Part shown: in pieces, positions 1-64,000 of the stretch
Layout of the letters: every line of letters begins with the position of its first letter
How positions within the stretch are numbered: position 1 is the stretch's first letter
Source of the DNA: an uncultured delta proteobacterium
GTDB lineage: Bacteria; Desulfobacterota; Syntrophia; Syntrophales; UBA2185
Direction of reading: 5' to 3'
Length of the DNA stretch: 64,000 nt
Assembly (NCBI GenBank): GCA_963729715.1
Contig: CAVSPA010000004.1
Coordinates: 64,001 to 128,000, forward strand
Made by a program: the position numbers and the translations under genes
The notes under the pieces: generated by a model
Seen by the model: only the letters and a program-made list of their open reading frames with translations
The model's database searches: none
Told to the model about the DNA's origin: nothing

Positions 1-2
1 AT

Positions 3-326
3 GCAGCCATCGCCCGCGAGTTTGAACGTGTCAGGGAGATGATGCACGAGGGGCGTGGTATCGCAACACCTCTCAGTTCTGCGAAGTATTTTCCTGCCAT
101 GGTTGTCGACATGATTGCCATAGGCGAGGAAACAGGAAATATAGAAGAGATGCTCCGCCAGGTGTCCGCGCACTACGATGATGAGGTAAGTTATGTTGTG
201 AAAAGGCTGTCGGATCTCATCGGTCCGATACTGGTCGCGGGGCTTGCAGTCGTGGTCCTATTTTTCGCGCTTGCCATATTTTTGCCCATGTGGGATTTAA
301 CAAAGGCAGCTCACACAATCAAATGA
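3..326 (+). CDS. pilC: Type II secretion/type IV pilus platform protein F (PilC/GspF), 3' part only
   Basis: Frame open from window start; MIAIGEETGNIEEML...HYDDEV...LAIFLPMWDL is the typical C-terminus of the T2SSF family. Confidence 0.9.
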   Translation, partial: AAIAREFERVREMMHEGRGIATPLSSAKYFPAMVVDMIAIGEETGNIEEMLRQVSAHYDDEVSYVVKRLSDLIGPILVAGLAVVVLFFALAIFLPMWDLTKAAHTIK

Positions 327-1654
327 AGAAAAAATATATTCAAGTCAGCCTTTATATACTCATTCCTTTTACCTTCAGCGCCATCTCCCTTCTGTGGGTT
401 GTCATGACCGATAATTTCGTTCAATATTATATGAAGACAATGCGGAGTCATACATGGTCCTTCGTGATGTGGGTCATGACCGTTTTCTTATTTACATATC
501 TGGTAGGTCTCCTCATTACGCGGATACTGCTCAAACCGGTTATGGCATTGGTCAAAAAGGCTGAAAGTCTCCCGGCATTCTCCGAGCAGGCAGACGGCGA
601 CGACAAGGCAAAGGGCGACGTAGAACATTACGCAAAGGTGTTTGACCAGATTGCCACGGTTTTGAGTAAAGTAGAAGCGCAAGAGTTCTTCCCCGGCATA
701 GTGGGGCACAGCAGAATCATGCGGGAAATATTCGCGCAGGTAATGAAGGTGGCGCCCACGGATTCTACAGTGCTCATAATGGGAGAAAGCGGGACGGGCA
801 AAGAACTTGTAGCTTCCGGTGTTTATGAACATAGCCTCCGCAGGGGGAGGCCTTTTGTAAAAATCAACTGTGTAGCCATACCGGAGAGTCTCCTGGAAAG
901 TGAACTTTTCGGACATGAAAAAGGGGCATTTACCGGCGCCACTTCTCAGAAGATCGGCAAATTTGAAGTGGCAAACGGCGGTACTCTTTTTCTCGATGAG
1001 ATTGGCGATATGACCCTGGCAACACAGGCAAAAATATTGCGTGTGCTCCAGGAGAAGGAGTTTGAGCGGGTCGGCGGTACGGCGACAATCAAGGTTGATG
1101 TCCGCTTTGTAATAGCTACTAATAAGAACCTCGCTGAGATGGTTAAGCAGGGTCTCTTCAGGGAAGATCTCTATTACCGTATAAATGTGTTTTCTATCTA
1201 CCTGCCCCCTCTGAGAGAGCGGAAGGAAGATATTCCCCAACTTATAGAATATTTTCTTGATAAAAGGCATAAACCGATTAAACTTTCCACCGAGGCCACT
1301 CAGATTATTGCTGGATACTCATGGCCAGGTAATGTCAGGGAACTGATGAATACCATCGAAAGGGCGGTAGTCCTCACGGATACAGGGTTGATTGAACCGG
1401 TGAATCTGCCTGCAAATGTAACGGGTTTCATGAAAGATCATATTTCTCAAGGTCCGGATTTACCTGATACTCTGACTATTGACAAACGCCTGGACGAAAT
1501 TGAAAAGGGTTTGATAATAGAGGCCCTGACCAGAACCGGCGGGGTTCAGGTTAAAGCTGCTGAGCTTCTTGGCATCAATCAGCGAAGTCTCTGGCATCGA
1601 ATAAAGAAGTATAGTATCGATACCGAATCTTTTAAAAAGCTACAAAAAATGTAG
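323..1654 (+). CDS. Sigma-54-dependent transcriptional activator (AAA+/Fis HTH) with N-terminal transmembrane helices and no receiver domain
   Basis: GESGTGKE Walker A, GAFTGA, FLDEIG, WPGNVREL, C-terminal HTH; ATG at 323 overlaps the pilC TGA (ATGA); two hydrophobic N-terminal segments. Confidence 0.9.
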   Translation: MKKKYIQVSLYILIPFTFSAISLLWVVMTDNFVQYYMKTMRSHTWSFVMWVMTVFLFTYLVGLLITRILLKPVMALVKKAESLPAFSEQADGDDKAKGDVEHYAKVFDQIATVLSKVEAQEFFPGIVGHSRIMREIFAQVMKVAPTDSTVLIMGESGTGKELVASGVYEHSLRRGRPFVKINCVAIPESLLESELFGHEKGAFTGATSQKIGKFEVANGGTLFLDEIGDMTLATQAKILRVLQEKEFERVGGTATIKVDVRFVIATNKNLAEMVKQGLFREDLYYRINVFSIYLPPLRERKEDIPQLIEYFLDKRHKPIKLSTEATQIIAGYSWPGNVRELMNTIERAVVLTDTGLIEPVNLPANVTGFMKDHISQGPDLPDTLTIDKRLDEIEKGLIIEALTRTGGVQVKAAELLGINQRSLWHRIKKYSIDTESFKKLQKM

Positions 1655-1815
1655 ATTAACCTTCAATCTTCGTAGTTTTTCTTTCATTTAGACAGAATAT
1701 TAGTTGAATAAAAAAATTTATATATCTATAATCATGTGGTATTAGATATGTAAAAACCGCGCGTTAGGTATCTATGGTAGCATATTTGATTATCTGCTTT
1801 AATTTGACTAAAAAG

Positions 1816-1831
1816 TGGCACGAAAGATGCT
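1816..1831 (+). promoter_or_regulatory. Sigma-54 (-24/-12) promoter for the pilin gene
   Basis: TGGCACGAAAGATGCT matches TGGCACG-N4-TTGC(A/T) with GG and GC 12 nt apart, ~65 nt upstream of the pilin ATG and downstream of a sigma-54 activator gene. Confidence 0.75.
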
Positions 1832-1895
1832 GTTGATGGGAATAAAATTTGCGGTCTTTTAATAATGGTATGCAAATAAAAAGGGAGGTTTTAGA

Positions 1896-2348
1896 ATGAA
1901 GCTGAGAAAGCATATTCGTAATCAGAAGGGTTTTACTCTGATTGAAATCATCGCCGTTTTGGTTATCCTGGGAATTCTTGCGGCCATCGCTATCCCGAAG
2001 TATCTGGATATGAGAACGGAAGCGGTGAGAAAAGGAGCGGCTGCTGCAACTATGGAGCTGAACGCCCGTGAAAGACTGACGCTTGCACAGTGGAAACTTA
2101 AAGACGGAGTTGGTGCGTATCCCGTTCCTGATGGACAAGGAGTAGCAGGAGATGGCGGTACCGTCAATGGCCCGAGCACCGTCCTCGGACCCGATTGGAA
2201 TAATAATGTGTCAGTTTGCCCGGCTCCAGTAAGTGGTACCCCATGTGCCGCCATTACTTTTAGCGGAAAGCAGGTTGCATTTATGTGGACTCTGGCTTCG
2301 GATCCCACGAATGAACCCGCCTACTGGAGTGTTAGCGTCCAGGATTGA
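1896..2348 (+). CDS. pilA: Type IV major pilin (prepilin)
   Basis: Class III signal KG|FTLIEIIAVLVILGILAAIAIPKY; GGGAGG RBS; own sigma-54 promoter and terminator; Cys pair in the C-terminal half. Confidence 0.85.
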   Translation: MKLRKHIRNQKGFTLIEIIAVLVILGILAAIAIPKYLDMRTEAVRKGAAAATMELNARERLTLAQWKLKDGVGAYPVPDGQGVAGDGGTVNGPSTVLGPDWNNNVSVCPAPVSGTPCAAITFSGKQVAFMWTLASDPTNEPAYWSVSVQD

Positions 2349-2441
2349 TAGTATTATTGGCATCTTAAAGTTGAGTCGATATTCAGCGTGGAAGACTTAA
2401 TTTAAGAGATATATAGTGCCTGCATGAAGCAATGCCTTTAA

Positions 2442-2476
2442 ATCAGGGGAGTGTGCAAGCTCCCCTGATCTGTTTA
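2442..2476 (+). terminator. Probable intrinsic terminator after the pilin gene
   Basis: 10-bp stem ATCAGGGGAG/CTCCCCTGAT followed by CTGTTTA. Confidence 0.6.
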
Positions 2477-2562
2477 TACTCCCTTTTGAAATGTGAAGAC
2501 AACGTCTGTTCAACAAGCCCTTGTCGGATTAATTTTTATGCTTTGTTCCCACGTATCAGAAG

Positions 2563-4704
2563 ATGCAGACGAGTGACAGCGGCTATGAATTGCATATCCC
2601 TTGGCATTTTCCTAATTTCAGGAAATACGCTTTTTTCTTTATTTCTGTCCTGATCTTGCTCCTGGCTGTTTACGGTAACAGCTTTCACGGGGAATGGCAT
2701 TTTGACGACATCCCCAATATCATCCAAAATCCCGTCGTACATCTAAAGGATCCTTCGTTTAGAGGAATTTATAATGCATTTCGCACCCGCGGGGATCTGA
2801 TACGGCCGGTATCCTATCTTAGTCTTGCCATAAACTATTACTTCAGCGGCTTTGAACCCTTCGGTTATCACCTGATTAACTTTATTATTCATTACGTGAC
2901 AGCCATTTTCTTATTCCTCTTTATCCTTAATACGCTGAAACTGCCTCTGCTGAAGGATCTGTATGGAGAGAAGGCCTACGCGATATCCGCACTGGCAACT
3001 GTCTTTTGGGCGATTAATCCCCTACAGGTGCTGGCAGTAAGCTACGTAGTTCAGAGAATGACGAGCATGACGGGAATGTTTTACATCGCCGCCATGTACT
3101 TCTATCTCAAGGGACGTACTGTGGAGGGAATAAGAAATAAATTGTCCTTTTTCTTCTGCTGCGCTGTGTCAACGCTTCTTGCCTTTGGAAGCAAGGAGAC
3201 GGCCGCCATGGTGCCAGTCAGTATTTATATCTATGATCTTTTTTTAATCCAGGGTGCGGAGAGAGATAACGTAAGAAAGAATCTCAAATTTGCATTTATC
3301 CCTTTCGCCCTAGTTATTATCCTTGCCAATTTGTATTTAAATCTGTCGACAATTCTAAACGACTACCAGATCCGTCCCTATACTCTGGGCGAGAGATTAT
3401 TAACGGAACCGAGAGTCATAATCTTTTATATCAGCCTTCTCCTTTATCCGATCAGTTCCCGGTTCACTCTCCTCCATGATTTTGATATATCCAGATCCCT
3501 GATAGACCCGTGGACGACCATGCCGGCGATCCTGGTCGTCGTATTTTGTGTTGGTTACGCGCTTACAGTCGCCAGGAAAAGACCACTGATCTCTTTCTGT
3601 ATCCTTTTTTTCTTTTTGAATCATTTGATTGAGGGATCGTTTGTCCCGGTAGAGATTATTTACGAGCACAGAAACTATGTCCCTTCAATGCTCTTTTTTG
3701 TACCCGTGGTCATTCTGCTGCTGAGAATACTGGACTACTTTAATCATAAGAAGGCAATCCGCAGGCTTTTGGTCTTCGGCATCACATTTGTTCTTGTCGC
3801 AGAGGGACACACGGTCTACATGAGAAATGAAATCTTGAAGACGGATACGGCGTTATGGATGGATAATATCGGGAAATATCCTAGGCTCAGCCGGCCTCAC
3901 AATAATCTGGGCATGAATTATATCAGGCAGGGAATGAGCGAGGCCGGTATGGGACAGTTTATAGAGGCACTACGGCTAAACAGGTATGAGAATTTTGTCC
4001 AGTTCGCAAGAACCGAAGGCAATATTGGCAATTACTACGTTAATGCGGGAAGAGATGATTTAGCTCTTGAGCACTATCAAAAGGCCATACGCATTAATCC
4101 GTCCATTGCGCAGTCCTACGTGGACATTGCCAAGATCAATCTAAGAATGGGAAATATTGATGACGCCTACACATATATCAAAAAGGGACTGAAGCTTTAT
4201 CCCTACCAAGTTGAGTATGGCGAGGTCTACTCAGTGATTTTACTGAAAATGGGAGATAACAGGCAGGCAATAATCGAGTCAAGTAAGGTGTTGCAGCGAG
4301 ATTTCAACAGGATATTTCCGCGCCTGGTTCTGGCGGAAGTACAATGGCAAAAAAAAAGCTATGACAGCGCAATACGTAATTTGAAAGATGTAGTAGAGAA
4401 GCATCCCCTGTTTGCTCAAGCATATCTTTTTCTGATAGACTTATATGACGAAAAAGGCGACAAGGACGCCCTGGAGGAGGCAGTGTCCAGCCTCATTTAT
4501 CTGAAGGGAGATGAGAAAATCGAGGACTTCGTCCGTCAATCCGCAGGCAACAAATTTTCGTCTGTCCATGCAATCGACACAGAAAAGACGTTATCAATAA
4601 TCAAACGAACCCTCATGTCACAGGCGAAGGAAATCAAAACAAGGGGCAGATTTGCTGTTTCATTAAAAAGGAAGCCACGGACAGTAGCCCCAGGGCAGGA
4701 TTGA
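2563..4704 (+). CDS. Multi-TM GT-C-fold (TMTC-like) protein with C-terminal TPR repeats; candidate pilin glycosyltransferase
   Basis: DD motif in first loop (WHFDDIPNI), many TM helices, YEHRNYVPS motif, TPR repeats (HNNLG, ALEHYQKAIRINP). Confidence 0.75.
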   Translation: MQTSDSGYELHIPWHFPNFRKYAFFFISVLILLLAVYGNSFHGEWHFDDIPNIIQNPVVHLKDPSFRGIYNAFRTRGDLIRPVSYLSLAINYYFSGFEPFGYHLINFIIHYVTAIFLFLFILNTLKLPLLKDLYGEKAYAISALATVFWAINPLQVLAVSYVVQRMTSMTGMFYIAAMYFYLKGRTVEGIRNKLSFFFCCAVSTLLAFGSKETAAMVPVSIYIYDLFLIQGAERDNVRKNLKFAFIPFALVIILANLYLNLSTILNDYQIRPYTLGERLLTEPRVIIFYISLLLYPISSRFTLLHDFDISRSLIDPWTTMPAILVVVFCVGYALTVARKRPLISFCILFFFLNHLIEGSFVPVEIIYEHRNYVPSMLFFVPVVILLLRILDYFNHKKAIRRLLVFGITFVLVAEGHTVYMRNEILKTDTALWMDNIGKYPRLSRPHNNLGMNYIRQGMSEAGMGQFIEALRLNRYENFVQFARTEGNIGNYYVNAGRDDLALEHYQKAIRINPSIAQSYVDIAKINLRMGNIDDAYTYIKKGLKLYPYQVEYGEVYSVILLKMGDNRQAIIESSKVLQRDFNRIFPRLVLAEVQWQKKSYDSAIRNLKDVVEKHPLFAQAYLFLIDLYDEKGDKDALEEAVSSLIYLKGDEKIEDFVRQSAGNKFSSVHAIDTEKTLSIIKRTLMSQAKEIKTRGRFAVSLKRKPRTVAPGQD

Positions 4705-4745
4705 CAGGTATTACAAGAACCTTGACGATGATGGTTTTTGGTTTT

Positions 4746-4806
4746 CGCTCGCGCTCAGGCCCCTTCGCGGGGGCAACGAGCGTAAAGCCTCCGGCTTTGC
4801 CGGAGG
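4746..4806. repeat. GC-rich hairpins between convergent genes (REP-like or bidirectional terminator)
   Basis: Perfect CCTCCGGC-TTT-GCCGGAGG at 4788-4806, plus GCCCCTTCGCGGGGGC nested within CGCTCG..CGAGCG. Confidence 0.55.
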
Positions 4807-4816
4807 ATATTTACTT

Positions 4817-5065
4817 TTAAGTATTTGATGTAGACAATGGTACGGCTACAAGTTCTCCCGTAGCTTCGTTGACTATGGATATCTGGCCATTATCCTCTTT
4901 CTGCAGTTGCTCATTAGCATTCAGGAGTTCAATGCCATAGACTGTTCCGTCCGGGGCAATATCGACGATCAACTCATCGCTGATTTTGACGGATTCTACT
5001 TCTTTGCTTTTCACCTTGAAACGAATATAAGCAATGTTATAGCGCGGATCATAACTGAATCTCAT
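4817..5065 (-). CDS. DUF2283-family protein (putative antitoxin)
   Basis: MRFSYDPRYNIAYIRF...IVDIAPDGTVYGIELLNA signature; follows a DUF4258-like ORF. Confidence 0.75.
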   Translation of the reverse strand: MRFSYDPRYNIAYIRFKVKSKEVESVKISDELIVDIAPDGTVYGIELLNANEQLQKEDNGQISIVNEATGELVAVPLSTSNT

Positions 5066-5079
5066 AAATTATCTCCTTT

Positions 5080-5300
5080 TTAGAAAAACCGAGTGACAAC
5101 TGTTACTACGAGCCATGCATCAATTTCTTGAACAGCGTAAACCTCAACCTGCTTTGTGTTATAATATCGACCAAGTCTCTCACTGTTGAATGGAAAGTTG
5201 CGCCTGAATCCTGTTCGTCCATGTTTAGCGGGGAAACTTTCATCACATTCTACCGTCGCCATGACTTCCTCAATCTTTGCTCCACGTTCTCGAATTCGAT
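5080..5300 (-). pseudogene. DUF4258-like (putative toxin) gene, 5' end apparently disrupted
   Basis: ERGAKIEEVMATVE...PAKHGRTGFRRNF...WLVVTVVTRFF resembles the family, but the upstream frame runs into a hairpin repeat without a clear start; only a 60-aa ORF (5080-5262) remains. Confidence 0.5.
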
Positions 5301-5309
5301 AGCGAGCGC

Positions 5310-5407
5310 ATGCCGCGTAGCGTGCTGCGGGGTAAGCGAGCGAATGACGAACGGGACTGTTCCTTAAGAATCGAAGATTCTCCGCGGCTTGCCACGGAGA
5401 GCTTCAA
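5310..5407. repeat. Double-hairpin REP/MITE-like element
   Basis: Hairpins CCGCGTAGCGTGCTGCGG (5313-5330) and TCTCCGCGGCTTGCCACGGAGA (5379-5400). Confidence 0.5.
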
Positions 5408-5435
5408 CAGAATTTTCACTGGTTCAGAGAAATCA

Positions 5436-5750
5436 CTATAAAATTTTCAGCCTCAGCAACTTTTTCATAGTTTCATAGACATCGACTTTCGCCCCTTCTT
5501 TTCTGATACCCACGGCGATGACCATAACCATTATTGTCTCTGTCTTTACCTCATAGATAACTCTATAGCGGCCGGCGGCATGGATAGTGCGGAACCTGGC
5601 AAGGTTGCCGGATAGCTGTTTTCCGTGTGTATCCGGTGACTCTTTCAAGCTTTCAATCTTGCGGGAGATGACGGTTCTTGTTTTGACATCGAGAGTGCCG
5701 AGGTATTTTTTTGATTCATCAGAGAGGATGATTTTATAGGTCAATGGCAA
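5436..5750 (-). CDS. Type II TA toxin, RelE/ParE family
   Basis: YKIILSDESKKYL...GKQLSGNLARFRTI...YRVIYEV...VIAVGIR; overlaps the upstream antitoxin. Confidence 0.85.
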   Translation of the reverse strand: MPLTYKIILSDESKKYLGTLDVKTRTVISRKIESLKESPDTHGKQLSGNLARFRTIHAAGRYRVIYEVKTETIMVMVIAVGIRKEGAKVDVYETMKKLLRLKIL

Positions 5751-6006
5751 GCTCCTTTTTTGCAGTATCCCAATCTGTCACACGTCCGAATTTAATATCA
5801 TTCACTGCTTTTTTCAGAGATTTCATGAGGACGGGATCATTCAAGATAGCCATTGTTTCGTTCAGGGATTCGTAAAAATTCCAGGACATAAGCGCAAAGA
5901 CCTGTTTCCCCCGGGATGTTATTGATATGGTTTCATCCGGTCCGATTTCTTTGTGTAATTCATTTAATCTTCGCCTCGCTTCAGATATTTGAATTTGTCT
6001 GATCAT
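5734..6006 (-). CDS. Type II TA antitoxin, Phd/YefM family
   Basis: ISEARRRLNEL...ITSRGKQVFALMS...YESLNETMAIL; GGAGG RBS. Confidence 0.85.
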   Translation of the reverse strand: MIRQIQISEARRRLNELHKEIGPDETISITSRGKQVFALMSWNFYESLNETMAILNDPVLMKSLKKAVNDIKFGRVTDWDTAKKELAIDL

Positions 6007-6040
6007 TTTATTTAGCGCCTCCTTTCTTAAGGGTCTTTTA

Positions 6041-6069
6041 TTTGTACATCTAAAGAACTCTTAAATCAA
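6041..6069 (-). promoter_or_regulatory. Putative sigma-70 promoter of the TA operon with overlapping TGTACA palindrome
   Basis: Minus strand TTGATT-N17-TACAAA; TGTACA (6043-6048) is the operator core known for YefM-type antitoxins. Confidence 0.4.
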
Positions 6070-6215
6070 GCTGAAAAAAAGACAATTAAATCGAAGCAAA
6101 ATGGGGACGTTTATTTGGACATCGCAGCTATAAGCAATACCGATTAAATAGTTGCATTTCAGCTCCTCAAGCCAATCACTTTCCCCTTGAAGTTTTCAAC
6201 GTTTCAGAATATTTT

Positions 6216-6767
6216 ATGATCATGAGACTGTTCCGAAGAAAAGCCAATAAGGACAAAGGATTTACCATGATCGAACTGGTGGTGGTTTGTGTTGTGCTTT
6301 TAATCTTCACCATGGTTGTTTGGAGTACATATCAATATAGTAATGCAATCACAGACAAATTGATAGCCGAGACGGACGGATTAAAGGTGAGCCTTCGATT
6401 TGCGCAGATGCAAGCATTTAATAACGATACGGCCCCATGGGGGATTTCCTTTTCAACTAATACAACTTACAGACTTTATGCGAATAATGTTGATGCATCA
6501 ATGACGATTCCTGTTAAGGGCCAGACGAATGATTCAGGGGACCCAGTTACGCTCGCATGTCCGCAGAACTGTCATCAATTGTCAGGAAATGTGCAAATAA
6601 CATCTACGGTGCCAATAATTAATTTTGATAAGTGGGGGAGGCCTTTAGATGGTGCAGGTAATCTTTTGACGCAGGATACGCCGATAATGCTTGCTGTAGT
6701 AGTTCAAGGTCAAGTAACTGATACGTATACATTTAATGTCAGCAAAAACACGGGGTTCATTTATTGA
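6216..6767 (+). CDS. Minor pilin, FimT/GspH-like
   Basis: KG|FTMIELVVV; SLRFAQMQA; INFDKWGRP. Confidence 0.8.
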   Translation: MIMRLFRRKANKDKGFTMIELVVVCVVLLIFTMVVWSTYQYSNAITDKLIAETDGLKVSLRFAQMQAFNNDTAPWGISFSTNTTYRLYANNVDASMTIPVKGQTNDSGDPVTLACPQNCHQLSGNVQITSTVPIINFDKWGRPLDGAGNLLTQDTPIMLAVVVQGQVTDTYTFNVSKNTGFIY

Positions 6768-7606
6768 TGCGCCGTAAGATCATTAATCAATCCGGTTTCA
6801 CGCTCATCGAAATCATAGCAACCGTTGTTATCTTGGCGGCTTTCAGCGCCATGATGCTGATGTTGTTTTCTGATTCGTTGATAACAAGCAGCGGTAACAT
6901 GATGAGGACATCGAAATCTTCTGACCTCAGCAATGTGATGGCGAATATCTATGCGGATTACAGGCCGTATCCGGTATGGCAACCGTCAACAAATTATTCT
7001 TCTACAAATCCTACAAGTAAAATATTTCCAAGGGGTATGAATGGCCGGTTTTACATATGCAAGCCAGGCAGTAGCGGTACAAGCGGCCTATCGGAACCGA
7101 CCCAATGGAGCGATTCAGGAGATACACCGGATAACCAGGTCACCTGGAATGCGGGTGTATGGCAACCATCAACACCATATAACGTATGTGATATCGTCAT
7201 TCCAAGAACTCCCAATGGCCATTTCTATCGATGCTGGCAACCCGGAATGAGCTGCGGAACTCCTTGTGGTACAAGCGGCCTCCTAGCCAATGAGCCATCT
7301 TGGCCTACGATAAATGGAGACCCTTCGTCGTTGACCGATAACACGGCTCAATGGATGGAGCTCCTCGTATATCTGAATCAACAAATTGGTACGGCTGATT
7401 CAGCTAAAAAAATTACTGGTTACGGGCAATATTATGTTCTTGAGAATAGGTTCGTCTACTTTGATAACAACAATGTAATACAGCCTATCAATGCGGGTGC
7501 CCCCCAGAACATTCTTGAAGTAAAGTTACAAAGCGTTGGGACAAGTTCTGTTGGTACTGATTGCCCCGGAGAACAGATACTGACAACCCTTTTCACAGCT
7601 TATTAG
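6764..7606 (+). CDS. Minor pilin (PilV/GspI position) with two internal Trp-rich repeats
   Basis: SG|FTLIEIIATVVIL; two VWQPST-x-Y...NG-x-FY-x-C...GTSG...EP..W repeats. Confidence 0.8.
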   Translation: MMRRKIINQSGFTLIEIIATVVILAAFSAMMLMLFSDSLITSSGNMMRTSKSSDLSNVMANIYADYRPYPVWQPSTNYSSTNPTSKIFPRGMNGRFYICKPGSSGTSGLSEPTQWSDSGDTPDNQVTWNAGVWQPSTPYNVCDIVIPRTPNGHFYRCWQPGMSCGTPCGTSGLLANEPSWPTINGDPSSLTDNTAQWMELLVYLNQQIGTADSAKKITGYGQYYVLENRFVYFDNNNVIQPINAGAPQNILEVKLQSVGTSSVGTDCPGEQILTTLFTAY

Positions 7607-7613
7607 ATGGTCT

Positions 7614-8219
7614 ATGAAGAAAAAAAAACCCGATAATCATGGATTCACACTGATTGAAATTATTGTGTCGATGGTCGTACTCGCCATTCTTGGTGTGATT
7701 GCTGGGAGAGGAATGGTGGAAATGGCAAGTGGATATGTGTTGTCAAAGAAGAACGCCACAGTGGCACAACTGGGACAAATTACCGTAGATAGACTTAAGG
7801 AGGAATTTTCGTCAATCCAGTCTATTACATGTGGTGGGCCAAGTATTATTACATACAGTATCCAGAGAAGTGCTGCGGAAGGATATGTTCAATCATCGGT
7901 ATACTTGGTCGGCGGGAATAACCCCACGCTATATTTATTAACGCCTGGTTGTACCGATTGCACATCATGTATAGGCGGTGACAAATTGGCAGATAGTATC
8001 AGTAACTTCACCTTGAGTTACTGCAACACCCCTTCTATTACAACAACTGCAAACTGTTCAGCGACATTCCCTAATAGTCCTAATTTTTCACAAGGGACGC
8101 TTTCGTTTGTAAAATTTACATTAAAACTGACCGGGTATGGCCCCACACCAACAAGCATGGCCACAATATCGGTAGCCAATCCAGATATTGTCTTTTTGAA
8201 TCTGGAGTCAGGGAGCTGA
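7614..8219 (+). CDS. Minor pilin, PilW/GspJ-like
   Basis: HG|FTLIEIIVSMVVLAILG; several Cys. Confidence 0.8.
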   Translation: MKKKKPDNHGFTLIEIIVSMVVLAILGVIAGRGMVEMASGYVLSKKNATVAQLGQITVDRLKEEFSSIQSITCGGPSIITYSIQRSAAEGYVQSSVYLVGGNNPTLYLLTPGCTDCTSCIGGDKLADSISNFTLSYCNTPSITTTANCSATFPNSPNFSQGTLSFVKFTLKLTGYGPTPTSMATISVANPDIVFLNLESGS

Positions 8220-8221
8220 GC

Positions 8222-8590
8222 GTGTCTATCTCTAACAAGAGAGGAAATGTACTGGTATTTTTAATTAGCGGAATAGCAATGGCCGCTGCAATAGGGATAG
8301 GCATGTTTTATATGATATCAACACAATCATTGGGACAGGCGTTTGGGAGCGAAACGAATCGCGCCTACTATCTCGCCCTGGCCGGCAAGGAATACGTTAT
8401 TGCCAACGGGTACAACTATAGCGCAATTGTCCAGTACGGTAACGACTTCACCGTGTCTAACACGGAGCATTTTTCTATTTCCAGCACTGATGGCATTAAC
8501 TTTAAATCAACGGGAATAGTCAACGAGGGTACACCGTTTGAAGCGAGAAGAACCATCAATGTCCCACCATACAGTACCACTGGTCCCTAA
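8222..8590 (+). CDS. PilX/GspK-like minor pilin (short)
   Basis: GTG start after GGGAG; RG|NVLVFLI without E5; RAYYLALAG motif typical of the PilX N-terminus. Confidence 0.65.
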   Translation: MSISNKRGNVLVFLISGIAMAAAIGIGMFYMISTQSLGQAFGSETNRAYYLALAGKEYVIANGYNYSAIVQYGNDFTVSNTEHFSISSTDGINFKSTGIVNEGTPFEARRTINVPPYSTTGP

Positions 8591-8918
8591 AACCCATCCA
8601 GTTTTTATGTGAAAAATAAACCTCTCCCCGGACAGTCATCCTCTCTCCGGTAGTGGATGTCAGTTCCTCTGCTGCAAGTGGCATGCAATTTGTCAACATT
8701 GGATCACAGCAAGGATTCATTGAGACGATTGTCAACCTGTGCAGTTCTTAATGGTGTTAAAAAAGATTTTAAGGCGGGATAACGGAAGGGTTTACTTGGG
8801 CGGGAAATAGAGGGGATTTATTTATCGATTACGGCGAAATGAGTTCTTCACGCGGTAAATAGGGCAGGGGTAGCGAGCCGCATAATCGGCTCTAAACTTT
8901 AATTAATGCCAGTTTATC

Positions 8919-9914
8919 TTAAAGCGCTTCAATAACATTATAGACAGATATCTCTTCATCTATTCCTTTGAGTTTTACCTGCCTTATCTTTTCTACCTTA
9001 AAGTAATCCTTCACTGCTTCATACGTGTTGTCACAAATGAGGATTTGGTTTTCCTTGGCAATCCTTTCGAGCCTTGCAGCGAGATTTACCGGATTGCCCA
9101 TGGCGGTATATTCTTTTCTGATGGCCGAGCCAAAGATTCCGACCATGGATTCGCCTGTACTGATTCCGAAGCCGACAGGAATCTTCACATTCCCGTTGCT
9201 GACCGCTGCGTTTATTTCGGCTATCTTATTTCGCATCTCGATTGCGCACTGGACGGCTCTCTTGGCATCACTGTTTTGGGTCATCGGGGCGCCGAATATC
9301 CCCATGATGCCGTCACCGATATGTTTGTCGAGGGTGCCGTTGTGTTTAAAGATGATGTTGTCGAGAGGATAAAAATAACTAAGATTCAAAAGGTGCGACA
9401 GTTCCACAGGCGTCAGCGATTCGGATATTTTTGTGAAACCGCGGATATCGGTAAAAAGAATGCTTACTTTCTGGTTTCTGGGCTCGAGGTTTTCCCCGAA
9501 CTTCTGTAATTCTTCGAGAACCTGAGCGGGCACGAATTGCTTCAATCTTTTCTTGACGTGGAATTCCTTCAGCTTCAGTCTTATTTCTTTGTTGTCGAAG
9601 GGTTTCGTTAAGAAACCATCGATGCCGGAGTTCACACTTTCTATAGCGCGATCGAGGGTCGCGTAGCCGGTGAGGATTATCTTGATGATTTCAGGATTAA
9701 TCTTGCTGATTTCCATCAGTGTTTCCAAACCGTCAAGGCCCGGCATCTTGAAATCGCATATCACCGTTTCAATTTCATTAACCTGTTGTCGGACGATATC
9801 AATAGCCTCCGTGCCGTTTTCGGCCAGAAGAATGTCATAGCCGTCCCTATGAAGAAGCTTTTTTAAAGATCTTCGGACGCCCTCTTCATCGTCTACGATT
9901 AGTATCTTTATCAT
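8919..9914 (-). CDS. Response-regulator receiver fused to a class III adenylate cyclase
   Basis: ILIVDDE, CDFKMPG, KPF receiver motifs; LFTDIRGFT, DKHIGDG, YTAMGNPVNLAARLE cyclase motifs. Confidence 0.9.
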   Translation of the reverse strand: MIKILIVDDEEGVRRSLKKLLHRDGYDILLAENGTEAIDIVRQQVNEIETVICDFKMPGLDGLETLMEISKINPEIIKIILTGYATLDRAIESVNSGIDGFLTKPFDNKEIRLKLKEFHVKKRLKQFVPAQVLEELQKFGENLEPRNQKVSILFTDIRGFTKISESLTPVELSHLLNLSYFYPLDNIIFKHNGTLDKHIGDGIMGIFGAPMTQNSDAKRAVQCAIEMRNKIAEINAAVSNGNVKIPVGFGISTGESMVGIFGSAIRKEYTAMGNPVNLAARLERIAKENQILICDNTYEAVKDYFKVEKIRQVKLKGIDEEISVYNVIEAL

Positions 9915-10852
9915 GATGCCCCCTGTTTCACCGGAAGGTCTATGGTAAATGTTGTGCCCCGTCCCGGTTTGCTGCTCACTGAGATCAGCCCCTCATGCTT
10001 CTTGACGATTTCATGGGAAATGTAAAGACCAAGGCCCGACCCGCTGCCAACGACCTTGGTTGTAAAAAATGGCTTGAATATATCCTTAAGGATATCATCC
10101 GGAATTCCCGCACCTGTGTCCCGGCACTCTACGGTAACGGTATTTGTATCTCTCTTATATCTCGTTTTCAGGAATATGGTTCCTTTACCGTCGGGCAGCG
10201 CCTGTATTGCATTCTTGATTATGTTCATAAAAACCTGGCCGAGATTTGCAAAGTTGCCGTTTACTTTCGGCAGATTCTCGTCGAAATCTTTTTCGATGAT
10301 AACCCCGGTGTCTTTATACTGGTTATGTAATACCCGTAAAGCATCCTCTATATTTGCATTAATGTCAACATTCTCTATGTAGACCTGTGTCTGGCGTGAC
10401 AATCCGAGTACGCTCTTTACGATGTTTTCCGCCCGCTTGAGCTCCTTCAACGAGAATTCGAGATCCTTTATAAGTTCGCTATCACCATCGGCCTTAACTT
10501 TTTTTTCGTTTAAGATTTCAATATTTGTTTGGATAAGGCTTGACGTGCTTGCGAGGGGATTGTTGAGCTCATGGGCTATTCCGGCAACAAGCTGTCCAAT
10601 GGCCGCTATGCTTTCCGTCTGTATCAACCGCTCTTGCGTCCGTTCTTTTTCTGCAAGAGCTTCTTTACGGGAATTGATCAATGATTGCGTAAATACTCCG
10701 TATGCAATCACTAAGAGCACAATTAGTGTGCGCGATAATATCTGGTCCGATGTGAGGGAATCGAGGACCCAGTATATCAGCACTATGGCCATGGCGATCA
10801 ATAAAAGACCGTTCTTCTCAATATGCCTGCGTACTGCGCCCTTGTCACTCAT
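9911..10852 (-). CDS. Sensor histidine kinase (two short TM helices, HisKA plus HATPase)
   Basis: AHELNNP H-box, NIIKNA, DTGAGI, PFFTTK, GSGLGL. Confidence 0.92.
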
Positions 10853-10960
10853 TGTGCATTTGCCCGAAATCTATATATGCTAAGTTGAAAATCACACATC
10901 TTTGTATTTTCTATTTTAAAAGACGTTTATTGTCAATACATTACTAATCGTGCAACGCCA

Positions 10961-12142
10961 TTACTCGTGCCTTTGCCGTCCGGAATATTCCAATATGGAT
11001 ATAGCCACCGTTATGAGAAAAGCCTGGCTGATCAGCAGTACGCCATCGATGGGTCTTGCATTTCTGAGCGCTATAGCGCTGATGCCGAGGGTTGCACAGA
11101 GAAAATAAATGAAGAGCACAGCTTTTCTCTTGTCGCCGAGAAGCGTGTACAATCTGTGATGCAGGTGGTCTTTGCCCACGTACTCTATCCAGTCTTTGAA
11201 ACTTTTCACTTTGCCGGTGAGAATTCTCTCGACGGTTATATAGGTCATGTCGAATATGAGGATCCAGAAGATCAGGACGGGCGCTGCAAAGGAGACGATG
11301 GGGTTATGAAGAGACCAGTTGCCTTTAACCGCCAAGGCAGCCAAGGTAAAACCTAAAAAGATGCTGCCCGTATCACCGAGAAAAATGGAAGCGGGCCTCT
11401 TGAAGTGGAAATTGTAGGGCAGGAAGCCGAGGCAGCTTCCTACCATGGCAACCGCGATCCATCCCATAAACGGCTGATTTGTCTGGAATGCAACGATACC
11501 CATAAAGAAGGCCATGATCGCGCTGATTCCCGCTGCGAGGCCATCCATGCCGTCGAAAAAATTTAGAGAATTCGTAATTCCCACGATCCAGAAAACTGTG
11601 AGCACAAAATTAAGTGCATATCCCCAGGACGTGTTTGCCGGAAATAGATGCAGAATAATGCCATGATAAATCAGTATAAATACCGCTATAATCTGGACCA
11701 GAAGCTTTAGTCTGGCGGATAGTCCCTTCCAATCGTCGATCAAGCTCACCACAGCAACAAAAACTGCGCAGGCAAGCAAGGCTATAGATGGCCTGTCAAG
11801 GATCATGTTTGCGCTGAGGGCTGCTATGAACGCAATGATAATCGCCACGCCCCCGAGAAGAGGGGTGCTGCTCTCGTGGACTTTCCTCTCTTCCGGCTGG
11901 TCGACAATATTCAGTTTCAGCGCAATCGTTCTCATGAAGGGCGTCAGACTTGCAGAAAAGGAGACAGCAAAAAGGAGGACGTAGAACCATCTGCCGAGGT
12001 ACTCGAAAAAGCGATCGCGTATGATCGGCAGGAAGAGGAGTAAAAAGATAATAATCGAGCAAAGCCAAAAGATTCGTAAAGGGGATACCTTTTTCGCATC
12101 GGAATTAAATATGGCAAAACGTGATTTCTGCATGATGTGCAA
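10961..12142 (-). CDS. MraY/WecA-family undecaprenyl-phosphate GlcNAc-1-phosphate transferase
   Basis: RKVH..TPLLGG, IDD, NSLNFFDGMDGLA, FLGDTGS, DHLHH motifs. Confidence 0.9.
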   Translation of the reverse strand: MHIMQKSRFAIFNSDAKKVSPLRIFWLCSIIIFLLLFLPIIRDRFFEYLGRWFYVLLFAVSFSASLTPFMRTIALKLNIVDQPEERKVHESSTPLLGGVAIIIAFIAALSANMILDRPSIALLACAVFVAVVSLIDDWKGLSARLKLLVQIIAVFILIYHGIILHLFPANTSWGYALNFVLTVFWIVGITNSLNFFDGMDGLAAGISAIMAFFMGIVAFQTNQPFMGWIAVAMVGSCLGFLPYNFHFKRPASIFLGDTGSIFLGFTLAALAVKGNWSLHNPIVSFAAPVLIFWILIFDMTYITVERILTGKVKSFKDWIEYVGKDHLHHRLYTLLGDKRKAVLFIYFLCATLGISAIALRNARPIDGVLLISQAFLITVAISILEYSGRQRHE

Positions 12143-12174
12143 TACCCAAAATATTTTAAATGCGCAGCCTCTTC

Positions 12175-13212
12175 TTAGGTTAAGGCCAATCTTACAGCGT
12201 TTGTAATTATCCCCACTTCGTCATCGTTAAGAGAGGGATAGATAGGAATGGAGACCGCCCGTTCCCATACCAGATCCGTCGTCGCGTATCCCGATAATCC
12301 CAGGTATCTGTGCAGCGGTTTGAAAACGGGTCGCGTGCAAACCACACCTCTTTTCATCATCGCGTCCATAAAAAGCTCCGCATTTTCGAGAAAGACTACA
12401 TATCTGTAGTAGATATGCTCCCTGTCTTTTGGAACAAATGGCGCGGCTATACTTAAGTCAGCAAATACTCTGCCATATTTATCGGCAATTTCTTTTCTTT
12501 TTTGAATGAATAGGGAAAGTTTTTTTAGTTGAGCTATGCCCAGCGCCGCCTGGATATCCGTCATTTTGTAATTATATCTGACGGCGGAGCTTTCCCTGTT
12601 ATCATAATCCCGGAGATCCTTGATGCTCTCGAGCAAACTCGCATTGTTTGAAAGAACCATCCCGCCCTCGCCGGTGGCGATAACTTTCGTGGCGTAAAAG
12701 GAAAAAATTGAAAGCGTGCCGAAACTGCCGGTGTAATTATCCTTATATTTGCTGCCCAAGGAATGTGCACAGTCCTCAATAACAGGAATGTCGAGAGATT
12801 TGACGTCTTCTATGTCTGCCGGCAGGCCGAAGATGTGGGGAACTATGATGGCCTTTGTTTTTTTTGTAATACGCCTTTTCAGATCGTTGACGTCGATATT
12901 GAAAGTAAGCCGGTCAATCTCCGCAATCACGGGGGAAGCGCCCACATAGTGTATCGCATTGAGGGGGGCCGTGCAAACGAAGCCGGGCAGGACGACCTCA
13001 TCGCCCTTACTCACGCCAAGGCTGATCAGGGAAAGGTGAAGGGCGGCAGTGCCGGAACTGACGGCGACGCCTCCTTTGACGCCGTTCAGAGAGGAAGCGT
13101 TTTCTTCAAACCTGGCAGTCTGTTCACCCTGAACAATGTGTCCGGATTTAATGACCTGAAGAACGCCGTCGAAATCACTCTGGTCAAGTGTGGGTCTGGA
13201 ATGAGGAATCAT
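12175..13212 (-). CDS. DegT/DnrJ/EryC1/StrS sugar aminotransferase
   Basis: SSGTAALH, IEDCAH, FSFYATK..TGEGG PLP motif. Confidence 0.92.
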   Translation of the reverse strand: MIPHSRPTLDQSDFDGVLQVIKSGHIVQGEQTARFEENASSLNGVKGGVAVSSGTAALHLSLISLGVSKGDEVVLPGFVCTAPLNAIHYVGASPVIAEIDRLTFNIDVNDLKRRITKKTKAIIVPHIFGLPADIEDVKSLDIPVIEDCAHSLGSKYKDNYTGSFGTLSIFSFYATKVIATGEGGMVLSNNASLLESIKDLRDYDNRESSAVRYNYKMTDIQAALGIAQLKKLSLFIQKRKEIADKYGRVFADLSIAAPFVPKDREHIYYRYVVFLENAELFMDAMMKRGVVCTRPVFKPLHRYLGLSGYATTDLVWERAVSIPIYPSLNDDEVGIITNAVRLALT

Positions 13213-13826
13213 ATATTTATAAACAGTCTCAGCGGTATGAATCCCTCCGCGTATTGTACGCGTCCCTGGATGCCCCTGAACATGGCCGTGGATCTTGCCG
13301 CATCCACAATAGACAGGCCTTCAATGTTCGTCTTCATCACCTGGGATTTGTGAGCCAGAAGCATGGCAACTTTTTGTTCTATGGTTTCCTTGATATCTAC
13401 GAAGACAGTGGGAGAAAAGTCAAGTGTGGTTGGCGTTTCATAGAAGATGACATTCTTTATATAGCGTGTAGCCGAGACCGTTGCCCTGCTGAGAGCTCTG
13501 TGGTCCTGATGCGTATCGTCGCCAAAATTGGTGAAGGTGAAATCCGGTTGTATTTTATTCAAGACAGTTTCAATGTCATGAATCAGTTCATTCATATTGG
13601 GGGAAAGCTCCGTATCTTTGTATCCCGCCCACATAACTTCCTTTGGCTTCAGGACTTCCGCTGCCTTATATTGCTCCTCTTTTCTCAGTTTGGCATCGCC
13701 GCCCTTGTGGCCTTCCGTAATAATCAGAAGAAAGATTTCGTGACCATCCTTTGAGTACTTCATGAGCGTACCGGCACAGCCAACTTCGATATCATCGGGA
13801 TGAGCCCCTATTGCGAGTACCTTCAT
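13209..13826 (-). CDS. PIG-L family N-deacetylase
   Basis: AHPDDIE, HQDH, HKSQ motifs. Confidence 0.9.
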   Translation of the reverse strand: MKVLAIGAHPDDIEVGCAGTLMKYSKDGHEIFLLIITEGHKGGDAKLRKEEQYKAAEVLKPKEVMWAGYKDTELSPNMNELIHDIETVLNKIQPDFTFTNFGDDTHQDHRALSRATVSATRYIKNVIFYETPTTLDFSPTVFVDIKETIEQKVAMLLAHKSQVMKTNIEGLSIVDAARSTAMFRGIQGRVQYAEGFIPLRLFINI

Positions 13827-14506
13827 CAGTTCCCCCTCAGTATTCTGAGACTTTCGCCTCCGTTATTAAAGATGAGATCAACTACCGACATATACGGCAA
13901 GAAGTCGTCAAAAAGCTGACTGTAGACAGGGTGTTTGTAATCCTGAACTATAACTTTTATGGAATTTCTGCCATACTTATCGATATCCATATAATTCCGG
14001 CCGCCGCTTCCGGATAAGTAAGTGTCAGCGCCGAAATGTTTTGTAATAGCGATCAGCCTTTCATCCGGGTCTTCCGGGAAATTTCCTATTTCCGAAGCGA
14101 TATGTAGGGGAGTCTCGATGCCGAGGATCTTCACGAGTGTCTTTACGACATGAATATTCAGTTGAGATATCGTCTGCCATTGTGATTGGAACAATTCCGT
14201 GAAGAAAGGTTCCAAAACGTTCCAGTAAGGCGCTTTTTTATAATTAGAGATAAGGGCCTGCTGCTGTTTGCGCTGCCACCGCTCTTTATTATTGATTTCC
14301 ACCTCGTTGATCAACTGCGGGAACCTATACAAGACGGGGACTGTGAGCCACTGCCCACCGGCCGCGGTCTTTATCTTATTTCTGTTCTGGACTTCATTTT
14401 TCTTATACTGCACGTTGTCGAGGAGAACAAATACGTCCGCTTTGTCGATTTTGTCGAAGTAGCCAAGCCACGGCAGATACTGTGGTTGATGGACGGATAC
14501 AATCAT
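13826..14506 (-). CDS. WbqC-family protein
   Basis: HQPQYLPWLGYF..I...D.FV.LD.VQY....QNRN signature. Confidence 0.9.
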   Translation of the reverse strand: MIVSVHQPQYLPWLGYFDKIDKADVFVLLDNVQYKKNEVQNRNKIKTAAGGQWLTVPVLYRFPQLINEVEINNKERWQRKQQQALISNYKKAPYWNVLEPFFTELFQSQWQTISQLNIHVVKTLVKILGIETPLHIASEIGNFPEDPDERLIAITKHFGADTYLSGSGGRNYMDIDKYGRNSIKVIVQDYKHPVYSQLFDDFLPYMSVVDLIFNNGGESLRILRGN

Positions 14507-14538
14507 CGTTTATAGTCCTCTGTCATTACCGCACCCTT

Positions 14539-14643
14539 GTCATTCCCTCACAGGCGGGAATCCGATCACCTTCAATTTCAAGAAACGTAGTGCAGGACTT
14601 TAGTCTTGCCGAAACGGCGTACCTAAAGGTACGCCACTACGTT
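14539..14643. repeat. dRS3-like unit plus GTAG-type REP doublet
   Basis: ATTCCC-N8-GGGAAT at 14542-14561; AACGTAGTG...CACTACGTT (14584-14643) enclosing hairpins GCAGGACTTTAGTCTTGC and GGCGTACCTAAAGGTACGCC. Confidence 0.65.
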
Positions 14644-14657
14644 GCTGAAGAAAAGCC

Positions 14658-16106
14658 TCATTCAAACTTCACGAACACAGGGTTGGAAACGATTGTTCCG
14701 TTGCCGTGTAAATCCATCCTGTAATAAATCCTTTCACCCGGCTTATAGTATGGGTCAATATAATCGATCATCAGCGGTAGTTTCTCTTCGAAAAGATAAA
14801 TCGTCTCCCCGGACCGTATCAAGCGTATCTTTACCTTATCCTGTGAAGGAACGGAAGTCGAAACAGATATCCTGACACGCGGATATTCTTTCAGCATGAT
14901 CTCTTCCCCGGAAATGCCCTTTATGCGGTCATCCGCTGATGAAACGGAAAAGTCTTCCATCTTCAAGGCCTGCGGATAGTTGACCTGGCAGGCGTAAATC
15001 TTGCCGGTCTTGAGCGCCTTCAAGACGGCATCCCTCGTTCTGTGTTCTACGAGGAAAACGGTCTGGTATGTCCCCAACTGATCGCCGCCTTCTCCCTCCT
15101 GATGAAAATCTCCCGTTGCAATTCCCCAGGGCGGCCGGTCCCTGTAGCCCCTGCAATATTCTTTTAGGGTGGTATCCCAGATATTTCCGGGTTCCGTCAA
15201 GCTGATATTGTCACCGTAAACGGCGGCAAATCCCGTATAACCTGTCGACTCAGCGAGAGCATCGGGATAGGGTAGGGTGCTTACATGGATCGGTCCCATT
15301 TCTCTCACGCCGGAATTTGTTTCGGGGTAATTCCAGAAGGTCATTCCGCCTCTCGCATTAACGTAATCGATCAAGAGCTGATAAGGCGCCATCTTTTGAT
15401 CACCATGGTAAGGGTCAAATGGAGAGCTCCTGAGAGGGTCGCTGTTTATGATAAAGGCTATGGACAGAAGCGAAAGAATAACGCCTGTGACGCGCAGAAG
15501 CCCTCTCCAGCGCAGCAGAATAAGAGACGCGATGAGTGAAAGAGAAAACAGGACAACTGCCGGCAGGGCACTCGCAATATAATTCATGGAAAGATTGTTA
15601 TGAAGGATGGGCAGGTCTTCATAGTCGTCCGGATTCTCCATCCCGACGGTTAAGATACGCTTCTCATGGTCATGCGCTGTAAGCTTCCCGTTGAAGGGGC
15701 TTCCCGTCCAGTAATAGAAGGCTGCTGTCTCGGAGCCCGGGACAATGATCATATCAGGATACCTCTGCCGTATATCCTGTATCGCCTGAATGAACTTATC
15801 CGCGCCGCCGCTGTTGATGGAGTTCAGCTCGACTCTTTTTCTGATAAGGTTCCGGAAAGGGAGCAAGCCATACTCCATCGCGAGCCTGTCATGGTCATTG
15901 ATGAAAAGGACACTAAAGCCTTTTTTCTTCGCGAGGAGCACAAGCTGATCCAGATCATTGGCCCCGTCACTGAAGGTGGTCCGGAGATCCATCAAGCCAG
16001 CTACCTGCTGGTATTCTGCAGCATAAGAAACGCTGGTACCCACTGTAAGAAAGATGGCGGCGAGAAGTACACAGGAAAACAAGAATCTGTTTCGTCTAGT
16101 ATTCAA
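14658..16106 (-). CDS. Exported/membrane PHP-domain-like protein
   Basis: Signal-like N-terminus (probable TTG start at 16106; ORF extends to 16187), DLRTTFSDG, INDHD, ATGDFH PHP-like motifs, internal TM pair. Confidence 0.6.
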   Translation of the reverse strand: MNTRRNRFLFSCVLLAAIFLTVGTSVSYAAEYQQVAGLMDLRTTFSDGANDLDQLVLLAKKKGFSVLFINDHDRLAMEYGLLPFRNLIRKRVELNSINSGGADKFIQAIQDIRQRYPDMIIVPGSETAAFYYWTGSPFNGKLTAHDHEKRILTVGMENPDDYEDLPILHNNLSMNYIASALPAVVLFSLSLIASLILLRWRGLLRVTGVILSLLSIAFIINSDPLRSSPFDPYHGDQKMAPYQLLIDYVNARGGMTFWNYPETNSGVREMGPIHVSTLPYPDALAESTGYTGFAAVYGDNISLTEPGNIWDTTLKEYCRGYRDRPPWGIATGDFHQEGEGGDQLGTYQTVFLVEHRTRDAVLKALKTGKIYACQVNYPQALKMEDFSVSSADDRIKGISGEEIMLKEYPRVRISVSTSVPSQDKVKIRLIRSGETIYLFEEKLPLMIDYIDPYYKPGERIYYRMDLHGNGTIVSNPVFVKFE

Positions 16107-16113
16107 GAGACCA

Positions 16114-17295
16114 TTAACCCCCAACGAGTTCCCTGTATAACCGGTCGATCTTCTGCACCATGGAGTCTGCACCGTATTCGACGGCAATGGCCCTACCTTT
16201 CTCTCCCATCGCTTTTCTTTTCATGGGGTGGCTGTGCAGAATTGATATGCTCCTCGCAATGGCTTCCGCGTCCTCAGGAGGGACAAGCAGGCCATTTTCC
16301 TCATTCTTAACGAGGTCGGGAATCCCGCCGACATTACTCGCTATGATCGGTTTGCCCATGGCCATCGCCTCGACGAGAACCTTTCCCATGCCTTCGTTGA
16401 GGGAAGGGAGGACGAACAGATCGAAAGTAGACATCACCTCCGCAACGTCCTCGCGCCATCCTAAAAATTTAACTTTGTCATATATACCCAAGGTTGCGGC
16501 CTGCGCCTTCAGGTCGTTCATGAGCTCGCCATCGCCCAGAAATATAAATGTCATGTCCGGTCTTGTCAAAAGAATCTTTCGTGCCGCCTCAATCAAATAT
16601 TTGTGTCCCTTGATATGGGTTAGTCTCCCCACCGTTCCCACGACGAATGTTCCCTTAGGTATTCCGAGCCTTTTCTTCGCATCGTCGGGAGCTATGCGGA
16701 CATCTGCAAATCTGGAGAGATCGACGCCGCTATGAATGACTGTAAACTTGTTTTCATGGGCGATATGGCACCGGAGATGATCCTTCTTCTCCTGACTGGT
16801 CAGCGTAATGATTCTGTCCGTAATGGTTGCCGTCAGTCTCTCAAAAAAAATGTATGTTCTCGTTTTCCATTTATCGAAATAGCCCCAGAAGACATGTCCA
16901 TGGGGCGTATGTATGATGACATGAACCCCGGCCAGGCGTGCAGCCCATCTGCCGAGGATGCCTGCCTTCGACGTATGTGTGTGGATGATGTGCGGCTTTT
17001 CTTCTGAGAAAATTGTTATCAGTTTATAAAAGGACTTCAGATCGCCGAGAGGGTATATTCTTCTTACGAGTTCGGGCATGGTTAATATTCTAACCCCGCT
17101 TTTGCGTGCGACTTCTATGCAGCTTTCCACGGCCCTTGTTTCAGCAGGTCCCATATTGGATTCGTAAGAAAGACCCCTGATTAGAATAACCTCATATCCG
17201 ACCGACTGAAGACCTTTAACAGTGAGAAAGGTATTTTCCGCAGCGCCGCCTTTATCGAAGCGGGTGATTATGTGGATAACTTTAATTTTCGACAT
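16114..17295 (-). CDS. Glycosyltransferase family 4
   Basis: IHTHTSKAG; PSLNEGMGKVLVEAMA (EX7E). Confidence 0.92.
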   Translation of the reverse strand: MSKIKVIHIITRFDKGGAAENTFLTVKGLQSVGYEVILIRGLSYESNMGPAETRAVESCIEVARKSGVRILTMPELVRRIYPLGDLKSFYKLITIFSEEKPHIIHTHTSKAGILGRWAARLAGVHVIIHTPHGHVFWGYFDKWKTRTYIFFERLTATITDRIITLTSQEKKDHLRCHIAHENKFTVIHSGVDLSRFADVRIAPDDAKKRLGIPKGTFVVGTVGRLTHIKGHKYLIEAARKILLTRPDMTFIFLGDGELMNDLKAQAATLGIYDKVKFLGWREDVAEVMSTFDLFVLPSLNEGMGKVLVEAMAMGKPIIASNVGGIPDLVKNEENGLLVPPEDAEAIARSISILHSHPMKRKAMGEKGRAIAVEYGADSMVQKIDRLYRELVGG

Positions 17296-17311
17296 TGTCG
17301 TTTTGTTATGA

Positions 17312-17470
17312 CTAAAAGAGCGCGTAGATGAAGGGAGCTATTGCGCTACTTTCGGTAAAGACGATAAGTGCGCTCATAAGAAGCAACACAATGATTATCG
17401 GCAATAACCAGTATTTCTTTCTGTGTTTCAGGAATTCCCAGAACTCGACGATCAGATATTGTTTTGCCAT
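17312..17470 (-). CDS. Small membrane protein, DUF5989/SxtK-like (52 aa, absent from the ORF track)
   Basis: Hand translation MAKQYLIVEFWEFLKHRKKYWLLPIIIVLLLMSALIVFTESSAIAPFIYALF; GGAG RBS; follows the SxtJ-like gene. Confidence 0.85.
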   Translation of the reverse strand: MAKQYLIVEFWEFLKHRKKYWLLPIIIVLLLMSALIVFTESSAIAPFIYALF

Positions 17471-17480
17471 ATTCCGCTCC

Positions 17481-17882
17481 TTAAAATTGTTTCAAGAATC
17501 GATCTTTTGGTTGTGACGGCTCTGTCCGTGCTACCCAATAGGATGACGCTTTTTTATCCGGCAGAAGAGGGAGTGGCTTGCCGCCAAAAATTCTTTTTAA
17601 CAGCGCAGCGGGCGTTATGACAGCGTAATAGGTGAGAATAAGAACTGCCATGGTAATGAGTTCCCCCATGAAATGCGCCGCCTTCATCCAAATACGATGG
17701 ATAGGCTTGAATCGGAAGGGGTCCAGGATAAAGCCTATGCCCATCATGGAAAGAAGACAGAAGAATGAACCGAGAATATACTTCTGGTTCCAGAATCCCA
17801 GAGCGGCTAAGGCGCCGAAGAAGACGAAGGCAATAGCCCCGAATTTTCGTATTTCTTTTAGTTCAGTCGAGGATGAGGTCAT
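17481..17882 (-). CDS. SxtJ-family membrane protein
   Basis: EIRKFG...PIHRIWM....G......L..YY.VITP...GKPL....D....SYW; probable start MTSSSTEL at 17882. Confidence 0.8.
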   Translation of the reverse strand: MTSSSTELKEIRKFGAIAFVFFGALAALGFWNQKYILGSFFCLLSMMGIGFILDPFRFKPIHRIWMKAAHFMGELITMAVLILTYYAVITPAALLKRIFGGKPLPLLPDKKASSYWVARTEPSQPKDRFLKQF

Positions 17883-19677
17883 CTCTCCATTCTTTGCTTT
17901 CTGCCCAGGCGGGTTGTGCCTCTTTGTAGAGTATGCAGTTTTCCATGACGAGAACATCCATTTCCGTTCTCATAAAACATCGGTATGCATCTTCCGGAGT
18001 GCAGACAATCGGTTCACCACGCACGTTAAAGCTTGTGTTGACGATTATCGGGAAGCCGGTCAGTTTCTCGAATTCAGAGATGACGGCATGAAAATCGCGA
18101 TTATCACGTTGATTGACGGTTTGCACGCGCGCCGAATAATCGAGATGGGTGACTGCGGGGATATCGCTTCTCTTGTATTTGATGCGCTCCAACATGCCCG
18201 CTTTGTCAACCGTTGGCTGAGGGATTCGTCTGCCTTCTTTCAGATAGGAGACCAAAAGCATATATGGACTGCTTGTATTTAGCTCGAAATACTCCGAGGC
18301 TTTTTCCTCCAAGACGGAGGGTGCAAAGGGTCTGAAGGATTCCCGATACTTGATTTTCAGATTCATTATGCTCTGCGTTTCTACGCTGCGGGGATCTCCC
18401 AAAATGCTTCTTGCCCCAAGGGCCCGCGGCCCGAATTCCATGCGACCGGACATGTAGCCAACAATTCGGCCTGCTGCGATCTCTTTTGCAATGGTGACGG
18501 GTCTGTCTATGCTGTCGAGACGCTGAAAAGGATAATGGCTGCTTTCAAGGAAAGCTGTGATGGATTGAGCAGAAAAGCTGGGGCCGAGATATGAGCCATA
18601 CTGGCTGTCCATGTCTTCAGTAATCTTTCGCTCGTTTCCGAGGAATCTATGCCATACAGATAAAGCCGCACCCAAGGCGCCCCCGGCATCGCCGGCGGCT
18701 GGTTGTATCCAGATATTCTCAAAGGGTCCCTCACGCAATATGCGGCCGTTAGATACGCAGTTGAGGGCAACGCCGCCTGCCAGACAAAGATTTTTCTGCT
18801 TGGTTTCCTTATGGACATGAATTGCCATCTTCAACATAATTTCTTCTGTCACGGCCTGAATGCTCGCCGCAATATCCATTTCTCTTTCGGTAATAGGGGA
18901 CTCGGGTTTGCGGGGAGACCCATGAAATAATTTATCGAGGTGCTCACTTGTCATTCGCAAGCCGCCGAGGAAATCAAAATAGGACAGGTTAAGTCGAATT
19001 GATCCGTCCTCCTTGACGTCAACGATCTCCTGCAGAATGAGATTTTTATATATGGGTTTTCCATAAGGGGCGAGCCCCATGAGTTTGTATTCTCCCGAAT
19101 TGACCTTAAAGCCAGTGAAGTAAGTAAAAGCGGAATAAAGCATTCCGAGGGAGTCAGGGAAATGGAGTTCTTTCATTAAATAAATATCATTGCCGGTGCC
19201 ATATCCAAAAGACGCCGTGGCCCATTCGCCCACTCCATCTATAGTTAGAATGGCAGACTTACTGAAAGGGGATGGGTAGAAAGCAGAGGCTGCATGTGCT
19301 TCATGATGTTCCGTGAACAATATGGTCCCTTCGTAGCCCGTTTCTCTACTAATGATCTTTCTAATATGAAGCTTTTGGCGCAGCCATGACGGCATGGCGG
19401 AAAGCCACGATTTAAGACCCTTGGGCGCAATGGTCAGATAAGTCAACAGCAGTCTTTCAAAAGTGAGGAAGGGCTTATCATAGAAGACGACGTAGTCTAT
19501 GTCCTTAACAGAAATCTTTGCCTCTTCGAGACAATAGTTTATTGCATATCGCGGGAATCTCGGATCATGCTTTGATCTGCTGAACCGCTCCTCCTGGGCG
19601 GCGGCGATCACTCGACCGTCCTGTACGAGGCATGCGGCGCTGTCGTGATAAAATGCCGAAATGCCAAGGATGTTCAT
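17863..19677 (-). CDS. O-carbamoyltransferase (NodU/CmcH/SxtI family)
   Basis: HDSAA, EERFSR.KH, EHHEAHAASAF, GEYKLMGLAPYG, EFGPRALGARS, RESFRPFAP, NTSFN. Confidence 0.95.
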   Translation of the reverse strand: MNILGISAFYHDSAACLVQDGRVIAAAQEERFSRSKHDPRFPRYAINYCLEEAKISVKDIDYVVFYDKPFLTFERLLLTYLTIAPKGLKSWLSAMPSWLRQKLHIRKIISRETGYEGTILFTEHHEAHAASAFYPSPFSKSAILTIDGVGEWATASFGYGTGNDIYLMKELHFPDSLGMLYSAFTYFTGFKVNSGEYKLMGLAPYGKPIYKNLILQEIVDVKEDGSIRLNLSYFDFLGGLRMTSEHLDKLFHGSPRKPESPITEREMDIAASIQAVTEEIMLKMAIHVHKETKQKNLCLAGGVALNCVSNGRILREGPFENIWIQPAAGDAGGALGAALSVWHRFLGNERKITEDMDSQYGSYLGPSFSAQSITAFLESSHYPFQRLDSIDRPVTIAKEIAAGRIVGYMSGRMEFGPRALGARSILGDPRSVETQSIMNLKIKYRESFRPFAPSVLEEKASEYFELNTSSPYMLLVSYLKEGRRIPQPTVDKAGMLERIKYKRSDIPAVTHLDYSARVQTVNQRDNRDFHAVISEFEKLTGFPIIVNTSFNVRGEPIVCTPEDAYRCFMRTEMDVLVMENCILYKEAQPAWAESKEWRDDLILD

Positions 19678-20795
19678 AATATCTTGCCGATCCTTAAGAA
19701 TCGCGCGATCTCATCAGCCACGATATTGTGTCCGAGCGGGCTCAAATGGCCATCCGGCAGGTAGAGACTTTCTATGTCCGGATAACGCATGAAATGATCG
19801 GTAAGATTAATAAATAAGATATTATTCGCATTCGCAAAATCACTCATTCTCTGATCTGTTCTAAGTTTATCAGGCATTAATTTCTTATAAGCACGGATAT
19901 TGTTAATGTCCGGTACAAACAGGATGAGCGGAAGACTCTTTATCTGGCGACAATCTGCATTCCAGCGCATCAATATTTGTGTAGTTAGGTTCCAATCGGC
20001 TTCACTGATGATTCTTTGCCCTTGATTGGGACGATCTTTTTGATCGCTTTTCTGAATTGAAAAAGCTCTGTGCGTCAAATAGGCCGCATATTTCTTCCTT
20101 AGGAAGTTAACAAGATGGGAGTGTCCTACCAGGAAGCGATAACCCGGAAAATTCTGTATCCTGATCTGCTGATTGTAATACCTCATCTTGGGTGAGTTTC
20201 CATCATTTGGGAGAGTCTTGATCAATTCACCATCTTTCAGTTGAAATATGCCTCCCTGCCTATTATCGTCAAAATCATTGGCCTCACAAAAAGCTAATAT
20301 AACGAGATCGGGCTGAAAGTTCATGCCGATGCGCTCAAAGAGAACGGTTTCCTGATCATTCCCATAACCTCTGATGGCAGCATTTATGGTTTCAACTCTC
20401 TTGTTTAAACCTTGCTCATTGGCTTTTTTCTCAAATTGTTTGATGTAAGTTTCCGTGAGTTCAACACCCTCTGCCATGCTCATGGAATCGCCAAGGAGAA
20501 GGACGCGAAATGTTCCCGGAGATTTCTGTAAATCATGTTCGCTGTCGCGTAATCCGAGTGAATTGGTTTCCAAATGAAACCATCTTACGGAAGTTCCCTT
20601 TAAATAAGATTTTGTGTTGGGAGGAAGTCGATAAATTAATTCGCTGTCAGCCATAGCGGGCATGGGTACGATCAAATCCTGGGGCATGAAGCAACGGAAA
20701 AAAATCTCCAGCAGGCCCAGGGTGATGAAGATGCTGACAAGGACAAGCAGCGCATTCGTGAATAATGATTTCCAATTCAATTGTAATCTCCTCAA
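19674..20795 (-). CDS. SGNH/GDSL hydrolase-like protein with N-terminal TM
   Basis: LGDSM, INAAIRGYG, DGHLSPLGH. Confidence 0.8.
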   Translation of the reverse strand: MRRLQLNWKSLFTNALLVLVSIFITLGLLEIFFRCFMPQDLIVPMPAMADSELIYRLPPNTKSYLKGTSVRWFHLETNSLGLRDSEHDLQKSPGTFRVLLLGDSMSMAEGVELTETYIKQFEKKANEQGLNKRVETINAAIRGYGNDQETVLFERIGMNFQPDLVILAFCEANDFDDNRQGGIFQLKDGELIKTLPNDGNSPKMRYYNQQIRIQNFPGYRFLVGHSHLVNFLRKKYAAYLTHRAFSIQKSDQKDRPNQGQRIISEADWNLTTQILMRWNADCRQIKSLPLILFVPDINNIRAYKKLMPDKLRTDQRMSDFANANNILFINLTDHFMRYPDIESLYLPDGHLSPLGHNIVADEIARFLRIGKIL

Positions 20796-20831
20796 CTGTT
20801 CAGTACACCTGTAAATGTAAATGCTGAAGCG

Positions 20832-21851
20832 TCATACTTTCCTGGCTATCACTATAAAAAAGCCTCCCTCGCGGCCACCTCTAACGATCATTTCAATATT
20901 AACTATGAATCGTTCTAATCGATTGCCTAATTTGTGAGGCGCGAACAACCTTTCTGATTCAGGAAGGCCTTCAAAGGGCACAGTTTTGGGTATGCTGTTT
21001 ATGAATGTGAACCCGGCTTCCTTTAACCAGCCCAGGACTTCTTCAACCGTATGCTTGGATTCATGAGGATTCTTATACTGATCAAGAAACCAGGCCGTCC
21101 CCTTAGCGGCGCTGATACTTGGATCTACACTTCGTTGGTCAAAGAACTTGAATTTATCTTTTGTCGCATTATTGATAATTCGCCGGATGTCAGTAACGAT
21201 TCTTCCATACTTATGGTAAAGGCCGATAATAATATAACCCTTCGGCCTGACAAGCTTCGCTATTGATTTAAAACCGAGGAAAGGGTCACTCGTGTGATGA
21301 AGAACCCCGTTTGATATGACCAGGTCAAAGGTTTCCTTGTTAAAGCACGGGCGGAACAGGTTCATCTGGTAGAAGTGAGCCCTTTTCAAGTTATTCTTGG
21401 TCTTAAATTGCTGTGCCAGCCTTAAGGAATTTAGAGAAATATCCGTTCCAATCACAGTTCTATTGGCAATCGATAGAAAGTTTGTTAACTGACCCGTACC
21501 GCAACCACATTCTAAAACACGGGTCTTAGTGGGAATCTGCGCGTATAACAATCTTGCAAAAACGCCTTCTCGGGCCTTTTCTATCAACGTTCCAACGTTG
21601 TCAAAATCGTCATAATCGGGAAACGGATTTTTCTCGTAAAATGACCTGATTTTCTGAGTCACATCTTCTTTAGAAGCGTCCCATTCGTTTTGCCAATATA
21701 ACATGGGGATACCATCATTCGTCTTGTATGTTTCTTGACAACCAAGACAAGTGAACTCCCTATCATTATGGATAAACTGTCCACCACATTTTGGACAGCA
21801 TAATATATCCATATCTTCCGCAAGAAAACTTTTTTCTTCATTATTCATCAC
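20832..21851 (-). CDS. Class I SAM methyltransferase with N-terminal Trm112-like Zn finger
   Basis: CPKC..CLGC..Y..NDGIP; VLECGCGTG; GVLHHT. Confidence 0.85.
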   Translation of the reverse strand: MMNNEEKSFLAEDMDILCCPKCGGQFIHNDREFTCLGCQETYKTNDGIPMLYWQNEWDASKEDVTQKIRSFYEKNPFPDYDDFDNVGTLIEKAREGVFARLLYAQIPTKTRVLECGCGTGQLTNFLSIANRTVIGTDISLNSLRLAQQFKTKNNLKRAHFYQMNLFRPCFNKETFDLVISNGVLHHTSDPFLGFKSIAKLVRPKGYIIIGLYHKYGRIVTDIRRIINNATKDKFKFFDQRSVDPSISAAKGTAWFLDQYKNPHESKHTVEEVLGWLKEAGFTFINSIPKTVPFEGLPESERLFAPHKLGNRLERFIVNIEMIVRGGREGGFFIVIARKV

Positions 21852-21903
21852 TTACTGTCGCGTTTTAAAGAGGATTTGCCGTTACAATAAAGACAATCCT
21901 TCT

Positions 21904-23847
21904 TTATCCCGGCCACGTCTCGGTATTTTTCGCGTGCCGCCCATACCAAACCTGGAAGACGATGAGGTTCCATATGTGCCACGATGTATCAACCCTGTTC
22001 GACATCAGATTATTTACAAGCTCCTTGATGACAGCGTAATCGAAGATGCCCTGCCGATCTATAATGTCCTCGGAGAGATGATCCTCAATCAGATATCTCA
22101 AGTCCGTCTTGAGCCATTTGCTGATAGGCATCTCGAATCCCCATTTAGGCCGGTTGTGCAGGGAAGGGGGCAGAATATCCTTGAATGTTTCCATTAGGAC
22201 GTATTTGCTTTTGCCTTTTCGTAGTTTCCAGTCCCCCGTCATGGAAAAGGCTAATTCGCATACCCTGTGGTCCAAGAGGGGCACGCGTACTTCGAGAGCG
22301 TGAAACATACTCATGGCATCCACCTTTGTGAGCATATCGCCGGGAAGGGATTGTTTGAGATCGGCATAAAGCATGCTGTTTATATGGTCGTTCCGCAACT
22401 CATTCAATCTGGATGCCGTCAGTTTCATGCCGAGGTCATAGTCCGTAGTTTTCGAATCGTGCAGAATCACTTTTCTCAAATCACGGGAGAAAATTTCATT
22501 CCAGGTGAAGAAGCGCTCGGCAAAGGTGTCTTTTGCACCTCTCAGAAATTTCTTTGACCTTCTGACATATTCAGAAAGTTTTTCATCGCGTGAGTCGGAA
22601 AGAGACATCAAGAAGGGTTCTATAAATTTCTTTCTGATGAAAAAAGGAAGCAAACGATACCTGCTATACCAGTCTTCACCTTTATACATTCTGTAGCCGG
22701 CAAAGAGCTCATCGCCGCCGTCGCCTGAGAGGGCAACCTTAACCCCTTTTCGAGTCTCCCGGGATACAACAAAGGTTGGCACTGCGGAAGAGTCGCCGAA
22801 AGGCTCATCGAACGAAGCGAGCACCTGTGGGACCGCTTCCAGAATATCCTTAGCGTCGAGCTTGATCTCGTGGTGGTCGGTCCCGTTCATTACTGAAACG
22901 TCCCGCGCGTAATCTGTTTCGTCAAACAGGGGCATGTCTTTGTAGCCGATGGTATATGTCTCGACCGGTCTGCTCGAATTCCGGGCCATCAGCCCCACGA
23001 TAATGCTTGAATCAATGCCGCCGCTGAGGAATGCGCCGAGGGGGACATCTGCGATCATCTGCATGCAGACCGCCTCTTCCAGCGTTTTGAAAAGCTCGCG
23101 TTTGCAGGCATCGAAATCCATCTCCGTACTTCGTACGCGGGGATTCAGGTCGATATTCCAGTACGCGTCTTCCCGCACTTCTCCATTCTGAAAAACGAGA
23201 ATGTGGCCGGGGTTAAGTTTTCTAATGTTCTTGAAAATTGTATAGGGTGCAGGAATATAATTAAACGTCAGGTAGAGATTTAGGGCGTCCCAGTCCATCT
23301 CGCGGTTGACATCCGTATCCTCAAGAATCCCTTTGATCTCTGAGGCAAAGATGAGAGTATTGCCGTCCCACGAATAGACGAGGGGTTTGATGCCGATATG
23401 ATCCCTGCACATGAGGAGCATTTGCTTTCTTTCGTCCCAGAGCGCAAAAGCAAACATCCCGACGAGCCTCTTCACACAATGGACGCCTTCCTCTTCGTAA
23501 AGATGGATTATGGCCTCAGTATCTGTATGAGAATGGAAGCGATGGCCCTTGCCTTCGAGTTCCGTGCGCAGGGATTGAAAATTGTAAACCTCGCCGTTGA
23601 AGACAAGCCAGACACTCTTATCTTCATTACACATGGGCTGCCTGCCCGCCTCGGACAGATCGATGATGCTGAGCCTTCTGTGACCGAGGCCTATCTTCAC
23701 GCGCGAGCCAATAGCCGCGTCACGCGTATTCGTGTAAGTCCCGTCTGCGTCAGGGCCGCGGTGGGAAAGGACGGAAGTCATTCTACGAAGCGCGACTTCA
23801 TCTATGGGTTTTCCATCTATTCTCAGTTTCCCGCAGATTCCGCACAT
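21904..23847 (-). CDS. asnB: Asparagine synthase (glutamine-hydrolysing) family amidotransferase
   Basis: MCGICG, HRGPD, FNGEVYN, LSGGIDSS, SGDGGDELFAGY. Confidence 0.93.
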   Translation of the reverse strand: MCGICGKLRIDGKPIDEVALRRMTSVLSHRGPDADGTYTNTRDAAIGSRVKIGLGHRRLSIIDLSEAGRQPMCNEDKSVWLVFNGEVYNFQSLRTELEGKGHRFHSHTDTEAIIHLYEEEGVHCVKRLVGMFAFALWDERKQMLLMCRDHIGIKPLVYSWDGNTLIFASEIKGILEDTDVNREMDWDALNLYLTFNYIPAPYTIFKNIRKLNPGHILVFQNGEVREDAYWNIDLNPRVRSTEMDFDACKRELFKTLEEAVCMQMIADVPLGAFLSGGIDSSIIVGLMARNSSRPVETYTIGYKDMPLFDETDYARDVSVMNGTDHHEIKLDAKDILEAVPQVLASFDEPFGDSSAVPTFVVSRETRKGVKVALSGDGGDELFAGYRMYKGEDWYSRYRLLPFFIRKKFIEPFLMSLSDSRDEKLSEYVRRSKKFLRGAKDTFAERFFTWNEIFSRDLRKVILHDSKTTDYDLGMKLTASRLNELRNDHINSMLYADLKQSLPGDMLTKVDAMSMFHALEVRVPLLDHRVCELAFSMTGDWKLRKGKSKYVLMETFKDILPPSLHNRPKWGFEMPISKWLKTDLRYLIEDHLSEDIIDRQGIFDYAVIKELVNNLMSNRVDTSWHIWNLIVFQVWYGRHAKNTETWPG

Positions 23848-23851
23848 AAGA

Positions 23852-24643
23852 CTAATGGGTTTCTCGTATTTTGTTCCATGCTTCGGATAGTTTATGGGCT
23901 ATGTGATCAAGCCCGTACTTGCGAACGTATTCCCAGGATGGCTTGTCCTTGAAGAATAGGTATGTGTCTGAAATTTTCGTGAGAAAGATATTGTGATCAT
24001 CATCGTCGATCTGTATCCGGCCGATGCCTGCAGGCGTCGGCGCTTGATTAGTAGGGCATTGAGTGAAAACAGCCTGAAAACCAAGTCCTTGAAGAAAGTC
24101 CCATAAGGATTCTGCGGGAACGCCTTCTTTGAACGCACAATACCTGACCTTTATGTTGGAGTTGCGCTTCATATGCTCCACTGAATTCAAAATACTTTCC
24201 TTAATAGGTTCTTCATCAGTCTTATCGTCGATACGTCTTCCCGAATACGCCAAAAGTCCTATCTCATAGCCACTCCGGATAATTTCCTGGACTCCATTCC
24301 AGTTCAGGCATTGGATAGGCCGCCCATTTATTGATCGCTCGCCGCCTATAGATTCGGAGACAATGAAGAATGTGGCAGGGAAGTGATGTTTTTTCAAGAC
24401 CGGTAGAGCGTTGGTCAGCGCATCTTCATAACCATCGTCAATCGTAATCGCCATCGATTTCGGAGGGAGCTTTATTTTTCCGATGAGATGATCCACGGCC
24501 TGATCAAGAGTAACAACACTATAGCCGTTTTGCGAAAGAAAGTTCATCTGAAACGCAAATGTTTCAGTTGACAGGCCGTCTTCCATCATTTCCACTGGAT
24601 AATTGCCAATGTTATGGTAGAGGAGAATGGGAACTTCCTTCAT
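23852..24643 (-). CDS. Polysaccharide deacetylase (CE4/NodB)-like protein
   Basis: PILLYH, TIDDGY, ATFF; metal-binding H(S/T)xxH replaced by LLAYSG. Confidence 0.75.
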   Translation of the reverse strand: MKEVPILLYHNIGNYPVEMMEDGLSTETFAFQMNFLSQNGYSVVTLDQAVDHLIGKIKLPPKSMAITIDDGYEDALTNALPVLKKHHFPATFFIVSESIGGERSINGRPIQCLNWNGVQEIIRSGYEIGLLAYSGRRIDDKTDEEPIKESILNSVEHMKRNSNIKVRYCAFKEGVPAESLWDFLQGLGFQAVFTQCPTNQAPTPAGIGRIQIDDDDHNIFLTKISDTYLFFKDKPSWEYVRKYGLDHIAHKLSEAWNKIRETH

Positions 24644-25863
24644 TGCTGTTGCTCAGACAAAAGTGTTTGAAATACTTTTTCCGTGGTATCGACATTCCTT
24701 TCCCAGGAATAATTGGCTTCGACAAATGTTCTGCATTGAGAAGATACGCTCTTCCACACGGCAGGATTTTCCTTAAACTGTTGGCATTTTTCAACGATCA
24801 GACCGGCAATGGCTTCCGAGCTCGTATCTTTGAAAAGATAACTGGGATCGAATATGCCAAGAATCTCTTTGGTACCTCCTATCGGTGTACCGAGCACCGG
24901 AGTGCCGCATGCCAGGGCCTCTAAAGTAACGAGGCCGAAACCTTCGAGTTCCAAAGTGGGCAAAATAAATGCGTCAGCCGCTCGGTAGTAGTCGGGCAGG
25001 TCTTGCTCAGGGATGAATCCTACAAATTTAATATTGCCTTCGATCTTCAGCCTACGCGAGAGTTGAACCAGTTCCTCCTTAAGACTGCCGCTTCCACCGA
25101 TAATGAGATAGGCATCGGGTATATTTTCTACGACATCCTTCATGGCTGCAATAAGATTCTCCAGACCCATTCTGGGTACGAGGTTTCTTATGGTGAGCAA
25201 TATCGTCTTTTCTTGAGGGATGTCTAAGCGGCGGCGAATTTCCATTCTATCGCCAGCGGGACGAAATCCTTCTATGTTTATGCCTCCCGGTATGATCACG
25301 ATTTTGGAGGGTGGTATCTTATAGGCGTTCCACAGTTTATCCTGGGTGTAACGACTTAGTACAATGATCTTGTCCGATGCGTTGAGAACCTTCTTTTCAA
25401 CATCCTTCCGCCCCTGAGTGTTGATCCAGCGCATAACACTTGCGATAATACCTCCCATTTTTGGATTCCGGGATTGATACTCTTCGAACGAGAGGGAATG
25501 ACATGTATAAACTTTTCTCAATTGCATACTGAGTGGGGAATTCACAACACCGAGCGAAGAAAACGGCTGATGAAAATTTATGCACGCGAAATTGTATTTT
25601 TCATGCAGAGATTCAAAGAGACGCCGGCTGTTCAATTGGGTCGAACCGTAGAAGGAAAGAATACTGCTTTGATCTATGTCATATCTCCATTCCCGGACGT
25701 TTCCTATGATCTCGCGATCTGATTCATGTGCAGGCAAGCGCCGGGTTATGATGTCTACATTGTGACCCTTCTGCGCCACGCGGGTGCTTTGCTCATAGAG
25801 GACCCTTTCCGCGCCGCCGATAACGTTGCTTATGGAAACATCTGATACGAAGAGAATATTCAA
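24640..25863 (-). CDS. Glycosyltransferase family 4
   Basis: GGAER; PTLELEGFGLVTLEALACG. Confidence 0.92.
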   Translation of the reverse strand: MNILFVSDVSISNVIGGAERVLYEQSTRVAQKGHNVDIITRRLPAHESDREIIGNVREWRYDIDQSSILSFYGSTQLNSRRLFESLHEKYNFACINFHQPFSSLGVVNSPLSMQLRKVYTCHSLSFEEYQSRNPKMGGIIASVMRWINTQGRKDVEKKVLNASDKIIVLSRYTQDKLWNAYKIPPSKIVIIPGGINIEGFRPAGDRMEIRRRLDIPQEKTILLTIRNLVPRMGLENLIAAMKDVVENIPDAYLIIGGSGSLKEELVQLSRRLKIEGNIKFVGFIPEQDLPDYYRAADAFILPTLELEGFGLVTLEALACGTPVLGTPIGGTKEILGIFDPSYLFKDTSSEAIAGLIVEKCQQFKENPAVWKSVSSQCRTFVEANYSWERNVDTTEKVFQTLLSEQQQ

Positions 25864-25879
25864 ACGTCTTTCCTAAAGA

Positions 25880-26046
25880 ACATCATTTTATTATTAAGGT
25901 GTCATATCGACCCCTTCGTTTTCACTCAGGGTAAACTCCGGGAGATATCCTTGTCCCGAACGAAGAGGGGTATCTGCTTCAACGCGTTACAGATTTCTCA
26001 GTCGCTACGCTCCTTCGAAATGACACATTTGTGGGGCAGTGTACTA
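25880..26046. repeat. REP/MITE-like intergenic element (GTCATxTCGA...TCGAAATGAC family)
   Basis: 25880-25912 matches 45124-45156 at 32/33 nt; ends in AGATTTCTC...TCGAAATGACA. Confidence 0.7.
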
Positions 26047-26898
26047 AGCTTTCCGTGCAAGAACTTCCAGGGAAGGACCAATAATAATCCTTCCGCGGCT
26101 GATAAAGTACAATGAATTAACAGCCATACTAATAGTCTTCTTTAAGAGTCGATTGAAGAAGTCAGCGCCTGAAGGCATGGAGTTGCGTATAAAGAGGATT
26201 GAAAAACCATAATCGCCGAGCAACCTTCTAATGAATCTCGGTGTTAAGGAATAGCTATGAGACACAAGGAGATGATTTATAAGGTAATCGGCCTTGAATT
26301 TTATGGACATTCTGAAAAGGGCGGAATGCAAAATACCATTGGAAAATCGAAGGTAGAGCAAGCCTCCGTCTTTAAGTAAAGTCTTGGCTTTCTCAATGTC
26401 CGCCCATGGTTCTGAAGAGAAGCCTGTTGCATCAATCATCGTGACCACGTCAAATTCATTTTCTTGTGACAAATCTTTTAAGGTACCTGTATGAGTAAAT
26501 TTATTGCCTAATAACCTTTCAGAATAATCTATGGAGGCTTCTGAGGGATCGATGCCCGTTATATCCCAACCCCGATTCTTTGCCTCTTTCAGAAAAAAAC
26601 CTAAGCCGCACCCGACGTCCAGAACTTTGCCAACACGGGTTTGACTCTCGATAATGTCCAGCACGTGAGAATATATCGCAGTGCGATATCCGGTCAATTG
26701 ATACTGAGCATAATCTGAAAAATAGCTATCCTGGTAATACTGTATGAGACCTTTCTCGTCCTCGTTTTCTCGGCCGCCTTTAAACATGAGATCACAGCTC
26801 TTACAGTGAAAGTACCGCCTTTCATGAGCGCTAAAATCGAATTCGGCCGCAGAATGGCAATACGGGCACGTTTCTTTAGATGATTTGAATGTATCCAT
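26044..26898 (-). CDS. Class I SAM methyltransferase with N-terminal CxxC...CxxC
   Basis: CPYC, CKSC, VLDVGCGLG. Confidence 0.85.
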   Translation of the reverse strand: MDTFKSSKETCPYCHSAAEFDFSAHERRYFHCKSCDLMFKGGRENEDEKGLIQYYQDSYFSDYAQYQLTGYRTAIYSHVLDIIESQTRVGKVLDVGCGLGFFLKEAKNRGWDITGIDPSEASIDYSERLLGNKFTHTGTLKDLSQENEFDVVTMIDATGFSSEPWADIEKAKTLLKDGGLLYLRFSNGILHSALFRMSIKFKADYLINHLLVSHSYSLTPRFIRRLLGDYGFSILFIRNSMPSGADFFNRLLKKTISMAVNSLYFISRGRIIIGPSLEVLARKA

Positions 26899-28025
26899 TA
26901 ATCCAGCAATGAGTGATACACATTTTCAGTTTCATCGATCATTTTTTTAACCGCAAATTCCTTTTCTACCCTTTTCCTCGCCGCCAACCCTAACGAATGG
27001 GCAAATTCCTTATTTTCAATTAATCTATTTATTGCAGCGGCAAGGGTAACCGGATCCCTCGGCGGAACGAGGATTCCTTCCAGGTCGTCTGTCATTTGTT
27101 CTGTAATCCCGTCAATCCGTGTGGCTACGATAGGCTTTTCCATCGCCATTGCTTCTAAAGTGAGCATTGGGAATCCTTCTAAGAGAGATGGAATCACCAC
27201 GATATCGACAGCGGATAAGATTTCCTTTATGTCACTTCTGAATCCTGCGAATATAATCTTATCTTCGACCTTCAATTGTCGACAAAGGTGTTCGAGATCT
27301 TTTTTCAAGGGACCCTCTCCAACCATAATGACTTTGATTTCTCCGGAGGCTTCGACAACGTGTTGAATGCACCTAACCAGGAATTCAAATCCTTTTTGCC
27401 ATACCATTCTGCCCACGGCGCCCAGCAAAATATCATCTTTGTTCACACCGAGTCCGTCTCTGATTTTGAGACGGAGCGAGGCTGCACCTTCGGGATCATA
27501 ATGGTCAATTTCAATACCGTTGTAAATCTTTACAACTTTTTCAGGTGGGATGTGGTGTTTAGTAATAAATGTGTTTCTTAGAACTTCAGATACGACTATG
27601 AATCTATCGACGTACCTTTCCACGGTCCTGTCCAAGACGAAGTAAATTGATTTTCTCAATAGACCGACATCATATCCCTCGACAGGCATGGCGATGGTGG
27701 ATACATATTTTGTTCGTCCCGCAAGCCTTGCCGCAAGCCGAGCGTAAAATTCCGCCCTCCCACCCTGACCATGGACGATATCAATCTTCTTGTCTTTGAT
27801 AACTCTTATCAATTTGAATATTAGGGAAGGGTTAAATCTTTTTGAAAAGTCCAATGGAATGGAGCAAACGTCTTTGTTAGTCAGAGACTCGTAAAGCTCT
27901 CTGCCAGAGTTGGAAGCGAGATACATTTCGTAGTTCTCGGGTGACAATCCGTTGATGACCTGAGCGAAAACCCTTTCTCCACCGCCAAATTCCAGATTAT
28001 CAATGACAAAAAGCAGCTTCGCCAT
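26898..28025 (-). CDS. Glycosyltransferase family 4
   Basis: GGGER; PSLLEGFPMLTLEAMA. Confidence 0.92.
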   Translation of the reverse strand: MAKLLFVIDNLEFGGGERVFAQVINGLSPENYEMYLASNSGRELYESLTNKDVCSIPLDFSKRFNPSLIFKLIRVIKDKKIDIVHGQGGRAEFYARLAARLAGRTKYVSTIAMPVEGYDVGLLRKSIYFVLDRTVERYVDRFIVVSEVLRNTFITKHHIPPEKVVKIYNGIEIDHYDPEGAASLRLKIRDGLGVNKDDILLGAVGRMVWQKGFEFLVRCIQHVVEASGEIKVIMVGEGPLKKDLEHLCRQLKVEDKIIFAGFRSDIKEILSAVDIVVIPSLLEGFPMLTLEAMAMEKPIVATRIDGITEQMTDDLEGILVPPRDPVTLAAAINRLIENKEFAHSLGLAARKRVEKEFAVKKMIDETENVYHSLLD

Positions 28026-28028
28026 GAT

Positions 28029-28943
28029 TTATACAGTCTTGCCTTTTATATTACTGAAACCGTCCGCAAACGATTTGCAGATGAATCTTAATTCCTCAAA
28101 ATTAAATCTCTTGTTTCTAATAATGGACGCGAATATGCTCCGCGGTATTGAAAACAAAGCAAAGATATTCAAGGCAATCCATCTCTGAGGTACAGGAAAT
28201 AGCTTCTTTATCAGGATGATCTTGTTTCGGTAAAGATAGTATAGCCTGGACTTACTAATTGTACCGCCGATGGGAATTTTATGTTTGGCCACAGCTTTTG
28301 GTTCATAAATTATATTGTACCCGGCGGAGCAGGCACGCAGGCAGTAGTCAACTTCCCAGTGATTGATAAAGTATTCGGGATCAAAACCACCTAATTCATT
28401 GAACACACTCTTTTTCAGTAACCAGCAGCACCCGATGACGTAATCACATTTAATCCGTACCCGCGCATCTTCTCCATCATAAGAAGCTGTCCACCGATTG
28501 ACAAATCCCGGGCCATGCGAAGTCCTTTCAGGATAATCATAAAATACTGAACGCGCTCCCACCACGGCAGCACGATCTTCCTGAGCCGCCTCGATAAGAG
28601 CAGTGATTGTGTCAGACGCCAACTCTATGTCAGCATCTAACCCTAATATATATTTTGTCTGCTGTGAGAGCTTGGGAAACACCAGGTTATATGGTACATA
28701 ACTGCCTTCGTTTTTATCGTTCTGGATCAGCGATAGTTGCAACCATCCTTCCTCTTTCATTTCCCTAAAGCGGTTTTGAACCATCTGTGCCGTGTCATCT
28801 GTGGATGCATTATCCCAGATTACAATTTCAATTTTCTCTCTTGGATAATCTGTACGTCGGATTGATTCCAGACAAGGAAGCAGGTCAGATTGATCATTGT
28901 ATGTGGGGATGAATATTGAAATGGAGGGGGGATTGGATACCAT
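28029..28943 (-). CDS. Glycosyltransferase family 2
   Basis: IPTYN, DNASTD, LDADI, GGFDPEYF..EVDYC. Confidence 0.9.
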   Translation of the reverse strand: MVSNPPSISIFIPTYNDQSDLLPCLESIRRTDYPREKIEIVIWDNASTDDTAQMVQNRFREMKEEGWLQLSLIQNDKNEGSYVPYNLVFPKLSQQTKYILGLDADIELASDTITALIEAAQEDRAAVVGARSVFYDYPERTSHGPGFVNRWTASYDGEDARVRIKCDYVIGCCWLLKKSVFNELGGFDPEYFINHWEVDYCLRACSAGYNIIYEPKAVAKHKIPIGGTISKSRLYYLYRNKIILIKKLFPVPQRWIALNIFALFSIPRSIFASIIRNKRFNFEELRFICKSFADGFSNIKGKTV

Positions 28944-29470
28944 TTGTCTTCGATTAGTCTTTGGGGATAGAAGGGCGAAGTTAACGTATGACTTTTATTT
29001 CGTGCATAAGTAGTTAAGCCACGGCTCTTTTGTATCATCAAAATTATTCTCCATCTCTAAGCCATGGAGTGATGAAAATATTTTTATACCTTTAAATCCC
29101 ACACCTGATAATTGGTTAACCTGTTCATCAGGTAAGATATAGTAACTTCCCAGTGCGACGTTATGTATGCGCTCGATTACGATGGCATGTCTCATGCTCA
29201 TTAATCTTTTCTTATTATTTTTCATCCTAACGACGAGATACTTCCTGAAGTTTAATAACGTAAAAATCACGCTTATTGACCACTTAAATTTAAATACCTC
29301 ATCTATAAATTTCAGGTTGTGGGTGGAAAAAAAGAACATCCCTCCCTGCCTGCATACGCGTTTTATCTCTTGCAAGGCTTTTAGCCTGTCTTCATGGGAA
29401 AGGGAATCAAGCCCGTTAAAACTAAATAATACCAAATCAAAAGAGCTATCATCAAACACATCCATATTTC

Positions 29471-30838
29471 GGATCATCTGACTTTTTTGTACAAAGAAAC
29501 AGGCATAAGTACCTGTAACGCTTTTATAAATGTTCTTTGAAAATTGACACGTTTTCTAATCTCGGATAGAGTAGTTAGATGAAAACGAAAAATACACTCC
29601 GAGACCTGTATAAATTTCCTGGATTCCGTGCCCGTGCCACGCTGAAGCCACACCCGGAAGATCCTGAAGGATGCATTGTTACCCTGGAGCGCCGCCAAAA
29701 AAAACAGTCTGTTCCGGCTGCGGTACAACGGCATCAAGCTATCGGGACCGGCGAACTCATAGGGTGCGAGACCTGGATGCCGGAGCAACCCGCATCTATC
29801 TTGACTTCGAGTATCGCAGGGTTGCCTGCCCGCATTGCAAAGCCGTGAAACGCGAGACTCTTTCAATGCTGGCCAAGTCGTCCCGGTTCACTCAGCGGTT
29901 CGAAGACCGCATTGGACTGCTCTGTCGCGAGATGAGCATCAAACGTGTTGCAGAGCTTAACAACCTGAGCTGGGACCAGGTATGTCGCATGGAGAAGGGT
30001 TACATGCGTCGCCTGCTGGAGCAGCATCCGCCTTCCGCACAGCTTCGGACCATTGGCATCGATGAAATATCGACCCGTAAGGGCCACACCTATGCCATCG
30101 TTGTCGCCGATCTTGACCAGAGACGACCGATCTGGCTGGGTGGACAGGGTCGCACCGAACAGGATTTACAGTTGTTCTTCGACACCATGGGGCCTGAGCG
30201 CTGCAAGACAATCGAACTGGCGGTCATGGATATGTGGAAGCCATTTCGTAAAGCAACGCTGAGTCATGCTCCCAACGCACAGATTGTCTATGACAAGTTT
30301 CACATCACGCGTCATCTGGCAGACGCCCTTGATCAGGTCAGACGCAGCGAGTACAAACGTGTCAATGAGAAAGAACGTCGGTTCATCAAGGGGCAGCGCT
30401 ATACGTTGCTGTCCCATAAAGCCAATTTAGATATTGAAGGCCGACGGGCCTTGCAAATGCTGTTAAAAGCAAACAAACGGCTTCATAAAGCCTATCTGTT
30501 GAAAGAATCGTTCGGGCAACTCTGGGATTATAACAACCCAACATGGGCACGAAAGTTCTTTGAAAGCTGGAAAGACCAGTTGCGCTGGCAGCGGCTTAAA
30601 CCCTTTGAGAAGTTTGCTGCTCTCATTGAGCGTCACTGGGACGGAATCATCAGTTACTGCCATCCTGATCACAAGGTTTCACTTGGATTCATGGAAGGCT
30701 TGAATAACAAGATCCGCGTCATCCAGCGCAGAGCATACGGCATTAAGGATCAGGAATACCTGATGCTCAAAGTTATAACTTCCTTTATCAAAGAACCGAA
30801 ATAGAATTAAATTTATGCACAACAAACCCAGAAGACCC
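29471..30838 (+). mobile_element. ISL3-family insertion sequence (1368 bp)
   Basis: Ends GGATCATCTG / CAGAAGACCC (imperfect inverted repeat); 8-bp target duplication CATATTTC at 29463-29470 and 30839-30846. Confidence 0.93.
29579..30804 (+). CDS. ISL3-family transposase; needs a -1 shift at the A8 run (29697-29704)
   Basis: Zn finger CSGC..CPHC, IGIDE, MDMW, YDKFH, EGLNNKIRVIQRRAYG; N-terminus MKTKNTL...ERRQKK lies in the neighbouring frame. Confidence 0.88.
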
Positions 30839-31212
30839 CATATTTCTAACGTCACATACCAGGAACTTTTCTTTGGGAAATCTTTCCTTACATGCTTTGA
30901 TCATGCTTTCCGAATAATCTATGCCCGTGTAGCCGGCAACGCGAGTGGCAAAAAAATGAGTGGTTCTTCCTCCACCTACTCCTATGTCTAACATCTTCAG
31001 TGATTCTAATTTTTCTTCTAACTTGCATAATAATACAAGTTCTGCTTTGTCCAAATAGAGGGCATTCTTATATACCTTAACAACGTCCTCACGCTCGTAT
31101 GCTTCTTTATTCGGGTCTATTATTGTGCATTCAGATAATGCCACTGCATCGTTCCGGATGAAATTGAAATGAAGGGGAGACTATATATGATTTGTCAGTG
31201 AGATTAATTTGC

Positions 31213-31953
31213 CTATTTTCTCGCGATTACTTTAATAGCATATGATCCTGAACCATTCTTCCATAACGTATCCAGATACCCACATATGAAGAGTAACGGT
31301 TGCAAGACGTGTTTTACAGAAATATTCTTTTCAGTTAGCATATCTATTTCCCACGCCAGCTTACCCCAAAAACCAAATGTGTAACACGCATCCTCAATTC
31401 TAAATCCTAATTTACGAAGAATCTTTGATAGCGTCTCTAAATCGTATTGCTCCCCTACATGTTCCTTTTCTTCCCAGGCGATATAATCGGTAAACCACTT
31501 TTTCGGAAATAAAAAACTATGACCTGGTTCGTAGGGCATGGCCAAATAGAAAATGCCGTTTGATTTAAGCCCTTGGTAGATATTTTCAAAAACCTTAGAA
31601 TTGTCCTGGATGTGTTCCAAAACATCTATGGAAAATATGAAGTCATACCGCTCTTTCTCAAGAGGTATTCTTATGTCATACTGAAAAAATAGGACGTTAT
31701 TGATTTTCTCTGAAATTGCTTTTTCAATACAGCCGTCTATATCCGCTTGAGAAACATCATATCCGGTTATGCGAGCCTTTGGAAAATGCGCTGCTGCGAA
31801 GAAAGTAAAGAGTCCAGGGCCGCAACCGGCATCAAGCGCTTCTTCAAATTGCGCCTGTTTTAAATACTTCCTGAAATACAAAAGGCGTATATAAGCGCTT
31901 ATATGTGCCGAGGGAATATATCGATAAAATATCTTTTTAAATAATGAGAGCAT
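31213..31953 (-). CDS. Class I SAM methyltransferase
   Basis: LDAGCGPG; YDFIFSIDVLEHI. Confidence 0.88.
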   Translation of the reverse strand: MLSLFKKIFYRYIPSAHISAYIRLLYFRKYLKQAQFEEALDAGCGPGLFTFFAAAHFPKARITGYDVSQADIDGCIEKAISEKINNVLFFQYDIRIPLEKERYDFIFSIDVLEHIQDNSKVFENIYQGLKSNGIFYLAMPYEPGHSFLFPKKWFTDYIAWEEKEHVGEQYDLETLSKILRKLGFRIEDACYTFGFWGKLAWEIDMLTEKNISVKHVLQPLLFICGYLDTLWKNGSGSYAIKVIARK

Positions 31954-31968
31954 TTATTCCGGCTGTCT

Positions 31969-33222
31969 TTAGGTTAATTTTGAAGACGGCCGCTTCATTT
32001 CAATTTGTTCGATCATTAATGATTCGTAATGATTTATCATCATCTGAGCGCTGAATTTCTGCTGCACAAAAAGATAGCCATTATCAGCCAGTTTGTGGGA
32101 AAGGTCACTGTCGCTAAGCAGGAGGCTTATGCTCGCTTCAAGTTTAGTCATATCTCCCGGCGGAATTAAGAGGCCATTGAATCCGTTTTTCACGATCGAT
32201 GCGTTTCCGCCTATATTAGTTGTGATGACCGGTTTCTTGCAGGCCATTGCTTCGAGGATGGAAAGAGGTAAACCTTCTTTTCTCAATGTGGGCAAGACAA
32301 AAACATCGGCTGCATTTATATGGTCAGGCAGCAATTCAATATCCACCATGCCTGTGAATGTTACGCGGTTGTTTATAGCCAGATGAAAGGCCATTTCTTT
32401 TGCTCCTTCAAGAAAATCGCCGCCGCCTACAACGAGGAGACTCACGTTATTGTCCTGCGCAGCAAGGGAAGGCAAAACCTTAAGCAAAAGGTGGAGGCCT
32501 TTTTGAGGCGTTACGTGACTCATAAACAGAACTATCTTTTGACCTGATAATTGAGGGTATCTCTTGATGAGACGCTGCTTGGCTGTCGGGTCGGGCTCAA
32601 AATGGTCTGTGTCAACGCCGTTATAAATGGTCTTGATCCTATCCGGTTTCATGAAAAACCATTTGTGAAAAGAAGATGTAACTTCATCTGCCGGTGTGAT
32701 GATTATGTCGCTTAGTCGAAAATTAGGTAGCTCCCACACCAGATAGTGATAAAGGAATGATGTTATACTCCTGATTAAGATTGTCGGGTGATGTTTAAAG
32801 TTCAGGAATCTATTTAACTCCGATAGCATCACCCATCCTTCGTGCGCCTGAATCAATGTGATGATGGGAGTATTCGACCTGACTTCCTTCGAGAAAGGGG
32901 GGAAAATAGGTTGTTGTGAACAAATGATATCAAATCTAACTGCGTCGTTTAGAGCATTAAACTTCTTCAGGCTTTCCTTTCTCCAACCCTTTCGTACTGA
33001 ACCAAATTCTGTGTTTGGTAGATAATATATCTGAATGTTGCCTTTCTCTTCATAGGCTATTCCTGATGGATGACGGGAAGAGATAACGGTAATTTTATGA
33101 CCACGACCTGCCAGACCTTCAAGGAGCAATTTGCCAAAAATATCCATGCCTCCTCTGAGTCCATGCCAGTATGTGACAGATGAAAAGAAACAGACATTCA
33201 TTATTTTATAAAGACCTCGCAA
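31969..33222 (-). CDS. Glycosyltransferase family 4
   Basis: IYNGVD; PTLRKEGLPLSILEAMAC. Confidence 0.92.
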   Translation of the reverse strand: MRGLYKIMNVCFFSSVTYWHGLRGGMDIFGKLLLEGLAGRGHKITVISSRHPSGIAYEEKGNIQIYYLPNTEFGSVRKGWRKESLKKFNALNDAVRFDIICSQQPIFPPFSKEVRSNTPIITLIQAHEGWVMLSELNRFLNFKHHPTILIRSITSFLYHYLVWELPNFRLSDIIITPADEVTSSFHKWFFMKPDRIKTIYNGVDTDHFEPDPTAKQRLIKRYPQLSGQKIVLFMSHVTPQKGLHLLLKVLPSLAAQDNNVSLLVVGGGDFLEGAKEMAFHLAINNRVTFTGMVDIELLPDHINAADVFVLPTLRKEGLPLSILEAMACKKPVITTNIGGNASIVKNGFNGLLIPPGDMTKLEASISLLLSDSDLSHKLADNGYLFVQQKFSAQMMINHYESLMIEQIEMKRPSSKLT

Positions 33223-33258
33223 TGGGAATTGATGTAAGGGGGATGGTGCATATGAAAT

Positions 33259-34224
33259 CTATCTTGTATTGTGCCAATTCCAGGCGGTTTCTATAATTGT
33301 TGATAGATCAGTATAGTTAGGCTTCCAGTTCAAAATCTGTTTTGCCTTATCTGAGCTTCCGATGAGAACCGGCGGATCTCCGGCCCTCCTTTCCGAGGAG
33401 ATCGCTTTGATGCCCTTCCCGGTGACACGTTTTGCAGTTTCGATGACTTCTCTAACGGAAAAGCCTTTTCCATTGCCCAGGTTAAATGAATCGCTTTTTC
33501 CGCCATTCATCAAATATTGCAACCCCCTTAAGTGGGCATCTGCCAGATCTGTGACGTGGATGTAGTCGCGAATGCAGGTCCCATCCGGAGTATTATAATC
33601 TGTACCGAGTATCTTTACGTCTTCCCGTTTGCCTTGGGCCGCATACAAGACCAGGGGAATGAGGTGGGTTTCGGGGTCGTGCTTCTCACCGATTTCACCG
33701 TCGGGATCAGCTCCGGCTGCATTGAAGTATCGGAGGTTTACGTGGCTGAGGCCGTATGCGCTATCAAAGTCTCTCAGGATTTGTTCCACCATGAGTTTGG
33801 TCTTGCCGTACGGGTTTATGGGATGTTGTAGATGGTCCTCCGTAAGGGGAATGGCAAGGGGGACGCCATAGGTGACGCAGGAAGATGAAAAAATGCAGTG
33901 CTTCACGTCAAATTCTCTCATGACGTCGAGGAGATTCAGGGTGTTTGCGACATTGTTGTGATAATATTTGGATGGATCAACCACCGATTCGCCTACATAA
34001 GCATAACCGCTGAAATGCATGACAGCCTCGATGGAATATGTCCTGAAGCAGCTCCGCAACTGTTCTTTGTTAGCCAAATCGCCAAGAAAAAAATTACCCC
34101 ATTTTACGAATTCGTGGTGTCCGTAAATAAGGTTGTCAAACACGATAGTTTTATAACCGTGCTGGCATAAGAGTTTGTTGGTGTGAGAACCAACATAACC
34201 CGCACCACCTGTAATTAGTATCAT
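33259..34224 (-). CDS. galE: UDP-glucose 4-epimerase
   Basis: TGGAGYVGSH, VGESV, YGKTK, LRYFNAAGA, DGTCIRDYIHV. Confidence 0.93.
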   Translation of the reverse strand: MILITGGAGYVGSHTNKLLCQHGYKTIVFDNLIYGHHEFVKWGNFFLGDLANKEQLRSCFRTYSIEAVMHFSGYAYVGESVVDPSKYYHNNVANTLNLLDVMREFDVKHCIFSSSCVTYGVPLAIPLTEDHLQHPINPYGKTKLMVEQILRDFDSAYGLSHVNLRYFNAAGADPDGEIGEKHDPETHLIPLVLYAAQGKREDVKILGTDYNTPDGTCIRDYIHVTDLADAHLRGLQYLMNGGKSDSFNLGNGKGFSVREVIETAKRVTGKGIKAISSERRAGDPPVLIGSSDKAKQILNWKPNYTDLSTIIETAWNWHNTR

Positions 34225-34353
34225 AACGTCTATAAAGTTTGTATGTCTCTGATCTTAAATTATTGGTCTGTTTGAGGAGGTCTTTTTTTAAGTTTTTAGT
34301 TTCTCAGCGCACGCCGCTATGTAACACATCATAAGAAACAGATATTCAGTATA

Positions 34354-35013
34354 TCATGAATGACATTCAACGAAGATAGTACTGCTGCAAAGTTGAGGAA
34401 AGTTTTCTGCGAGAATTCTAATACGGTTTCCATAGCCCCAATAGCGACTGGTAGATAAACCTGCTTGAGATAATCTTTCCTGCAGGCTGGAAAGAACAAA
34501 GGCGTGGATGTGTTCAGGGTTGAGGACTTCCGGATGGGGTAAGGCTCCCACCAGTAATTGAAGACGAAAACGCCAGTAAGCCAAATTGGGAACAGAGATC
34601 AGCGCCTTGCCGCCAGGCTTAAGAACCCTTTTGATTTCTTTTAGAACATGAGTGACGTCGTAGACGTGTTCAAGGAATTCCATGCATATTACGGCGTCAT
34701 AATATGCGTCCGCAGCGGGGATGTCTTCAATGTCAATATTTAATTGCCATGATTCATCTAAAAAACTTGACGCGTGCTCAATGGCTGTCTTCGAGAAATC
34801 TAAACCGTGAATTTCAATTTGTGGAAGGTCATCCTTGATCTTTGCAGCTAGATACCCGACACCACATCCAATATCTAACAAATTCTGCGGTTGGCGCGCT
34901 GCGACCCAATTCCTCGCAATTTTAATCCTGGGAAGCGCATTAAACTTCTCCATTTCGTTCAATGAACTACGCCAGTTCCGATCATGCAATAATTCAGGTG
35001 CTGATTCTTTCAT
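34354..35013 (-). CDS. Class I SAM methyltransferase
   Basis: LLDIGCGVG; EFLEHV; VLKPGG. Confidence 0.88.
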   Translation of the reverse strand: MKESAPELLHDRNWRSSLNEMEKFNALPRIKIARNWVAARQPQNLLDIGCGVGYLAAKIKDDLPQIEIHGLDFSKTAIEHASSFLDESWQLNIDIEDIPAADAYYDAVICMEFLEHVYDVTHVLKEIKRVLKPGGKALISVPNLAYWRFRLQLLVGALPHPEVLNPEHIHAFVLSSLQERLSQAGLSTSRYWGYGNRIRILAENFPQLCSSTIFVECHS

Positions 35014-35031
35014 AGTCTCCTGACGATCTCT

Positions 35032-36027
35032 CTATAAATCCTTCATTTTCTTTGCGAGCCACTCTTCATCTTTTGTCTCTTGGATAACGCGTAGAATACG
35101 TGCCGGCATAAAGTGCTTGACGATTCTTCGTACAGACCAATACTTATCCCTTTCCTCGCACCTGTTGCATATAAAATCGGGTGGCAAATTGCGGCCATCG
35201 TAGATTTTTTGCAGAGTCTCGAGGAATCGGTCGCCATTCCATACTTCATCTATGGTTGAGCTGCTTAAGTTGCCTAATATGATCTCTTGCGCCATGTCAT
35301 GGCAGCACAGGAGAACGTCGCCCTTAAAGGATACCACCATTTCATAGAATGGTCTTTCGGTGCGGCATCCTGAAATCCTTCTTCTTGGGACCATATTAAT
35401 CTCGCTGACGAGTCCAGCCCTCGACAAGGCCTTATCTATGATTACGGTTACATTCCTGGATCGCCAGAAAGAACGCATTTTGTTTTCTTCATCAGAATCC
35501 CAACCAAAAGAAACAGCATTTATGCGGATTCTGTTTGTGGGGAATTTCTTTAATAGATAGTCAATATTCTTCATGGTCGTATCATAGTCCAGATGCATAA
35601 TGCTCTCGTAGGTCTTGCGGCTTATTCCATGAAAACTGATATTGAAAAATCCATTAAAACCGATTTCAACGAGAGAATCCACAATGGCAGGAACCAGAAG
35701 CGATGCGTTGGTATTGAAATAGATATGTATATTCCTGTCCATGGCATACTTGGCCCACCTTGCAATGTCTTTTAAAATAAAAGGCTCACCCATTTGGCAA
35801 TATCCCAGGACGCCTGTGAAATCGTGTCGATCCATCAAGCCTTTATAATCATCTATAATTTTTGTATATAAGTCCCATGACATGAAACCCATAGGGTTCA
35901 CTTTGCTCAGTTGGGGGTAAGGGCAGATCCGGCAACGCGCATTACAATAACTGTGAAGATCAAGCAGGAGACTGCTTGGATAGGGGCGACGTTTCGATAA
36001 TTGTCCTTTGAGATGCTGCATCATCAA
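35032..36027 (-). CDS. Radical SAM protein with SPASM/twitch C-terminal domain
   Basis: CNARCRIC; GEP; C...GDVLLCCHD...LGN......IDEVWNG...CNRC. Confidence 0.88.
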   Translation of the reverse strand: MMMQHLKGQLSKRRPYPSSLLLDLHSYCNARCRICPYPQLSKVNPMGFMSWDLYTKIIDDYKGLMDRHDFTGVLGYCQMGEPFILKDIARWAKYAMDRNIHIYFNTNASLLVPAIVDSLVEIGFNGFFNISFHGISRKTYESIMHLDYDTTMKNIDYLLKKFPTNRIRINAVSFGWDSDEENKMRSFWRSRNVTVIIDKALSRAGLVSEINMVPRRRISGCRTERPFYEMVVSFKGDVLLCCHDMAQEIILGNLSSSTIDEVWNGDRFLETLQKIYDGRNLPPDFICNRCEERDKYWSVRRIVKHFMPARILRVIQETKDEEWLAKKMKDL

Positions 36028-36230
36028 TTTAACGATCGGTTTTTTTCGTAAAGGATTGTTGGTTCATCCGACTGCTGCGTGCGTATAGATGATAATATTG
36101 AATCTAACCTTGACTGACCTTCATACTGTTTGACAATAATTGTTTATCAAAAGTGGCGATTACGGATTAAAATAGAGTACGTAAAGCTGAGGAGCGTGGG
36201 CAACAGCGGAGCTGAGCGTCCGCACATTCT

Positions 36231-37091
36231 TCAAAAAAATGGTTGCCACTCTGTTCCGTGCTTGGGCGCCGATAGTTTTGTAGGCTGCACAAGATGCTTC
36301 TCAATTACGACGACGTAGGGATAGAAGTGGATTGAGTGGATCGATGCCTGAAACTGCGATATACTACTCTCGAGGAGGGAGCCTGATATTATGTTCGTGT
36401 CATTTAACTCATGGACAAGGCTTGTTCCAAAAGCAGAAAAGTTGTTAAATTGTCCATGAACATCCTCACACAAATAAACTCCTCCGGGGCGAAGGTACAG
36501 CAACATTTCTTCCAGAGTAATCTGCTGCTGCTCCGGCGTGTGACCACCATCATCAATCAGGATGTCTATACCTTCTACACTTTTCCTGAAAGTGCTCCAA
36601 AAGGCCCTATCCGCTTGGTCGCCAATAAAGACAGAAACGTGGTCATTTTCATATGCTTTGCATGCTTCCTCAATATCTACTCCGTATATGTAACTTTTTC
36701 CTCCAAAATAGGATCGCCACATTTCAAGGCTTCCACCACTACAGATACCAATTTCCAGGACATTCACCTTCTGACCAATAAACCGCGCAAAATGCCGGTG
36801 ATAAATGTCGAAGTAGTGCTCCCATTTCCAGATACCATGGCCTTCCTTATGCTTCTGAAAATACTCCCAAAGTGGATTTATCGACGAAAAGGCAGGGGCG
36901 TCTGCTTTTGTGGTATTATCTGTATATGCGCGTGAAAATCTATGGCCACTACAGCCGAAAGGTACTGTATTGACTACTTGGTAAAACACTCGTGGATCCG
37001 TCGCTATGGCCTTCAATAAACGATGAACACTTCTGAGATATCTTTTCACTTGTCCTAATCCTTCTGGTGTTTTTTGCCGCCGCCTTGCCAA
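36231..37091 (-). CDS. Class I SAM methyltransferase (sugar O-methyltransferase-like)
   Basis: KWEHYFDIY, VLEIGICSGGSLEMW, GVDI, IDDGGH, GGVYLCED. Confidence 0.85.
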   Translation of the reverse strand: MARRRQKTPEGLGQVKRYLRSVHRLLKAIATDPRVFYQVVNTVPFGCSGHRFSRAYTDNTTKADAPAFSSINPLWEYFQKHKEGHGIWKWEHYFDIYHRHFARFIGQKVNVLEIGICSGGSLEMWRSYFGGKSYIYGVDIEEACKAYENDHVSVFIGDQADRAFWSTFRKSVEGIDILIDDGGHTPEQQQITLEEMLLYLRPGGVYLCEDVHGQFNNFSAFGTSLVHELNDTNIISGSLLESSISQFQASIHSIHFYPYVVVIEKHLVQPTKLSAPKHGTEWQPFF

Positions 37092-37112
37092 CGCGCACGG
37101 AAGATTTTCATC

Positions 37113-37946
37113 TTAGACAAGTGCGCATGGGCCTGAGGATCCCGATTTTTTTACTTTGGCTCCCCTTAATGAATATATTACCATCAATAAAATGTTGCTG
37201 AAAAGATAATAGAAGAAAAAAATAACGAGAAACAGATCAATGAACTTCCCTATGAAAGCAATGAGAAGAATTATGTAATGTGTTTCACGAACGCGAAGAT
37301 TGTGATTAATAACGCGGATGACTTTAGCTATGCCATAAGCTGCATCCGGCGTATCCTGCCGGACATTCAAGTGAGGCGCTGATGTATTTTCAGAAACACC
37401 CAGCGCTTCCCATGCGGGCCTTAGTAGGCTGTCAAAGGTCTGCTCGATATATTGCAACCATATATAAAGAAAACCGGTTAAACTGCCTATAATAAGCCAG
37501 GTAAATTCGGGAACTGGCAAAATCTTCTGAATCAAGAGATACTCTGGATTGCGAAAAGCCATTACACCGACTACGGCCCAAAAAATAAAGTCAGTGATGC
37601 AACCACAAATTGAATCCAAAAACCTTCCGTAAGGGTTTTGCGTTTTCATTGTTCTGGCGATGTCACCATCAACACAATCCAGGAGATTAAAAAGCCAAAG
37701 TAGGCCTATTCCAGCTACTAAGAATTTTTGCCCCCCACTCATAAGAAAAAGACAACCTGCAAATCCTACAACACCGGACAGCCAGGATACAGCCTCTGAT
37801 GTTAAACCAATCCTGATTGCCAGCCATGTAATGAAAAAGCTGACTGGTCGGAATATGAACGTGTTTACCGGCAATAATCGCTCATAGTCATGTCTTACTC
37901 TATGAGCTTCACGAATTTCCTGAAGTGTCGGCAGAAATCTTGTCAT
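37113..37946 (-). CDS. CDP-alcohol phosphatidyltransferase family protein
   Basis: DCVDGDIAR......YGRFLDS motif; multiple TM helices. Confidence 0.88.
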   Translation of the reverse strand: MTRFLPTLQEIREAHRVRHDYERLLPVNTFIFRPVSFFITWLAIRIGLTSEAVSWLSGVVGFAGCLFLMSGGQKFLVAGIGLLWLFNLLDCVDGDIARTMKTQNPYGRFLDSICGCITDFIFWAVVGVMAFRNPEYLLIQKILPVPEFTWLIIGSLTGFLYIWLQYIEQTFDSLLRPAWEALGVSENTSAPHLNVRQDTPDAAYGIAKVIRVINHNLRVRETHYIILLIAFIGKFIDLFLVIFFFYYLFSNILLMVIYSLRGAKVKKSGSSGPCALV

Positions 37947-38644
37947 TTTTTAATTGCCTCCAGAGCGATGCCTCCGCAAAAATATTCTCCGAATAGATAT
38001 TTGCCAATGATTGCTCGAATAAAGAGTCGTTTCCATGAACGGGAAAACTGCTTTTCATTAACGTAAAAGTTTATCCGCTTGAATCCAGCCTGATTCAATA
38101 AAAAGGAAAGGTCCTTGCGGGTAAAATAATGCAGGTGCCCGCCGCCCCAGACGAAATCGTCGATTGTCGTGCGGGGAAATGATCCATGGAAAATTAACGT
38201 ATGCAGGTTTCTGAAGTATCTTATATTGGGTGTGGTCAATACTAATCGTCCAGATGGTTTTAGAACTCGCTTGATTTCCGCAAGAATCCGAAGCGGATTT
38301 ATCATGTGTTCCAGAAATTCGAGGGCCGTTACACATTCGAAGGAATCGTCTTTGTAGGGAACGTATCCCTCATTCAGATCGGCACATAGAGACAACATCC
38401 CCATCTCCTTTGCCTCACTCAGGGCATTCAAAGAAATATCGCAACCATGTATTTCTTCGTATCTATCAATTGCTATTTCCATGATGGAGCCATCTCCGCA
38501 TCCGATGTCTAAGAGCCGTTTCCCTTTGCTTAAAAGCGGTTCAATTGATTCGAGTATTTCATTGGGCGACTGATCGGACTTAACGGCTTTCGTCAATAGG
38601 CGATTCTGCCAGTATGTGTCGTACAGACTTTTGAATCGTGCCAT
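37943..38644 (-). CDS. Class I SAM methyltransferase
   Basis: LLDIGCGDG; EFLEHM; VLKPSG. Confidence 0.88.
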   Translation of the reverse strand: MARFKSLYDTYWQNRLLTKAVKSDQSPNEILESIEPLLSKGKRLLDIGCGDGSIMEIAIDRYEEIHGCDISLNALSEAKEMGMLSLCADLNEGYVPYKDDSFECVTALEFLEHMINPLRILAEIKRVLKPSGRLVLTTPNIRYFRNLHTLIFHGSFPRTTIDDFVWGGGHLHYFTRKDLSFLLNQAGFKRINFYVNEKQFSRSWKRLFIRAIIGKYLFGEYFCGGIALEAIKK

Positions 38645-39567
38645 TAATTATTCCATAGCCATTCAGGGCCTCTGTCTGTTCTACCTCGGCGATAATCTAT
38701 CATTGCAGTCATATAGGCGCGTGCTTTTCTGATGCGATCACGGTCATTAGACTTAAGAAGGAGCCAGGCAATATCGCGAAAGAAACCGATGTGGAGTTTG
38801 GTCAAGGCATTGGGGGAATGCAGTTTGGCCATCAACAGGTGGCTCCTGGTTTTATGATATGCCCTGAGTGGTGAATCCATGCCGCCCGTCGAAACAGAAA
38901 CTTTGTGCCATATTTGTGACTGGGGTACTACAAGTCTCTTGAGTCCTGCTTTCTTGGCACGCAGCCCCCAATCTACGTCCTCCCAGTATAAAAAAAATCT
39001 CTCATCCAGAAGACCGATTTTTTCAATAACAGCCTTTTTGATCAGCAATGCACAACCCGTAATGTAATCAGAATCAATAAGATCTGAAGAGACTTCATCA
39101 TCACTGCCGGCAGTTTCATGCGATTTAATCATACACGAATCCGGGTCAAAACGAGCCCCCGCAAACCATATTTTTTGCGGTTCAACGAAGTAGTAAATAG
39201 TGGGCCCGACAATTCCTATATCTGTTGATCTTTCTGCCGTTTCCAGAAGAATACTTAAGAAATCCGGTGAAACTACAGTGTCGTCATTCAAGAGAAGAAT
39301 ATATTCTGCTCCCCGCTTTAGAGCATCCCGGATACCTATATTATTTCCGCGGGCGTAACCGAGATTCTCCTGTGTGTTGATTGTTTGTAAAGAGCTTTCA
39401 GTAATTTCATTCCGGGGCGCAATATTGAGGGGTAAACTCGAACCATTGTTGACAACAGTAATGTCATAATCAGGATATGATATCTTTTGAGAAGATTGCA
39501 GACATTCGCTCAATATGGAAAAGTTTCTGAAGTGAAGAATAATTATATTAACTTTAGGATTATGCAT
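38644..39567 (-). CDS. Glycosyltransferase family 2
   Basis: NNGS, NLGYARGNN, LLNDD, LDERFFLYWEDVD. Confidence 0.9.
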   Translation of the reverse strand: MHNPKVNIIILHFRNFSILSECLQSSQKISYPDYDITVVNNGSSLPLNIAPRNEITESSLQTINTQENLGYARGNNIGIRDALKRGAEYILLLNDDTVVSPDFLSILLETAERSTDIGIVGPTIYYFVEPQKIWFAGARFDPDSCMIKSHETAGSDDEVSSDLIDSDYITGCALLIKKAVIEKIGLLDERFFLYWEDVDWGLRAKKAGLKRLVVPQSQIWHKVSVSTGGMDSPLRAYHKTRSHLLMAKLHSPNALTKLHIGFFRDIAWLLLKSNDRDRIRKARAYMTAMIDYRRGRTDRGPEWLWNN

Positions 39568-39818
39568 GATGAGATGAAGCTGCCATATAACCCATGATTC
39601 AATCCTTCACTGCAACCCACAATTCAAAACCTTTGTGTAATTTCAATGTTAAATTTTTTGCCTGTCTTGATGCTTACTTTTTCAGGCATTTTATCGGTTT
39701 CTAAGTTTTTGTAGAAGAAAAAAGCTCTCTGACAACTTTTGCTTCTCCCGCGATAGCCCCGGAGAGGGGGGGCTGTTTTCCCCTGTGTTGCAACAATCAT
39801 CTCCCGCGGCAGTTTCTG

Positions 39819-40778
39819 TTATCGATTATTCCAGTATTCCAGCATGTCATCCAGGCTTCTATGCAAATCGTATTTTGCCTCCCAGGCTAGTTCTTTTCTT
39901 ATTTTTTCATTTGACCCAATTATTATCCGATTGTCGTCAGGTCTTATTAATTCTTCATTTACCTTCGCTGTTATTTCTATGTTTAAATTCCTTGCCATGA
40001 GGGCAACTATCTCTTTTAAAGATATCCCGTTCCCACTGCACACATTATATATTGCACCTTTCTTGCCTTTATGAAGCAACAGGTAATACGCAGACACTAC
40101 ATCTCTGACATCCAAAAAGTCTCTAATTATTGATAAGTCCCCTACAATGAGTTCACCCTTATTTGAGCCTCTTTTTTTTATCCCAATTAACTGTTTGGCA
40201 AATGACGGTATAGCAAATGTCTCCCTTTGCCATGGACCGAGATGATTAAAAGAACGGGTTATAACAATGTCCGTTCCATATCCAGACACATAGACTTTTG
40301 ATAGAAGTTCCTGAGCGCATCTCGCCACAGCATAGGGACTAACAGGCTTCAGCTCGCGAGTTTCCTTTAATGGTACATCATTGACATCCACATTTCCGTA
40401 TTCCTCGGATGAACCAACAGACAAAATACGTGTCTCAATATTCAGTTTTCTAATGGCTTCTAACAAATTAAGAAATATGTTGGTATTATTTTGAAAACTC
40501 AAAATAGGTTCTTTCCAACTGAACGCAACACTGCTGTAGGATGCAAGATGTAAAACGTAATCAGGTTGGAATTGGGAAAGAAGATTTTCAATCTTATCCT
40601 TGCACAAAAGGTCGACTCTTTCGAATTTCCACTTAACAAACTTATAATCTTTTTGATCTATTTCCGGATATTTGAAATCTATCCCCAATATTGATGAATG
40701 AATTTCACCTTTTTCGAGGAATTCAATGAAATGTCTTGCAACAAAACCAGAAATGCCGGTTATTAAATACTTTTCCAT
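39819..40778 (-). CDS. GDP-mannose 4,6-dehydratase / Rmd-like NDP-sugar reductase (SDR)
   Basis: TGISGFVA, SSVAFSW, SSEEYG, SPYAVAR, RSFNHLGP, RDFLDVRD. Confidence 0.85.
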   Translation of the reverse strand: MEKYLITGISGFVARHFIEFLEKGEIHSSILGIDFKYPEIDQKDYKFVKWKFERVDLLCKDKIENLLSQFQPDYVLHLASYSSVAFSWKEPILSFQNNTNIFLNLLEAIRKLNIETRILSVGSSEEYGNVDVNDVPLKETRELKPVSPYAVARCAQELLSKVYVSGYGTDIVITRSFNHLGPWQRETFAIPSFAKQLIGIKKRGSNKGELIVGDLSIIRDFLDVRDVVSAYYLLLHKGKKGAIYNVCSGNGISLKEIVALMARNLNIEITAKVNEELIRPDDNRIIIGSNEKIRKELAWEAKYDLHRSLDDMLEYWNNR

Positions 40779-40921
40779 TTACTTTTCTCTTCTTGAAATA
40801 TCAGCATGACAATACGGTATTTAATAACAGGAGACAATGCATGAAAATACGCATTCTCACTTTCACAAACAACGCTATTGTTATGATTCTTACAAACATT
40901 TTAGATTTAGAGTTATAGCGG

Positions 40922-41671
40922 TTATCTTTTTAATACCATGCCCTGTCCTGTGGGCAAAGACACGATCTCTTCAGGTTTATCTTGAAAAAAAGAATCCATC
41001 GCAGTCTTAGCACCCGGACATGTGATGAACCCATAGTCATCGCAGAGAATAATCCCTCCTGGGTTCGTTCGCGAGTAGAAAAATGTCAATGCGTCTCGCG
41101 TGGGCTGATAAAGATCAACGTCCAGATGAACGAAACAGAAGCGCTTGGTTTCTACCTCATGGAACTTTTCCGGTATCCAGCCCTTGTGACAAACGACATA
41201 ATCAAATTCCCGCAAATATTCCATGAGAAAAGCCTCATTGACAGCCATGCCACCTTCTGTCCAGTGAGTGCCGTCTTCAGGGCCAGGCATTGATAATCCC
41301 TCAAATGAATCGAATACATGATGCATTTTACCGAGCCCGACTATCCGTCGGCAAATCAAATAGGATGACGCCCCTTTGAAGGCTCCGCATTCCACTGTGT
41401 CACCGGCAACAGTTATAACCAATTTCATCAACTGGTCAAGCGTGTATTTACGGTCGAGGGAATGATAATTGTCCGTACCACAAAAATGTTCATAGTATCG
41501 GACGAAATCATCGTCGTACTCGATCAGTCTGCCAAATTCACTAAACTTGTAACGCGGATATACTTGCCGTGACAGTGCCTCGGCCAGGACGTACCTTGAT
41601 CGTTCATCGCGTTTACGTAAAAAATTTACAAAATATTTAATGCCCGCAAGCGTTTTTACTGCTAATTTCAT
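40922..41671 (-). CDS. TylF/MycF/NovP-family O-methyltransferase
   Basis: GDTVECG, FDSFEG, KGW, HLDVDLY, DDYG; probable start MKLAVKT at 41671. Confidence 0.88.
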   Translation of the reverse strand: MKLAVKTLAGIKYFVNFLRKRDERSRYVLAEALSRQVYPRYKFSEFGRLIEYDDDFVRYYEHFCGTDNYHSLDRKYTLDQLMKLVITVAGDTVECGAFKGASSYLICRRIVGLGKMHHVFDSFEGLSMPGPEDGTHWTEGGMAVNEAFLMEYLREFDYVVCHKGWIPEKFHEVETKRFCFVHLDVDLYQPTRDALTFFYSRTNPGGIILCDDYGFITCPGAKTAMDSFFQDKPEEIVSLPTGQGMVLKR

Positions 41672-41681
41672 AGTGGTAATT

Positions 41682-42959
41682 TTACATCCTTTCTCTGAAT
41701 GGGTATAGTACTTTATCATAAAGGTTGATGAATCGGTTCGCCACATTTGACCAATCATAGGCTTCTTTTGCTATATTGATATCAAGGATGGGAGGCGTCC
41801 CTCTTTCAAGAATATCGATGATAATTTTCGACCACTCAAGATAGTTGGTGGCAGGAAGAAAGCGCCCTGCACCGTGTTTTTGCAGCAATTCGGTCGTTTC
41901 ACCTACAACTGTCGACAATATTGGCAGTCTGCAAGCCATGGCTTTCATTATGGCTACAGAGCTACCCTCGGTGCTCGATGACGATACATATAAGTCAGAT
42001 ACCCAGTAAAGATCTCTAAGCTCCTCACCCGTCACATAAGGATGAAGGAGGGCTTTACCTTCCTTGGAGAGCTTGTCTATCAGGGTGGTGAGTCTATCCG
42101 TATTTGCTCTGTCTCCGTGCCCTGCTATAATCAAAAAGAAATCGTCACGCGCAATCAACGTGGAAAAGGTTTGTATTAGCCTATCGAATTGTTTTTCAGA
42201 CACAAAATTGCCGGTAGCCAGAAATACCGTTTTTCGTGGGTCTATATTTAATTTATGACGGGCCGATTGTATGGCAGCAAACGAGGGCGCGGGAATCCAA
42301 AAATCGAAATCGCAGCCCATTGTGAGCTTCATCGTGCGGCCATCATATACTTTTCTTAGTTCTCTTAATGAAGATGTGATGGGCGCAGAGATTACATCTA
42401 CGTATCGCATAATATTTCTTAGCCGTATATGTTCCACTGCAAGACACAGGTAAGTCAGAGGTCTATGCAAACCAAGCATTTCGCCTACAGGGGTATTCAA
42501 AGTGCCGTGCCCAATAATGAGTATGGGGAATTTCTTTACAGGTGCAAGTAACTTAATGATTTCATCATAAAACGGTATGCGGAACCCATGAAGCTGCAAA
42601 ATGAAAGAAGAACCTGCCAGATTCCTAAGGCGTGAAATTATCTCTGCAGAGTATATTCCCTTTGCTGTTCTGACCCCGGGACGATAAACTTTATCTGTAG
42701 CAGGGAAAAGGAGATGTCTCATTCCGGTACTCAAGGTCGTGGAATAAATTTTATCGGCGCGATAATCCGGTTGCCACACTTCCCAATCGTATCGCTCGGT
42801 CACTTTTAAAACGGCTTCACCCAATAAATCTGCCCACTCTCTGGGCCAAAATCCAAGCCAACTGCCATCAGATTTCTCCCAGAATATGTCCGGTTTTTCA
42901 TTGGGCGAAAAATGGTAAGCTGGACCATGCGGCATTATGTTAATGATTAGAGGCTTCAT
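41682..42959 (-). CDS. Glycosyltransferase family 4
   Basis: C-terminal GT-B motif SSTEGSSVAIMKAMACRLP. Confidence 0.8.
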   Translation of the reverse strand: MKPLIINIMPHGPAYHFSPNEKPDIFWEKSDGSWLGFWPREWADLLGEAVLKVTERYDWEVWQPDYRADKIYSTTLSTGMRHLLFPATDKVYRPGVRTAKGIYSAEIISRLRNLAGSSFILQLHGFRIPFYDEIIKLLAPVKKFPILIIGHGTLNTPVGEMLGLHRPLTYLCLAVEHIRLRNIMRYVDVISAPITSSLRELRKVYDGRTMKLTMGCDFDFWIPAPSFAAIQSARHKLNIDPRKTVFLATGNFVSEKQFDRLIQTFSTLIARDDFFLIIAGHGDRANTDRLTTLIDKLSKEGKALLHPYVTGEELRDLYWVSDLYVSSSSTEGSSVAIMKAMACRLPILSTVVGETTELLQKHGAGRFLPATNYLEWSKIIIDILERGTPPILDINIAKEAYDWSNVANRFINLYDKVLYPFRERM

Positions 42960-43051
42960 TTACATCGTCTGGTTATTATCTGCCATTCCAACAGTGATGC
43001 AGCTCAAGTTTAAGTCGGTTTTGATCACGCTTCATCGCCTTCGAATTTTTT

Positions 43052-43738
43052 TCATTTAATTTTCAATAAATATTTTATCATTTTAGAAGTGAACGACGTT
43101 ACCCGCAGGAAGTTATTTCTCAACATCATACGCATTGAATATTTTCTATCAAAAGACCTAATGATTTTTTCATCTATATCCTTCACGCGACTTTCTGTGA
43201 TAATCGAATACAACGCAATGGGAGAAAGGTCATTCTCGATGAAATCAACTGGCTTCCTGGCTTTTAGAAATATCCCCGGACTGAATTTATCATATTCCAG
43301 TTTTTCGATGTTGAAATCTGAAAATATTTTTGTCATATCTTCAATATCATATCTCCAGAAATCATAAGGCCAAGCATGATATTCAGCTTCCTTTGTCCTT
43401 GTAGTTACTAATATTATGCCGTTCCTTTTACAGACATTCTTAAAGTTTGAAACTACCTTTCTCCAATCCTTCACGTGCTCAAGCATTTCTGTAGATATTA
43501 TGATATCGAAACTCACCTTGCCATATTTGTCCAATATCTCATCGGCGCTACAAATTTCGTCAACGCCTATTCCCTGCACAATATCTACACCCACATATTT
43601 AGCCGGACCCCAGGATTCAATAAGCGGGCGTAAACTGCCGTTAACGTTGCACGCTCCAACTTCCAATACATCCTTTCCTTCAACTTCTTCTTTAGTTAAA
43701 TTCATTGCCCCAAATAAAATGCAGAATGCATTACACAT
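43052..43738 (-). CDS. Class I SAM methyltransferase
   Basis: VLEVGA, YVGVDI, TEMLEHV, PYDFWRY. Confidence 0.85.
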   Translation of the reverse strand: MCNAFCILFGAMNLTKEEVEGKDVLEVGACNVNGSLRPLIESWGPAKYVGVDIVQGIGVDEICSADEILDKYGKVSFDIIISTEMLEHVKDWRKVVSNFKNVCKRNGIILVTTRTKEAEYHAWPYDFWRYDIEDMTKIFSDFNIEKLEYDKFSPGIFLKARKPVDFIENDLSPIALYSIITESRVKDIDEKIIRSFDRKYSMRMMLRNNFLRVTSFTSKMIKYLLKIK

Positions 43739-43866
43739 AAGTCAACTCTCTTATTAATTCAATCCTCAAGTATCATTCCCGCACTCGCATCGACGACACT
43801 GCCGGTGTAGAGCAGTTAGGGCACTATATGAATAAGCACCCGTGTGGATCGCTTGCGGGCATTCCT

Positions 43867-45072
43867 TCATTGAAAATACCATCGGCACTGGGGGAAAACT
43901 GGGCCGACTTTTTCTATAGGGAGCTGTCTCTTCGTTACCATATTCAGTACGTCAAAGATCATACAATCCTTATCGCCAAAGAAATTTTCTATCCCGTCAC
44001 CGAACCAGAGTGACAATCTATATGTGCCATTCAGCAATTGTGGATGTTCGACAATCACCTTCACTACGCCCTTGTAGCTGGGATTAACTACCTGGTCTTG
44101 AGGATGGTCGATCAGATTTGAGCCACAAATTGGATTGCCGAAGTAATCGCTTATGATGAAACCAAGAACGGGTATCTTAATTTCCTTCTCAAGCTGATAT
44201 TCAAAGACGATTTCTATAATATTACCTTTCTGTTGGACTTTTGCCCTGTTCAGAGGTTCGGCTTTAAACACTATTTCGTTCAAGCTGGATTGACCAAGAT
44301 AGAGATTGATTCCTTCCACCACACTGAGTGGACCTCTTGCATTTCCTTCCGAAAGAAAGATTGCCTTATTGCACAAGGAGGCAATCGCGTTCATGTTGTG
44401 ACTAACAAATAGCACCGTTCTTCCTTCTCTTGCTACATCGCCCATTTTCCCCAAACATTTTTTTTGAAATGATGTATCTCCCACCGCCAACACCTCATCG
44501 ACGAGGAGGATTTCCGGTTCAAGGTGTGCTGCTACTGCAAACGCAAGACGCATGTACATGCCAGAAGAATAATATTTGACAGGCGTATTAATGAATCTTT
44601 CTACTTCTGCAAAAGTTACAATTTCACTAAATTTGCGACTGATTTCATTACTGCTCATGCCGAGCACTGTCCCACTTAGATAGATATTCTCTTCTCCGGT
44701 GAGTTCGGAATGGAATCCGGTGCCAACTTCCAAAAGAGAACCGATTCTACCGCGAATTCGCGCACGCCCTTCCGTCGGTTCGGTAATACGGGAAAGAATT
44801 TTAAGAAGAGTACTTTTGCCCGCGCCGTTCCTCCCTATGATGCCAATTATCTCGCCGCGTTTGACTTCAAAGTTTACACCTCTTAACGCCCAGATGAATT
44901 CCGACGGGTTTACATCGTTTGAAACGGGTGGCGAGAAAGCGTTTCTGATTTGGCGAAAGGGCGCTGCAGCCAGATCTAAAAGAGCTTCCCGGAAGGTCTT
45001 GTCGCGGTCCTCGGGAGATCCGATACGGTACAGTTTTCCGAGATTTTCAACCTGAATAACGATGTCGTTCAT
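43867..45072 (-). CDS. wzt: Polysaccharide ABC transporter ATP-binding subunit with C-terminal extension
   Basis: GRNGAGKSTLL, YSSGM, LLVDE, FVSH. Confidence 0.92.
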   Translation of the reverse strand: MNDIVIQVENLGKLYRIGSPEDRDKTFREALLDLAAAPFRQIRNAFSPPVSNDVNPSEFIWALRGVNFEVKRGEIIGIIGRNGAGKSTLLKILSRITEPTEGRARIRGRIGSLLEVGTGFHSELTGEENIYLSGTVLGMSSNEISRKFSEIVTFAEVERFINTPVKYYSSGMYMRLAFAVAAHLEPEILLVDEVLAVGDTSFQKKCLGKMGDVAREGRTVLFVSHNMNAIASLCNKAIFLSEGNARGPLSVVEGINLYLGQSSLNEIVFKAEPLNRAKVQQKGNIIEIVFEYQLEKEIKIPVLGFIISDYFGNPICGSNLIDHPQDQVVNPSYKGVVKVIVEHPQLLNGTYRLSLWFGDGIENFFGDKDCMIFDVLNMVTKRQLPIEKVGPVFPQCRWYFQ

Positions 45073-45119
45073 ATTCTTACTGTGGGCATATTACGTGTTG
45101 CATCTCGTTCCTGGAATCT

Positions 45120-45245
45120 TAGTACATCATTTCATTATTAAGGTGTCATATCGACCGAAGGGAGATGTCTTTTAGTTTTACCTTCATATTAAGATTTCTC
45201 GCTGCCCCTTCGCGATGCTCAGGGCTTCGGCTCACCGAAATGACA
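45120..45245. repeat. REP/MITE-like intergenic element (same family as 25880)
   Basis: Shared 33-nt left segment; GTCATATCGACCGAAGGGAGA...AGATTTCTC...CGAAATGACA. Confidence 0.7.
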
Positions 45246-45261
45246 ATGATAGTATTGTGGG

Positions 45262-46098
45262 TTAGATGATATCGGCGAATCGCCGTTCCATTCGTGTGAA
45301 ATAAACAATCCCCATGATAAACAACGCAATGCTCACCGCTACTGAAATAACGAGGTCGCTCCAGAGGATGGGCGTGTTGAGAAGTGAAGATCGAAAGGCT
45401 GTGATCAGCCCGGCCATGGGGTTAAGGTTAATCAGCCATCGCCAACGCTCAGGAACGATGCTTGAAGGATAAATTACCGGTGTTGCGAAGAGCCAGAACT
45501 GGACAAGAAATGGAATGACGTATCGGAAATCCCGGTAGGCAACATTCAGTGCGGAAAGAATCATTCCAATTCCAAGGGTTGCTATAATGACTCCGAGCAT
45601 CAAAAGTGGAAGTAAGAAAAGACTCCACCCTGGATATATTCCGTAATAAAACATCATCACAATAAGAATAATAAAGGCGACAAAAAAATCGAGTAATCCG
45701 GATCCGAGGGATGCTGCCGGTATAATTATTCTCGGGAAATATACTTTTGATATTAAGTTGCTGCTTGCCAACACACTATTTCCCGCATTGCTGATCCCGT
45801 TACTGAAGAACTGCCAGGGTAGAAGAGCCGTGTAAACAAATATGGGGTAGGGAATATTATCCGATGGAATCTTTGCCAGCATGCCGAAGAAGATAGTAAA
45901 TACCACCATGCTCATGAACGGCTGCAGAATTGCCCATAACCCACCTAACACAGTCTGTTTGTAACGGACCTTTATATCGCGGATTGTTAAAAAATGTAAC
46001 AACTCGCGGTATCGCCACAGTTCCTTCCATTGCAGGGAAGACCAGAATTTTCTGGGTTCTATAATTGTGATGTCGGATTGATTATTTCCCATAGTCAT
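45262..46098 (-). CDS. wzm: Polysaccharide ABC transporter permease
   Basis: RDIKVRYKQTVLG.LW..LQP; KVYFPR; TPVIYP; NPM. Confidence 0.93.
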   Translation of the reverse strand: MTMGNNQSDITIIEPRKFWSSLQWKELWRYRELLHFLTIRDIKVRYKQTVLGGLWAILQPFMSMVVFTIFFGMLAKIPSDNIPYPIFVYTALLPWQFFSNGISNAGNSVLASSNLISKVYFPRIIIPAASLGSGLLDFFVAFIILIVMMFYYGIYPGWSLFLLPLLMLGVIIATLGIGMILSALNVAYRDFRYVIPFLVQFWLFATPVIYPSSIVPERWRWLINLNPMAGLITAFRSSLLNTPILWSDLVISVAVSIALFIMGIVYFTRMERRFADII

Positions 46099-46119
46099 TT
46101 CCCCGAATTAAAATCTCTT

Positions 46120-47526
46120 CTAACTGAGGGATTCATTTGCGACAACATTGTCTGCGGCAACCTCTATTGATGGAATCATGATAATCATGGCCGTCAAGAA
46201 CCAGAAAGGTTCCATGATACGGACGATAATGAAAGTATTAGTGCCGATGCCGTGGGTGACCATGGCAACAAATCCTGCAAGATAACCGAGCGAAAGACCG
46301 CTAAAAAGCGGGTCTGCGGTCCCCCTGTAGGTATGCAATGCATTCATATAGATGGAAAGAAGAAGAATGAAGAAAGTGAGAAATCCCAGGAGTCCTGTCT
46401 CGGCGAGCACCCGTGGATATTGCGCATCCAGAAAACGGTATCCCGTAATGCCATAGCCAAGTATCGGCTGACTGATAAAATCTTTTTCAAGAGCATCTTT
46501 CCAAGACTTAAGCCTGGCGGAAGTTGAGGTGTCAAGCCTTGTATTGCCGACGGTGATCTGTCCGGCTTCTCGCGGCTGAGTAAAAGTAAAAGATACCCTT
46601 TCTATAACACTTTTTGGCAAGATAAATGAGGATGCGAGAAAAATAATGATTAATGCGACAATAATGGGCCACTTTCTCTTACTAAAATAAAGCAGTGTCA
46701 TGACCATGGGAATAAGTGAAACCCAGGAGGCTCTGGAAAGTGTTGCGGCAAGGGAAATAAGGATTAAAAAGAAGAGGGTGCCCAAAAATATTTTTTGTTT
46801 TTTGGAGCGGCCATAGCCTAGTAAAAGACCCAGGACGATGGAGAGCATAAGAACAAGATAGCCCCCAAGCGTATTTGGTTCGCCTTCCGGGCCTTCAAAT
46901 GGTGCAGAGACGCGTCCACCGGCCGGTATTTGATAGATAGCAACTATGCAAATGACAAAGCAAACAAGGAGGATGGTAAACAGGAACCGCTCAATTTGTT
47001 TTTTCTCCTTGAGATGGTTTACGGCAATGAAGTATATGATAAAGTATTCAAAGTATTTCAAAAGAAAGAAGAATCCCGTGAGTCCTTTTACTCTTCCCAT
47101 CATATATCCAATGAGTGTTGAAATCAGGCAGACTATGAAATAGTATGTAATAGGTCCGTTTAGGGGCGTTCTGAGAAAGAGCCCTAATTCTTTCCTAATA
47201 GCTGTTCTCAGAAACCAGCTCAGTCCGATTATGACCAGGAGAAAGTCGTCCATGCGTAAGGTTAGCCCGCGTCCGCGGCCGGGCAATTCTGTCGGTTCTC
47301 CGATTATAAACTGCGGTCCGAGGAGCATGGAAACGATCAGGATATAGAGGGCGATTTCTGTATTGATAAAACTCACGATACCGATGATAACAGCGGCGAT
47401 TACCGCAAAGGCAAGGCCGGTTGACGCCTTCGCAATTAACAGCCCTCCCGCCATCGTTATTAGGAAGATCGTTATGAGGAATAATACGGTCTTTGGATCG
47501 ATAGCTGCTTGTGTGAGTCTATTCAT
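46120..47526 (-). CDS. O-antigen ligase / Wzy polymerase family protein
   Basis: Multi-TM; EPNTLGGY, TLSRASW, GYG, LAETGLLG. Confidence 0.85.
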   Translation of the reverse strand: MNRLTQAAIDPKTVLFLITIFLITMAGGLLIAKASTGLAFAVIAAVIIGIVSFINTEIALYILIVSMLLGPQFIIGEPTELPGRGRGLTLRMDDFLLVIIGLSWFLRTAIRKELGLFLRTPLNGPITYYFIVCLISTLIGYMMGRVKGLTGFFFLLKYFEYFIIYFIAVNHLKEKKQIERFLFTILLVCFVICIVAIYQIPAGGRVSAPFEGPEGEPNTLGGYLVLMLSIVLGLLLGYGRSKKQKIFLGTLFFLILISLAATLSRASWVSLIPMVMTLLYFSKRKWPIIVALIIIFLASSFILPKSVIERVSFTFTQPREAGQITVGNTRLDTSTSARLKSWKDALEKDFISQPILGYGITGYRFLDAQYPRVLAETGLLGFLTFFILLLSIYMNALHTYRGTADPLFSGLSLGYLAGFVAMVTHGIGTNTFIIVRIMEPFWFLTAMIIMIPSIEVAADNVVANESLS

Positions 47527-47569
47527 GTCGGTGGAATCTGATTGTTTGGTGTTTGATAGTCAAAGAACT

Positions 47570-48000
47570 GGATTCCCGCGTGCGCGGGAATGACACGGGT
47601 GGATGGATTCCCGCCGGAGCCTGCCCTCGAATGTATCAGTCGGGGGCGGGAATGACATTGGCGGATGTATTCGCGCTTACGACTGTGTGTAGTGAGCCTT
47701 CTTTGTCATTCCGGTGAACCGAAGGCCTGAACATGGTGAAGGGGCATGTGAGGAATCTTAAAGATCCCTCTCTTCGCTCTGGACAAAAATTTCTCCCTTC
47801 GGTCGAAATGACAGAAGGGGGGACGGCATGACAGACTTTTCTTTCTTGTCATTTCGAGTGCAGCGAGAAATCTTTTTCTCCTTCTCACCCCCTGGATGAA
47901 AGGGGGTCGGGTGGATTTTTACCCACTATCAGAAATCCCCTGTAGCCCCCTTTGTCAAAGGGGGCAGGAAGTAATGACAGAAGGGGGTCGAAATGACATA
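47570..48000. repeat. Mosaic cluster of palindromic repeats
   Basis: ATTCCC-N8-GGGAAT (47572-47591), 52-bp GGATTCCC..GGGAATGAC unit (47605-47656), GTCATTTCGA/TCGAAATGAC units, CCCCCTTTGTCAAAGGGGG hairpin. Confidence 0.75.
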
Positions 48001-48014
48001 GTCGAAACCGGTCT

Positions 48015-48203
48015 TTATTTCTTTCCCTCAGTGGCTCCTTTTTCTTGTTCATATACGCCTCTATCCGCGGAGTTATAGAATGTTTCAATAATAACAGAAA
48101 TGCTGCCGGTAAATGCGCTGAGTACAAGAGAAACGACTGCTATTACGAGCAGCCAGAAGAAAGTCCTTCTTCTTGTGAGGAAATCTCTCGCACGTCGCTT
48201 CAT
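48015..48203 (-). CDS. Small single-TM hypothetical protein
   Basis: Basic N-terminus plus hydrophobic helix (FFWLLVIAVVSLVLSAF); co-oriented between wzc and the ligase gene. Confidence 0.45.
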   Translation of the reverse strand: MKRRARDFLTRRRTFFWLLVIAVVSLVLSAFTGSISVIIETFYNSADRGVYEQEKGATEGKK

Positions 48204-48303
48204 TAGTTTCTCTTCTCGATCGGCGCGTCACTCACGGTGGTCGTTTGTTTCTGTGGGTATCGGGTGCGTATTTGTTCCGCGGCGTGAAAACTGAGAAGTG
48301 GAA

Positions 48304-51303
48304 TTAATTCTTCATTGTTCCATCAACAGGGAATAGCCGGGGCGCGTATACATAACCAAGCGTTCTCTTCAAATCGCGCTTTTTCTCTTTAACGTTGAAT
48401 ACCGCGTACCAGTCATCATCAAGGAAGTCCGCCTTGACCCTCTGTCCCGGTTGAAGCTGACTTCTTATCCGGGAGTCGATTGAACGGTCTGCCCTGACGT
48501 TGGTCTTGTCTTTCGCATACAGGATAACGCCCCAGTCCTTGTTATCGGCCGTCTTGGGAAGCGCCGCCTGCATGGGTATCGACTCCTTGGGAGGCGCTAA
48601 TTGTAAGGGTGTTGCCGGTGGCTGGCTGCTCTCAGCTACAGGTTTCTTTTCTTCTATGGATATTGGCTTTTCTTGAGGTTTTGTTTGCGTCGCACTTGCC
48701 GGCTGCTGCGTGTTCTCTTGAGAAGTTTTCTTTTCCTCACTGACAGGTTTTGGGGATTCACCCCAGGGCAAAATATTTTTTACATCGTATTGAATAACGC
48801 GGGTCTGAAACAGGATGCCGAGAATCAGGAATAAAAGAGCAAATAAGAAAATTACGATTTTCAATCCTGAAATTTTCGCTTCAGTTCTTTCTGGCGCTGG
48901 CTTCTGTGCCTCATCATGCTGCGTCGGTTTCGTTTCAACTTCGACCGCGGGCGCAGGTACAGCCATGGGTTCAGGTACGGGCGCAGCTACCGGTGCGGGT
49001 GCAGCTACAGAGGCAGGAGCGGGGGCAGCGGTAGGAGCAGGCTCTTCCTGCTTGACAGCCACTTTGGATACAATTGATTTGAGATAATCCGTTATCGTTT
49101 GAGGCAGCGCAGCGATCTTTTCTGCGAGCGATGGCTTTCGCAGTGTCTTATCACCGTAGTAGTAATAATACTTCTTGTCACGGTAAGCAAAATCAGGGCT
49201 GATATCCGCTTTTAAACCGTTGAGGACAACACCAAAAATTTTCGCACCCACATGGTCAAGCTGTGCCTTGGCCCGCTTGAGGGCGCCTCTGGCAATTTTT
49301 CCCACCTGATATACAATGATTGCGCCGTCTGCGACGGAACTCCATATCGATGCCTCGGTAGCGGCCAATACGGGAGGTGCATCTATCAGTATAATGTCAT
49401 ATTCCGAAGAGGCCTGCTTGATAAGTTCAGGCACGAGCTTTGAGTTGACGAGCTCGGCGGGATTGGGGGCCGCCGAGCCGCCGGTGATTATGTGGAGATT
49501 GTCCATACCGGGGGTCAGCATAATCTCATCCATGCTCATCTTGCCCGTTATAAAATCTGTGATTGTCCTGACAACACTCCTCCATTCATAGTTGCCTAAA
49601 ATTACATCGGCCAGTCCGGGCACAGGTTCGATGCCAAACAGCTTAGCTATGACGGCCCTCCTGAGGTCTCCTTCAATGAGGAGCACCTTGCTGCCGCCCT
49701 GAGCCATGGTTATGGCAAGATTGACGGCTACGGTAGTCTTGCCTTCCTCGGGTGAAGAACTCGTGAAAACTACCGACTTTATGCTCTTATCGAGATTCAG
49801 AAAATTAAGGTTTGTCCTGAGGGCCCTGTAATTTTCCGCCGAGGTTGATGAAGGCAGGAAGTGCGATATGAGCCTATTCGTTTTCTTTATAGTATCGTCA
49901 TCTGGTGTTTTAGAGTATTTGTCCTGAAGAGTCGCCTTGAGTTCATCATGGTTGACCTGCGGTATAATCCCCAGGACTCTTACGCCCAGAAAGTCTTCCA
50001 CTTCTTCGATGGCCTCGAATGATGTATCGAAGGTTTCCATGATGAACGCGAAGACAATGCCCATAATCAGTCCGATAATCAATCCGATAATTGTATGGGA
50101 AGTAACCTTGGGCGGATTGACAGGTGTTGTGGGTTCAAGGGCCGGCCTTACGACCTTTACCTCTTCTATCTTTTCCGCCTCTTGAATCAATGCCTCCTGA
50201 TACTTCTTTTGCAGCAGGGAATACACTTCCCTGTTAACGCCCGCCTCCCTCTCCAGTCTGACCAGTTCCAGACCTTTTTCCGGAAGCTTCCGGAGCTGCT
50301 CGTCCGTAGCGCCGATCTGCTGCTTTAAACTCCTGATGTTTGATTCCAGATACCTTTTCTGCGAGGACAATTGCGACCGCATGCTCGTGATTATTTCATG
50401 GGACTGATTCTTGATTTCGTGAATCTGAGGGAAGGCTTCTGTATATGTAAGAAGAAGGGTGTCCCTCTCGAGCATGAGCTGAACTAATTTGTCATTGAGG
50501 TTCTTATAGATCGGCGTTGCTTCCTCAAAATAGAAAGAGCTTTTTGATGTGAGAGGTTTCTCTTCGGCTGTCGCAAGGGCTTGTTCCACCGCACTGACCT
50601 TCTGAAGTGTTGACGTGTCAAGATCGTATTGGGCCTGGAGTTTGGATGATTGGGCGAGTGAGGCCGTGGACTGCGCGTCAATGGATATCAGTTTGCTGTT
50701 CTCTCTGTAATCCCGCACCTGATCTTCTGATTTGGCGACTTTCTCCCTCACGATGTTGAGCTGATTTTCTATAAATGTCTTGGCCTCGAATGTCCTCTTG
50801 TTGATATCGACCAGATGCTCTTCTTTATAGACCTGAGCGATCGTGTTGGCGAAACGTTGCGCAAACTTGGGGTCTTCAGATGTCACGTTTATGGTGATAA
50901 TATCGGTATTGCCTTCTTGTTCCGTTGTGACGTTAGCCTTAAGATCCAATATAACCCTGAGATATTCGCTATTGCTGCGTATCTGTTCGGAAGTAAGATT
51001 GGCCGGTATCAAATTGAGCTTTTTGGCAACTGACTCCAAGATAATGTAGCTCCTTATCACGGAAGCCTGCGTCTCCAGGTAATTGGTGGAAGACCACGGA
51101 AAAGTTTGTGAGTAGAGGCCGGTGAGTGAGCCGGTCTTTTCAATCTTGATGCTGGCGCTTGTTTTATATATGGGGAGAGGCTGTCCCAATAGGGCCCAGA
51201 CAAGACTGAAAAATGCCATCGACGCCGCTGTAAAGAGGACAATGAACTTCCGCTTTCTGACGGTGCGCCAGTAATCTCTCAGATTAAGATCATATTGGGC
51301 CAT
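48304..51303 (-). CDS. wzc: Wzc-type polysaccharide co-polymerase / tyrosine autokinase with long C-terminal extension
   Basis: Probable start MAQYDLNL after GGAGA; ENYRALRTN, SSSPEEGKTT, IEGDLRR, IDAPP, Tyr cluster YRDKKYYYYY. Confidence 0.9.
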   Translation of the reverse strand: MAQYDLNLRDYWRTVRKRKFIVLFTAASMAFFSLVWALLGQPLPIYKTSASIKIEKTGSLTGLYSQTFPWSSTNYLETQASVIRSYIILESVAKKLNLIPANLTSEQIRSNSEYLRVILDLKANVTTEQEGNTDIITINVTSEDPKFAQRFANTIAQVYKEEHLVDINKRTFEAKTFIENQLNIVREKVAKSEDQVRDYRENSKLISIDAQSTASLAQSSKLQAQYDLDTSTLQKVSAVEQALATAEEKPLTSKSSFYFEEATPIYKNLNDKLVQLMLERDTLLLTYTEAFPQIHEIKNQSHEIITSMRSQLSSQKRYLESNIRSLKQQIGATDEQLRKLPEKGLELVRLEREAGVNREVYSLLQKKYQEALIQEAEKIEEVKVVRPALEPTTPVNPPKVTSHTIIGLIIGLIMGIVFAFIMETFDTSFEAIEEVEDFLGVRVLGIIPQVNHDELKATLQDKYSKTPDDDTIKKTNRLISHFLPSSTSAENYRALRTNLNFLNLDKSIKSVVFTSSSPEEGKTTVAVNLAITMAQGGSKVLLIEGDLRRAVIAKLFGIEPVPGLADVILGNYEWRSVVRTITDFITGKMSMDEIMLTPGMDNLHIITGGSAAPNPAELVNSKLVPELIKQASSEYDIILIDAPPVLAATEASIWSSVADGAIIVYQVGKIARGALKRAKAQLDHVGAKIFGVVLNGLKADISPDFAYRDKKYYYYYGDKTLRKPSLAEKIAALPQTITDYLKSIVSKVAVKQEEPAPTAAPAPASVAAPAPVAAPVPEPMAVPAPAVEVETKPTQHDEAQKPAPERTEAKISGLKIVIFLFALLFLILGILFQTRVIQYDVKNILPWGESPKPVSEEKKTSQENTQQPASATQTKPQEKPISIEEKKPVAESSQPPATPLQLAPPKESIPMQAALPKTADNKDWGVILYAKDKTNVRADRSIDSRIRSQLQPGQRVKADFLDDDWYAVFNVKEKKRDLKRTLGYVYAPRLFPVDGTMKN

Positions 51304-51317
51304 TGCGCGTGATTCTC

Positions 51318-52508
51318 CTAAAACTGCAGAGCGGAAGGGTTTCTTAACCACTGATCCCTGAGGGGGGCAGGATATTGATACAAGTACTGCAAAAGAGGTG
51401 TCGTGTTGATGATGAATTCATTGATATCGCCTATAACCCTTCTCGGCACGTAAACAAGATCACCGTCTTTAAGCTTTATATTCTGGGACAGGTCCCCTTG
51501 CTTCAGAATTTGATCCAGGTTGGCGGATAGGATAATCGGCTTCCCTCCGCGCTCCTTGTATTCCCTTATTATCTTTATATCTGAATTTATTGCTATCAGG
51601 GTGTAACTCCCGGCATCAGCCATAGCTGCCAGGAGGTCAGGCGCATCCTTCAGCCTGTATATACCCGGCCTGTTGACCTCGCCGAAGACATACACCCTTT
51701 CACCGTAAAAGGGCAGTTCCGGAACGGTGACTATGTCGCCATCGTCTATGATTACATTTTGGGAAACGTCCCCTTTGAACATGGCATTATAAAGATTGAC
51801 CACGTACCTCTTACCCTTTCGGAGTATTTCCACATTTCTGAGATCAGCATTTCCCGGGCTAACGCCGGTGATACCAATGTCCTTGCCTGTTATCGGGCCG
51901 CCGGCAGACACGATGAGATCAAGAATCGTGGTCTTTCCAGTAAGAGGGTACTTTCCGGGACCGGATGTCCCCGTCGAAAGGACGTTGATCTGGCCGAAGA
52001 GCAGGGCTGTCTTACTTTTGTAATCTTTTACGATAACTTCAATTCGAGGATTCCTGATGTATTGTTTTAGTTGATTCGTCAGTATTTCTCTGACCTCGTT
52101 GACGGTGTGACCTGCAACGGGGATGTCATCACCGAACAAATAGGAGATCTTGCCCTCCTGTCTGACCACGACCGTGTAAGTATTCTGTTTGAAGCCTTCT
52201 TCGGTGCGGGCCGTTGTAATTGTGTATGGGATCCAGTAGTTGATCGTGAGGATATCACCCGGCCCTATAAGATATTCAGGCACGCCATGCCTTAGTGTAA
52301 AGACGCTGTTTTCCGTGACCTGGCTCATCTTCACGATTTCTTCCATTTCCTTCTGTTCAGCTAGGCGCTGCGCAGGCGTCACAACCCCGGATGTTTCAGA
52401 AAAAGTCTTGACAGGTATGCCGCGGGCCTCAAATGTGCAGGCAGATAAAAGCAGAGTTGCGAAGCACGAAATATATGCGAGGAGTTTGATTTTACCTATG
52501 TATAACAT
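51318..52508 (-). CDS. wza: Polysaccharide export lipoprotein (Wza/OPX) with SLBB domains
   Basis: Lipobox LSAC; YLIGPGDIL; VFGEVNRPG; LKDGDLVYVP. Confidence 0.9.
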   Translation of the reverse strand: MLYIGKIKLLAYISCFATLLLSACTFEARGIPVKTFSETSGVVTPAQRLAEQKEMEEIVKMSQVTENSVFTLRHGVPEYLIGPGDILTINYWIPYTITTARTEEGFKQNTYTVVVRQEGKISYLFGDDIPVAGHTVNEVREILTNQLKQYIRNPRIEVIVKDYKSKTALLFGQINVLSTGTSGPGKYPLTGKTTILDLIVSAGGPITGKDIGITGVSPGNADLRNVEILRKGKRYVVNLYNAMFKGDVSQNVIIDDGDIVTVPELPFYGERVYVFGEVNRPGIYRLKDAPDLLAAMADAGSYTLIAINSDIKIIREYKERGGKPIILSANLDQILKQGDLSQNIKLKDGDLVYVPRRVIGDINEFIINTTPLLQYLYQYPAPLRDQWLRNPSALQF

Positions 52509-52539
52509 TTTGCTTTACTCCTGATTGGACATTAGCTCT

Positions 52540-52645
52540 GGATTCCTGCTGGAGCCTGACCTCGAATTTATTAATCGGGGGCGGGAATGGCAGACCTTCC
52601 TTTCTTGTCATTTCGACCGAAGGGAGAAATCTTAGGGATTCCTCA
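52540..52645. repeat. 52-bp palindromic unit plus GTCATTTCGA unit
   Basis: 52540-52591 is similar to 47605-47656 and 53929-53980. Confidence 0.7.
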
Positions 52646-52687
52646 TCATAATCTAATTTTTTAAATTCATAAAAATAATGGCTTAAG

Positions 52688-54130
52688 TCAAGGCCTTTTT
52701 AATTTTTTTTCAGGTGACGGTAAAAAGCTGAAAATATGGGAAACGATCTCCCGTACACGGGCTGTATAGTATGATTTCAGGGTTACACCGTCCCTGACAC
52801 AAAGTCTTTGAAGAAGTATTTGGCGAGGCGGGAACAAAGTCCTGAATAAGAATTTGATCTTATCGGAGAGTGTTCTATTCATGGCCAGGTAAATAAAATA
52901 GCTGCTGCCCCGGATGCGGCGGTTGGTAGTCTGGAGTCTCAGGAAGAATCTTTCACCGAGAGATAAATCCGGCGGCGTCAGTTTCCTCGGGCTTTCTTCA
53001 GGTATAAACGCTCTTGCATAGGCCTTAACGATGGAGAGGCTGAGATAGACCAATCGGTCCAGATTAAAACGGCGGCTTTCTTCGACAAGTAAATCCCAAT
53101 CAATATTTTTTTCATAGGCTTTAAGGGCGTAGGATATATCCGTTATGAGTATGAGGCGATCGAAGGAGTGGCCTATCCTGAGGGCGTGTTCGCAGAGATA
53201 GATGATAAGGTGTTCGGGGCATAACATATATACGTCGGCATCTGCCACCCTCGCGGGAACCGCCTTTTCCCATATGCGCCCGATATCGACATGTTTGGCA
53301 AACATCGTTGCTGGCACTGAACTGTTTACTATGTGCCAGTGAACATGAAGATTTAAGGGGGAGCCATTTTCTTTTCGGTATTCGAGGCTGGCAAGATAGC
53401 CTTCCGGATTGTTTATGGCCCTCGCAACGGAACTGTCTCTTGCGATATATCCCTGAGAGGACAAGAGCTCATCGACATCATAGAGGTCAGTTTTCTTGAC
53501 CAGAATATCGATGTCTGACATTCCCCTCATCGCGATGGCGGGATAGATGTGTTCCGCAAGGGCTATGCCTTTAAGAACAATGCAGAGGATCCCGGATTCC
53601 TTAAGAAGGGTGAGGATACTTTTCAACTCACCGATGATGGAAAGGTTTCTTCTTAGATTGTTGTAATACTGTTCGGATAGCGCAGCTCTGACTGCCGGGG
53701 GCACGAGATGTTCCGCTTTGTTATTTTTTAAATTGTGAAATATTGTTTCGACAACGCCCTCCTGCCTCATCTTCACAACAATATAGTCCCAGTCGTACTC
53801 CGTGCTATCCTTTGCATACAAAGAGAGAGATTGATTTTTGGAATCCAACTTCTGTAACCTTTGCACAACTCCTCTATTTGTCATTCCGGGCTTGACTCGG
53901 AAATTGGAGCATACTTCTTGATAATACTGGATTCCCGCTGGAGCCGGTCCTCGAATGTCCTTATCGGGGACGGGAATGACAAAATTGCTGGTCTTAAGCA
54001 GTTCTGAAAAGGTCTCCTTCTGTGAGTCCTTATTAGGTAAGTCAAAAAGGAGACTTAGGATTAATTTGTCGCAATCTTGGCAGTTGATGGCAAAGCTCCG
54101 CTCTCTAAAGTCACGGCTTCTCGTAAACAT
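52688..54130 (-). CDS. Nucleotidyltransferase family protein (NTP_transf_5-like) containing an in-frame MITE
   Basis: LKGIALAEHIYP, RGMSDIDILV, LHVHW, YLCEH motifs. Confidence 0.85.
   Translation of the reverse strand: MFTRSRDFRERSFAINCQDCDKLILSLLFDLPNKDSQKETFSELLKTSNFVIPVPDKDIRGPAPAGIQYYQEVCSNFRVKPGMTNRGVVQRLQKLDSKNQSLSLYAKDSTEYDWDYIVVKMRQEGVVETIFHNLKNNKAEHLVPPAVRAALSEQYYNNLRRNLSIIGELKSILTLLKESGILCIVLKGIALAEHIYPAIAMRGMSDIDILVKKTDLYDVDELLSSQGYIARDSSVARAINNPEGYLASLEYRKENGSPLNLHVHWHIVNSSVPATMFAKHVDIGRIWEKAVPARVADADVYMLCPEHLIIYLCEHALRIGHSFDRLILITDISYALKAYEKNIDWDLLVEESRRFNLDRLVYLSLSIVKAYARAFIPEESPRKLTPPDLSLGERFFLRLQTTNRRIRGSSYFIYLAMNRTLSDKIKFLFRTLFPPRQILLQRLCVRDGVTLKSYYTARVREIVSHIFSFLPSPEKKLKRP
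53856..54016. mobile_element. 161-bp MITE-like element inserted in frame in the nucleotidyltransferase gene
   Basis: Imperfect TIRs AACCTTTGCACAACT / AGTTCTGAAAAGGTCTC; 7-bp direct repeat CTTCTGT at 53849-53855 and 54017-54023; internal GTCATTCC..GGAATGAC repeat. Confidence 0.75.
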
Positions 54131-54263
54131 AGATACTCCCTCTCACGCATATGAGAAGGAGTACCTGTAAAAAGTAGTGTCTATCAAAATAGGTTTCAAT
54201 TTAAAATACAATATATTATAATAGATTAGATGCAAGAAGTAAATAGGTTCTGAGGATGGTGGG

Positions 54264-54572
54264 ATGGAAGAGTTTTTGAAGGATATCGAACTTTTGTCAA
54301 GGAATACGGATTGTATTTTCAGGGAAGAGGAAGACGGGGCCTTTCTGTTCGATCCGGAAAGCGGGAATCTTAAATTTATCAATAGCATGGGCGTTAATAT
54401 CTATCAGCTCTGCGACGGTAAAATGACTGTGGGAGACATCACATCATTGGTAAGCGAAAATTATAAAGACATTTCGAGCAAGAAGATCGAGGACGATATA
54501 AAGGTTTTTTTGCAAGAGCTTGTAAAAATGGAGTTTTTAAAAAGAGAAGAAACCGGTCATGACGGGAAATAA
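54264..54572 (+). CDS. PqqD-family RiPP recognition element (ScmD-like)
   Basis: REEEDGAFLFDPESG...IN.MG..IYQLCDG.MTV.DI...DIKVFLQEL. Confidence 0.9.
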   Translation: MEEFLKDIELLSRNTDCIFREEEDGAFLFDPESGNLKFINSMGVNIYQLCDGKMTVGDITSLVSENYKDISSKKIEDDIKVFLQELVKMEFLKREETGHDGK

Positions 54573-55641
54573 TGCAGCGTATTCGTTAAACTCCATTTAT
54601 CTTTATCTTACGGACAGATGTAATCTGAGGTGCAGGCACTGCTGGATTGAACCTCTATATTATGAAGGCCGCAAAGACGACAGCACTGAATTTGACCTGA
54701 AATTTCTCAAAAAGGCGATTGAAGATGCGAAAGAGATTGGCCTTAACCGTGTTAAGCTGACAGGCGGCGAGCCTTTTTTGAGAAGAGACATACTTGATAT
54801 CATCGCGTATCTTCATGCTCAAAACATTACAGTGGATATAGAGACAAACGGCACCCTCATAGACAAGGAGATTTGCGCAGTTCTAAAAGCTAATGGCGTT
54901 AATCAGGTATCCGTCAGCCTTGACAGCATGACGGCAGAGCAGCATGAAACATTCCGCGGGGTCAAAGGTTGTTACCATGATGCCTTGAAAGGGCTTTCAC
55001 TGCTCACAGAAAGTGGCATAAACACTCAGCTCATAATGACCCTCTATAAGGAAAATATATCGGAGATTGAAAGGCTGGTTGATCTTTCTTCCCGGATGGG
55101 TGTCGGTTCTGTTAAGATAAACCCTGTCATGCCCACGGGGCGAGGCAAGAAATTTTTTGAAAAAGAAGAAAATGTTGAGTTCGGCGATCTAATAAAGATT
55201 GACAGATGGATTGAAGAAGAATTAGTGTCAAAATACAAAATTGATATACACTTTGATATCCCCATAGGTCTTAAGTCGCTTAAATGCATAAGAACGAGAC
55301 AATTGTTCGAGTGCAATATTGTAAATATAATCGGCATACTCTCCGACGGCACAATTTCCCTGTGCGGCATCGGCCAGACGGAGACTGCTCTTAATATGGG
55401 CAACATTGCGGTAGACGATATACGTGAAGTGTGGGCAAGTAATCCCATCCTGCAGAAATTGAGAAAGGACATACCGCGCAATTTAGAGGGCATATGCGGC
55501 CGCTGCATATTCAAGTTCAGATGCCGGGGGGCGTGCAGGGCCTGTGCATACGGCTTAACAGGAAGTCTTAATAGTCCCTTCTTTGTCTGCCGTGAGGCAT
55601 ATGAAAAGGGACTGTTTCTGGAATCCAGGATGATCAATTAA
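54559..55641 (+). CDS. Radical SAM/SPASM peptide maturase (SynChlorMet ScmF-like)
   Basis: YLTDRCNLRCRHCWIEP, TGGEP, ETNG; SPASM CGRCIFKFRCRGAC (Cx2Cx5Cx3C). Confidence 0.9.
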   Translation: MTGNNAAYSLNSIYLYLTDRCNLRCRHCWIEPLYYEGRKDDSTEFDLKFLKKAIEDAKEIGLNRVKLTGGEPFLRRDILDIIAYLHAQNITVDIETNGTLIDKEICAVLKANGVNQVSVSLDSMTAEQHETFRGVKGCYHDALKGLSLLTESGINTQLIMTLYKENISEIERLVDLSSRMGVGSVKINPVMPTGRGKKFFEKEENVEFGDLIKIDRWIEEELVSKYKIDIHFDIPIGLKSLKCIRTRQLFECNIVNIIGILSDGTISLCGIGQTETALNMGNIAVDDIREVWASNPILQKLRKDIPRNLEGICGRCIFKFRCRGACRACAYGLTGSLNSPFFVCREAYEKGLFLESRMIN

Positions 55642-55660
55642 GGATTGAGTGAGGTAACAA

Positions 55661-56698
55661 ATGACTCGCAGCTATGACTTGATTAAAGATAATAATAAGG
55701 GAGAGGGAGACGGGCCTCTTCGCCTGAGTGACATTGAAAACCTTAAGTCCCAGGAAGGCAAATCATACGAGACTCCGGAAGAGCGTTCAGCGCAGGATGA
55801 AAAAGAGGTTGATAATGCCGAGAGACTCTATGCGGGCTTCCAGAAATACATGCGCGATGTCAGGGAGGAGGTTAAGACCAATCAACCCATTGAGCTTGAG
55901 GCGGCATTCTCGCTGATTGAGCAGCTCACGAAATCAAGAAGTATGATGGAAAGAGTTTATCAGTTAACCAATACCTTTTACCATGGTAAGGACTACTATA
56001 TCTCTCATCCCGTAAATACAATGATATATGCCGTAAAGGTCGGGCTGCGGATGGGATATTCCCGTGACAAACTCAAAGAACTCGCTATGGCAGCACTTCT
56101 TCACGATGTAGGAATGTTTATGATTCCTGAAAATATCATAACCAAGGAAGGGGCATTGACCGAATCTGAATTGGCTCTGATAAAGAGACATCCTGAGCTC
56201 GGGAAAAATCTCCTGTTCAAGTTTAAGGATCAGTTACCCTGGCTTGCCCGCGCCGTTCATGAACATCAGGAAAGAGAAAATGGCAAGGGATATCCGAGGG
56301 GAATTAAAGGAGATGACATTGCGGAGTACGCGAAGATTATAGGCATATGTGATTCGTATGAGGCGATGACGCACAACCGTCCCCACAAGAAGGCTATCAT
56401 GCAATTTACCTCAGTGAGGGAATTGATAGAAACAAAGGACCTTCTGTTTCCCACAAAGATACTTAGAGCATTTCTTGAGGAGTTATCCCTGTATCCGATA
56501 GGAAGTTGCGTAAAATTGAATAACAATGCAATTGGAAGGGTCATTGACACCAATAAAGACCAGCCCATGAAACCGATAATCAAACTCCTTTTTGACGGCC
56601 ACGGGAATGCAGTGACTGACGAAAGGATCATAGACTTGAAAGAGAATACTGTATTGAATATTCTCGGCGGCGTGTCAGATGACGAATTGCCAGGCTAA
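55661..56698 (+). CDS. HD-GYP domain protein (cyclic-dinucleotide phosphodiesterase-like)
   Basis: LLHDVG, KRHP..G, HQERENGKGYP, DSYEAM..RP. Confidence 0.9.
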   Translation: MTRSYDLIKDNNKGEGDGPLRLSDIENLKSQEGKSYETPEERSAQDEKEVDNAERLYAGFQKYMRDVREEVKTNQPIELEAAFSLIEQLTKSRSMMERVYQLTNTFYHGKDYYISHPVNTMIYAVKVGLRMGYSRDKLKELAMAALLHDVGMFMIPENIITKEGALTESELALIKRHPELGKNLLFKFKDQLPWLARAVHEHQERENGKGYPRGIKGDDIAEYAKIIGICDSYEAMTHNRPHKKAIMQFTSVRELIETKDLLFPTKILRAFLEELSLYPIGSCVKLNNNAIGRVIDTNKDQPMKPIIKLLFDGHGNAVTDERIIDLKENTVLNILGGVSDDELPG

Positions 56699-57598
56699 AT
56701 GGAAGAACTGATTCTCTCCATAGCGGACCTTGCCATTGCCGTTCGTGCGGAGAAACACATAAAAGTTTTATTAGAACCTTTAACTAAACTCTTCAGCGGA
56801 TTTCTAAATGATGCCGGTAAACCAGCCGCGTTCCTGAATTTAACTTACGATCGTCTCCGTACATATCCGAACTTTAAAGACATGACTGTCAATGTGCTTG
56901 CGGGAAACTGCGGGGAAAGCAACGAATTGATTAATCAGGTGGGGAAAGTTTACCCGATATCAAGAGATTCTATAGTCGTCGGGTATTTAAATGGATGCCT
57001 CGCGTATAATCCGTCATCCAGTGAGGCCTGTCTGCTTCTCTTCAGGTCGCATGATCAGAACAATTTCACGGCAACTCTTCATAAGATGCTGTTCATCTTT
57101 ATTTCTTTCGTCCTGGGTGAAAGAAACAGATTCATGGTGCACGGTGCAGGAATAGGGGAGAAACAGGGTGGGGGAGGCTTTCTCTTCCTCGGCGATTCAG
57201 GTGCGGGAAAAACAACCGTTGCGGGTTTTGCCGGTGTGGATGCAGTGCTTTCGGATGACGCTCCCGTTATCGGCAAAGAAGACGGCGTTTACAACATATA
57301 TTCATCACCCTTCAGCCAAGTAAATTTGTTTGACGAAAGATCAAGCGATTACTTCCGGAAGAAGGTTCAATTAAGGAAGCTTTTGTTCTTAAATAAGGCA
57401 GATGAGATTGCGGTAACGGCGCGGCAACGACATTCCGCCCTGACGGAAATATTAACATCGCACGTGCATTCGTTTGATCTGATGGACCGGGACTTGAGAA
57501 TAGGTGCTTTTAACTTTTGCCATGACCTATGTTACAGCATACCTGCGTATGACCTCTATTTTCAGGAGAATAATAAATTCTGGGATGCTTTGAACTAA
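56699..57598 (+). CDS. HPr-kinase-related P-loop protein (ScmC-like)
   Basis: VHGAGI...LFLGDSGAGKTT...LSDD.P...SPF. Confidence 0.8.
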   Translation: MEELILSIADLAIAVRAEKHIKVLLEPLTKLFSGFLNDAGKPAAFLNLTYDRLRTYPNFKDMTVNVLAGNCGESNELINQVGKVYPISRDSIVVGYLNGCLAYNPSSSEACLLLFRSHDQNNFTATLHKMLFIFISFVLGERNRFMVHGAGIGEKQGGGGFLFLGDSGAGKTTVAGFAGVDAVLSDDAPVIGKEDGVYNIYSSPFSQVNLFDERSSDYFRKKVQLRKLLFLNKADEIAVTARQRHSALTEILTSHVHSFDLMDRDLRIGAFNFCHDLCYSIPAYDLYFQENNKFWDALN

Positions 57599-57625
57599 AA
57601 AGCTGTGATTCTGCCATGCCGTCGC

Positions 57626-57994
57626 TTAGCCGGCGCCTCCCGCCTGACATCCTCCCGCAGCGGCGCTGCCAGCCGTACACGTGCCTCCGGCGACACTGCC
57701 AGAGTTGCAACCACTGTTTCCGGCGGCGCTGCCGGATTGACATTGACCACCGGCAGCAGTACTGCCGGCATTACATTTGCTTGACGTAGGAGCGCTGCCT
57801 GTATTGCAATTGCTTGATGCGACACTGCCGGCTTGACATTGCCCGCCGGAGGCAGTGGCTCCCGAGTTGCACTGCTGTTGAGGAGATCCTCCTGCCTGGC
57901 ATTGGCTTGGCCCTTGAGCGTGAGCGACCCCGCCGCCAAGATCAAGAATTTGAGGAGGTTCATAAGGGAGCTTGAATTTGGATTTCACGTGCAT
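57626..57994 (-). CDS. RiPP precursor peptide with YxxP leader and nine C-x-x-G repeats
   Basis: GGAGGG RBS; leader PYEPPQILDLG; core of 10-11-aa Gly/Ser/Ala/Gln-rich repeats each starting C-x-x-G; directly after a rSAM/SPASM gene. Confidence 0.85.
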   Translation of the reverse strand: MHVKSKFKLPYEPPQILDLGGGVAHAQGPSQCQAGGSPQQQCNSGATASGGQCQAGSVASSNCNTGSAPTSSKCNAGSTAAGGQCQSGSAAGNSGCNSGSVAGGTCTAGSAAAGGCQAGGAG

Positions 57995-59114
57995 ATCCCT
58001 CCTGTTTCTTTTGTGACTTCATTACATCTAAGCTGTATGGGTATCCATTGCCTTTGTAGATCCTGTAGCAGGACATGGGATCAACCGTAAAAACAGAGCC
58101 AGAGAGCTCATAAGACACAGCAGGACATCCGCCGATACAGAGTGATTTGTATCCGCAGCCGCTGCATTCCTCAATATCGTCCAGGGAAACGGATGCCCTT
58201 CTTCTCATTTTGGAAAAAATGGGCGACGAAGCCCATATTTCCTGAAAATCCGTTTCCCCGATGTGGCCGGCCTTGAAATCCCACAACCTGTCACATGGAA
58301 CAACCCAGCCGTCGGGCCTGACGGTACACTTCTGGATTCCCCCTCCGCAGCCAAACAGCCCGTTCGTACATCCCGGATTGTCCCGGTCCCCTATCTTCTG
58401 AAGCTTCTCGAAGCCTTTAAAAAAGTTTCCCATGTCGAGGATCGTCCCGATTACAAAATTACCGTACGTATTTCTCAAGCGCTCTAATTTGTGCGTTAAC
58501 GCCCTTCTCTGAGAATTGGAAAGAGTGAGGTTGGGAAGATGACATACCGCGTTGCCGAGCGGCAGTAGTTCATTAAATTTCACGGCCGTCAAACCGAGGC
58601 TCTTCCCGAGAATAATAATATCTTCTATGTCCTGATAATTGTTCTTCGTGACCGTGGTGTAAGTGGAGACGTGTCTGTTATGCTTTAAAAGATTTTCGAT
58701 GCCGCGAATCGTTCGATCAAAACTGCCATTTCCCCTTTGCTTGTCATGCACGGCGGGTGATGACCCGTCGAGACTGACGACGACGCTGAACAGTTTCTTT
58801 AGCTCGGAAATCCGCCGCGATGCTTGTTCGTCGATAAGGGTGGCGTTTGTATTCAGGCCGTAATGGAAGTGGTGTTTTTCTATTTCATACAAAATGGAAA
58901 AGACATCTTCCCTCATGAAGGGCTCGCCGCCGCTGATCCAGAGTGTAAAAACCTTCAACTCGGCAAGTCTCCTGATAAACTTTATCCATTCGTCTGTCGT
59001 CAGGTCGCTCGTTGCATTGCGCGTCGGATAGACGTTGCAATGCTTGCATGCCAGATTACACTTATTGGTAATGGCGATGAAAACATCTAATGGAGCCGAA
59101 AAACAGTTCTTCAT
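57960..59114 (-). CDS. Radical SAM/SPASM peptide maturase (SynChlorMet ScmE-like)
   Basis: ITNKCNLACKHC, SGGEP, VSLDG; CGGG..C.VRPDGWVVPC; CSGCGYKSLCIGGC. Confidence 0.9.
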   Translation of the reverse strand: MKNCFSAPLDVFIAITNKCNLACKHCNVYPTRNATSDLTTDEWIKFIRRLAELKVFTLWISGGEPFMREDVFSILYEIEKHHFHYGLNTNATLIDEQASRRISELKKLFSVVVSLDGSSPAVHDKQRGNGSFDRTIRGIENLLKHNRHVSTYTTVTKNNYQDIEDIIILGKSLGLTAVKFNELLPLGNAVCHLPNLTLSNSQRRALTHKLERLRNTYGNFVIGTILDMGNFFKGFEKLQKIGDRDNPGCTNGLFGCGGGIQKCTVRPDGWVVPCDRLWDFKAGHIGETDFQEIWASSPIFSKMRRRASVSLDDIEECSGCGYKSLCIGGCPAVSYELSGSVFTVDPMSCYRIYKGNGYPYSLDVMKSQKKQEGYAREIQIQAPL

Positions 59115-59518
59115 GACGAAATGATCAGCCCCTTTCGCTTAAAGGCCATGAGGGTGAGTACGATGTCCCTTTTCGCGGCATCCTGCCCCACATCAAAACG
59201 ACCGGTAATTTCCTCTACCATATTATCGACACCGTTGGCACCGTTGCACAGGTTCCAGATATCAGCAGCAACAGCGTTTAACTTCAGCGTATCTGAGTTT
59301 TTCCTCGTATCCGTAAGGATCGTGTAGCTATCTTCTTTTCTCAGCGAGACGTCAGGATGTCTGGCAGGACTGGCGCTCAGGATTTCCTTCACTTCCATTG
59401 AATTCCAGGTGTATCGCAGATAGTCGACCATGCCAAATGACCGCACGGAGCCAGTAGCCGGCAGGAGAATACCTGCGCCAAATAATACGGACATAAAATT
59501 TCTTCTCGATGTATCCAC
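59111..59518 (-). CDS. PqqD-family RRE protein with N-terminal twin-arginine-like signal
   Basis: MDTSRRNFMSVLFGAGILL; C-terminal LNAVAADIWNLCNG...MVEEITGRFDV....AKRD. Confidence 0.8.
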   Translation of the reverse strand: MDTSRRNFMSVLFGAGILLPATGSVRSFGMVDYLRYTWNSMEVKEILSASPARHPDVSLRKEDSYTILTDTRKNSDTLKLNAVAADIWNLCNGANGVDNMVEEITGRFDVGQDAAKRDIVLTLMAFKRKGLIISS

Positions 59519-59564
59519 GACAGATTCCTCCTTTAAAGATGCGCCCGGACGGCGGCTATTCCGA

Positions 59565-60359
59565 TTATAATGAATCCTTTACCACCTTTTTTACCAAGTC
59601 CGCACTAATGGTCTTTTGTTTTGTGCTGGAGGCAATCAAAAGTGCCAGATCACAGACATTGTTTATCTTCCTCGGCACGCCTTGGGAATACAGGTATATT
59701 TCTTCTATAGAGTCGGGAGGAAATATCCCGTTGGTCAGTCCCGCTCTCTCCATTCTGTAAACTATGTATTTTGCCGTCTCGTCGGCATTGAGTGGATTCA
59801 GATGGAATCTTATGGCGATCCTCTGATCGAGTTGTTTAAATTGCCTTATCAGGTCCTTCAGCTCCGGTTGTCCGATGAGAACGAATGTCATCAGGAACTT
59901 ATCGTTCAACTGAAAGTTCAGGAGCAAGCGAATCTCTTCGAAGGTATCGGTGTGTATGAGCTGTGCCTCATCGATGATGAGCAGAGTGGTCCTGTTTTTC
60001 CTGACATTTTCGAGCAGCCGCGTATTTAATATGGCGAGAAGCTCCGTCTTTGAATTAGTCCTGACATTCAGGCCAATCTGATAGAGCACCTCCTTCAGGA
60101 AGTCCAGCGGCTCGAGCGACGGGTTTGTTATCAATCCGATCTCAAAATCCTTTTCGGGAAGCTGCTGGATGAAAACCCTGCTGAGGAGAGTCTTTCCGCT
60201 TCCTATTTCGCCCGTAAGCAGGGCTGCCCCTTTTCTCCTCTTCACGGCATAGACTAGCCTGGCGAGGGCCTCGACGTGCTCATGTGAGTAGTACATGAAC
60301 TCCGGATCAGGTACATTTTCAAACGGGAATTTCTTGAAGCCCCAGTATTCTAAATACAT
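59565..60359 (-). CDS. ExeA/GspA-like AAA ATPase (EPS-locus type)
   Basis: MYLEYWGFKKFPF..PDP; GEIGSGKT; IIDEAQ; LIGQPEL; QGVPRKIN. Confidence 0.9.
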   Translation of the reverse strand: MYLEYWGFKKFPFENVPDPEFMYYSHEHVEALARLVYAVKRRKGAALLTGEIGSGKTLLSRVFIQQLPEKDFEIGLITNPSLEPLDFLKEVLYQIGLNVRTNSKTELLAILNTRLLENVRKNRTTLLIIDEAQLIHTDTFEEIRLLLNFQLNDKFLMTFVLIGQPELKDLIRQFKQLDQRIAIRFHLNPLNADETAKYIVYRMERAGLTNGIFPPDSIEEIYLYSQGVPRKINNVCDLALLIASSTKQKTISADLVKKVVKDSL

Positions 60360-60802
60360 TTCATCAACCCATCAATTGCCATATAGATCTCTGAAAAACA
60401 GAGCCTGTACTGAAATATTGAAAGTTTGTAGGGATCCTTAATGTCCCCGTATTCTTCATTATAATCCGGAGAAAATGATTTGAGACGATGAATCTTAGCC
60501 TCCGCTTCCGGGTACTTCTCGACGATTATTTTCTTGTGGATACCCTCCATGACGATGATCATATCTGCCTGGGAGACCATGTCTTCCGTCAATAGCTTTG
60601 AATGGTGACCGGCGCCATCGAGACCGTGCTCATCCAGTATTTCAACGGCTTTCGGATCGGCAGGCATGCCATTCATGTCGGTGACGGCGGCAGAGTAAAC
60701 CTCGATACCGGGTTTTTTGTCCTTTTTCAGCCTTTCTATGAGAATCCTTTCCGCCATGAAGCTTCTGACTATATTGGCAGTGCAGACAAATAAAATTTTC
60801 AT
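60350..60802 (-). CDS. wzb: Low-molecular-weight protein-tyrosine phosphatase (Wzb-like)
   Basis: FVCTANIVRS (CX5R), DIKDPY. Confidence 0.85.
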   Translation of the reverse strand: MKILFVCTANIVRSFMAERILIERLKKDKKPGIEVYSAAVTDMNGMPADPKAVEILDEHGLDGAGHHSKLLTEDMVSQADMIIVMEGIHKKIIVEKYPEAEAKIHRLKSFSPDYNEEYGDIKDPYKLSIFQYRLCFSEIYMAIDGLMKCI

Positions 60803-60927
60803 GAGAACGTGAGCGTCATTTATGAGATATCGTACTGCCCGGCAAATAGTGCAATATGTATTTCTAAGTCAGCTAAATATGGACGAAATGCTATCATAAT
60901 AGATCATACAAATCAACGGCAGATGAA

Positions 60928-61173
60928 CTATCCAAAATAAATCAGCTTCCCCACTACAGAAGGCCTGTCCAGGGGAACTGTTATAGGCTGAATTCTCTTC
61001 AATTCTTCGATATCCCATTTATCATCCCCGCGCAATATATCCAGGGCTTCCTCTTGGGAATTGGCGAGGACGAGAACCTCCGCCTGCATGTAATTGTCCC
61101 TGTAGATATGCGGCTCATCGAACATCGACCAGCTCGAGAATTTCTTGCTGTGCCGCCAGATGAAGATCTTCAT
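60928..61173 (-). CDS. Hypothetical protein
   Basis: 81-aa ORF with GAGG RBS, co-oriented with its neighbours. Confidence 0.6.
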   Translation of the reverse strand: MKIFIWRHSKKFSSWSMFDEPHIYRDNYMQAEVLVLANSQEEALDILRGDDKWDIEELKRIQPITVPLDRPSVVGKLIYFG

Positions 61174-61194
61174 GGGTATTTACCTCTGAATGGT

Positions 61195-61545
61195 TTAATT
61201 TGGCACTTTGAACTGCGAACACAGTTCGGAAGATCCCGGCTTAAAATTTCTGCACGCCCTGGGCCTGTCTTCGTAGATCGTGCAGGTCGAGTATTTGCCC
61301 TCATATCTGAGGAAGGGACAGTTGAACAGTATCCGGCCGTCTTCTGACGATACGACAATGTCTCCTGCCCATGCGGCTTTTGAATGTTCCATGACACGGA
61401 GTATTTTCTTCTTTTCTTCACGCCTCCATCTTTCCATGTCTTCATGAGTTGCAGGAGCGTAAGCAGCCATACAGCACTTCCCGCAGCGCTTGCAGGTCAC
61501 AGACGATGTCTCGTTGTCTTGCGGCTTTTCCATTTTTACATGCAT
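61195..61545 (-). CDS. YkgJ-family Cys-cluster protein
   Basis: CKRCGKCC...CPFL...CTIYEDRPRACR. Confidence 0.88.
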   Translation of the reverse strand: MHVKMEKPQDNETSSVTCKRCGKCCMAAYAPATHEDMERWRREEKKKILRVMEHSKAAWAGDIVVSSEDGRILFNCPFLRYEGKYSTCTIYEDRPRACRNFKPGSSELCSQFKVPN

Positions 61546-61739
61546 TCAAATGGCTAGTGAAGCATCTGCAAAATTGATACGCAAATGGCAAAACCAAACC
61601 GAAGGATCGTGGATGAAAGATAATGGCACTGCTGTGCCCACCGGGGCACAAGTAAAACGGAGAATGATGTGTTAGAAGCTACGGCCGAGTTTCTTCGCCT
61701 CTGTAATCCTGACAATGTTACAACTTCGCGAAGAGTGTT

Positions 61740-62804
61740 CTATTTCATTAACCCTCTCTCCTGGGCGATAGACCTGAGGGTCTCAATCACATTATCCGGA
61801 GGCGTGTAACAATCCTTCTCATCCTTGCGGATAAGCTCGATGGCATCGGCGCTGCACGTCGGAATGCAGAGGCCGCAGCCAATGCAGCGGTCCGAGTCGA
61901 CTCTCGCAATGTCGTCCTTCATGCTGATTGCCGCCATCTGGCACCTGTCGAGGCAGATTTCACAGCCGATACAGTCCTCTTCATTGACCTTCGCGTAGTA
62001 ATTGGTATGGACGAGGGTCGCCGGTTTGGGCAGTCTCTTAAGGCTCTTCAGTATCTGACAGCAATCGCCGCAGCAAAGGCACATGGCCATTATCTTCTGC
62101 GCGTTTGTAGGTTGGAGAACGAGGGCGTCTTCTTCCGCCCTTTTCAGGATTTGCAGGGCCTCTTCGCGGCTGATCGGGCGTCCCAAGCCGTTCTTTTCAT
62201 AGAAATGAGCGGCGCCGGAAAAGATGAGGCAGGCCTCCGCCAACTTGCCGCATCCTTTCCCGATCATGGAATGCTCCCTTCTACATATGCAGGGCGCAAC
62301 AACAATCTTGCTCTGCTGTTCAATCAACCGCCGGGCCTCCTCGTAAGGCATCACGCTTCCCTGCCCGTCGAGGCTGGCGCCGATTGGTATGGTTCTCAGT
62401 TGCTTGGTTTTGAGCTTCAGGAATGGATCGATTAGATGAGGGATATATTCATTCATATCCTTTATAAGCTCTTCATCCAGGTCATTAACGTGGTACTCCC
62501 AGATGCCGACGACATACTGGGCTGCCATGTAGCGTGGCCCGTCGGGCGTGTCGGCGCGGAAGATCAATCCATTTAGTGACATCTGATAAAGCTTATCCGC
62601 AAGTTCTTCCGCAGGCAGTCCCGCGCGCTTCGCAATTCGCTCGACGGGCTCCGGCATCACACGCAGATGGCAGGCGAGAGTGGCTTCATCTTCGGTAAAC
62701 AGCCGTTTGAGGATGCGCATCTCCACGCCCGATTCCGTGCGGGGGAAACCGCCGGGGAGGCCGTCCAGGTGAACAGCCAAGGTTTCATAGATATCCTGCG
62801 TCAT
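61740..62804 (-). CDS. 4Fe-4S ferredoxin-domain protein
   Basis: CICR, CLCCGDCC and two CxxCxxCxxxC motifs. Confidence 0.88.
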   Translation of the reverse strand: MTQDIYETLAVHLDGLPGGFPRTESGVEMRILKRLFTEDEATLACHLRVMPEPVERIAKRAGLPAEELADKLYQMSLNGLIFRADTPDGPRYMAAQYVVGIWEYHVNDLDEELIKDMNEYIPHLIDPFLKLKTKQLRTIPIGASLDGQGSVMPYEEARRLIEQQSKIVVAPCICRREHSMIGKGCGKLAEACLIFSGAAHFYEKNGLGRPISREEALQILKRAEEDALVLQPTNAQKIMAMCLCCGDCCQILKSLKRLPKPATLVHTNYYAKVNEEDCIGCEICLDRCQMAAISMKDDIARVDSDRCIGCGLCIPTCSADAIELIRKDEKDCYTPPDNVIETLRSIAQERGLMK

Positions 62805-62979
62805 ATGTTCTGTACCTCATGAGATATTAAGGCAATCCCATTGCCTCTTCTTTCTGGTAGAAGTAGCGATTTTACTTATCAGCGTCAAGGATTATTTGTG
62901 AGTTTCGACAGCAGAACCATGGAATGTTGCAGCGGCAAGAGCGAGTCTAAGAGAGAGAGGGGCCTTCCCGGGATTGTGT

Positions 62980-63693
62980 TTATTTGCTGATGATATCCAC
63001 GAAGCGACCCAGTATAGCTCCGGCATCGCCGAGCGGAGGCGTATAGCGCCAGTTATTGGAATCCTCGCCGTCATGGTTGACAATCAGATGGGCATAATTC
63101 TCACCCATCTTCATTTCATCGTAAGCCATGGACGCACGCGTTTGCAGGTCCTCCAATACTTCCGGGGTGAGGAGCTTTCCCTGCTGCTGCGTGCGGCTGA
63201 TAAGTTTGGGCAGCATGATGGCGGCTGCGGTTTCCCCGAGTGAATGAAATCCCATGTTCACCTGGAGGGCATGAATTTCGTCATCGAAAGCAGGACTGAT
63301 AAAGACGGTGTAAACCTCAAAATCAGCAGTCAACTTTCGTATCAGTGGATGATCTCGGAACAGTTTGCCGAAGGTGGGATATATTTCAAGGATAATCAGG
63401 CTGCCGTCGGTAAAGAGCGCCTGCATTTCCATGAGGTCTATGGCCTGCCAGATTTTTCGTATCTGACCAATGATGTAACGCTCGGGGGGGTATGACCTTA
63501 TATCCTCTTCGGAGCGAAAATAATAATCGACGCCTTCCGTTTCTATGGACCGGGGCGGCCTGCTCGTATAAAGGATGGGCATCCGGAAAGATATTTCCGG
63601 GTGCACCCTCTTGAGCGCTTTGAGCAGGGGTGATTTCCCGACGCACGATGGACCCGACAGAATGATGAGACGTTTTTTTATGTTCATTCCCAT
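62980..63693 (-). CDS. Guanylate-kinase-like P-loop protein
   Basis: LSGPSCVGKS; TSRPPR..E.EGVDYYF; divergent C-terminal half. Confidence 0.7.
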   Translation of the reverse strand: MGMNIKKRLIILSGPSCVGKSPLLKALKRVHPEISFRMPILYTSRPPRSIETEGVDYYFRSEEDIRSYPPERYIIGQIRKIWQAIDLMEMQALFTDGSLIILEIYPTFGKLFRDHPLIRKLTADFEVYTVFISPAFDDEIHALQVNMGFHSLGETAAAIMLPKLISRTQQQGKLLTPEVLEDLQTRASMAYDEMKMGENYAHLIVNHDGEDSNNWRYTPPLGDAGAILGRFVDIISK

Positions 63694-63864
63694 GTGTTCA
63701 TAAATTGCTGCAATTGCAAGCTATATAAATTACCGTCAAAAGGGGAAAAATGCGTTGTCATCATGCATTTTATATATTAAGGTTGCGTTAAATTATCGTC
63801 TCAAAGTCTTATGCGCTTTAGCATTAAAATAAATCTGTGTAAATGCAAAAAGGATGAATACGCC

Positions 63865-63893
63865 TTGACCCTAAGGAGAGTCTTTTCGATACT
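63865..63893 (+). promoter_or_regulatory. Possible sigma-70 promoter
   Basis: TTGACC-N17-GATACT about 30 nt upstream of ATG 63925. Confidence 0.35.
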
Positions 63894-63924
63894 ATAGACG
63901 GGACTTGCAGGGAAGAAAATAATT

Positions 63925-64000
63925 ATGATCACCATTAACAGTTTTCTGCATCGCAATGATTTGAAGGATTTGATACGAAGATGGATGTACTGCGAGGTGA
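63925..64000 (+). CDS. 5' end of a CDS running off the window
   Basis: MITINSFLHRNDLKDLIRRWMYCEV..., open to the window end, preceded by a purine-rich RBS. Confidence 0.5.
   Translation, partial: MITINSFLHRNDLKDLIRRWMYCEV

Follow-up and report, generated by a model that had tools for sequence, protein, structure and literature searches.

A diverged SynChlorMet-type radical SAM cassette with a twin-arginine-bearing RRE in the polysaccharide export locus of an uncultured Syntrophales bacterium

SynChlorMet cassettes, catalogued as TIGR04248 to TIGR04252, combine two radical SAM (rSAM)/SPASM enzymes, a PqqD-domain protein (RRE), an ScmC-like protein and a Cys-rich precursor. They are widespread in anaerobes, and the loci examined here include Desulfobacterota, Omnitrophota, Margulisbacteria and Fermentibacterota. 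No product, enzyme chemistry or function was found for them in the literature searched; a 2023 supplement (PMC10288494) includes two precursors of the family among its predicted thioether peptides, with sacti/ranthipeptide scores. Several described RiPP systems share part of this inventory. The type 2 sactipeptides (streptosactin/GggB) and StsB/BlaB have short Cys units with Gly as the likely acceptor: streptosactin carries four-residue un-nested sactionine rings (PMC9389541), and StsB, which is related to MftC and, like the present system, relies on a stand-alone RRE, forms Cys-Gly sactionines (PMC10288494, section 8). These pathways use one rSAM for two to three rings, nested for StsB, whereas the present family has two rSAMs and up to 10 units. 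Thuricin CD and ruminococcin C also involve two rSAM enzymes per peptide family; they are Firmicute antimicrobials of hairpin topology, their abstracts reporting no kinase, nucleotidyltransferase (NTase) or Tat-RRE. In the pseudomycoidin pathway, PsmK/PsmN yield a phospho-hexose (PMC6993621).

The window analysed is a 64,000-nucleotide stretch of contig CAVSPA010000004.1. All eight ORFs at 52688..59518 are present in the arrangement given by the initial annotation (Table 1), and all eight are real genes; Pfam backs every one except the precursor and the kinase. The convergent-operon layout was borne out, with RRE/rSAM overlaps of 14 nt (RRE1/ScmF-like) and 4 nt (RRE2/ScmE-like), and the precursor starts 35 nt inside the ScmE-like gene, preceded by an AGGAGG ribosome-binding site. 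The SynChlorMet gene set is complete, and the best NCBIfam matches of five cassette proteins are ScmA, C, D, E and F, all below the curated cut-offs (Table 1; ScmA, 13.4 bits, cut-off 35). A 55%-identical precursor scores 29 to 30 bits with the ScmA model, and bona fide ScmE proteins stand beside a Tat-RRE and a related precursor in two genomes (G044, 562 bits; G030, 553 bits). The proposed two-rSAM cassette of SynChlorMet type thus holds, as a diverged variant, judged by these matches, of a family whose precursor model (TIGR04252) was already catalogued; novelty at that level is not supported. Over-cut-off cassettes (G052) share even the second PqqD protein; the present cassette departs from the family in its sub-cut-off scores, convergent split layout, Tat signal on the second RRE, lack of an S26 peptidase and ABC exporter, longer core and setting in a wza/wzc locus. 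Locus comparison adds two features to the initial annotation, namely, that the Tat-signal RRE2 tracks the precursor and that the cassette lies in a swappable wza/wzc slot.

Table 1. Features of the cassette and of the adjoining polysaccharide locus (window coordinates)
Feature	Position	Strand	Evidence or remark
NTP_transf_5 nucleotidyltransferase, PsmN-like	52688..54130	-	PF14907 184 bits
RRE1, ScmD-like PqqD domain	54264..54572	+	PF05402; best NCBIfam TIGR04248 49.8 bits, cut-off 100
ScmF-like radical SAM/SPASM	54559..55641	+	TIGR04251 347 bits, cut-off 400
HD-GYP-like protein	55661..56698	+	PF13487; HD and GYP present, HQE in place of HHE
ScmC-like HPrK/PEPCK-fold P-loop kinase	56699..57598	+	TIGR04249 23.7 bits, cut-off 125
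Precursor peptide, ScmA-like, 122 aa	57626..57994	-	26-aa leader and 96-aa core
Precursor leader, YxxP motif, A-x-A end at residues 24-26	57917..57994	-	
ScmE-like radical SAM/SPASM	57960..59114	-	TIGR04250 241 bits, cut-off 400
RRE2, PqqD domain with N-terminal twin-arginine signal	59111..59518	-	PF05402 at residues 73-132
RRE2 twin-arginine signal, S-R-R-x-F-M then 19-residue uncharged stretch	59438..59518	-	
ExeA-like ATPase, upstream slot border	59565..60359	-	TIGR03015 244.7 bits, cut-off 324.5
Low-molecular-weight tyrosine phosphatase, Wzb-like	60350..60802	-	PF01451
Wza-like polysaccharide export protein, downstream slot border	51318..52508	-	PF02563
Wzc-like tyrosine autokinase/chain-length protein	48304..51351	-	TIGR01007 above cut-off
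O-antigen-ligase-like (Wzy_C) membrane protein, candidate glycan-transfer enzyme	46120..47526	-	PF04932
Polysaccharide biosynthesis cluster	10961..46098	-	Wzm/Wzt, GT2/GT4 glycosyltransferases, methyltransferases, epimerases, AsnB, carbamoyltransferase, WecA-like

The precursor has nine Cys at 10-11 residue intervals, all nine in CxxG units, and its core also contains 17 Ser and 6 Thr. Changed codons are in excess synonymous in comparison with the orthologues in L028 (14 synonymous, 4 non-synonymous) and L010 (36 versus 29), and the ORF is syntenic in four of five same-genus genomes with the ScmE-like gene, the fifth contig stopping 21 nt past ScmE; on both grounds it is a real gene. Gly stands at Cys+3 for 93% of the 321 Cys in 58 dereplicated precursors, against a 22% Gly background and with a search filter that demanded it for only 50%, and for 102 of 103 Cys in 13 precursors from close relatives. 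At sequence level this is the arrangement of type 2 sactipeptides, donor Cys alternating with a conserved Gly(+3) acceptor in short un-nested units. Some homologues terminate exactly at CxxG, so the unit requires nothing past +3; position +4 is Ser in 36% and Gly in 24%, no core Ser/Thr position is invariant, and the C-terminal residue, Gly here, differs among homologues. In the leader, Y11, E12 and P14 are invariant across 31 precursors, YxxP being a motif of RRE-binding type through which binding is predicted. The A-x-A leader end, a putative signal-peptidase-type cleavage site, occurs in 7 of 11 Tat-lineage precursors and is missing in four. The identification of the CxxG ORF as the precursor was checked against homologous rSAM pairs, and such a peptide accompanies them at 25 of the 26 fully visible dereplicated loci (the set used for precursor and polysaccharide counts; RRE, kinase, S26 and ABC counts use 27 full loci).

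The two rSAM enzymes share 26% identity. Across 47 sequences, the seven SPASM Cys of the ScmF-like protein are 98-100% conserved; in CteB this pattern leaves AuxI open (PMC6231123), and by analogy the AuxI site of the ScmF-like protein would be open too. This enzyme is the best candidate for the thioether step. The ScmE-like protein has eight SPASM Cys in the present copy, and its ligand positions C263 and C330 are conserved in just 71% and 68%, which leaves the division of labour between the two enzymes soft. StsB, the solved Cys-Gly precedent, makes a nested hairpin instead of i to i+3 links, and its family, at 122-130 bits, is outscored by others.

HMM evidence for the kinase is weak (PEPCK_ATP, E 8e-6; ScmC, Table 1). 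The proposed HPrK-like assignment is nevertheless backed by His, GKT and Asp-Asp/Glu motifs conserved in 35 of 35 homologues (here His148, GKT and DD) and by a model (pLDDT 91.6) whose best fold matches are PEPCK, then HPrK; the gene is missing from 5 of 27 full loci. The NTase has an intact DxD motif and a 56-aa in-frame insertion near its N terminus. The pseudomycoidin analogy drawn in the initial annotation is reasonable in light of PMC6993621: as in pseudomycoidin/paeninodin, RREs and a YxxP leader are accompanied by a DD-bearing HPrK-type kinase and a DxD-bearing NTP_transf_5-type protein, a likeness at the level of motifs. Unlike in those systems, there is no lasso cyclase or B2 protease among the cassette genes, nor a C-terminal Ser. 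AsnB (21904-23847) was rejected as a lasso cyclase candidate; it has a glutaminase domain and sits in a glycosyltransferase cluster.

RRE1 is the conserved RRE that accompanies the cassette across lineages and is probably the rSAM partner. RRE2 has no BLASTP similarity to it. RRE2 satisfies a TATFIND-like rule (our own approximation), as do 15 of its 19 homologues, with four failing it, and 31 of 3307 genome ORFs (0.9%); Pfam TAT_signal gave no match on the present copy. The host genome encodes TatC and LepB. Among 61 genomes, related ones not being independent, Tat-RRE and precursor occur together in 11, with 1 and 2 discordant. Distant Tat-RREs (L026, L029, L039) are without the first two beta strands, and one locus (L109) has a Tat-RRE with precursor and kinase absent nearby. 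A predicted RRE2-leader complex scored 0.47 versus 0.02 for the best control (89% contact agreement between runs; pLDDT of the partner, 56). Of 157 solved pairs, 18 scored no higher than 0.60, as did both of the mismatches that passed; the prediction lends weak support to binding, as its pass may reflect likeness to solved RRE-leader complexes.

As the initial annotation had remarked, the cassette holds no peptidase or peptide exporter, and a whole-genome search with an S26 profile derived from homologous cassettes gave no match. An S26 peptidase occurs at 0 of 8 Tat-RRE loci versus 13 of 19 others (14 counting a fused copy in L044), and an ABC exporter at 0 of 8 versus 7 of 19. This distribution suggests that the peptide may be exported piggy-back through Tat, although a quick tree fails to separate the three Tat lineages and the exclusivity may represent a single event. 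No paper describing piggy-back export on an RRE was found in the literature searched; a Tat-signal RRE acting in this way, if true, would be a new route for RiPP export and maturation.

The cassette heads a 45-kb polysaccharide locus that had been missed in the initial annotation. A matching wza, sometimes unlinked, is present in 15 of 16 cassette-bearing genomes versus 4 of 45 without the cassette, and polysaccharide-export genes lie within 10 kb at 17 of 26 full loci versus 0 of 38 control rSAM loci, the controls being mostly from distant phyla and scored with the present genome's proteins, and kin not being independent. With its ExeA-like ATPase, Wza, Wzc, O-ligase-like gene and weak, below-cut-off PEP-CTERM-model matches, the locus resembles XrtA/PEP-CTERM EPS loci; unlike these, exosortase PF09721 was not found in the host genome (G000, 100% complete), and it was found in 16 of the 61 genomes.

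Genes, motifs and co-occurrence are directly established. The gene cluster is real, and its most likely function is the stapling and export of a small peptide with cysteine repeats; that it is a SynChlorMet-type RiPP pathway coupled to the surface-polysaccharide system is an evenly balanced proposition. From family knowledge, RRE1 would very probably bind the YxxP leader and hand the core to both rSAM/SPASM enzymes. One of these, likelier the ScmF-like protein, would then, with the odds slightly in favour, turn each CxxG into a ring of four residues through a Cys-S to Gly-C-alpha thioether, for up to nine un-nested rings at -2 Da each from a complete, compact gene set, with the ScmE-like enzyme adding a second radical change. 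More tentatively, the kinase may phosphorylate Ser/Thr and the NTase add a sugar or nucleotide cap to the phosphate, in the manner of PsmK/PsmN. Tat probably exports or membrane-anchors RRE2; whether RRE2 also carries the leader-bound peptide out, host signal peptidase cutting at A-x-A in replacement of the soluble S26 and ABC exporter, falls just short of an even call. For the product acting with the wza/wzc system as envelope component or signal, some functional link is a toss-up. The polysaccharide-export tie suggests a cell-envelope role over antibiosis and might bear on aggregation in syntrophic communities. A more specific version, that the peptide is a carrier or anchor of surface polysaccharide, stapled, phosphorylated, sugar-primed, carried outside on the RRE that Tat exports, processed by signal peptidase and then attached to, or lengthened by, the wza/wzc system in place of exosortase/PEP-CTERM proteins, is a long shot; if true, it would make a RiPP an envelope building block exported piggy-back on an RRE and account for unrelated RRE-kinase-NTase cassettes filling one slot.

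Cys-to-Gly(+3) thioethers are our best guess as the likeliest chemistry, and the doubtful alternative is that CxxG forms no such bond and serves as a metal-binding site, a heterocycle or a core released as a small cofactor. Decarboxylations and C-C links are indeed the reactions of the nearest enzyme families (MftC, AhbD/NirJ, WgkB, PqqE), and the NCBIfam matches next after Scm are WgkB, AhbD, MftC and GeoRSP, not sactisynthases; yet the core is poor in aromatics, Cys and Gly(+3) are its sole conserved positions, and the sacti/ranthipeptide scoring of family precursors in the PMC10288494 supplement points to thioethers. It is very improbable that the 122-aa ORF is instead a small repeat protein (beta-solenoid): the regular 10-11 residue spacing and small residues would suit one, but no confident fold was obtained (pLDDT 40), and the RRE-type leader, tight linkage to RRE/rSAM genes and freely varying repeat number argue for a RiPP substrate.

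The piggy-back route competes with an unlikely reading in which everything stays cytoplasmic, each RRE serving its own rSAM, as the initial annotation had assumed, with the twin-arginine extension vestigial or tethering the protein to the cytoplasmic membrane, and the leader either retained or removed by an unlinked protease. The 4-nt overlap of RRE2 with the ScmE-like start, the two RREs at 17 of 27 full loci (non-Tat and fused forms included) and the degenerate Tat signal of some homologues fit it. However, the RR pair is invariant in 17 of 17 aligned RRE2 homologues, one RRE serves both rSAMs at 10 of 27 full loci, and RRE2 stays beside the precursor where canonical ScmE replaces the ScmE-like protein or sits elsewhere (G044, G030, G050), so the one-RRE-per-rSAM pairing is not supported. 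Coupling to polysaccharide is in turn set against a rather unlikely alternative, slightly stronger than the cytoplasmic one, in which the cassette merely rides as a passenger in the EPS locus: the slot would be a hotspot where RiPP cassettes recombine under shared c-di-GMP control, the NTase would act for the polysaccharide, and the peptide would function on its own as an antimicrobial, metal-binding or signalling product. In favour, at least four unrelated types of cassette occupy the slot across genomes, polysaccharide genes are lacking within 10 kb at 9 of 26 full loci, in G034 and G052 the NTase adjoins wza apart from the cassette, and cores vary from 2 to 10 Cys; but cassette and wza occur together even on separate long contigs (G030, G050, G052), all 15 NTase-positive genomes among the 61 carry some RRE cassette, and in G050 and G030 the NTase has remained with the precursor and the cassette, respectively. 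On these placements the NTase is common to the peptide cassette and the EPS locus.

The HD-GYP-like protein, which the initial annotation counted as part of the RiPP system, occupies the same position in EPS loci that lack a cassette or carry an unrelated one; by this synteny it belongs to the EPS locus and not to the peptide chemistry.

All eight open reading frames (ORFs) of the cassette were found in the window on the strands first described, with the Pfam domains expected, i.e., NTP_transf_5, two PqqD, two Radical_SAM plus SPASM proteins, and one HD protein. The 299-aa kinase-like protein gave weak HMM matches; 35/35 homologues share its His, Walker A, and DD residues, a PDB profile search retrieved PEPCK and HPrK, and its structure model (pLDDT 91.6) returned the PEPCK fold first and HPrK second. 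A dedicated ribosome-binding site precedes the 122-aa precursor ORF, which contains nine CxxG units spaced 10 to 11 residues apart. Relative to its counterpart in the homologous locus L028 it shows 14 synonymous versus 4 non-synonymous codon changes, indicating that it evolves as a gene, and its close homologues are labelled Syntrophales. The feature is real and was correctly spotted in the initial annotation. An overlapping second ORF was treated as a shadow frame of the precursor. The number of promoter matches (10) did not exceed that expected by chance (12.3). A beta-solenoid reading of the precursor was unsupported, AlphaFold yielding no fold (pLDDT 40), and an ESM Atlas search retrieved unnamed clusters only, all below 0.9.

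Features of the window and of related regions (L, homologous loci or regions; G, genomes of the 61-genome set; G000, source genome)
Feature	Position	Strand	Remarks
Nucleotidyltransferase (NTase)	52688-54130	-	
RRE1	54264-54572	+	ScmD-like PqqD
ScmF-like rSAM	54559-55641	+	
HD-GYP	55661-56698	+	
ScmC-like kinase	56699-57598	+	
Precursor	57626-57994	-	
ScmE-like rSAM	57960-59114	-	
RRE2	59111-59518	-	PqqD domain with twin-arginine (Tat) signal
Cassette flanks			ExeA-like ATPase/LMW phosphatase on one side, wza-wzc-ligase-wzm-wzt on the other
Second ORF	57595-57963	-	122 codons, other frame; lacks ribosome-binding site and Cys pattern
NTase insertion	53852-54019		56 aa, in frame, absent from 5 orthologues
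55-nt sequence	53927-53981		Overlaps NTase insertion; 84% identical to intergenic copy (52538-52592)
Third radical SAM/SPASM gene	35032-36027		Within glycosyltransferase cluster, no RRE
ISL3 transposase	29671-30804	+	Within polysaccharide cluster
Methyltransferase fragment	28995-29477		Short; adjoins the transposase
Type IV pilin-like genes, TPR membrane protein	1896-8590		Just outside polysaccharide cluster
Orphan CxxG precursor	L196:2871-3122		G008; the 9 kb examined lack cassette genes
Unrelated slot cassette	L205:3600-10400		G009, same genus; between ATPase and HD-GYP; ABC exporter, kinase, rSAM, RRE, S26 peptidase
Further cassette type	L190:7647-13035, L191:2467-8044		Same slot
PEP-CTERM motif	G000:C18:16321-16389		Lone, in 42-aa open frame

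Every Scm model matched below its NCBIfam cut-off (bits/cut-off: ScmF, 347/400; ScmE, 241/400; ScmD, 49.8/100; ScmC, 23.7/125; ScmA, 13.4/35), and the cassette is therefore SynChlorMet-like rather than a strict member. The link is nevertheless close, since genomes G044 and G030 each have an ScmE that exceeds the cut-off (562 and 553 bits) beside a related precursor and a second RRE like that of the window. The precursor model TIGR04252 had no match in the source genome and matched in 2/401 genomes of the phylum, both below cut-off. In its available portions, a 2023 compendium (PMC10288494) does not name Scm in the text, and its precursor table holds two Scm-family members in the class "Other Uncharacterized"; the L058 peptide is identical to one of them. 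A literature search, sparse in subscription journals, returned no paper on SynChlorMet, ScmE/ScmF, or the cassette product, nor on PqqD with EPS, kinase, and NTase or RRE with twin-arginine and radical SAM. The founding TIGRFAM paper is reportedly that of Haft and Basu in 2011. The cassette is a variant of a catalogued but uncharacterised family, and the variant itself is new.

At least 160 loci with ScmE alignments, plus genome regions, were sampled. Among the matches listed, 93 ScmE-like sequences were full length, 81 were left at 95% identity, and removal of 11 long-branch or outside rows gave 69 loci plus the window. The whole cassette was visible with 1.5 kb on either side in 26 of the 69 loci (27 including the window), and in 25 of these 26 a precursor was visible, contrary to the refuting case of homologous rSAM pairs routinely lacking such a peptide. 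Across 58 dereplicated precursors, with 2 to 10 Cys each mostly spaced 9 to 12 residues apart, Gly occurs at +3 of 93% of the 321 Cys, a figure partly selected by a filter demanding CxxG at half of the Cys, and Ala or Pro at +6 of 74%. In 13 precursors from close relatives, Gly(+3) accompanies 102/103 Cys. Some peptides have no residue after their final CxxG, which is therefore the minimal unit. A kinase-less sub-clade (L106, L108, L122, and L059) has short precursors, which form a tandem pair in L106 and L122, and directly adjoins wzm/wzt genes. In G008, which carries an orphan CxxG precursor, searches for ScmE, ScmF, and wza found none.

Fixed positions are confined to Cys and Gly(+3), which suggests a four-residue ring per unit, in which each CxxG would be closed from Cys-S to Gly-C-alpha. 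As precedents, StsB is described as installing Cys-Gly sactionines (PMC10288494) and streptosactin as having un-nested four-residue rings (PMC9389541). Counting against this reading, the StsB rings are nested, and the next-best enzyme families, WgkB, AhbD, and MftC, also speak against a Cys-Gly ring. The ScmF-like enzyme, with seven SPASM Cys retained in 98 to 100% of 47 sequences, lacks the second AuxI ligand, as described for CteB (PMC6231123). The ScmE-like enzyme has eight SPASM Cys in the window copy, two of which vary in the family (71% and 68% conserved); the two enzymes share 26% identity and thus plausibly have distinct roles. As for tailoring, in pseudomycoidin PsmK is described as phosphorylating the peptide and PsmN as placing a hexose on the phosphate (PMC6993621). 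The kinase and NTase motifs are both intact in the cassette, but the precursor family has no conserved Ser/Thr site and the precursor no C-terminal Ser. The kinase is missing from 5/27 full loci. The NTase also carries an insertion, and the overlapping 55-nt sequence resembles a small repeat element that entered the gene with its reading frame preserved.

The N terminus of RRE2 carries a twin-arginine motif followed by a hydrophobic stretch, the RR being invariant in 17/17 aligned homologues. Our own version of a TATFIND-like rule was passed by RRE2 and by 15/19 homologues, compared to 31 of the 3307 ORFs of the genome; Pfam TAT_signal did not match the window RRE2. The source genome encodes TatC and signal peptidase I, and a search of it for the cassette-type soluble S26 found none. 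Among the 27 full loci, the eight with a Tat-RRE have neither S26 (0/8) nor an ABC exporter (0/8); the other 19 have S26 in 13 (14 with a fused copy in L044) and an ABC exporter in 7. Signal peptidases obey the (-3,-1) rule, which fits both leader ends observed, A-x-A in 7/11 Tat-lineage precursors and A-x-G in 9/21 precursors of S26 loci. RRE2 keeps its place beside the precursor even where ScmE has been replaced or moved, which argues against the initial assignment of one RRE to each rSAM. A predicted complex of RRE2 with the leader, the only one of the two RREs folded, scored 0.47 against 0.02 for the best control, with 89% contact agreement between runs and a partner pLDDT of 56; this lends weak support to leader binding by RRE2, passes as low as this including 18/157 solved pairs and both passing mismatches, with like complexes already solved. 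A quick tree did not resolve the Tat lineages, which may stem from one event. Distant Tat-RREs have lost two strands, and one Tat-RRE locus, L109, has no precursor nearby. A second RRE always paired with S26, in lasso B1/B2 fashion, was rejected for the SynChlorMet-like family; S26 usually lies by the precursor or kinase, and adjoins an RRE mainly in other cassette types.

The cassette heads about 45 kb of polysaccharide genes. In the 61 genomes, ScmE or ScmF occurred in 16, locus-type wza in 19, and both in 15, an association whose strength the Fisher p-value overstates because kin among the genomes are not independent; the lone Scm genome without wza is a fragmented assembly whose contig stops inside the cassette. 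Cassette and wza differ in step within genera or families (G049 versus G028, G040 versus G059, and G052 versus G033), and both are present, though far apart, in G030, G050, and G052. Polysaccharide-export genes lie within 10 kb in 17/26 full loci compared to 0/38 control rSAM loci, the latter mostly from distant phyla. The four wza-positive, Scm-free genomes all have unrelated RRE, kinase, and rSAM cassettes, which occupy the same slot in G009, G011, and G018 (in G016 the contig is too short for placement). Any cassette accompanies wza in 19/19, a count biased by other cassettes having been sought only in wza- or NTase-positive genomes. The HD-GYP gene, initially taken as part of the RiPP system, remains with the EPS locus whatever occupies the slot.

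Overall, the leading reading, at about an even chance, is that the product is a string of Cys-Gly thioether rings, that the Tat-signal RRE aids its export, and that it acts with the surface-polysaccharide system; that the RiPP serves as the polysaccharide anchor seems unlikely. Replacement of an exosortase by the cassette was unsupported, exosortase occurring in 2/16 genomes with the cassette versus 14/45 (p 0.20) and a search of the source genome finding none; that genome also has a lone PEP-CTERM motif. The NTase could be viewed as purely an EPS gene, and it does adjoin wza in G034 and G052; its placement with peptide genes in G030 and G050 softens this view, and the varying partner suggests that it may bridge cassette and EPS locus. 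The G050 cassette is complete but spread over four contigs (RRE1-ScmE-ScmF; Tat-RRE-precursor-NTase; kinase, C58; wza, C46; regions L184 and L199).

Among other cassette types, those of G014 and G016 (L206 and L207) are related to that of L205 and have short Cys-containing precursor candidates. The L190/L191 type comprises an RRE, two rSAMs without a SPASM match, kinase, S26, NTase, and a twin-arginine protein (163 aa; weak MraZ-like match); its precursor candidate is Cys-free and Thr/Val/Ala-rich with a YxxP leader, and matched no family model. Cassettes with an rSAM-HPrK fusion of about 650 to 700 aa (L128, L170, L138, L140, L161, L164, L169, and L156) usually have an RRE followed directly by S26, several with a W-x-x-P-x-L leader peptide containing several Cys; L128 and L170 adjoin wza and HD-GYP. 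Within the window itself, the third radical SAM/SPASM gene is probably sugar modifying, an ISL3 transposase lies among the polysaccharide genes, and the pilin-like/TPR genes are a possible alternative glycan acceptor.

Follow-up and report, generated by a model that had tools for sequence, protein, structure and literature searches.

A divergent SynChlorMet-type RiPP cassette with a putatively Tat-tagged RRE inside a bacterial polysaccharide locus

We analysed a 64,000-nucleotide stretch of DNA (the window) and found that a 122-residue open reading frame in it (57626..57994, minus strand) is, by homology and linkage, almost certainly the substrate of a SynChlorMet-type RiPP cassette lying inside a polysaccharide locus. 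The cassette and its precursor model are already catalogued (SynChlorMet, TIGR04248-52), and on homology the window precursor is a new divergent member. What is new is a branch of the cassette in which a predicted Tat-tagged RRE stands in place of the protease and exporter. This RRE, encoded upstream of the precursor and beyond the interval that the original prediction covered, is the most unusual part of the locus.

The precursor had been described as a leader followed by nine periodic C-x-x-G units, and reanalysis of the frame reproduced this: 122 residues, a YEPPQI leader motif and nine CxxG units. AGGAGG lies 4 nt upstream of its ATG, and a search of the genome found no second ORF of this type. 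Alignments place the leader at residues 1-26 (57917..57994, minus strand), with YEPPQI at 11-16 and an A-H-A end at 24-26 where cleavage is predicted. Repeat analysis divides the core (57629..57916, minus strand) into nine units, each 10-11 residues long and of the form C-x-x-G-small-x-[A/P]; a conserved C-x-x-G-G-S-P (57881-57901, minus strand) opens the series. The Cys residues, at positions 32, 42, 53, 63, 74, 85, 96, 106 and 116, have exactly the spacings first reported (10, 11, 10, 11, 11, 11, 10, 10); C-x-x-G occurs in 9/9 units and is directly followed by Ser in 6/9, in agreement with the "usually then S" of the original prediction. From core composition, the chance of Gly at +3 for all nine Cys is 1.8e-6, and the arrangement arose in 1 of 200,000 shuffles. 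The reported lack of aromatic and acidic residues in the core is true of this peptide and fails as a family trait, homologues having D, E, Y, F and W. AlphaFold, given the precursor with 110 sequences, modelled the leader confidently and left the core disordered (pTM 0.19, pLDDT <50 in 88/122 residues), with no solenoid. A promoter scan returned 8 sites against 10.4 in shuffles, that is, no excess, and terminator-like sites numbered 11 against 6.7 +/- 3.0.

A database entry for the same DNA from another assembly (P0002) has a frameshift near the gene end, so that an unrelated tail stands in place of the last CxxG units. In run X1, possibly the source sample, a contig covers 57535-58041 without difference or gap, and because it is identical across the gene it supports the window's reading frame over that of P0002.

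A single-sequence search with the precursor gave 13 matches, some named from Syntrophus/Syntrophales, and a profile search gave 568 at E<=0.001 among 50%-identity clusters, a few of them spurious (among the best 150 of the 568, a few are unrelated repetitive proteins). Of the profile matches listed, 137 proteins pass a filter for the leader motif, a length of <=170 aa and >=3 CxxG. In these the Cys number varies from 3 to 12. Y11 and P14 are invariant in 110 aligned members. This supports the earlier view of the leader as a lasso-type YxxPx(I/L) one and of the peptide as a RiPP-type precursor, as do the neighbouring genes, two for RREs and two for radical SAM/SPASM enzymes. Gly stands at +3 from 770/806 Cys in the 137 leader-bearing homologues and from 336/341 in 43 distinct genomic precursors, and 583/669 Cys intervals in the filtered set are of 10 or 11 residues. 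The unit C-x-x-G-small-x-[A/P] is in register with the upstream Cys: in precursors of cassettes with the Tat-tagged RRE (Tat-type), +6 is Ala or Pro in 206/218 units. CxxGG[ST]P occurs in 31/31 Tat-type precursors vs 2/47 from cassettes with a protease (protease-type). An odd Cys count does not hold across the family (of the 137 homologues, 76 have an odd and 61 an even number, p=0.23), and we rejected the argument from it as a family trait. The core, earlier described as unusually long, is of ordinary length in a family whose cores reach 125 residues with 12 Cys. One family member, P0036, is a 265-aa protein with 21 Cys and 17 CxxG.

The precursor profile matches 46/301 class genomes, mostly next to above-cut-off ScmE genes, and near-identical precursors also adjoin such genes. 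The ScmA model TIGR04252 has its best-scoring place in the genome at the precursor ORF (13.4 bits, cut-off 35); at E<=5 it matches 37/53 family members, the best at 32.8, none above the cut-off of 35. Judged by profile, the precursor is homologous to ScmA but not its equivalog.

Two convergent arms flank the precursor. The minus-strand arm runs phosphatase, AAA ATPase, RRE-2, ScmE-like enzyme, precursor; the plus-strand arm runs RRE-1, ScmF-like enzyme, HD protein, ScmC-like kinase, with a nucleotidyltransferase and polysaccharide genes beyond. The ScmE-like radical SAM/SPASM enzyme, E' (57960..59114, minus strand; TIGR04250 241 bits, cut-off 400), belongs to a divergent clade with eight SPASM Cys and is about 29-34% identical to canonical ScmE; the 3' end of its gene overlaps the precursor start by 35 nt. 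Its ScmF-like counterpart, F' (54559..55641, plus strand; TIGR04251 347 bits, cut-off 400), has seven SPASM Cys plus one extra. RRE-1 (54264..54572, plus strand; TIGR04248 50 bits, cut-off 100) is an ordinary, ScmD-like RRE and the predicted cytoplasmic partner of the radical SAM enzymes. An HD-domain, HD-GYP-like protein (55661..56698, plus strand; Pfam HD_5) recurs in the cassettes by co-occurrence, and beside it lies the gene for a ScmC-like, HPr-kinase-like P-loop protein, a predicted peptide kinase (56699..57598, plus strand; TIGR04249 24 bits, cut-off 125). The NTP_transf_5 nucleotidyltransferase (52688..54130, minus strand; Pfam 184 bits) is a predicted tailoring enzyme. At the head of the precursor operon, profile matches identify an AAA ATPase (TIGR03015-like, below cut-off) and a low-molecular-weight tyrosine phosphatase (59565..60802, minus strand), which probably belong to the surrounding polysaccharide system. 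Profiles place exopolysaccharide genes at 43867..52508 (minus strand): wza, wzc, wzy-like, wzm and a wzt-like ABC ATPase, the last read from sequence.

The five SynChlorMet models (TIGR04248 ScmD, TIGR04249 ScmC, TIGR04250 ScmE, TIGR04251 ScmF, TIGR04252 ScmA) are the top NCBIfam matches for the corresponding window genes. Like SynChlorMet, the window cassette combines a Cys/Gly precursor with an RRE, a ScmC-like protein and a pair of radical SAM/SPASM enzymes. The two differ in that all five scores of the window genes are below cut-off and E', which has one more cluster Cys, branches as a clade of its own; the window also has a second, Tat-tagged RRE and has neither protease nor ABC exporter.

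Several observations concern the locus and its relatives at large. The HD-GYP-like gene (55661-56698) accompanies both cassette types, near wza/wzc, which hints at control shared with polysaccharide production. Among the polysaccharide genes, two frames read from sequence are a third radical-SAM-like ORF (35032-36027) and, on the opposite strand, a transposase-like ORF (29671-30804) that breaks the cluster beside a short methyltransferase-like ORF. After the E' gene of locus L172 (G064:C78), the sole match to the precursor profile is a short leader-like frame, 26 aa open, which lies near the contig end and may be a truncated gene or an assembly edge. Some cassettes are dispersed, with precursors, enzymes and Tat-RRE on different contigs (L085/L086 in G118; L102/L103/L173 in G014). 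Apparent kinase-protease fusions, a signal-peptidase-like domain plus kinase in a 510-570 aa open frame, occur at L145 (G066), L151 (G176), L141 (G029) and L146 (G076). Protease-type cassettes of family f9 (L092 (G082:C8), L093 (G155:C84), L147, L152, L154) contain as many as six precursors, a good number of which have a separate kinase gene directly behind them; these peptides have extra non-CxxG Cys and up to 17 Cys each. Enzyme pairs also mix: compared with the window, L090, L095, L164, L166 and L167 show that E+F, E+F' and E'+F' can go with one precursor type, and such mixed pairings form a ready-made set of comparisons from which the reaction of each enzyme could be assigned.

Where RRE-2 is missing, the sister cassettes have an S24/S26 signal-peptidase-like gene, often together with an ABC exporter. 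We compiled 61 cassette rows (regions retrieved around known matches and merged by genome, with G170 split in two): 33 have Tat-RRE only, 17 protease plus ABC exporter, 10 protease only, one neither and none both. In the retrieved DNA of the 33 Tat-RRE rows there was no signal-peptidase-like protease and no ABC exporter. In the window genome the cassette peptidase profile had no match, and the locus has no such peptidase or exporter. The ScmC-like kinase is present in 26/33 Tat-type and 27/27 protease-type rows, a ScmE-type enzyme in 28/33 and 25/27, and the nucleotidyltransferase in 19/33 Tat-type rows. By genome, a ScmE match was found in 60/301 of the class, and a hand count over these, a less selected sample than the rows (thresholds 1e-20, 1e-30), gave 25 Tat-only, 28 protease-only, two both and five neither; two of the last, G014 and G026, do have Tat-RREs, of a weaker kind. 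In G170 the two types lie on separate contigs, and in G161 a fragment of the protease lies elsewhere. The leader end follows the same division, A-[YHFQ]-A being found in 27/29 Tat-type vs 0/44 protease-type precursors; of the two misses, one comes from a parsing offset and does have A-H-A.

Both cassette types occur within each of four host families (f6, f12, f13, f16). Ten loci from other families of the phylum comprise one Tat-type, two protease plus ABC, six protease-only and one with both (G467), where Tat-RRE and protease plus ABC lie within 20 kb as two adjacent cassettes. In a quick ScmE tree, in which E' is a separate clade, the Tat label needs four changes, two of them forced by strong branches. 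The Fisher p for exclusivity is inflated because the rows are not independent and the independent switches are few (2-4), and the leader traits of Tat-type cassettes may reflect shared ancestry. Some protease cassettes had neither ABC exporter nor Tat-RRE in the retrieved DNA (L094, L144, L150, L158, L194, L195, L197, L198, L200, L201). With the ABC exporter missing from 10 protease cassettes of the class, and from 6/10 phylum loci as well, an unlinked exporter may serve all cassettes.

RRE-2 (59111..59518, minus strand; Pfam PqqD) has a PqqD-fold domain of lasso-B1 type whose closest structures are lasso B1-leader complexes. After a strong Shine-Dalgarno sequence and a GTG, its N-terminus reads S-R-R-N-F-M followed by a 13-residue uncharged stretch, a twin-arginine, Tat-like segment (about 59456-59518), and then comes an extra, amphipathic-looking helix (residues 28-48). 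A TatFind-like rule of our own is passed by 32/32 distinct RRE-2 homologues vs 0/60 other RREs, on a background of 108/3817 genome ORFs (2.8%). Homologues picked by the RRE domain alone pass in 30/30 cases, and two further passers scored as ordinary RREs in domain-only BLAST. Among database homologues 73/86 pass, the 13 misses having no N-terminus, as expected of partial or wrongly started gene calls. At 29/33 loci there is a start ahead of the RR motif with a Shine-Dalgarno-like site in front of it. The database gene call for RRE-2 itself, P0160, starts at the Met after this motif; gene callers that start RRE-2 past the RR motif set an annotation trap, hiding the Tat-like signal. Within the RR-x-F/L motif, which lies inside the translated frame, the second Arg is kept in 32/32, the first position is Arg or Lys (28/4), and Phe/Leu is found in 31/32. 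Tat signals tolerate such changes, the second Arg being fixed, the first replaceable by Lys and the Phe position hydrophobic (PMC6708511), and since the variation in RRE-2 follows these rules it counts in favour of Tat.

On the RRE-2 set the curated Tat profiles gave nothing above cut-off: TIGR01409 matched 1/14 (16.4 vs 16.7) and PF10518 matched 2/21, below cut-off. The Rieske anchor model TM_PetC gave weak matches in 7/21. An A-x-A follows the hydrophobic stretch in only 5/73 homologues; in some members (G014, G026) a cleavable-looking A-x-A ends the segment. Because the Tat profiles stay below cut-off and most members have no A-x-A, the segment is read as a putative uncleaved, Rieske-like anchor, a role that an uncleaved Rieske-type Tat signal can serve (PMC13673990). 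The genome has a TatC, a single signal peptidase I and four matches of the TatA/B type; TatC is not discriminating (31/32 Tat-type vs 25/28 other genomes). Of the pocket residues described in PMC13381572, RRE-2 homologues keep the Tyr-binding Asp (112/114) and the strand Asn (113/114). The RRE-1 class has the Asp in 18/18 and the Phe in 16/18. The Phe that divides the pocket is Thr or Ala in 78/114 Tat-RREs, window RRE-2 included, and as it is usually missing, leader binding by RRE-2 may be weaker or absent.

We tentatively propose a pathway of cross-linking, phosphorylation, Tat hitch-hiker export and leader removal, our best explanation, though as a whole we put it at slightly less than even odds. 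In the cytoplasm, RRE-1 would bind the leader at YEPPxI. One radical SAM enzyme, F' being the likelier, would join each Cys sulfur to the Gly alpha-carbon at i+3, and the result would be a string of nine four-residue sactionine rings in line; the other radical SAM enzyme would perform a separate, oxidative step. The kinase would then phosphorylate Ser/Thr, and the nucleotidyltransferase would extend the phosphate. The best candidate phosphosite is the Ser of the conserved CxxGGSP unit, given the analogy with LppK (PMC13381572) and the 31/31 conservation of CxxGG[ST]P. Finally, the modified precursor would be passed to Tat-tagged RRE-2 and cross the inner membrane as a signal-less passenger. 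RRE-2 would stay anchored (its signal presumably uncleaved in the window's clade) and offer the A-H-A of the leader to housekeeping signal peptidase I, freeing in the periplasm a core of roughly 96 residues, probably an envelope or matrix component. The Tat-RRE route would replace the dedicated protease and ABC exporter of the sister cassettes.

For the cross-linking step we mildly favour radical-SAM Cys(i)-Gly(i+3) thioethers in the precursor core. The near-invariant Gly at +3 together with free Cys parity points to one intra-unit event, most simply a thioether from Cys-S to Gly-C-alpha. The earlier proposal of one modification per repeat survives in part: it fits the free parity and the Cys-Gly sactionine precedent of StsB, and the odd count is lost to it as an argument. 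E' has eight SPASM Cys, the extra one (C263) being found in 10/10 members of the E' clade vs 0/44 canonical ScmE, which have seven; the spacing in E' matches that of MftC and anSME. F' has an extra C329 in 9/11 homologues besides its seven SPASM Cys. The StsB model scores 130 and 122 of 625 bits for the two enzymes. Consecutive four-residue sactionine rings are described for streptosactin/GggB (PMC13361665), and StsA/StsB offers Cys-Gly sactionines made by an MftC-like enzyme (PMC10288494). In CteB and SkfB, both of which form thioethers, Aux I is an open site, and anSME is fully ligated and oxidative (PMC6231123). The eight-Cys E' misfits the open-site picture of thioether formers, so F' is the better thioether candidate here.

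The same eight Cys of E' (10/10) are the first point for a rather unlikely but serious alternative in which the modification of the repeats is something other than Cys-Gly(i+3) sactionines: E', like the fully ligated, oxidative anSME-type enzymes (PMC6231123), might oxidise Cys or backbone, or a thioether might run to +4, to +6 or between units, with Gly serving only as a turn. NCBIfam agrees to the extent that it puts the WgkB, AhbD and MftC models above StsB for E', and the +6 Ala/Pro of 206/218 Tat-type units is in register with the upstream Cys. Set against this, Gly at +3 is the sole near-invariant partner (96-99%), canonical ScmE serving the same precursor family has the seven-Cys pattern, an MftC-like enzyme such as StsB can form Cys-Gly sactionines (PMC10288494), and the best solved-structure match is SkfB, weakly. 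It is still more improbable that the Cys are not radical-SAM substrates at all, with the core a repeat mini-protein held together by disulfides or metal and the real modifications made by the kinase and nucleotidyltransferase. Disulfides could form after periplasmic export; even so, the family has no bias towards even Cys numbers (76 odd, 61 even), ScmE-type enzymes are present in 28/33 and 25/27 rows, and AlphaFold did not order the core (the 88/122 residues with pLDDT <50, weak evidence).

Hitch-hiker Tat export on RRE-2 with leader removal by a housekeeping signal peptidase may well take place, and we put it forward as a working proposal. An export-signal-like tag found where sister cassettes have a protease, and often a transporter, suggests that RRE-2 carries the peptide out of the cytoplasm. 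In LPP peptides the RRE LppB presents the leader to a signal-peptidase-like enzyme and cleavage is RRE-dependent (PMC13381572). Against the pathway, signal peptidase I would find no membrane-spanning stretch in the leader. RRE-2 might also be a Tat substrate travelling alone, the peptide leaving by an unlinked exporter, or by Wzm/Wzt after glycan attachment, and RRE-2 on the periplasmic face presenting the leader to signal peptidase I or acting as a receptor or immunity factor. This would explain the Tat motif just as well, and likewise the A-x-A that ends the leader and the loss of a dedicated protease, and a wzm gene lies within the window locus while 10/27 protease cassettes have no linked ABC exporter. 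We nevertheless hold it unlikely: an ABC exporter was found in 0/33 Tat-type rows vs 17/27 others, and wzm was in the retrieved DNA, whose flanks are limited, only for the window genome. Less likely again, the RR-hydrophobic segment could serve as a cytoplasmic tether, holding the modifying enzymes at the membrane, and not as a Tat signal. The curated profiles below cut-off, the clear A-x-A past the hydrophobic stretch in just 5/73 and the amphipathic-looking helix that comes next (residues 28-48) would suit a tether, but a tether needs neither an invariant second Arg nor Phe/Leu two residues on, the cleavable-looking A-x-A at the segment end in G014 and G026 speaks against it, and it leaves the missing protease and exporter unexplained.

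Several known systems resemble parts of what we propose. LPP (Popov et al. 2026, PMC13381572) shares with the window a YxxP leader, a discrete RRE, an HPr-kinase-like enzyme, an NTP transferase and polysaccharide loci, and with the protease-type sister cassettes also a SpI-like peptidase and often an ABC exporter. It differs in that radical SAM, CxxG repeats and Tat do not figure in the accessible text of PMC13381572 (the terms Tat, arginine, radical and SAM are absent from it), and the window locus is without a dedicated SpI-like peptidase and MsbA-like exporter. StsA/StsB, as described in PMC10288494, is like the window in its Cys-Gly alpha-thioethers, MftC-like enzyme and discrete RRE; StsA and streptosactin, as far as described, have two or three rings (a hairpin in StsA), one enzyme and no kinase, against nine tandem units and two enzymes in the window. 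In Tat hitch-hiking, one subunit with a twin-arginine signal carries a signal-less partner (PMC6708511, PMC13673990, PMC10924467); the hitch-hikers described there are enzyme heterodimers, unlike the proposed RRE-peptide pair, and the accessible text of the 2026 Tat review makes no mention of RiPP or PqqD. Lasso peptides share the leader motif and the B1-type RRE fold. We rejected a lasso peptide because the core has no Asp/Glu and the cassette no B2 peptidase or cyclase; PF13471 (B2-type) has only a partial match on another contig, and the nearest Asn-synthase match lies about 35 kb from the cassette, among polysaccharide genes. Double-glycine/C39 processing was likewise rejected, GG not being conserved in the leaders (two C39 matches in the genome, in 257- and 270-aa frames, are unlinked), as was a PEP-CTERM/exosortase link, the window genome having no exosortase match.

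Our literature searches, with subscription journals largely outside their coverage, found no study of SynChlorMet and no report of a Tat-tagged RRE or of Tat-RiPP export. The Precord spreadsheet had no match for the system terms; its PDF supplement may show this enzyme group. SynChlorMet is widespread in this class of anaerobes (the 60/301 genomes with a ScmE match), and the window locus supplies a substrate together with the grammar of its repeats and a set of specific predicted sites, making the chemistry directly testable. It is possible, at a confidence below that given to the export step, that an RRE doubles here as the Tat carrier of a phosphorylated nine-ring poly-sactionine mini-protein, whose leader it then shows to a housekeeping signal peptidase. 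If so, the cassette would need neither protease nor transporter, and the preference of Tat for folded cargo could act as quality control for complete cross-linking. RREs would gain a role as export adaptors and Tat a new class of cargo, and the module would be a portable one, sending YxxP-tagged modified peptides to the periplasm with traceless leader removal.

Follow-up and report, generated by a model that had tools for sequence, protein, structure and literature searches.

A candidate Tat-targeted RRE carrier for the peptide of a SynChlorMet-like cassette in an uncultured Syntrophales bacterium

Known RREs work in the cytoplasm, where they serve modifying enzymes and proteases as adaptors, and twin-arginine (Tat) motifs follow a consensus of the S/T-R-R-x-F-L-K type near the true N-terminus. 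The closest described relatives of the locus examined here are the SynChlorMet (SCM) cassettes, together with the LPP clusters, the lasso B1 RREs and the proteins that hitchhike through Tat. In LPP clusters, LppA is cut by LppS in an RRE-dependent way at Y-16, T-1 (PMC13381572), a register matched by the precursors described below, and hydrogenases are an established case of hitchhiker export through Tat (PMC10924467). Within the literature searched, which had most subscription journals outside its scope, no description was found for SynChlorMet, nor for an RRE or PqqD protein with a Tat signal, in keeping with the original prediction from this DNA, which knew of no described example. Neither Tat nor radical SAM occurs in the available main text of the LPP report (PMC13381572); a review of RiPP proteases (PMC10885120) contains none of signal peptidase, Tat or Sec as whole words, and the accessible parts of PMC13692751 and PMC9251779 hold nothing bearing on this system. 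Other peptidase clusters in the supplements of PMC13381572 may include SCM-type cassettes.

The window analysed here is a stretch of 64,000 nucleotides, and its relevant features are collected in Table 1. Best matches to the ScmC, ScmD, ScmE and ScmF models all fall within 5 kb, and the cassette heads a long polysaccharide locus in which Wzm/Wzt is the sole ABC pair. The ScmC-like protein is presumably an HprK-type kinase. The stop codon of the gene for the RRE with a twin-arginine signal (hereafter Tat-RRE) overlaps the ATG of the ScmE-like gene (ATGA), and a scan for promoters and terminators returned nothing above chance (8 promoters against 11.4 expected).

Table 1. Coordinates of the cassette features and their neighbours in the window.
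Feature	Positions	Strand	Basis or remark
NTP_transf_5 nucleotidyltransferase	52688..54130	-	
Plain ScmD-like RRE without signal	54264..54572	+	TIGR04248 49.8 bits, cut-off 100
ScmF-like radical SAM/SPASM enzyme	54559..55641	+	TIGR04251 347 bits, cut-off 400
HD-GYP-type phosphodiesterase	55661..56698	+	linked in most Tat-RRE loci
ScmC-like protein	56699..57598	+	TIGR04249 weak, 24 bits, cut-off 125
Precursor peptide, 122 aa (26-residue leader plus core)	57626..57994	-	
Predicted signal peptidase I site A24-H25-A26/Q27 of precursor	57914..57925	-	
RRE-binding YxxP motif (Y11-L19) of precursor leader	57938..57964	-	
ScmE-like radical SAM/SPASM enzyme	57960..59114	-	TIGR04250 241 bits, cut-off 400
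Tat-RRE gene, 135 aa from GTG	59111..59518	-	ORF list, Pfam, AlphaFold model
PqqD/lasso-B1-type RRE domain, Tat-RRE residues 51-135	59114..59368	-	Pfam, model, structural matches
Two linker helices, Tat-RRE residues 28-48	59375..59437	-	AlphaFold model
Hydrophobic region, Tat-RRE residues 10-24	59447..59491	-	best 12-residue Kyte-Doolittle mean 2.3
Twin-arginine motif S4-R5-R6-N7-F8-M9 of Tat-RRE	59492..59509	-	
Shine-Dalgarno AAAGGAGG, 8 nt upstream of Tat-RRE GTG	59527..59534	-	
ExeA-like AAA ATPase	59565..60359	-	TIGR03015 245 bits, cut-off 324.5; upstream neighbour in many loci
Low-molecular-weight tyrosine phosphatase (Wzb-like)	60350..60802	-	linked in many loci

The original prediction described an S-R-R-x-F motif and a hydrophobic stretch ahead of a PqqD fold, set against a second RRE lacking such a signal, in a cluster with neither RiPP transporter nor peptidase. 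The motif is indeed present, as S-R-R-N-F-M, and is followed by 19 uncharged residues; the second RRE has no such N-terminal extension, and the lack of a transporter and peptidase holds for the window genes scanned. The Pfam PqqD family (PF05402) matches residues 73-132 of Tat-RRE (E 2.7e-11, 44.1 bits against a gathering cut-off of 23.4) as well as all 32 of the 32 aligned members, and the ScmD model TIGR04248 gives 26.9 bits, below its curated cut-off of 100. In the AlphaFold model (mean pLDDT 81), residues 1-26 are of low confidence and the RRE fold, at 57-128, is a three-strand, three-helix winged fold bearing the Asn and Asp of the YxxP pocket; its best structural matches are the leader-bound lasso B1 RREs 6JX3, 5V1U and 5V1V (TM-score by target 0.77-0.83). 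Only two PqqD matches were found in the whole genome, Tat-RRE and the plain RRE, and BLASTP returned no alignment between them. The nearest named relatives of Tat-RRE come from Syntrophaceae and Syntrophales assemblies. Full-length members occur in several families of the order (339 class genomes searched) and in two families elsewhere in the phylum (f58 and f79, in a 401-genome sample), and Latescibacterota is the named source of one representative. Since Tat-RRE may have arisen only once, the counts given below are not independent events.

Conservation of RRxF in orthologues, which the original prediction left to be checked, was counted over 42 distinct locus-derived members. The second Arg is invariant (42/42), and the first is Arg in 37 and Lys in 5, the latter being a tolerated variant in known Tat substrates (PMC1182353). 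Position +2 is occupied by Phe in 34, Leu in 7 and Ser in 1, position -1 by Ser in 29 of 42, and a hydrophobic stretch with a best 12-residue mean of at least 1.5 is present in all 42. Rows of a separate 32-member alignment were chosen by the motif, which makes the invariance of R6 there circular. Since the member sets had come from full-length profiles, 134 RRE domains were also ranked with a profile lacking the signal region, and [RK]-R-x-[FLS] stands upstream of all 37 top-ranked domains. An in-house rule combining an RR motif with hydrophobicity, modelled on TatFind-type logic, passes 49 of 1278 long ORFs of the genome (3.8%), none of 86 plain RRE frames and, when representatives are split by length only, 1/97 short and 30/38 long RREs.

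Curated Tat profiles were less responsive. TIGR01409 and PF10518 do not match the Tat-RRE of this window and each match only 3 of 32 members (E up to 1), TIGR01409 matching 13 other places in the same genome at that threshold; the only other hit to Tat-RRE is a weak Rieske-anchor match (E 0.068). The hydrophobic region is followed by A-x-A in 1/42 members (counted in an in-house window; other small-residue sites are possible), which suggests that the family is retained as an uncleaved anchor, and the region in this window, which has no A-x-A of its own, is possibly one as well. The host genome encodes TatC, four TatA/B/E matches and one LepB, and tatC is found in 33 of 34 related carrier genomes, a near-universality that makes its co-occurrence with Tat-RRE say little. 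As a separate observation, the Arg codons of the motif are almost all AGA or AGG (40 of 41 for the second Arg, against 44% genome-wide and 14/22 in host Tat signals).

The precursor core contains nine Cys in C-x-x-G repeats, and its leader has neither an n- nor an h-region and no signal of its own. The leader ends in a predicted signal peptidase I site whose A26 lies 15 residues after Y11, and the site resembles the ends of the host's Sec-type signals, 24 of 87 of which have Tyr, His or Phe at -2, against a 9% background. A strict form of this site, [AV]-[YHFQ]-A-[QDA], occurs in 37 of 38 precursors linked to a Tat-RRE (loci L068 and L146 share one precursor gene, counted once), with its last Ala 14-16 residues past the YxxP Tyr. 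In G038, the visible precursor lacks the site, and a second copy is cut off by the contig end. Plain cassettes, for which controls were fetched by ScmC score and all RREs proved to be plain, have leaders that mostly end in A-x-G or similar; the strict site is found in 0/14 of their precursors, three more judged by eye also lack it, and a loose A-x-A appears in 3/13. At locus L148, both cassette types stand side by side on one contig, each with its own leader type.

Binding of this leader by Tat-RRE is suggested by its pocket residues. N81 and D118 are invariant in the motif-chosen 32-row alignment and align with N33 and D70 of LppB, the positions that hold the leader Pro and Tyr. A predicted complex of Tat-RRE with the leader scored 0.50 against 0.02 for the best control, a weak pass that may owe something to similar complexes already solved; the runs agreed in at least 77% of contacts, with a partner pLDDT of at least 56. 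Of 157 solved complexes, 116 attain the mark used for such predictions, as do 2 of 215 mismatches; scores at or below 0.60 account for 18/157 of the former and both of the latter. The plain RRE shows Asn and Asp by eye in matching motifs, so that either RRE may hold the leader.

The two cassette types also differ in the genes that accompany them. Plain cassettes encode an S24/S26 protein closest to SEC11-type (SipW/SEC11) signal peptidases, often with an ABC exporter; using profiles built from 15 peptidases and 6 exporters of those same loci, we found the peptidase in 26 of 33 and the exporter in 14 of 33 of the loci without Tat-RRE. Both are absent from 29 of 30 Tat-RRE loci, the exception being L148 with its second, plain cassette. 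Genome-wide, a cassette-type peptidase is present in 5 of 35 Tat-RRE genomes compared with 18 of 19 plain ones; in the five, one lies in a neighbouring plain cassette and the rest on other contigs, and the profile search gave no match in the genome of this window. A Pfam scan of 105 further ORFs around 17 Tat-RRE loci revealed neither a peptidase nor a peptide exporter that is conserved; what it showed was limited to scattered transporters, one efflux set (L048) and one M29 peptidase (L060). An ScmF tree of 42 rows requires three changes of the Tat label, at least two of them forced by strong branches, and has one Tat group nested among plain cassettes; the forced changes indicate that more than one enzyme lineage shows the pattern.

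After the prediction had been noted, a fresh set of 20 stretches around precursor matches, not picked for Tat-RRE, was analysed. Fourteen are plain cassettes, with the peptidase in 14/14, an exporter in 8/14 and a Tat-RRE in 0/14. Their precursor frames carry the strict site in 1 of 32, at least one slice having ended short of the leader end; the exception, L218, is the precursor of a peptidase-plus-ABC cassette. The other six are lone precursor loci in five genomes and hold five strict and two loose sites. At these six loci the expectation of a Tat-RRE nearby failed, with no RRE close by. A cassette-type peptidase is absent from all five genomes. In two of them a Tat-RRE lies on another contig; two others contain ScmD/E/F, with no Tat-RRE found, and the fifth has neither. 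In G321 and G322 (94% and 90% complete), A-x-A precursors and ScmD/E/F occur and Tat-RRE was not found; G189 has an orphan precursor only, and in G165 a Tat-RRE is present and no precursor was found.

Taken together, we consider it likely, on the strength of sequence comparisons, that Tat-RRE is a Tat-targeted carrier that co-exports the peptide of its own cassette, the RRE supplying the Tat targeting and the cargo the cleavage site. In the cytoplasm, the plain ScmD-like RRE would probably be the one to read the YxxP leader, and ScmE and ScmF, judging from their families, would cross-link the Cys-rich core, which the kinase and nucleotidyltransferase may decorate. Tat-RRE, having the fold and pocket residues for it, would then bind the same leader, and its twin-arginine signal would direct the folded complex through TatABC, with the peptide crossing as a hitchhiker. 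Probably still anchored by its uncleaved signal, the RRE would keep the leader on the outer side of the inner membrane. There, LepB, the housekeeping signal peptidase I, could recognise the motif in its conserved register and cut A-H-A/Q, freeing the core. Such an arrangement would amount to a split signal peptide, with n- and h-regions on the chaperone and the c-region on the cargo, and the Tat route would take over from the ABC exporter and SipW-type peptidase with which ordinary SynChlorMet cassettes are equipped. Without leader, LppB is insoluble and PbaB1 only marginally stable (PMC13381572), and Tat rejects misfolded cargo (PMC6708511); from the two together we speculate that only loaded complexes pass. 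We lean towards the fuller version of this proposal, in which Tat proofreading selects loaded complexes along a split-signal RiPP route used with at least two radical SAM enzyme lineages. The escort of a leader-bound peptide put forward in the original prediction thus gains comparative support from three sides: the precursor has a signal-peptidase-type site, the dedicated peptidase and exporter have been lost, and the residues that bind YxxP are intact. Its export step stays a proposal.

Alternatively, the Tat signal could be real and the RRE exported alone, as an anchored periplasmic dock for a separately exported precursor or as a product receptor or immunity protein, a reading that we regard as unlikely. 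It accounts for the signal and the A-x-A site equally well, and it could draw on an unlinked ABC exporter in this genome (C15, 416 bits; the range for cassette exporters is about 340-1060, with the profile's own seeds at the top) and on the A-x-A precursors of G321 and G322. However, it requires an unseen exporter in every carrier, with 29 of 30 Tat loci lacking a cassette exporter, and a leaderless RRE that resembled LppB or PbaB1 in stability would have to satisfy Tat proofreading.

It is more doubtful still that the N-terminus is a membrane tether, as the original prediction had also entertained, or a twin-arginine remnant without export, so that maturation would stay on the cytoplasmic side of the membrane. 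The poor match to curated Tat profiles and the absence of an own A-x-A in 41 of 42 members are in line with it, and regular-expression Tat motifs are often false (1 of 69 in B. subtilis; PMC1182353). A tether, though, does not call for an Arg that never varies and keeps its spacing from the start, and one facing the cytoplasm leaves unexplained why the precursor site switches to A-x-A along with the tag and why the peptidase and exporter are lost.

That the RRE escorts the adjacent radical SAM enzyme into the periplasm, the other partner named at the outset, seems very unlikely. The overlap with the ScmE-like start, an enzyme-sized gap of 1.1-1.3 kb between Tat-RRE and precursor in 10 of 33 loci and the carriage of Fe-S proteins by Tat would all suit it; radical SAM chemistry, however, needs SAM and a reductant, both of which are cytoplasmic. 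Moreover, in 16 of 33 loci the Tat-RRE gene is the immediate upstream neighbour of the precursor and no enzyme gene intervenes (it is farther off in 15, and no precursor is seen in 2), and in G325 and G326 it lies on a different contig from ScmE/F.

An artefact in which Met9 or Met41 is the true start, and in-frame reading of a purine-rich ribosome site gives the appearance of RR, we reject as highly improbable: AGA-AGA does lie 6 nt upstream of Met9, the Arg codons are nearly all AGR, real Shine-Dalgarno (SD) sequences can read as RR in three rows (L026, L033, L036) and database entries often begin at Met9 (P0001, P0005, P0007, P0010), but anti-SD pairing is -10.9 kcal/mol for the GTG against -3.0 for Met9, codons 2-8 are under purifying selection (pN/pS 0.30, compared with 0.27 for the RRE, in 7 close homologues), position +3 is Met in only 18 of 42 members, with ATT replacing the Met9 codon in one homologue, and an in-frame start lies 4 (37 members), 7 (4) or 5 (1) codons ahead of the motif in 42/42, with an SD at or below -4 kcal/mol in 41. 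An internal Met start or a non-conserved RR, either of which would have spoken against the signal as first proposed, is thus contradicted by SD pairing, pN/pS, start spacing and the domain ranking. A minor shorter form from Met9 may exist alongside the GTG product. Gene callers often drop the tag, which may explain why it has been overlooked.

If the co-export reading is correct, the RRE domain would gain a new role as an export carrier and modified peptides a new exit from the cell, which would account for clusters that lack both transporter and peptidase. For the uncharacterised SynChlorMet-type cassettes, both a precursor and the predicted start of the mature peptide (Q27 here) would become available, and signal peptidase I would be acting on a substrate without a membrane segment of its own. 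The leader and carrier could also serve as a portable module for the secretion of cyclised peptides.

In comparison with known systems, the cassette resembles SynChlorMet in its two radical SAM/SPASM enzymes, ScmC-like protein and PqqD-type RRE, for which these models are the best NCBIfam matches, and in its YxxP, Cys-rich precursor. It differs in that all four scores fall below the curated cut-offs (24/125, 50/100, 241/400 and 347/400), in the extra RRE with a twin-arginine signal, in a leader ending in A-x-A where canonical ones mostly end in A-x-G, and in missing the canonical SipW-type peptidase and ABC exporter. With the LPP clusters (lppA-K-B-S-D-N) it shares a discrete RRE, a YxxP leader, an NTP transferase, a capsule or polysaccharide locus and an HprK-like kinase (PMC13381572), the last tentatively recognised here by a weak match. 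There, the RRE presents the leader to a signal-peptidase-type enzyme 15 residues past the Tyr, a register common to both, but in LPP the cut is made by LppS, a dedicated SipW-like peptidase, and export goes through an MsbA-like transporter (PMC13381572), whereas here the protease would be housekeeping LepB and the route Tat. Lasso B1 RREs (TfuB1 6JX3, TbiB1 5V1U/5V1V) have the same fold and the conserved Asn and Asp pocket positions, but lack the N-terminal signal and linker; their partners are a cyclase and a B2 protease, and none of the latter was seen at this cassette. Finally, as in the Tat hitchhikers NiFe hydrogenase and formate dehydrogenase, one partner would be tagged and the untagged one would cross bound to it (PMC10924467), although in place of a stable subunit the passenger here would be a leader-held RiPP precursor carrying its own release site.

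Most cassettes that encode the Tat-RRE, the PqqD/RRE protein with a twin-arginine signal, lie next to wza/wzc and are accompanied by an ExeA-like ATPase, a Wzb-like phosphatase and an HD-GYP phosphodiesterase, a setting that hints at an envelope or biofilm role for the cassette peptide. The window carries all three (table below). Elsewhere in it, a sigma-54 regulator adjoins the type IV pilin-like gene cluster.

Other features of the window
Feature	Position	Strand	Remark
Type IV pilin-like gene cluster	1896-8216		N-terminal methylation motifs
Large polysaccharide locus	10964-47526		many methyltransferases, a carbamoyltransferase
Asparagine-synthase-type amidotransferase	21907-23847		inside polysaccharide locus
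ISL3 transposase	29671-30801		inside polysaccharide locus
Additional radical SAM/SPASM gene	35035-36027		inside polysaccharide locus
HD-GYP phosphodiesterase	55661-56698
Second 122-codon open frame	57595-57963	-	overlaps precursor; same strand, different frame
ExeA-like ATPase + Wzb-like phosphatase	59565-60802

No NCBIfam or Pfam model matches the window precursor. The second open frame, likewise without a family match, is probably a shadow of the precursor's low-complexity core. Among the compared precursors, in those at L138:13708-14193 and L050:10096-10548 the leader is followed by expanded dipeptide repeats, as runs of Gly-Thr and Asp-Arg.

At one locus (L148, G505:C129) a Tat-RRE cassette adjoins a plain cassette, and the nucleotidyltransferase is fused to the S24/S26 peptidase; in two genomes (G325, G326) the Tat-RRE system is split across three contigs, carrying the precursor, the Tat-RRE with ScmC, and ScmD/E/F, respectively, and lone A-x-A precursors occur in G321, G322 and G189 (L210-L215, L235-L240).

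In other genomes, loci of this kind are occupied by an additional cassette type that combines a plain RRE, a shorter S24/S26 peptidase, and distant ScmC and radical SAM genes; a precursor profile search of these loci (L149-L153, L155-L157, L161-L163) found none. YxxP, Cys-rich precursor genes are a constant part of canonical SynChlorMet cassettes (L127-L144, L164, L216-L229), where one locus may hold as many as seven. A SipW/SEC11-type peptidase is consistently encoded there too, and the presence of both ties the canonical cassettes to maturation of the type described for linear polyphosphorylated peptides.
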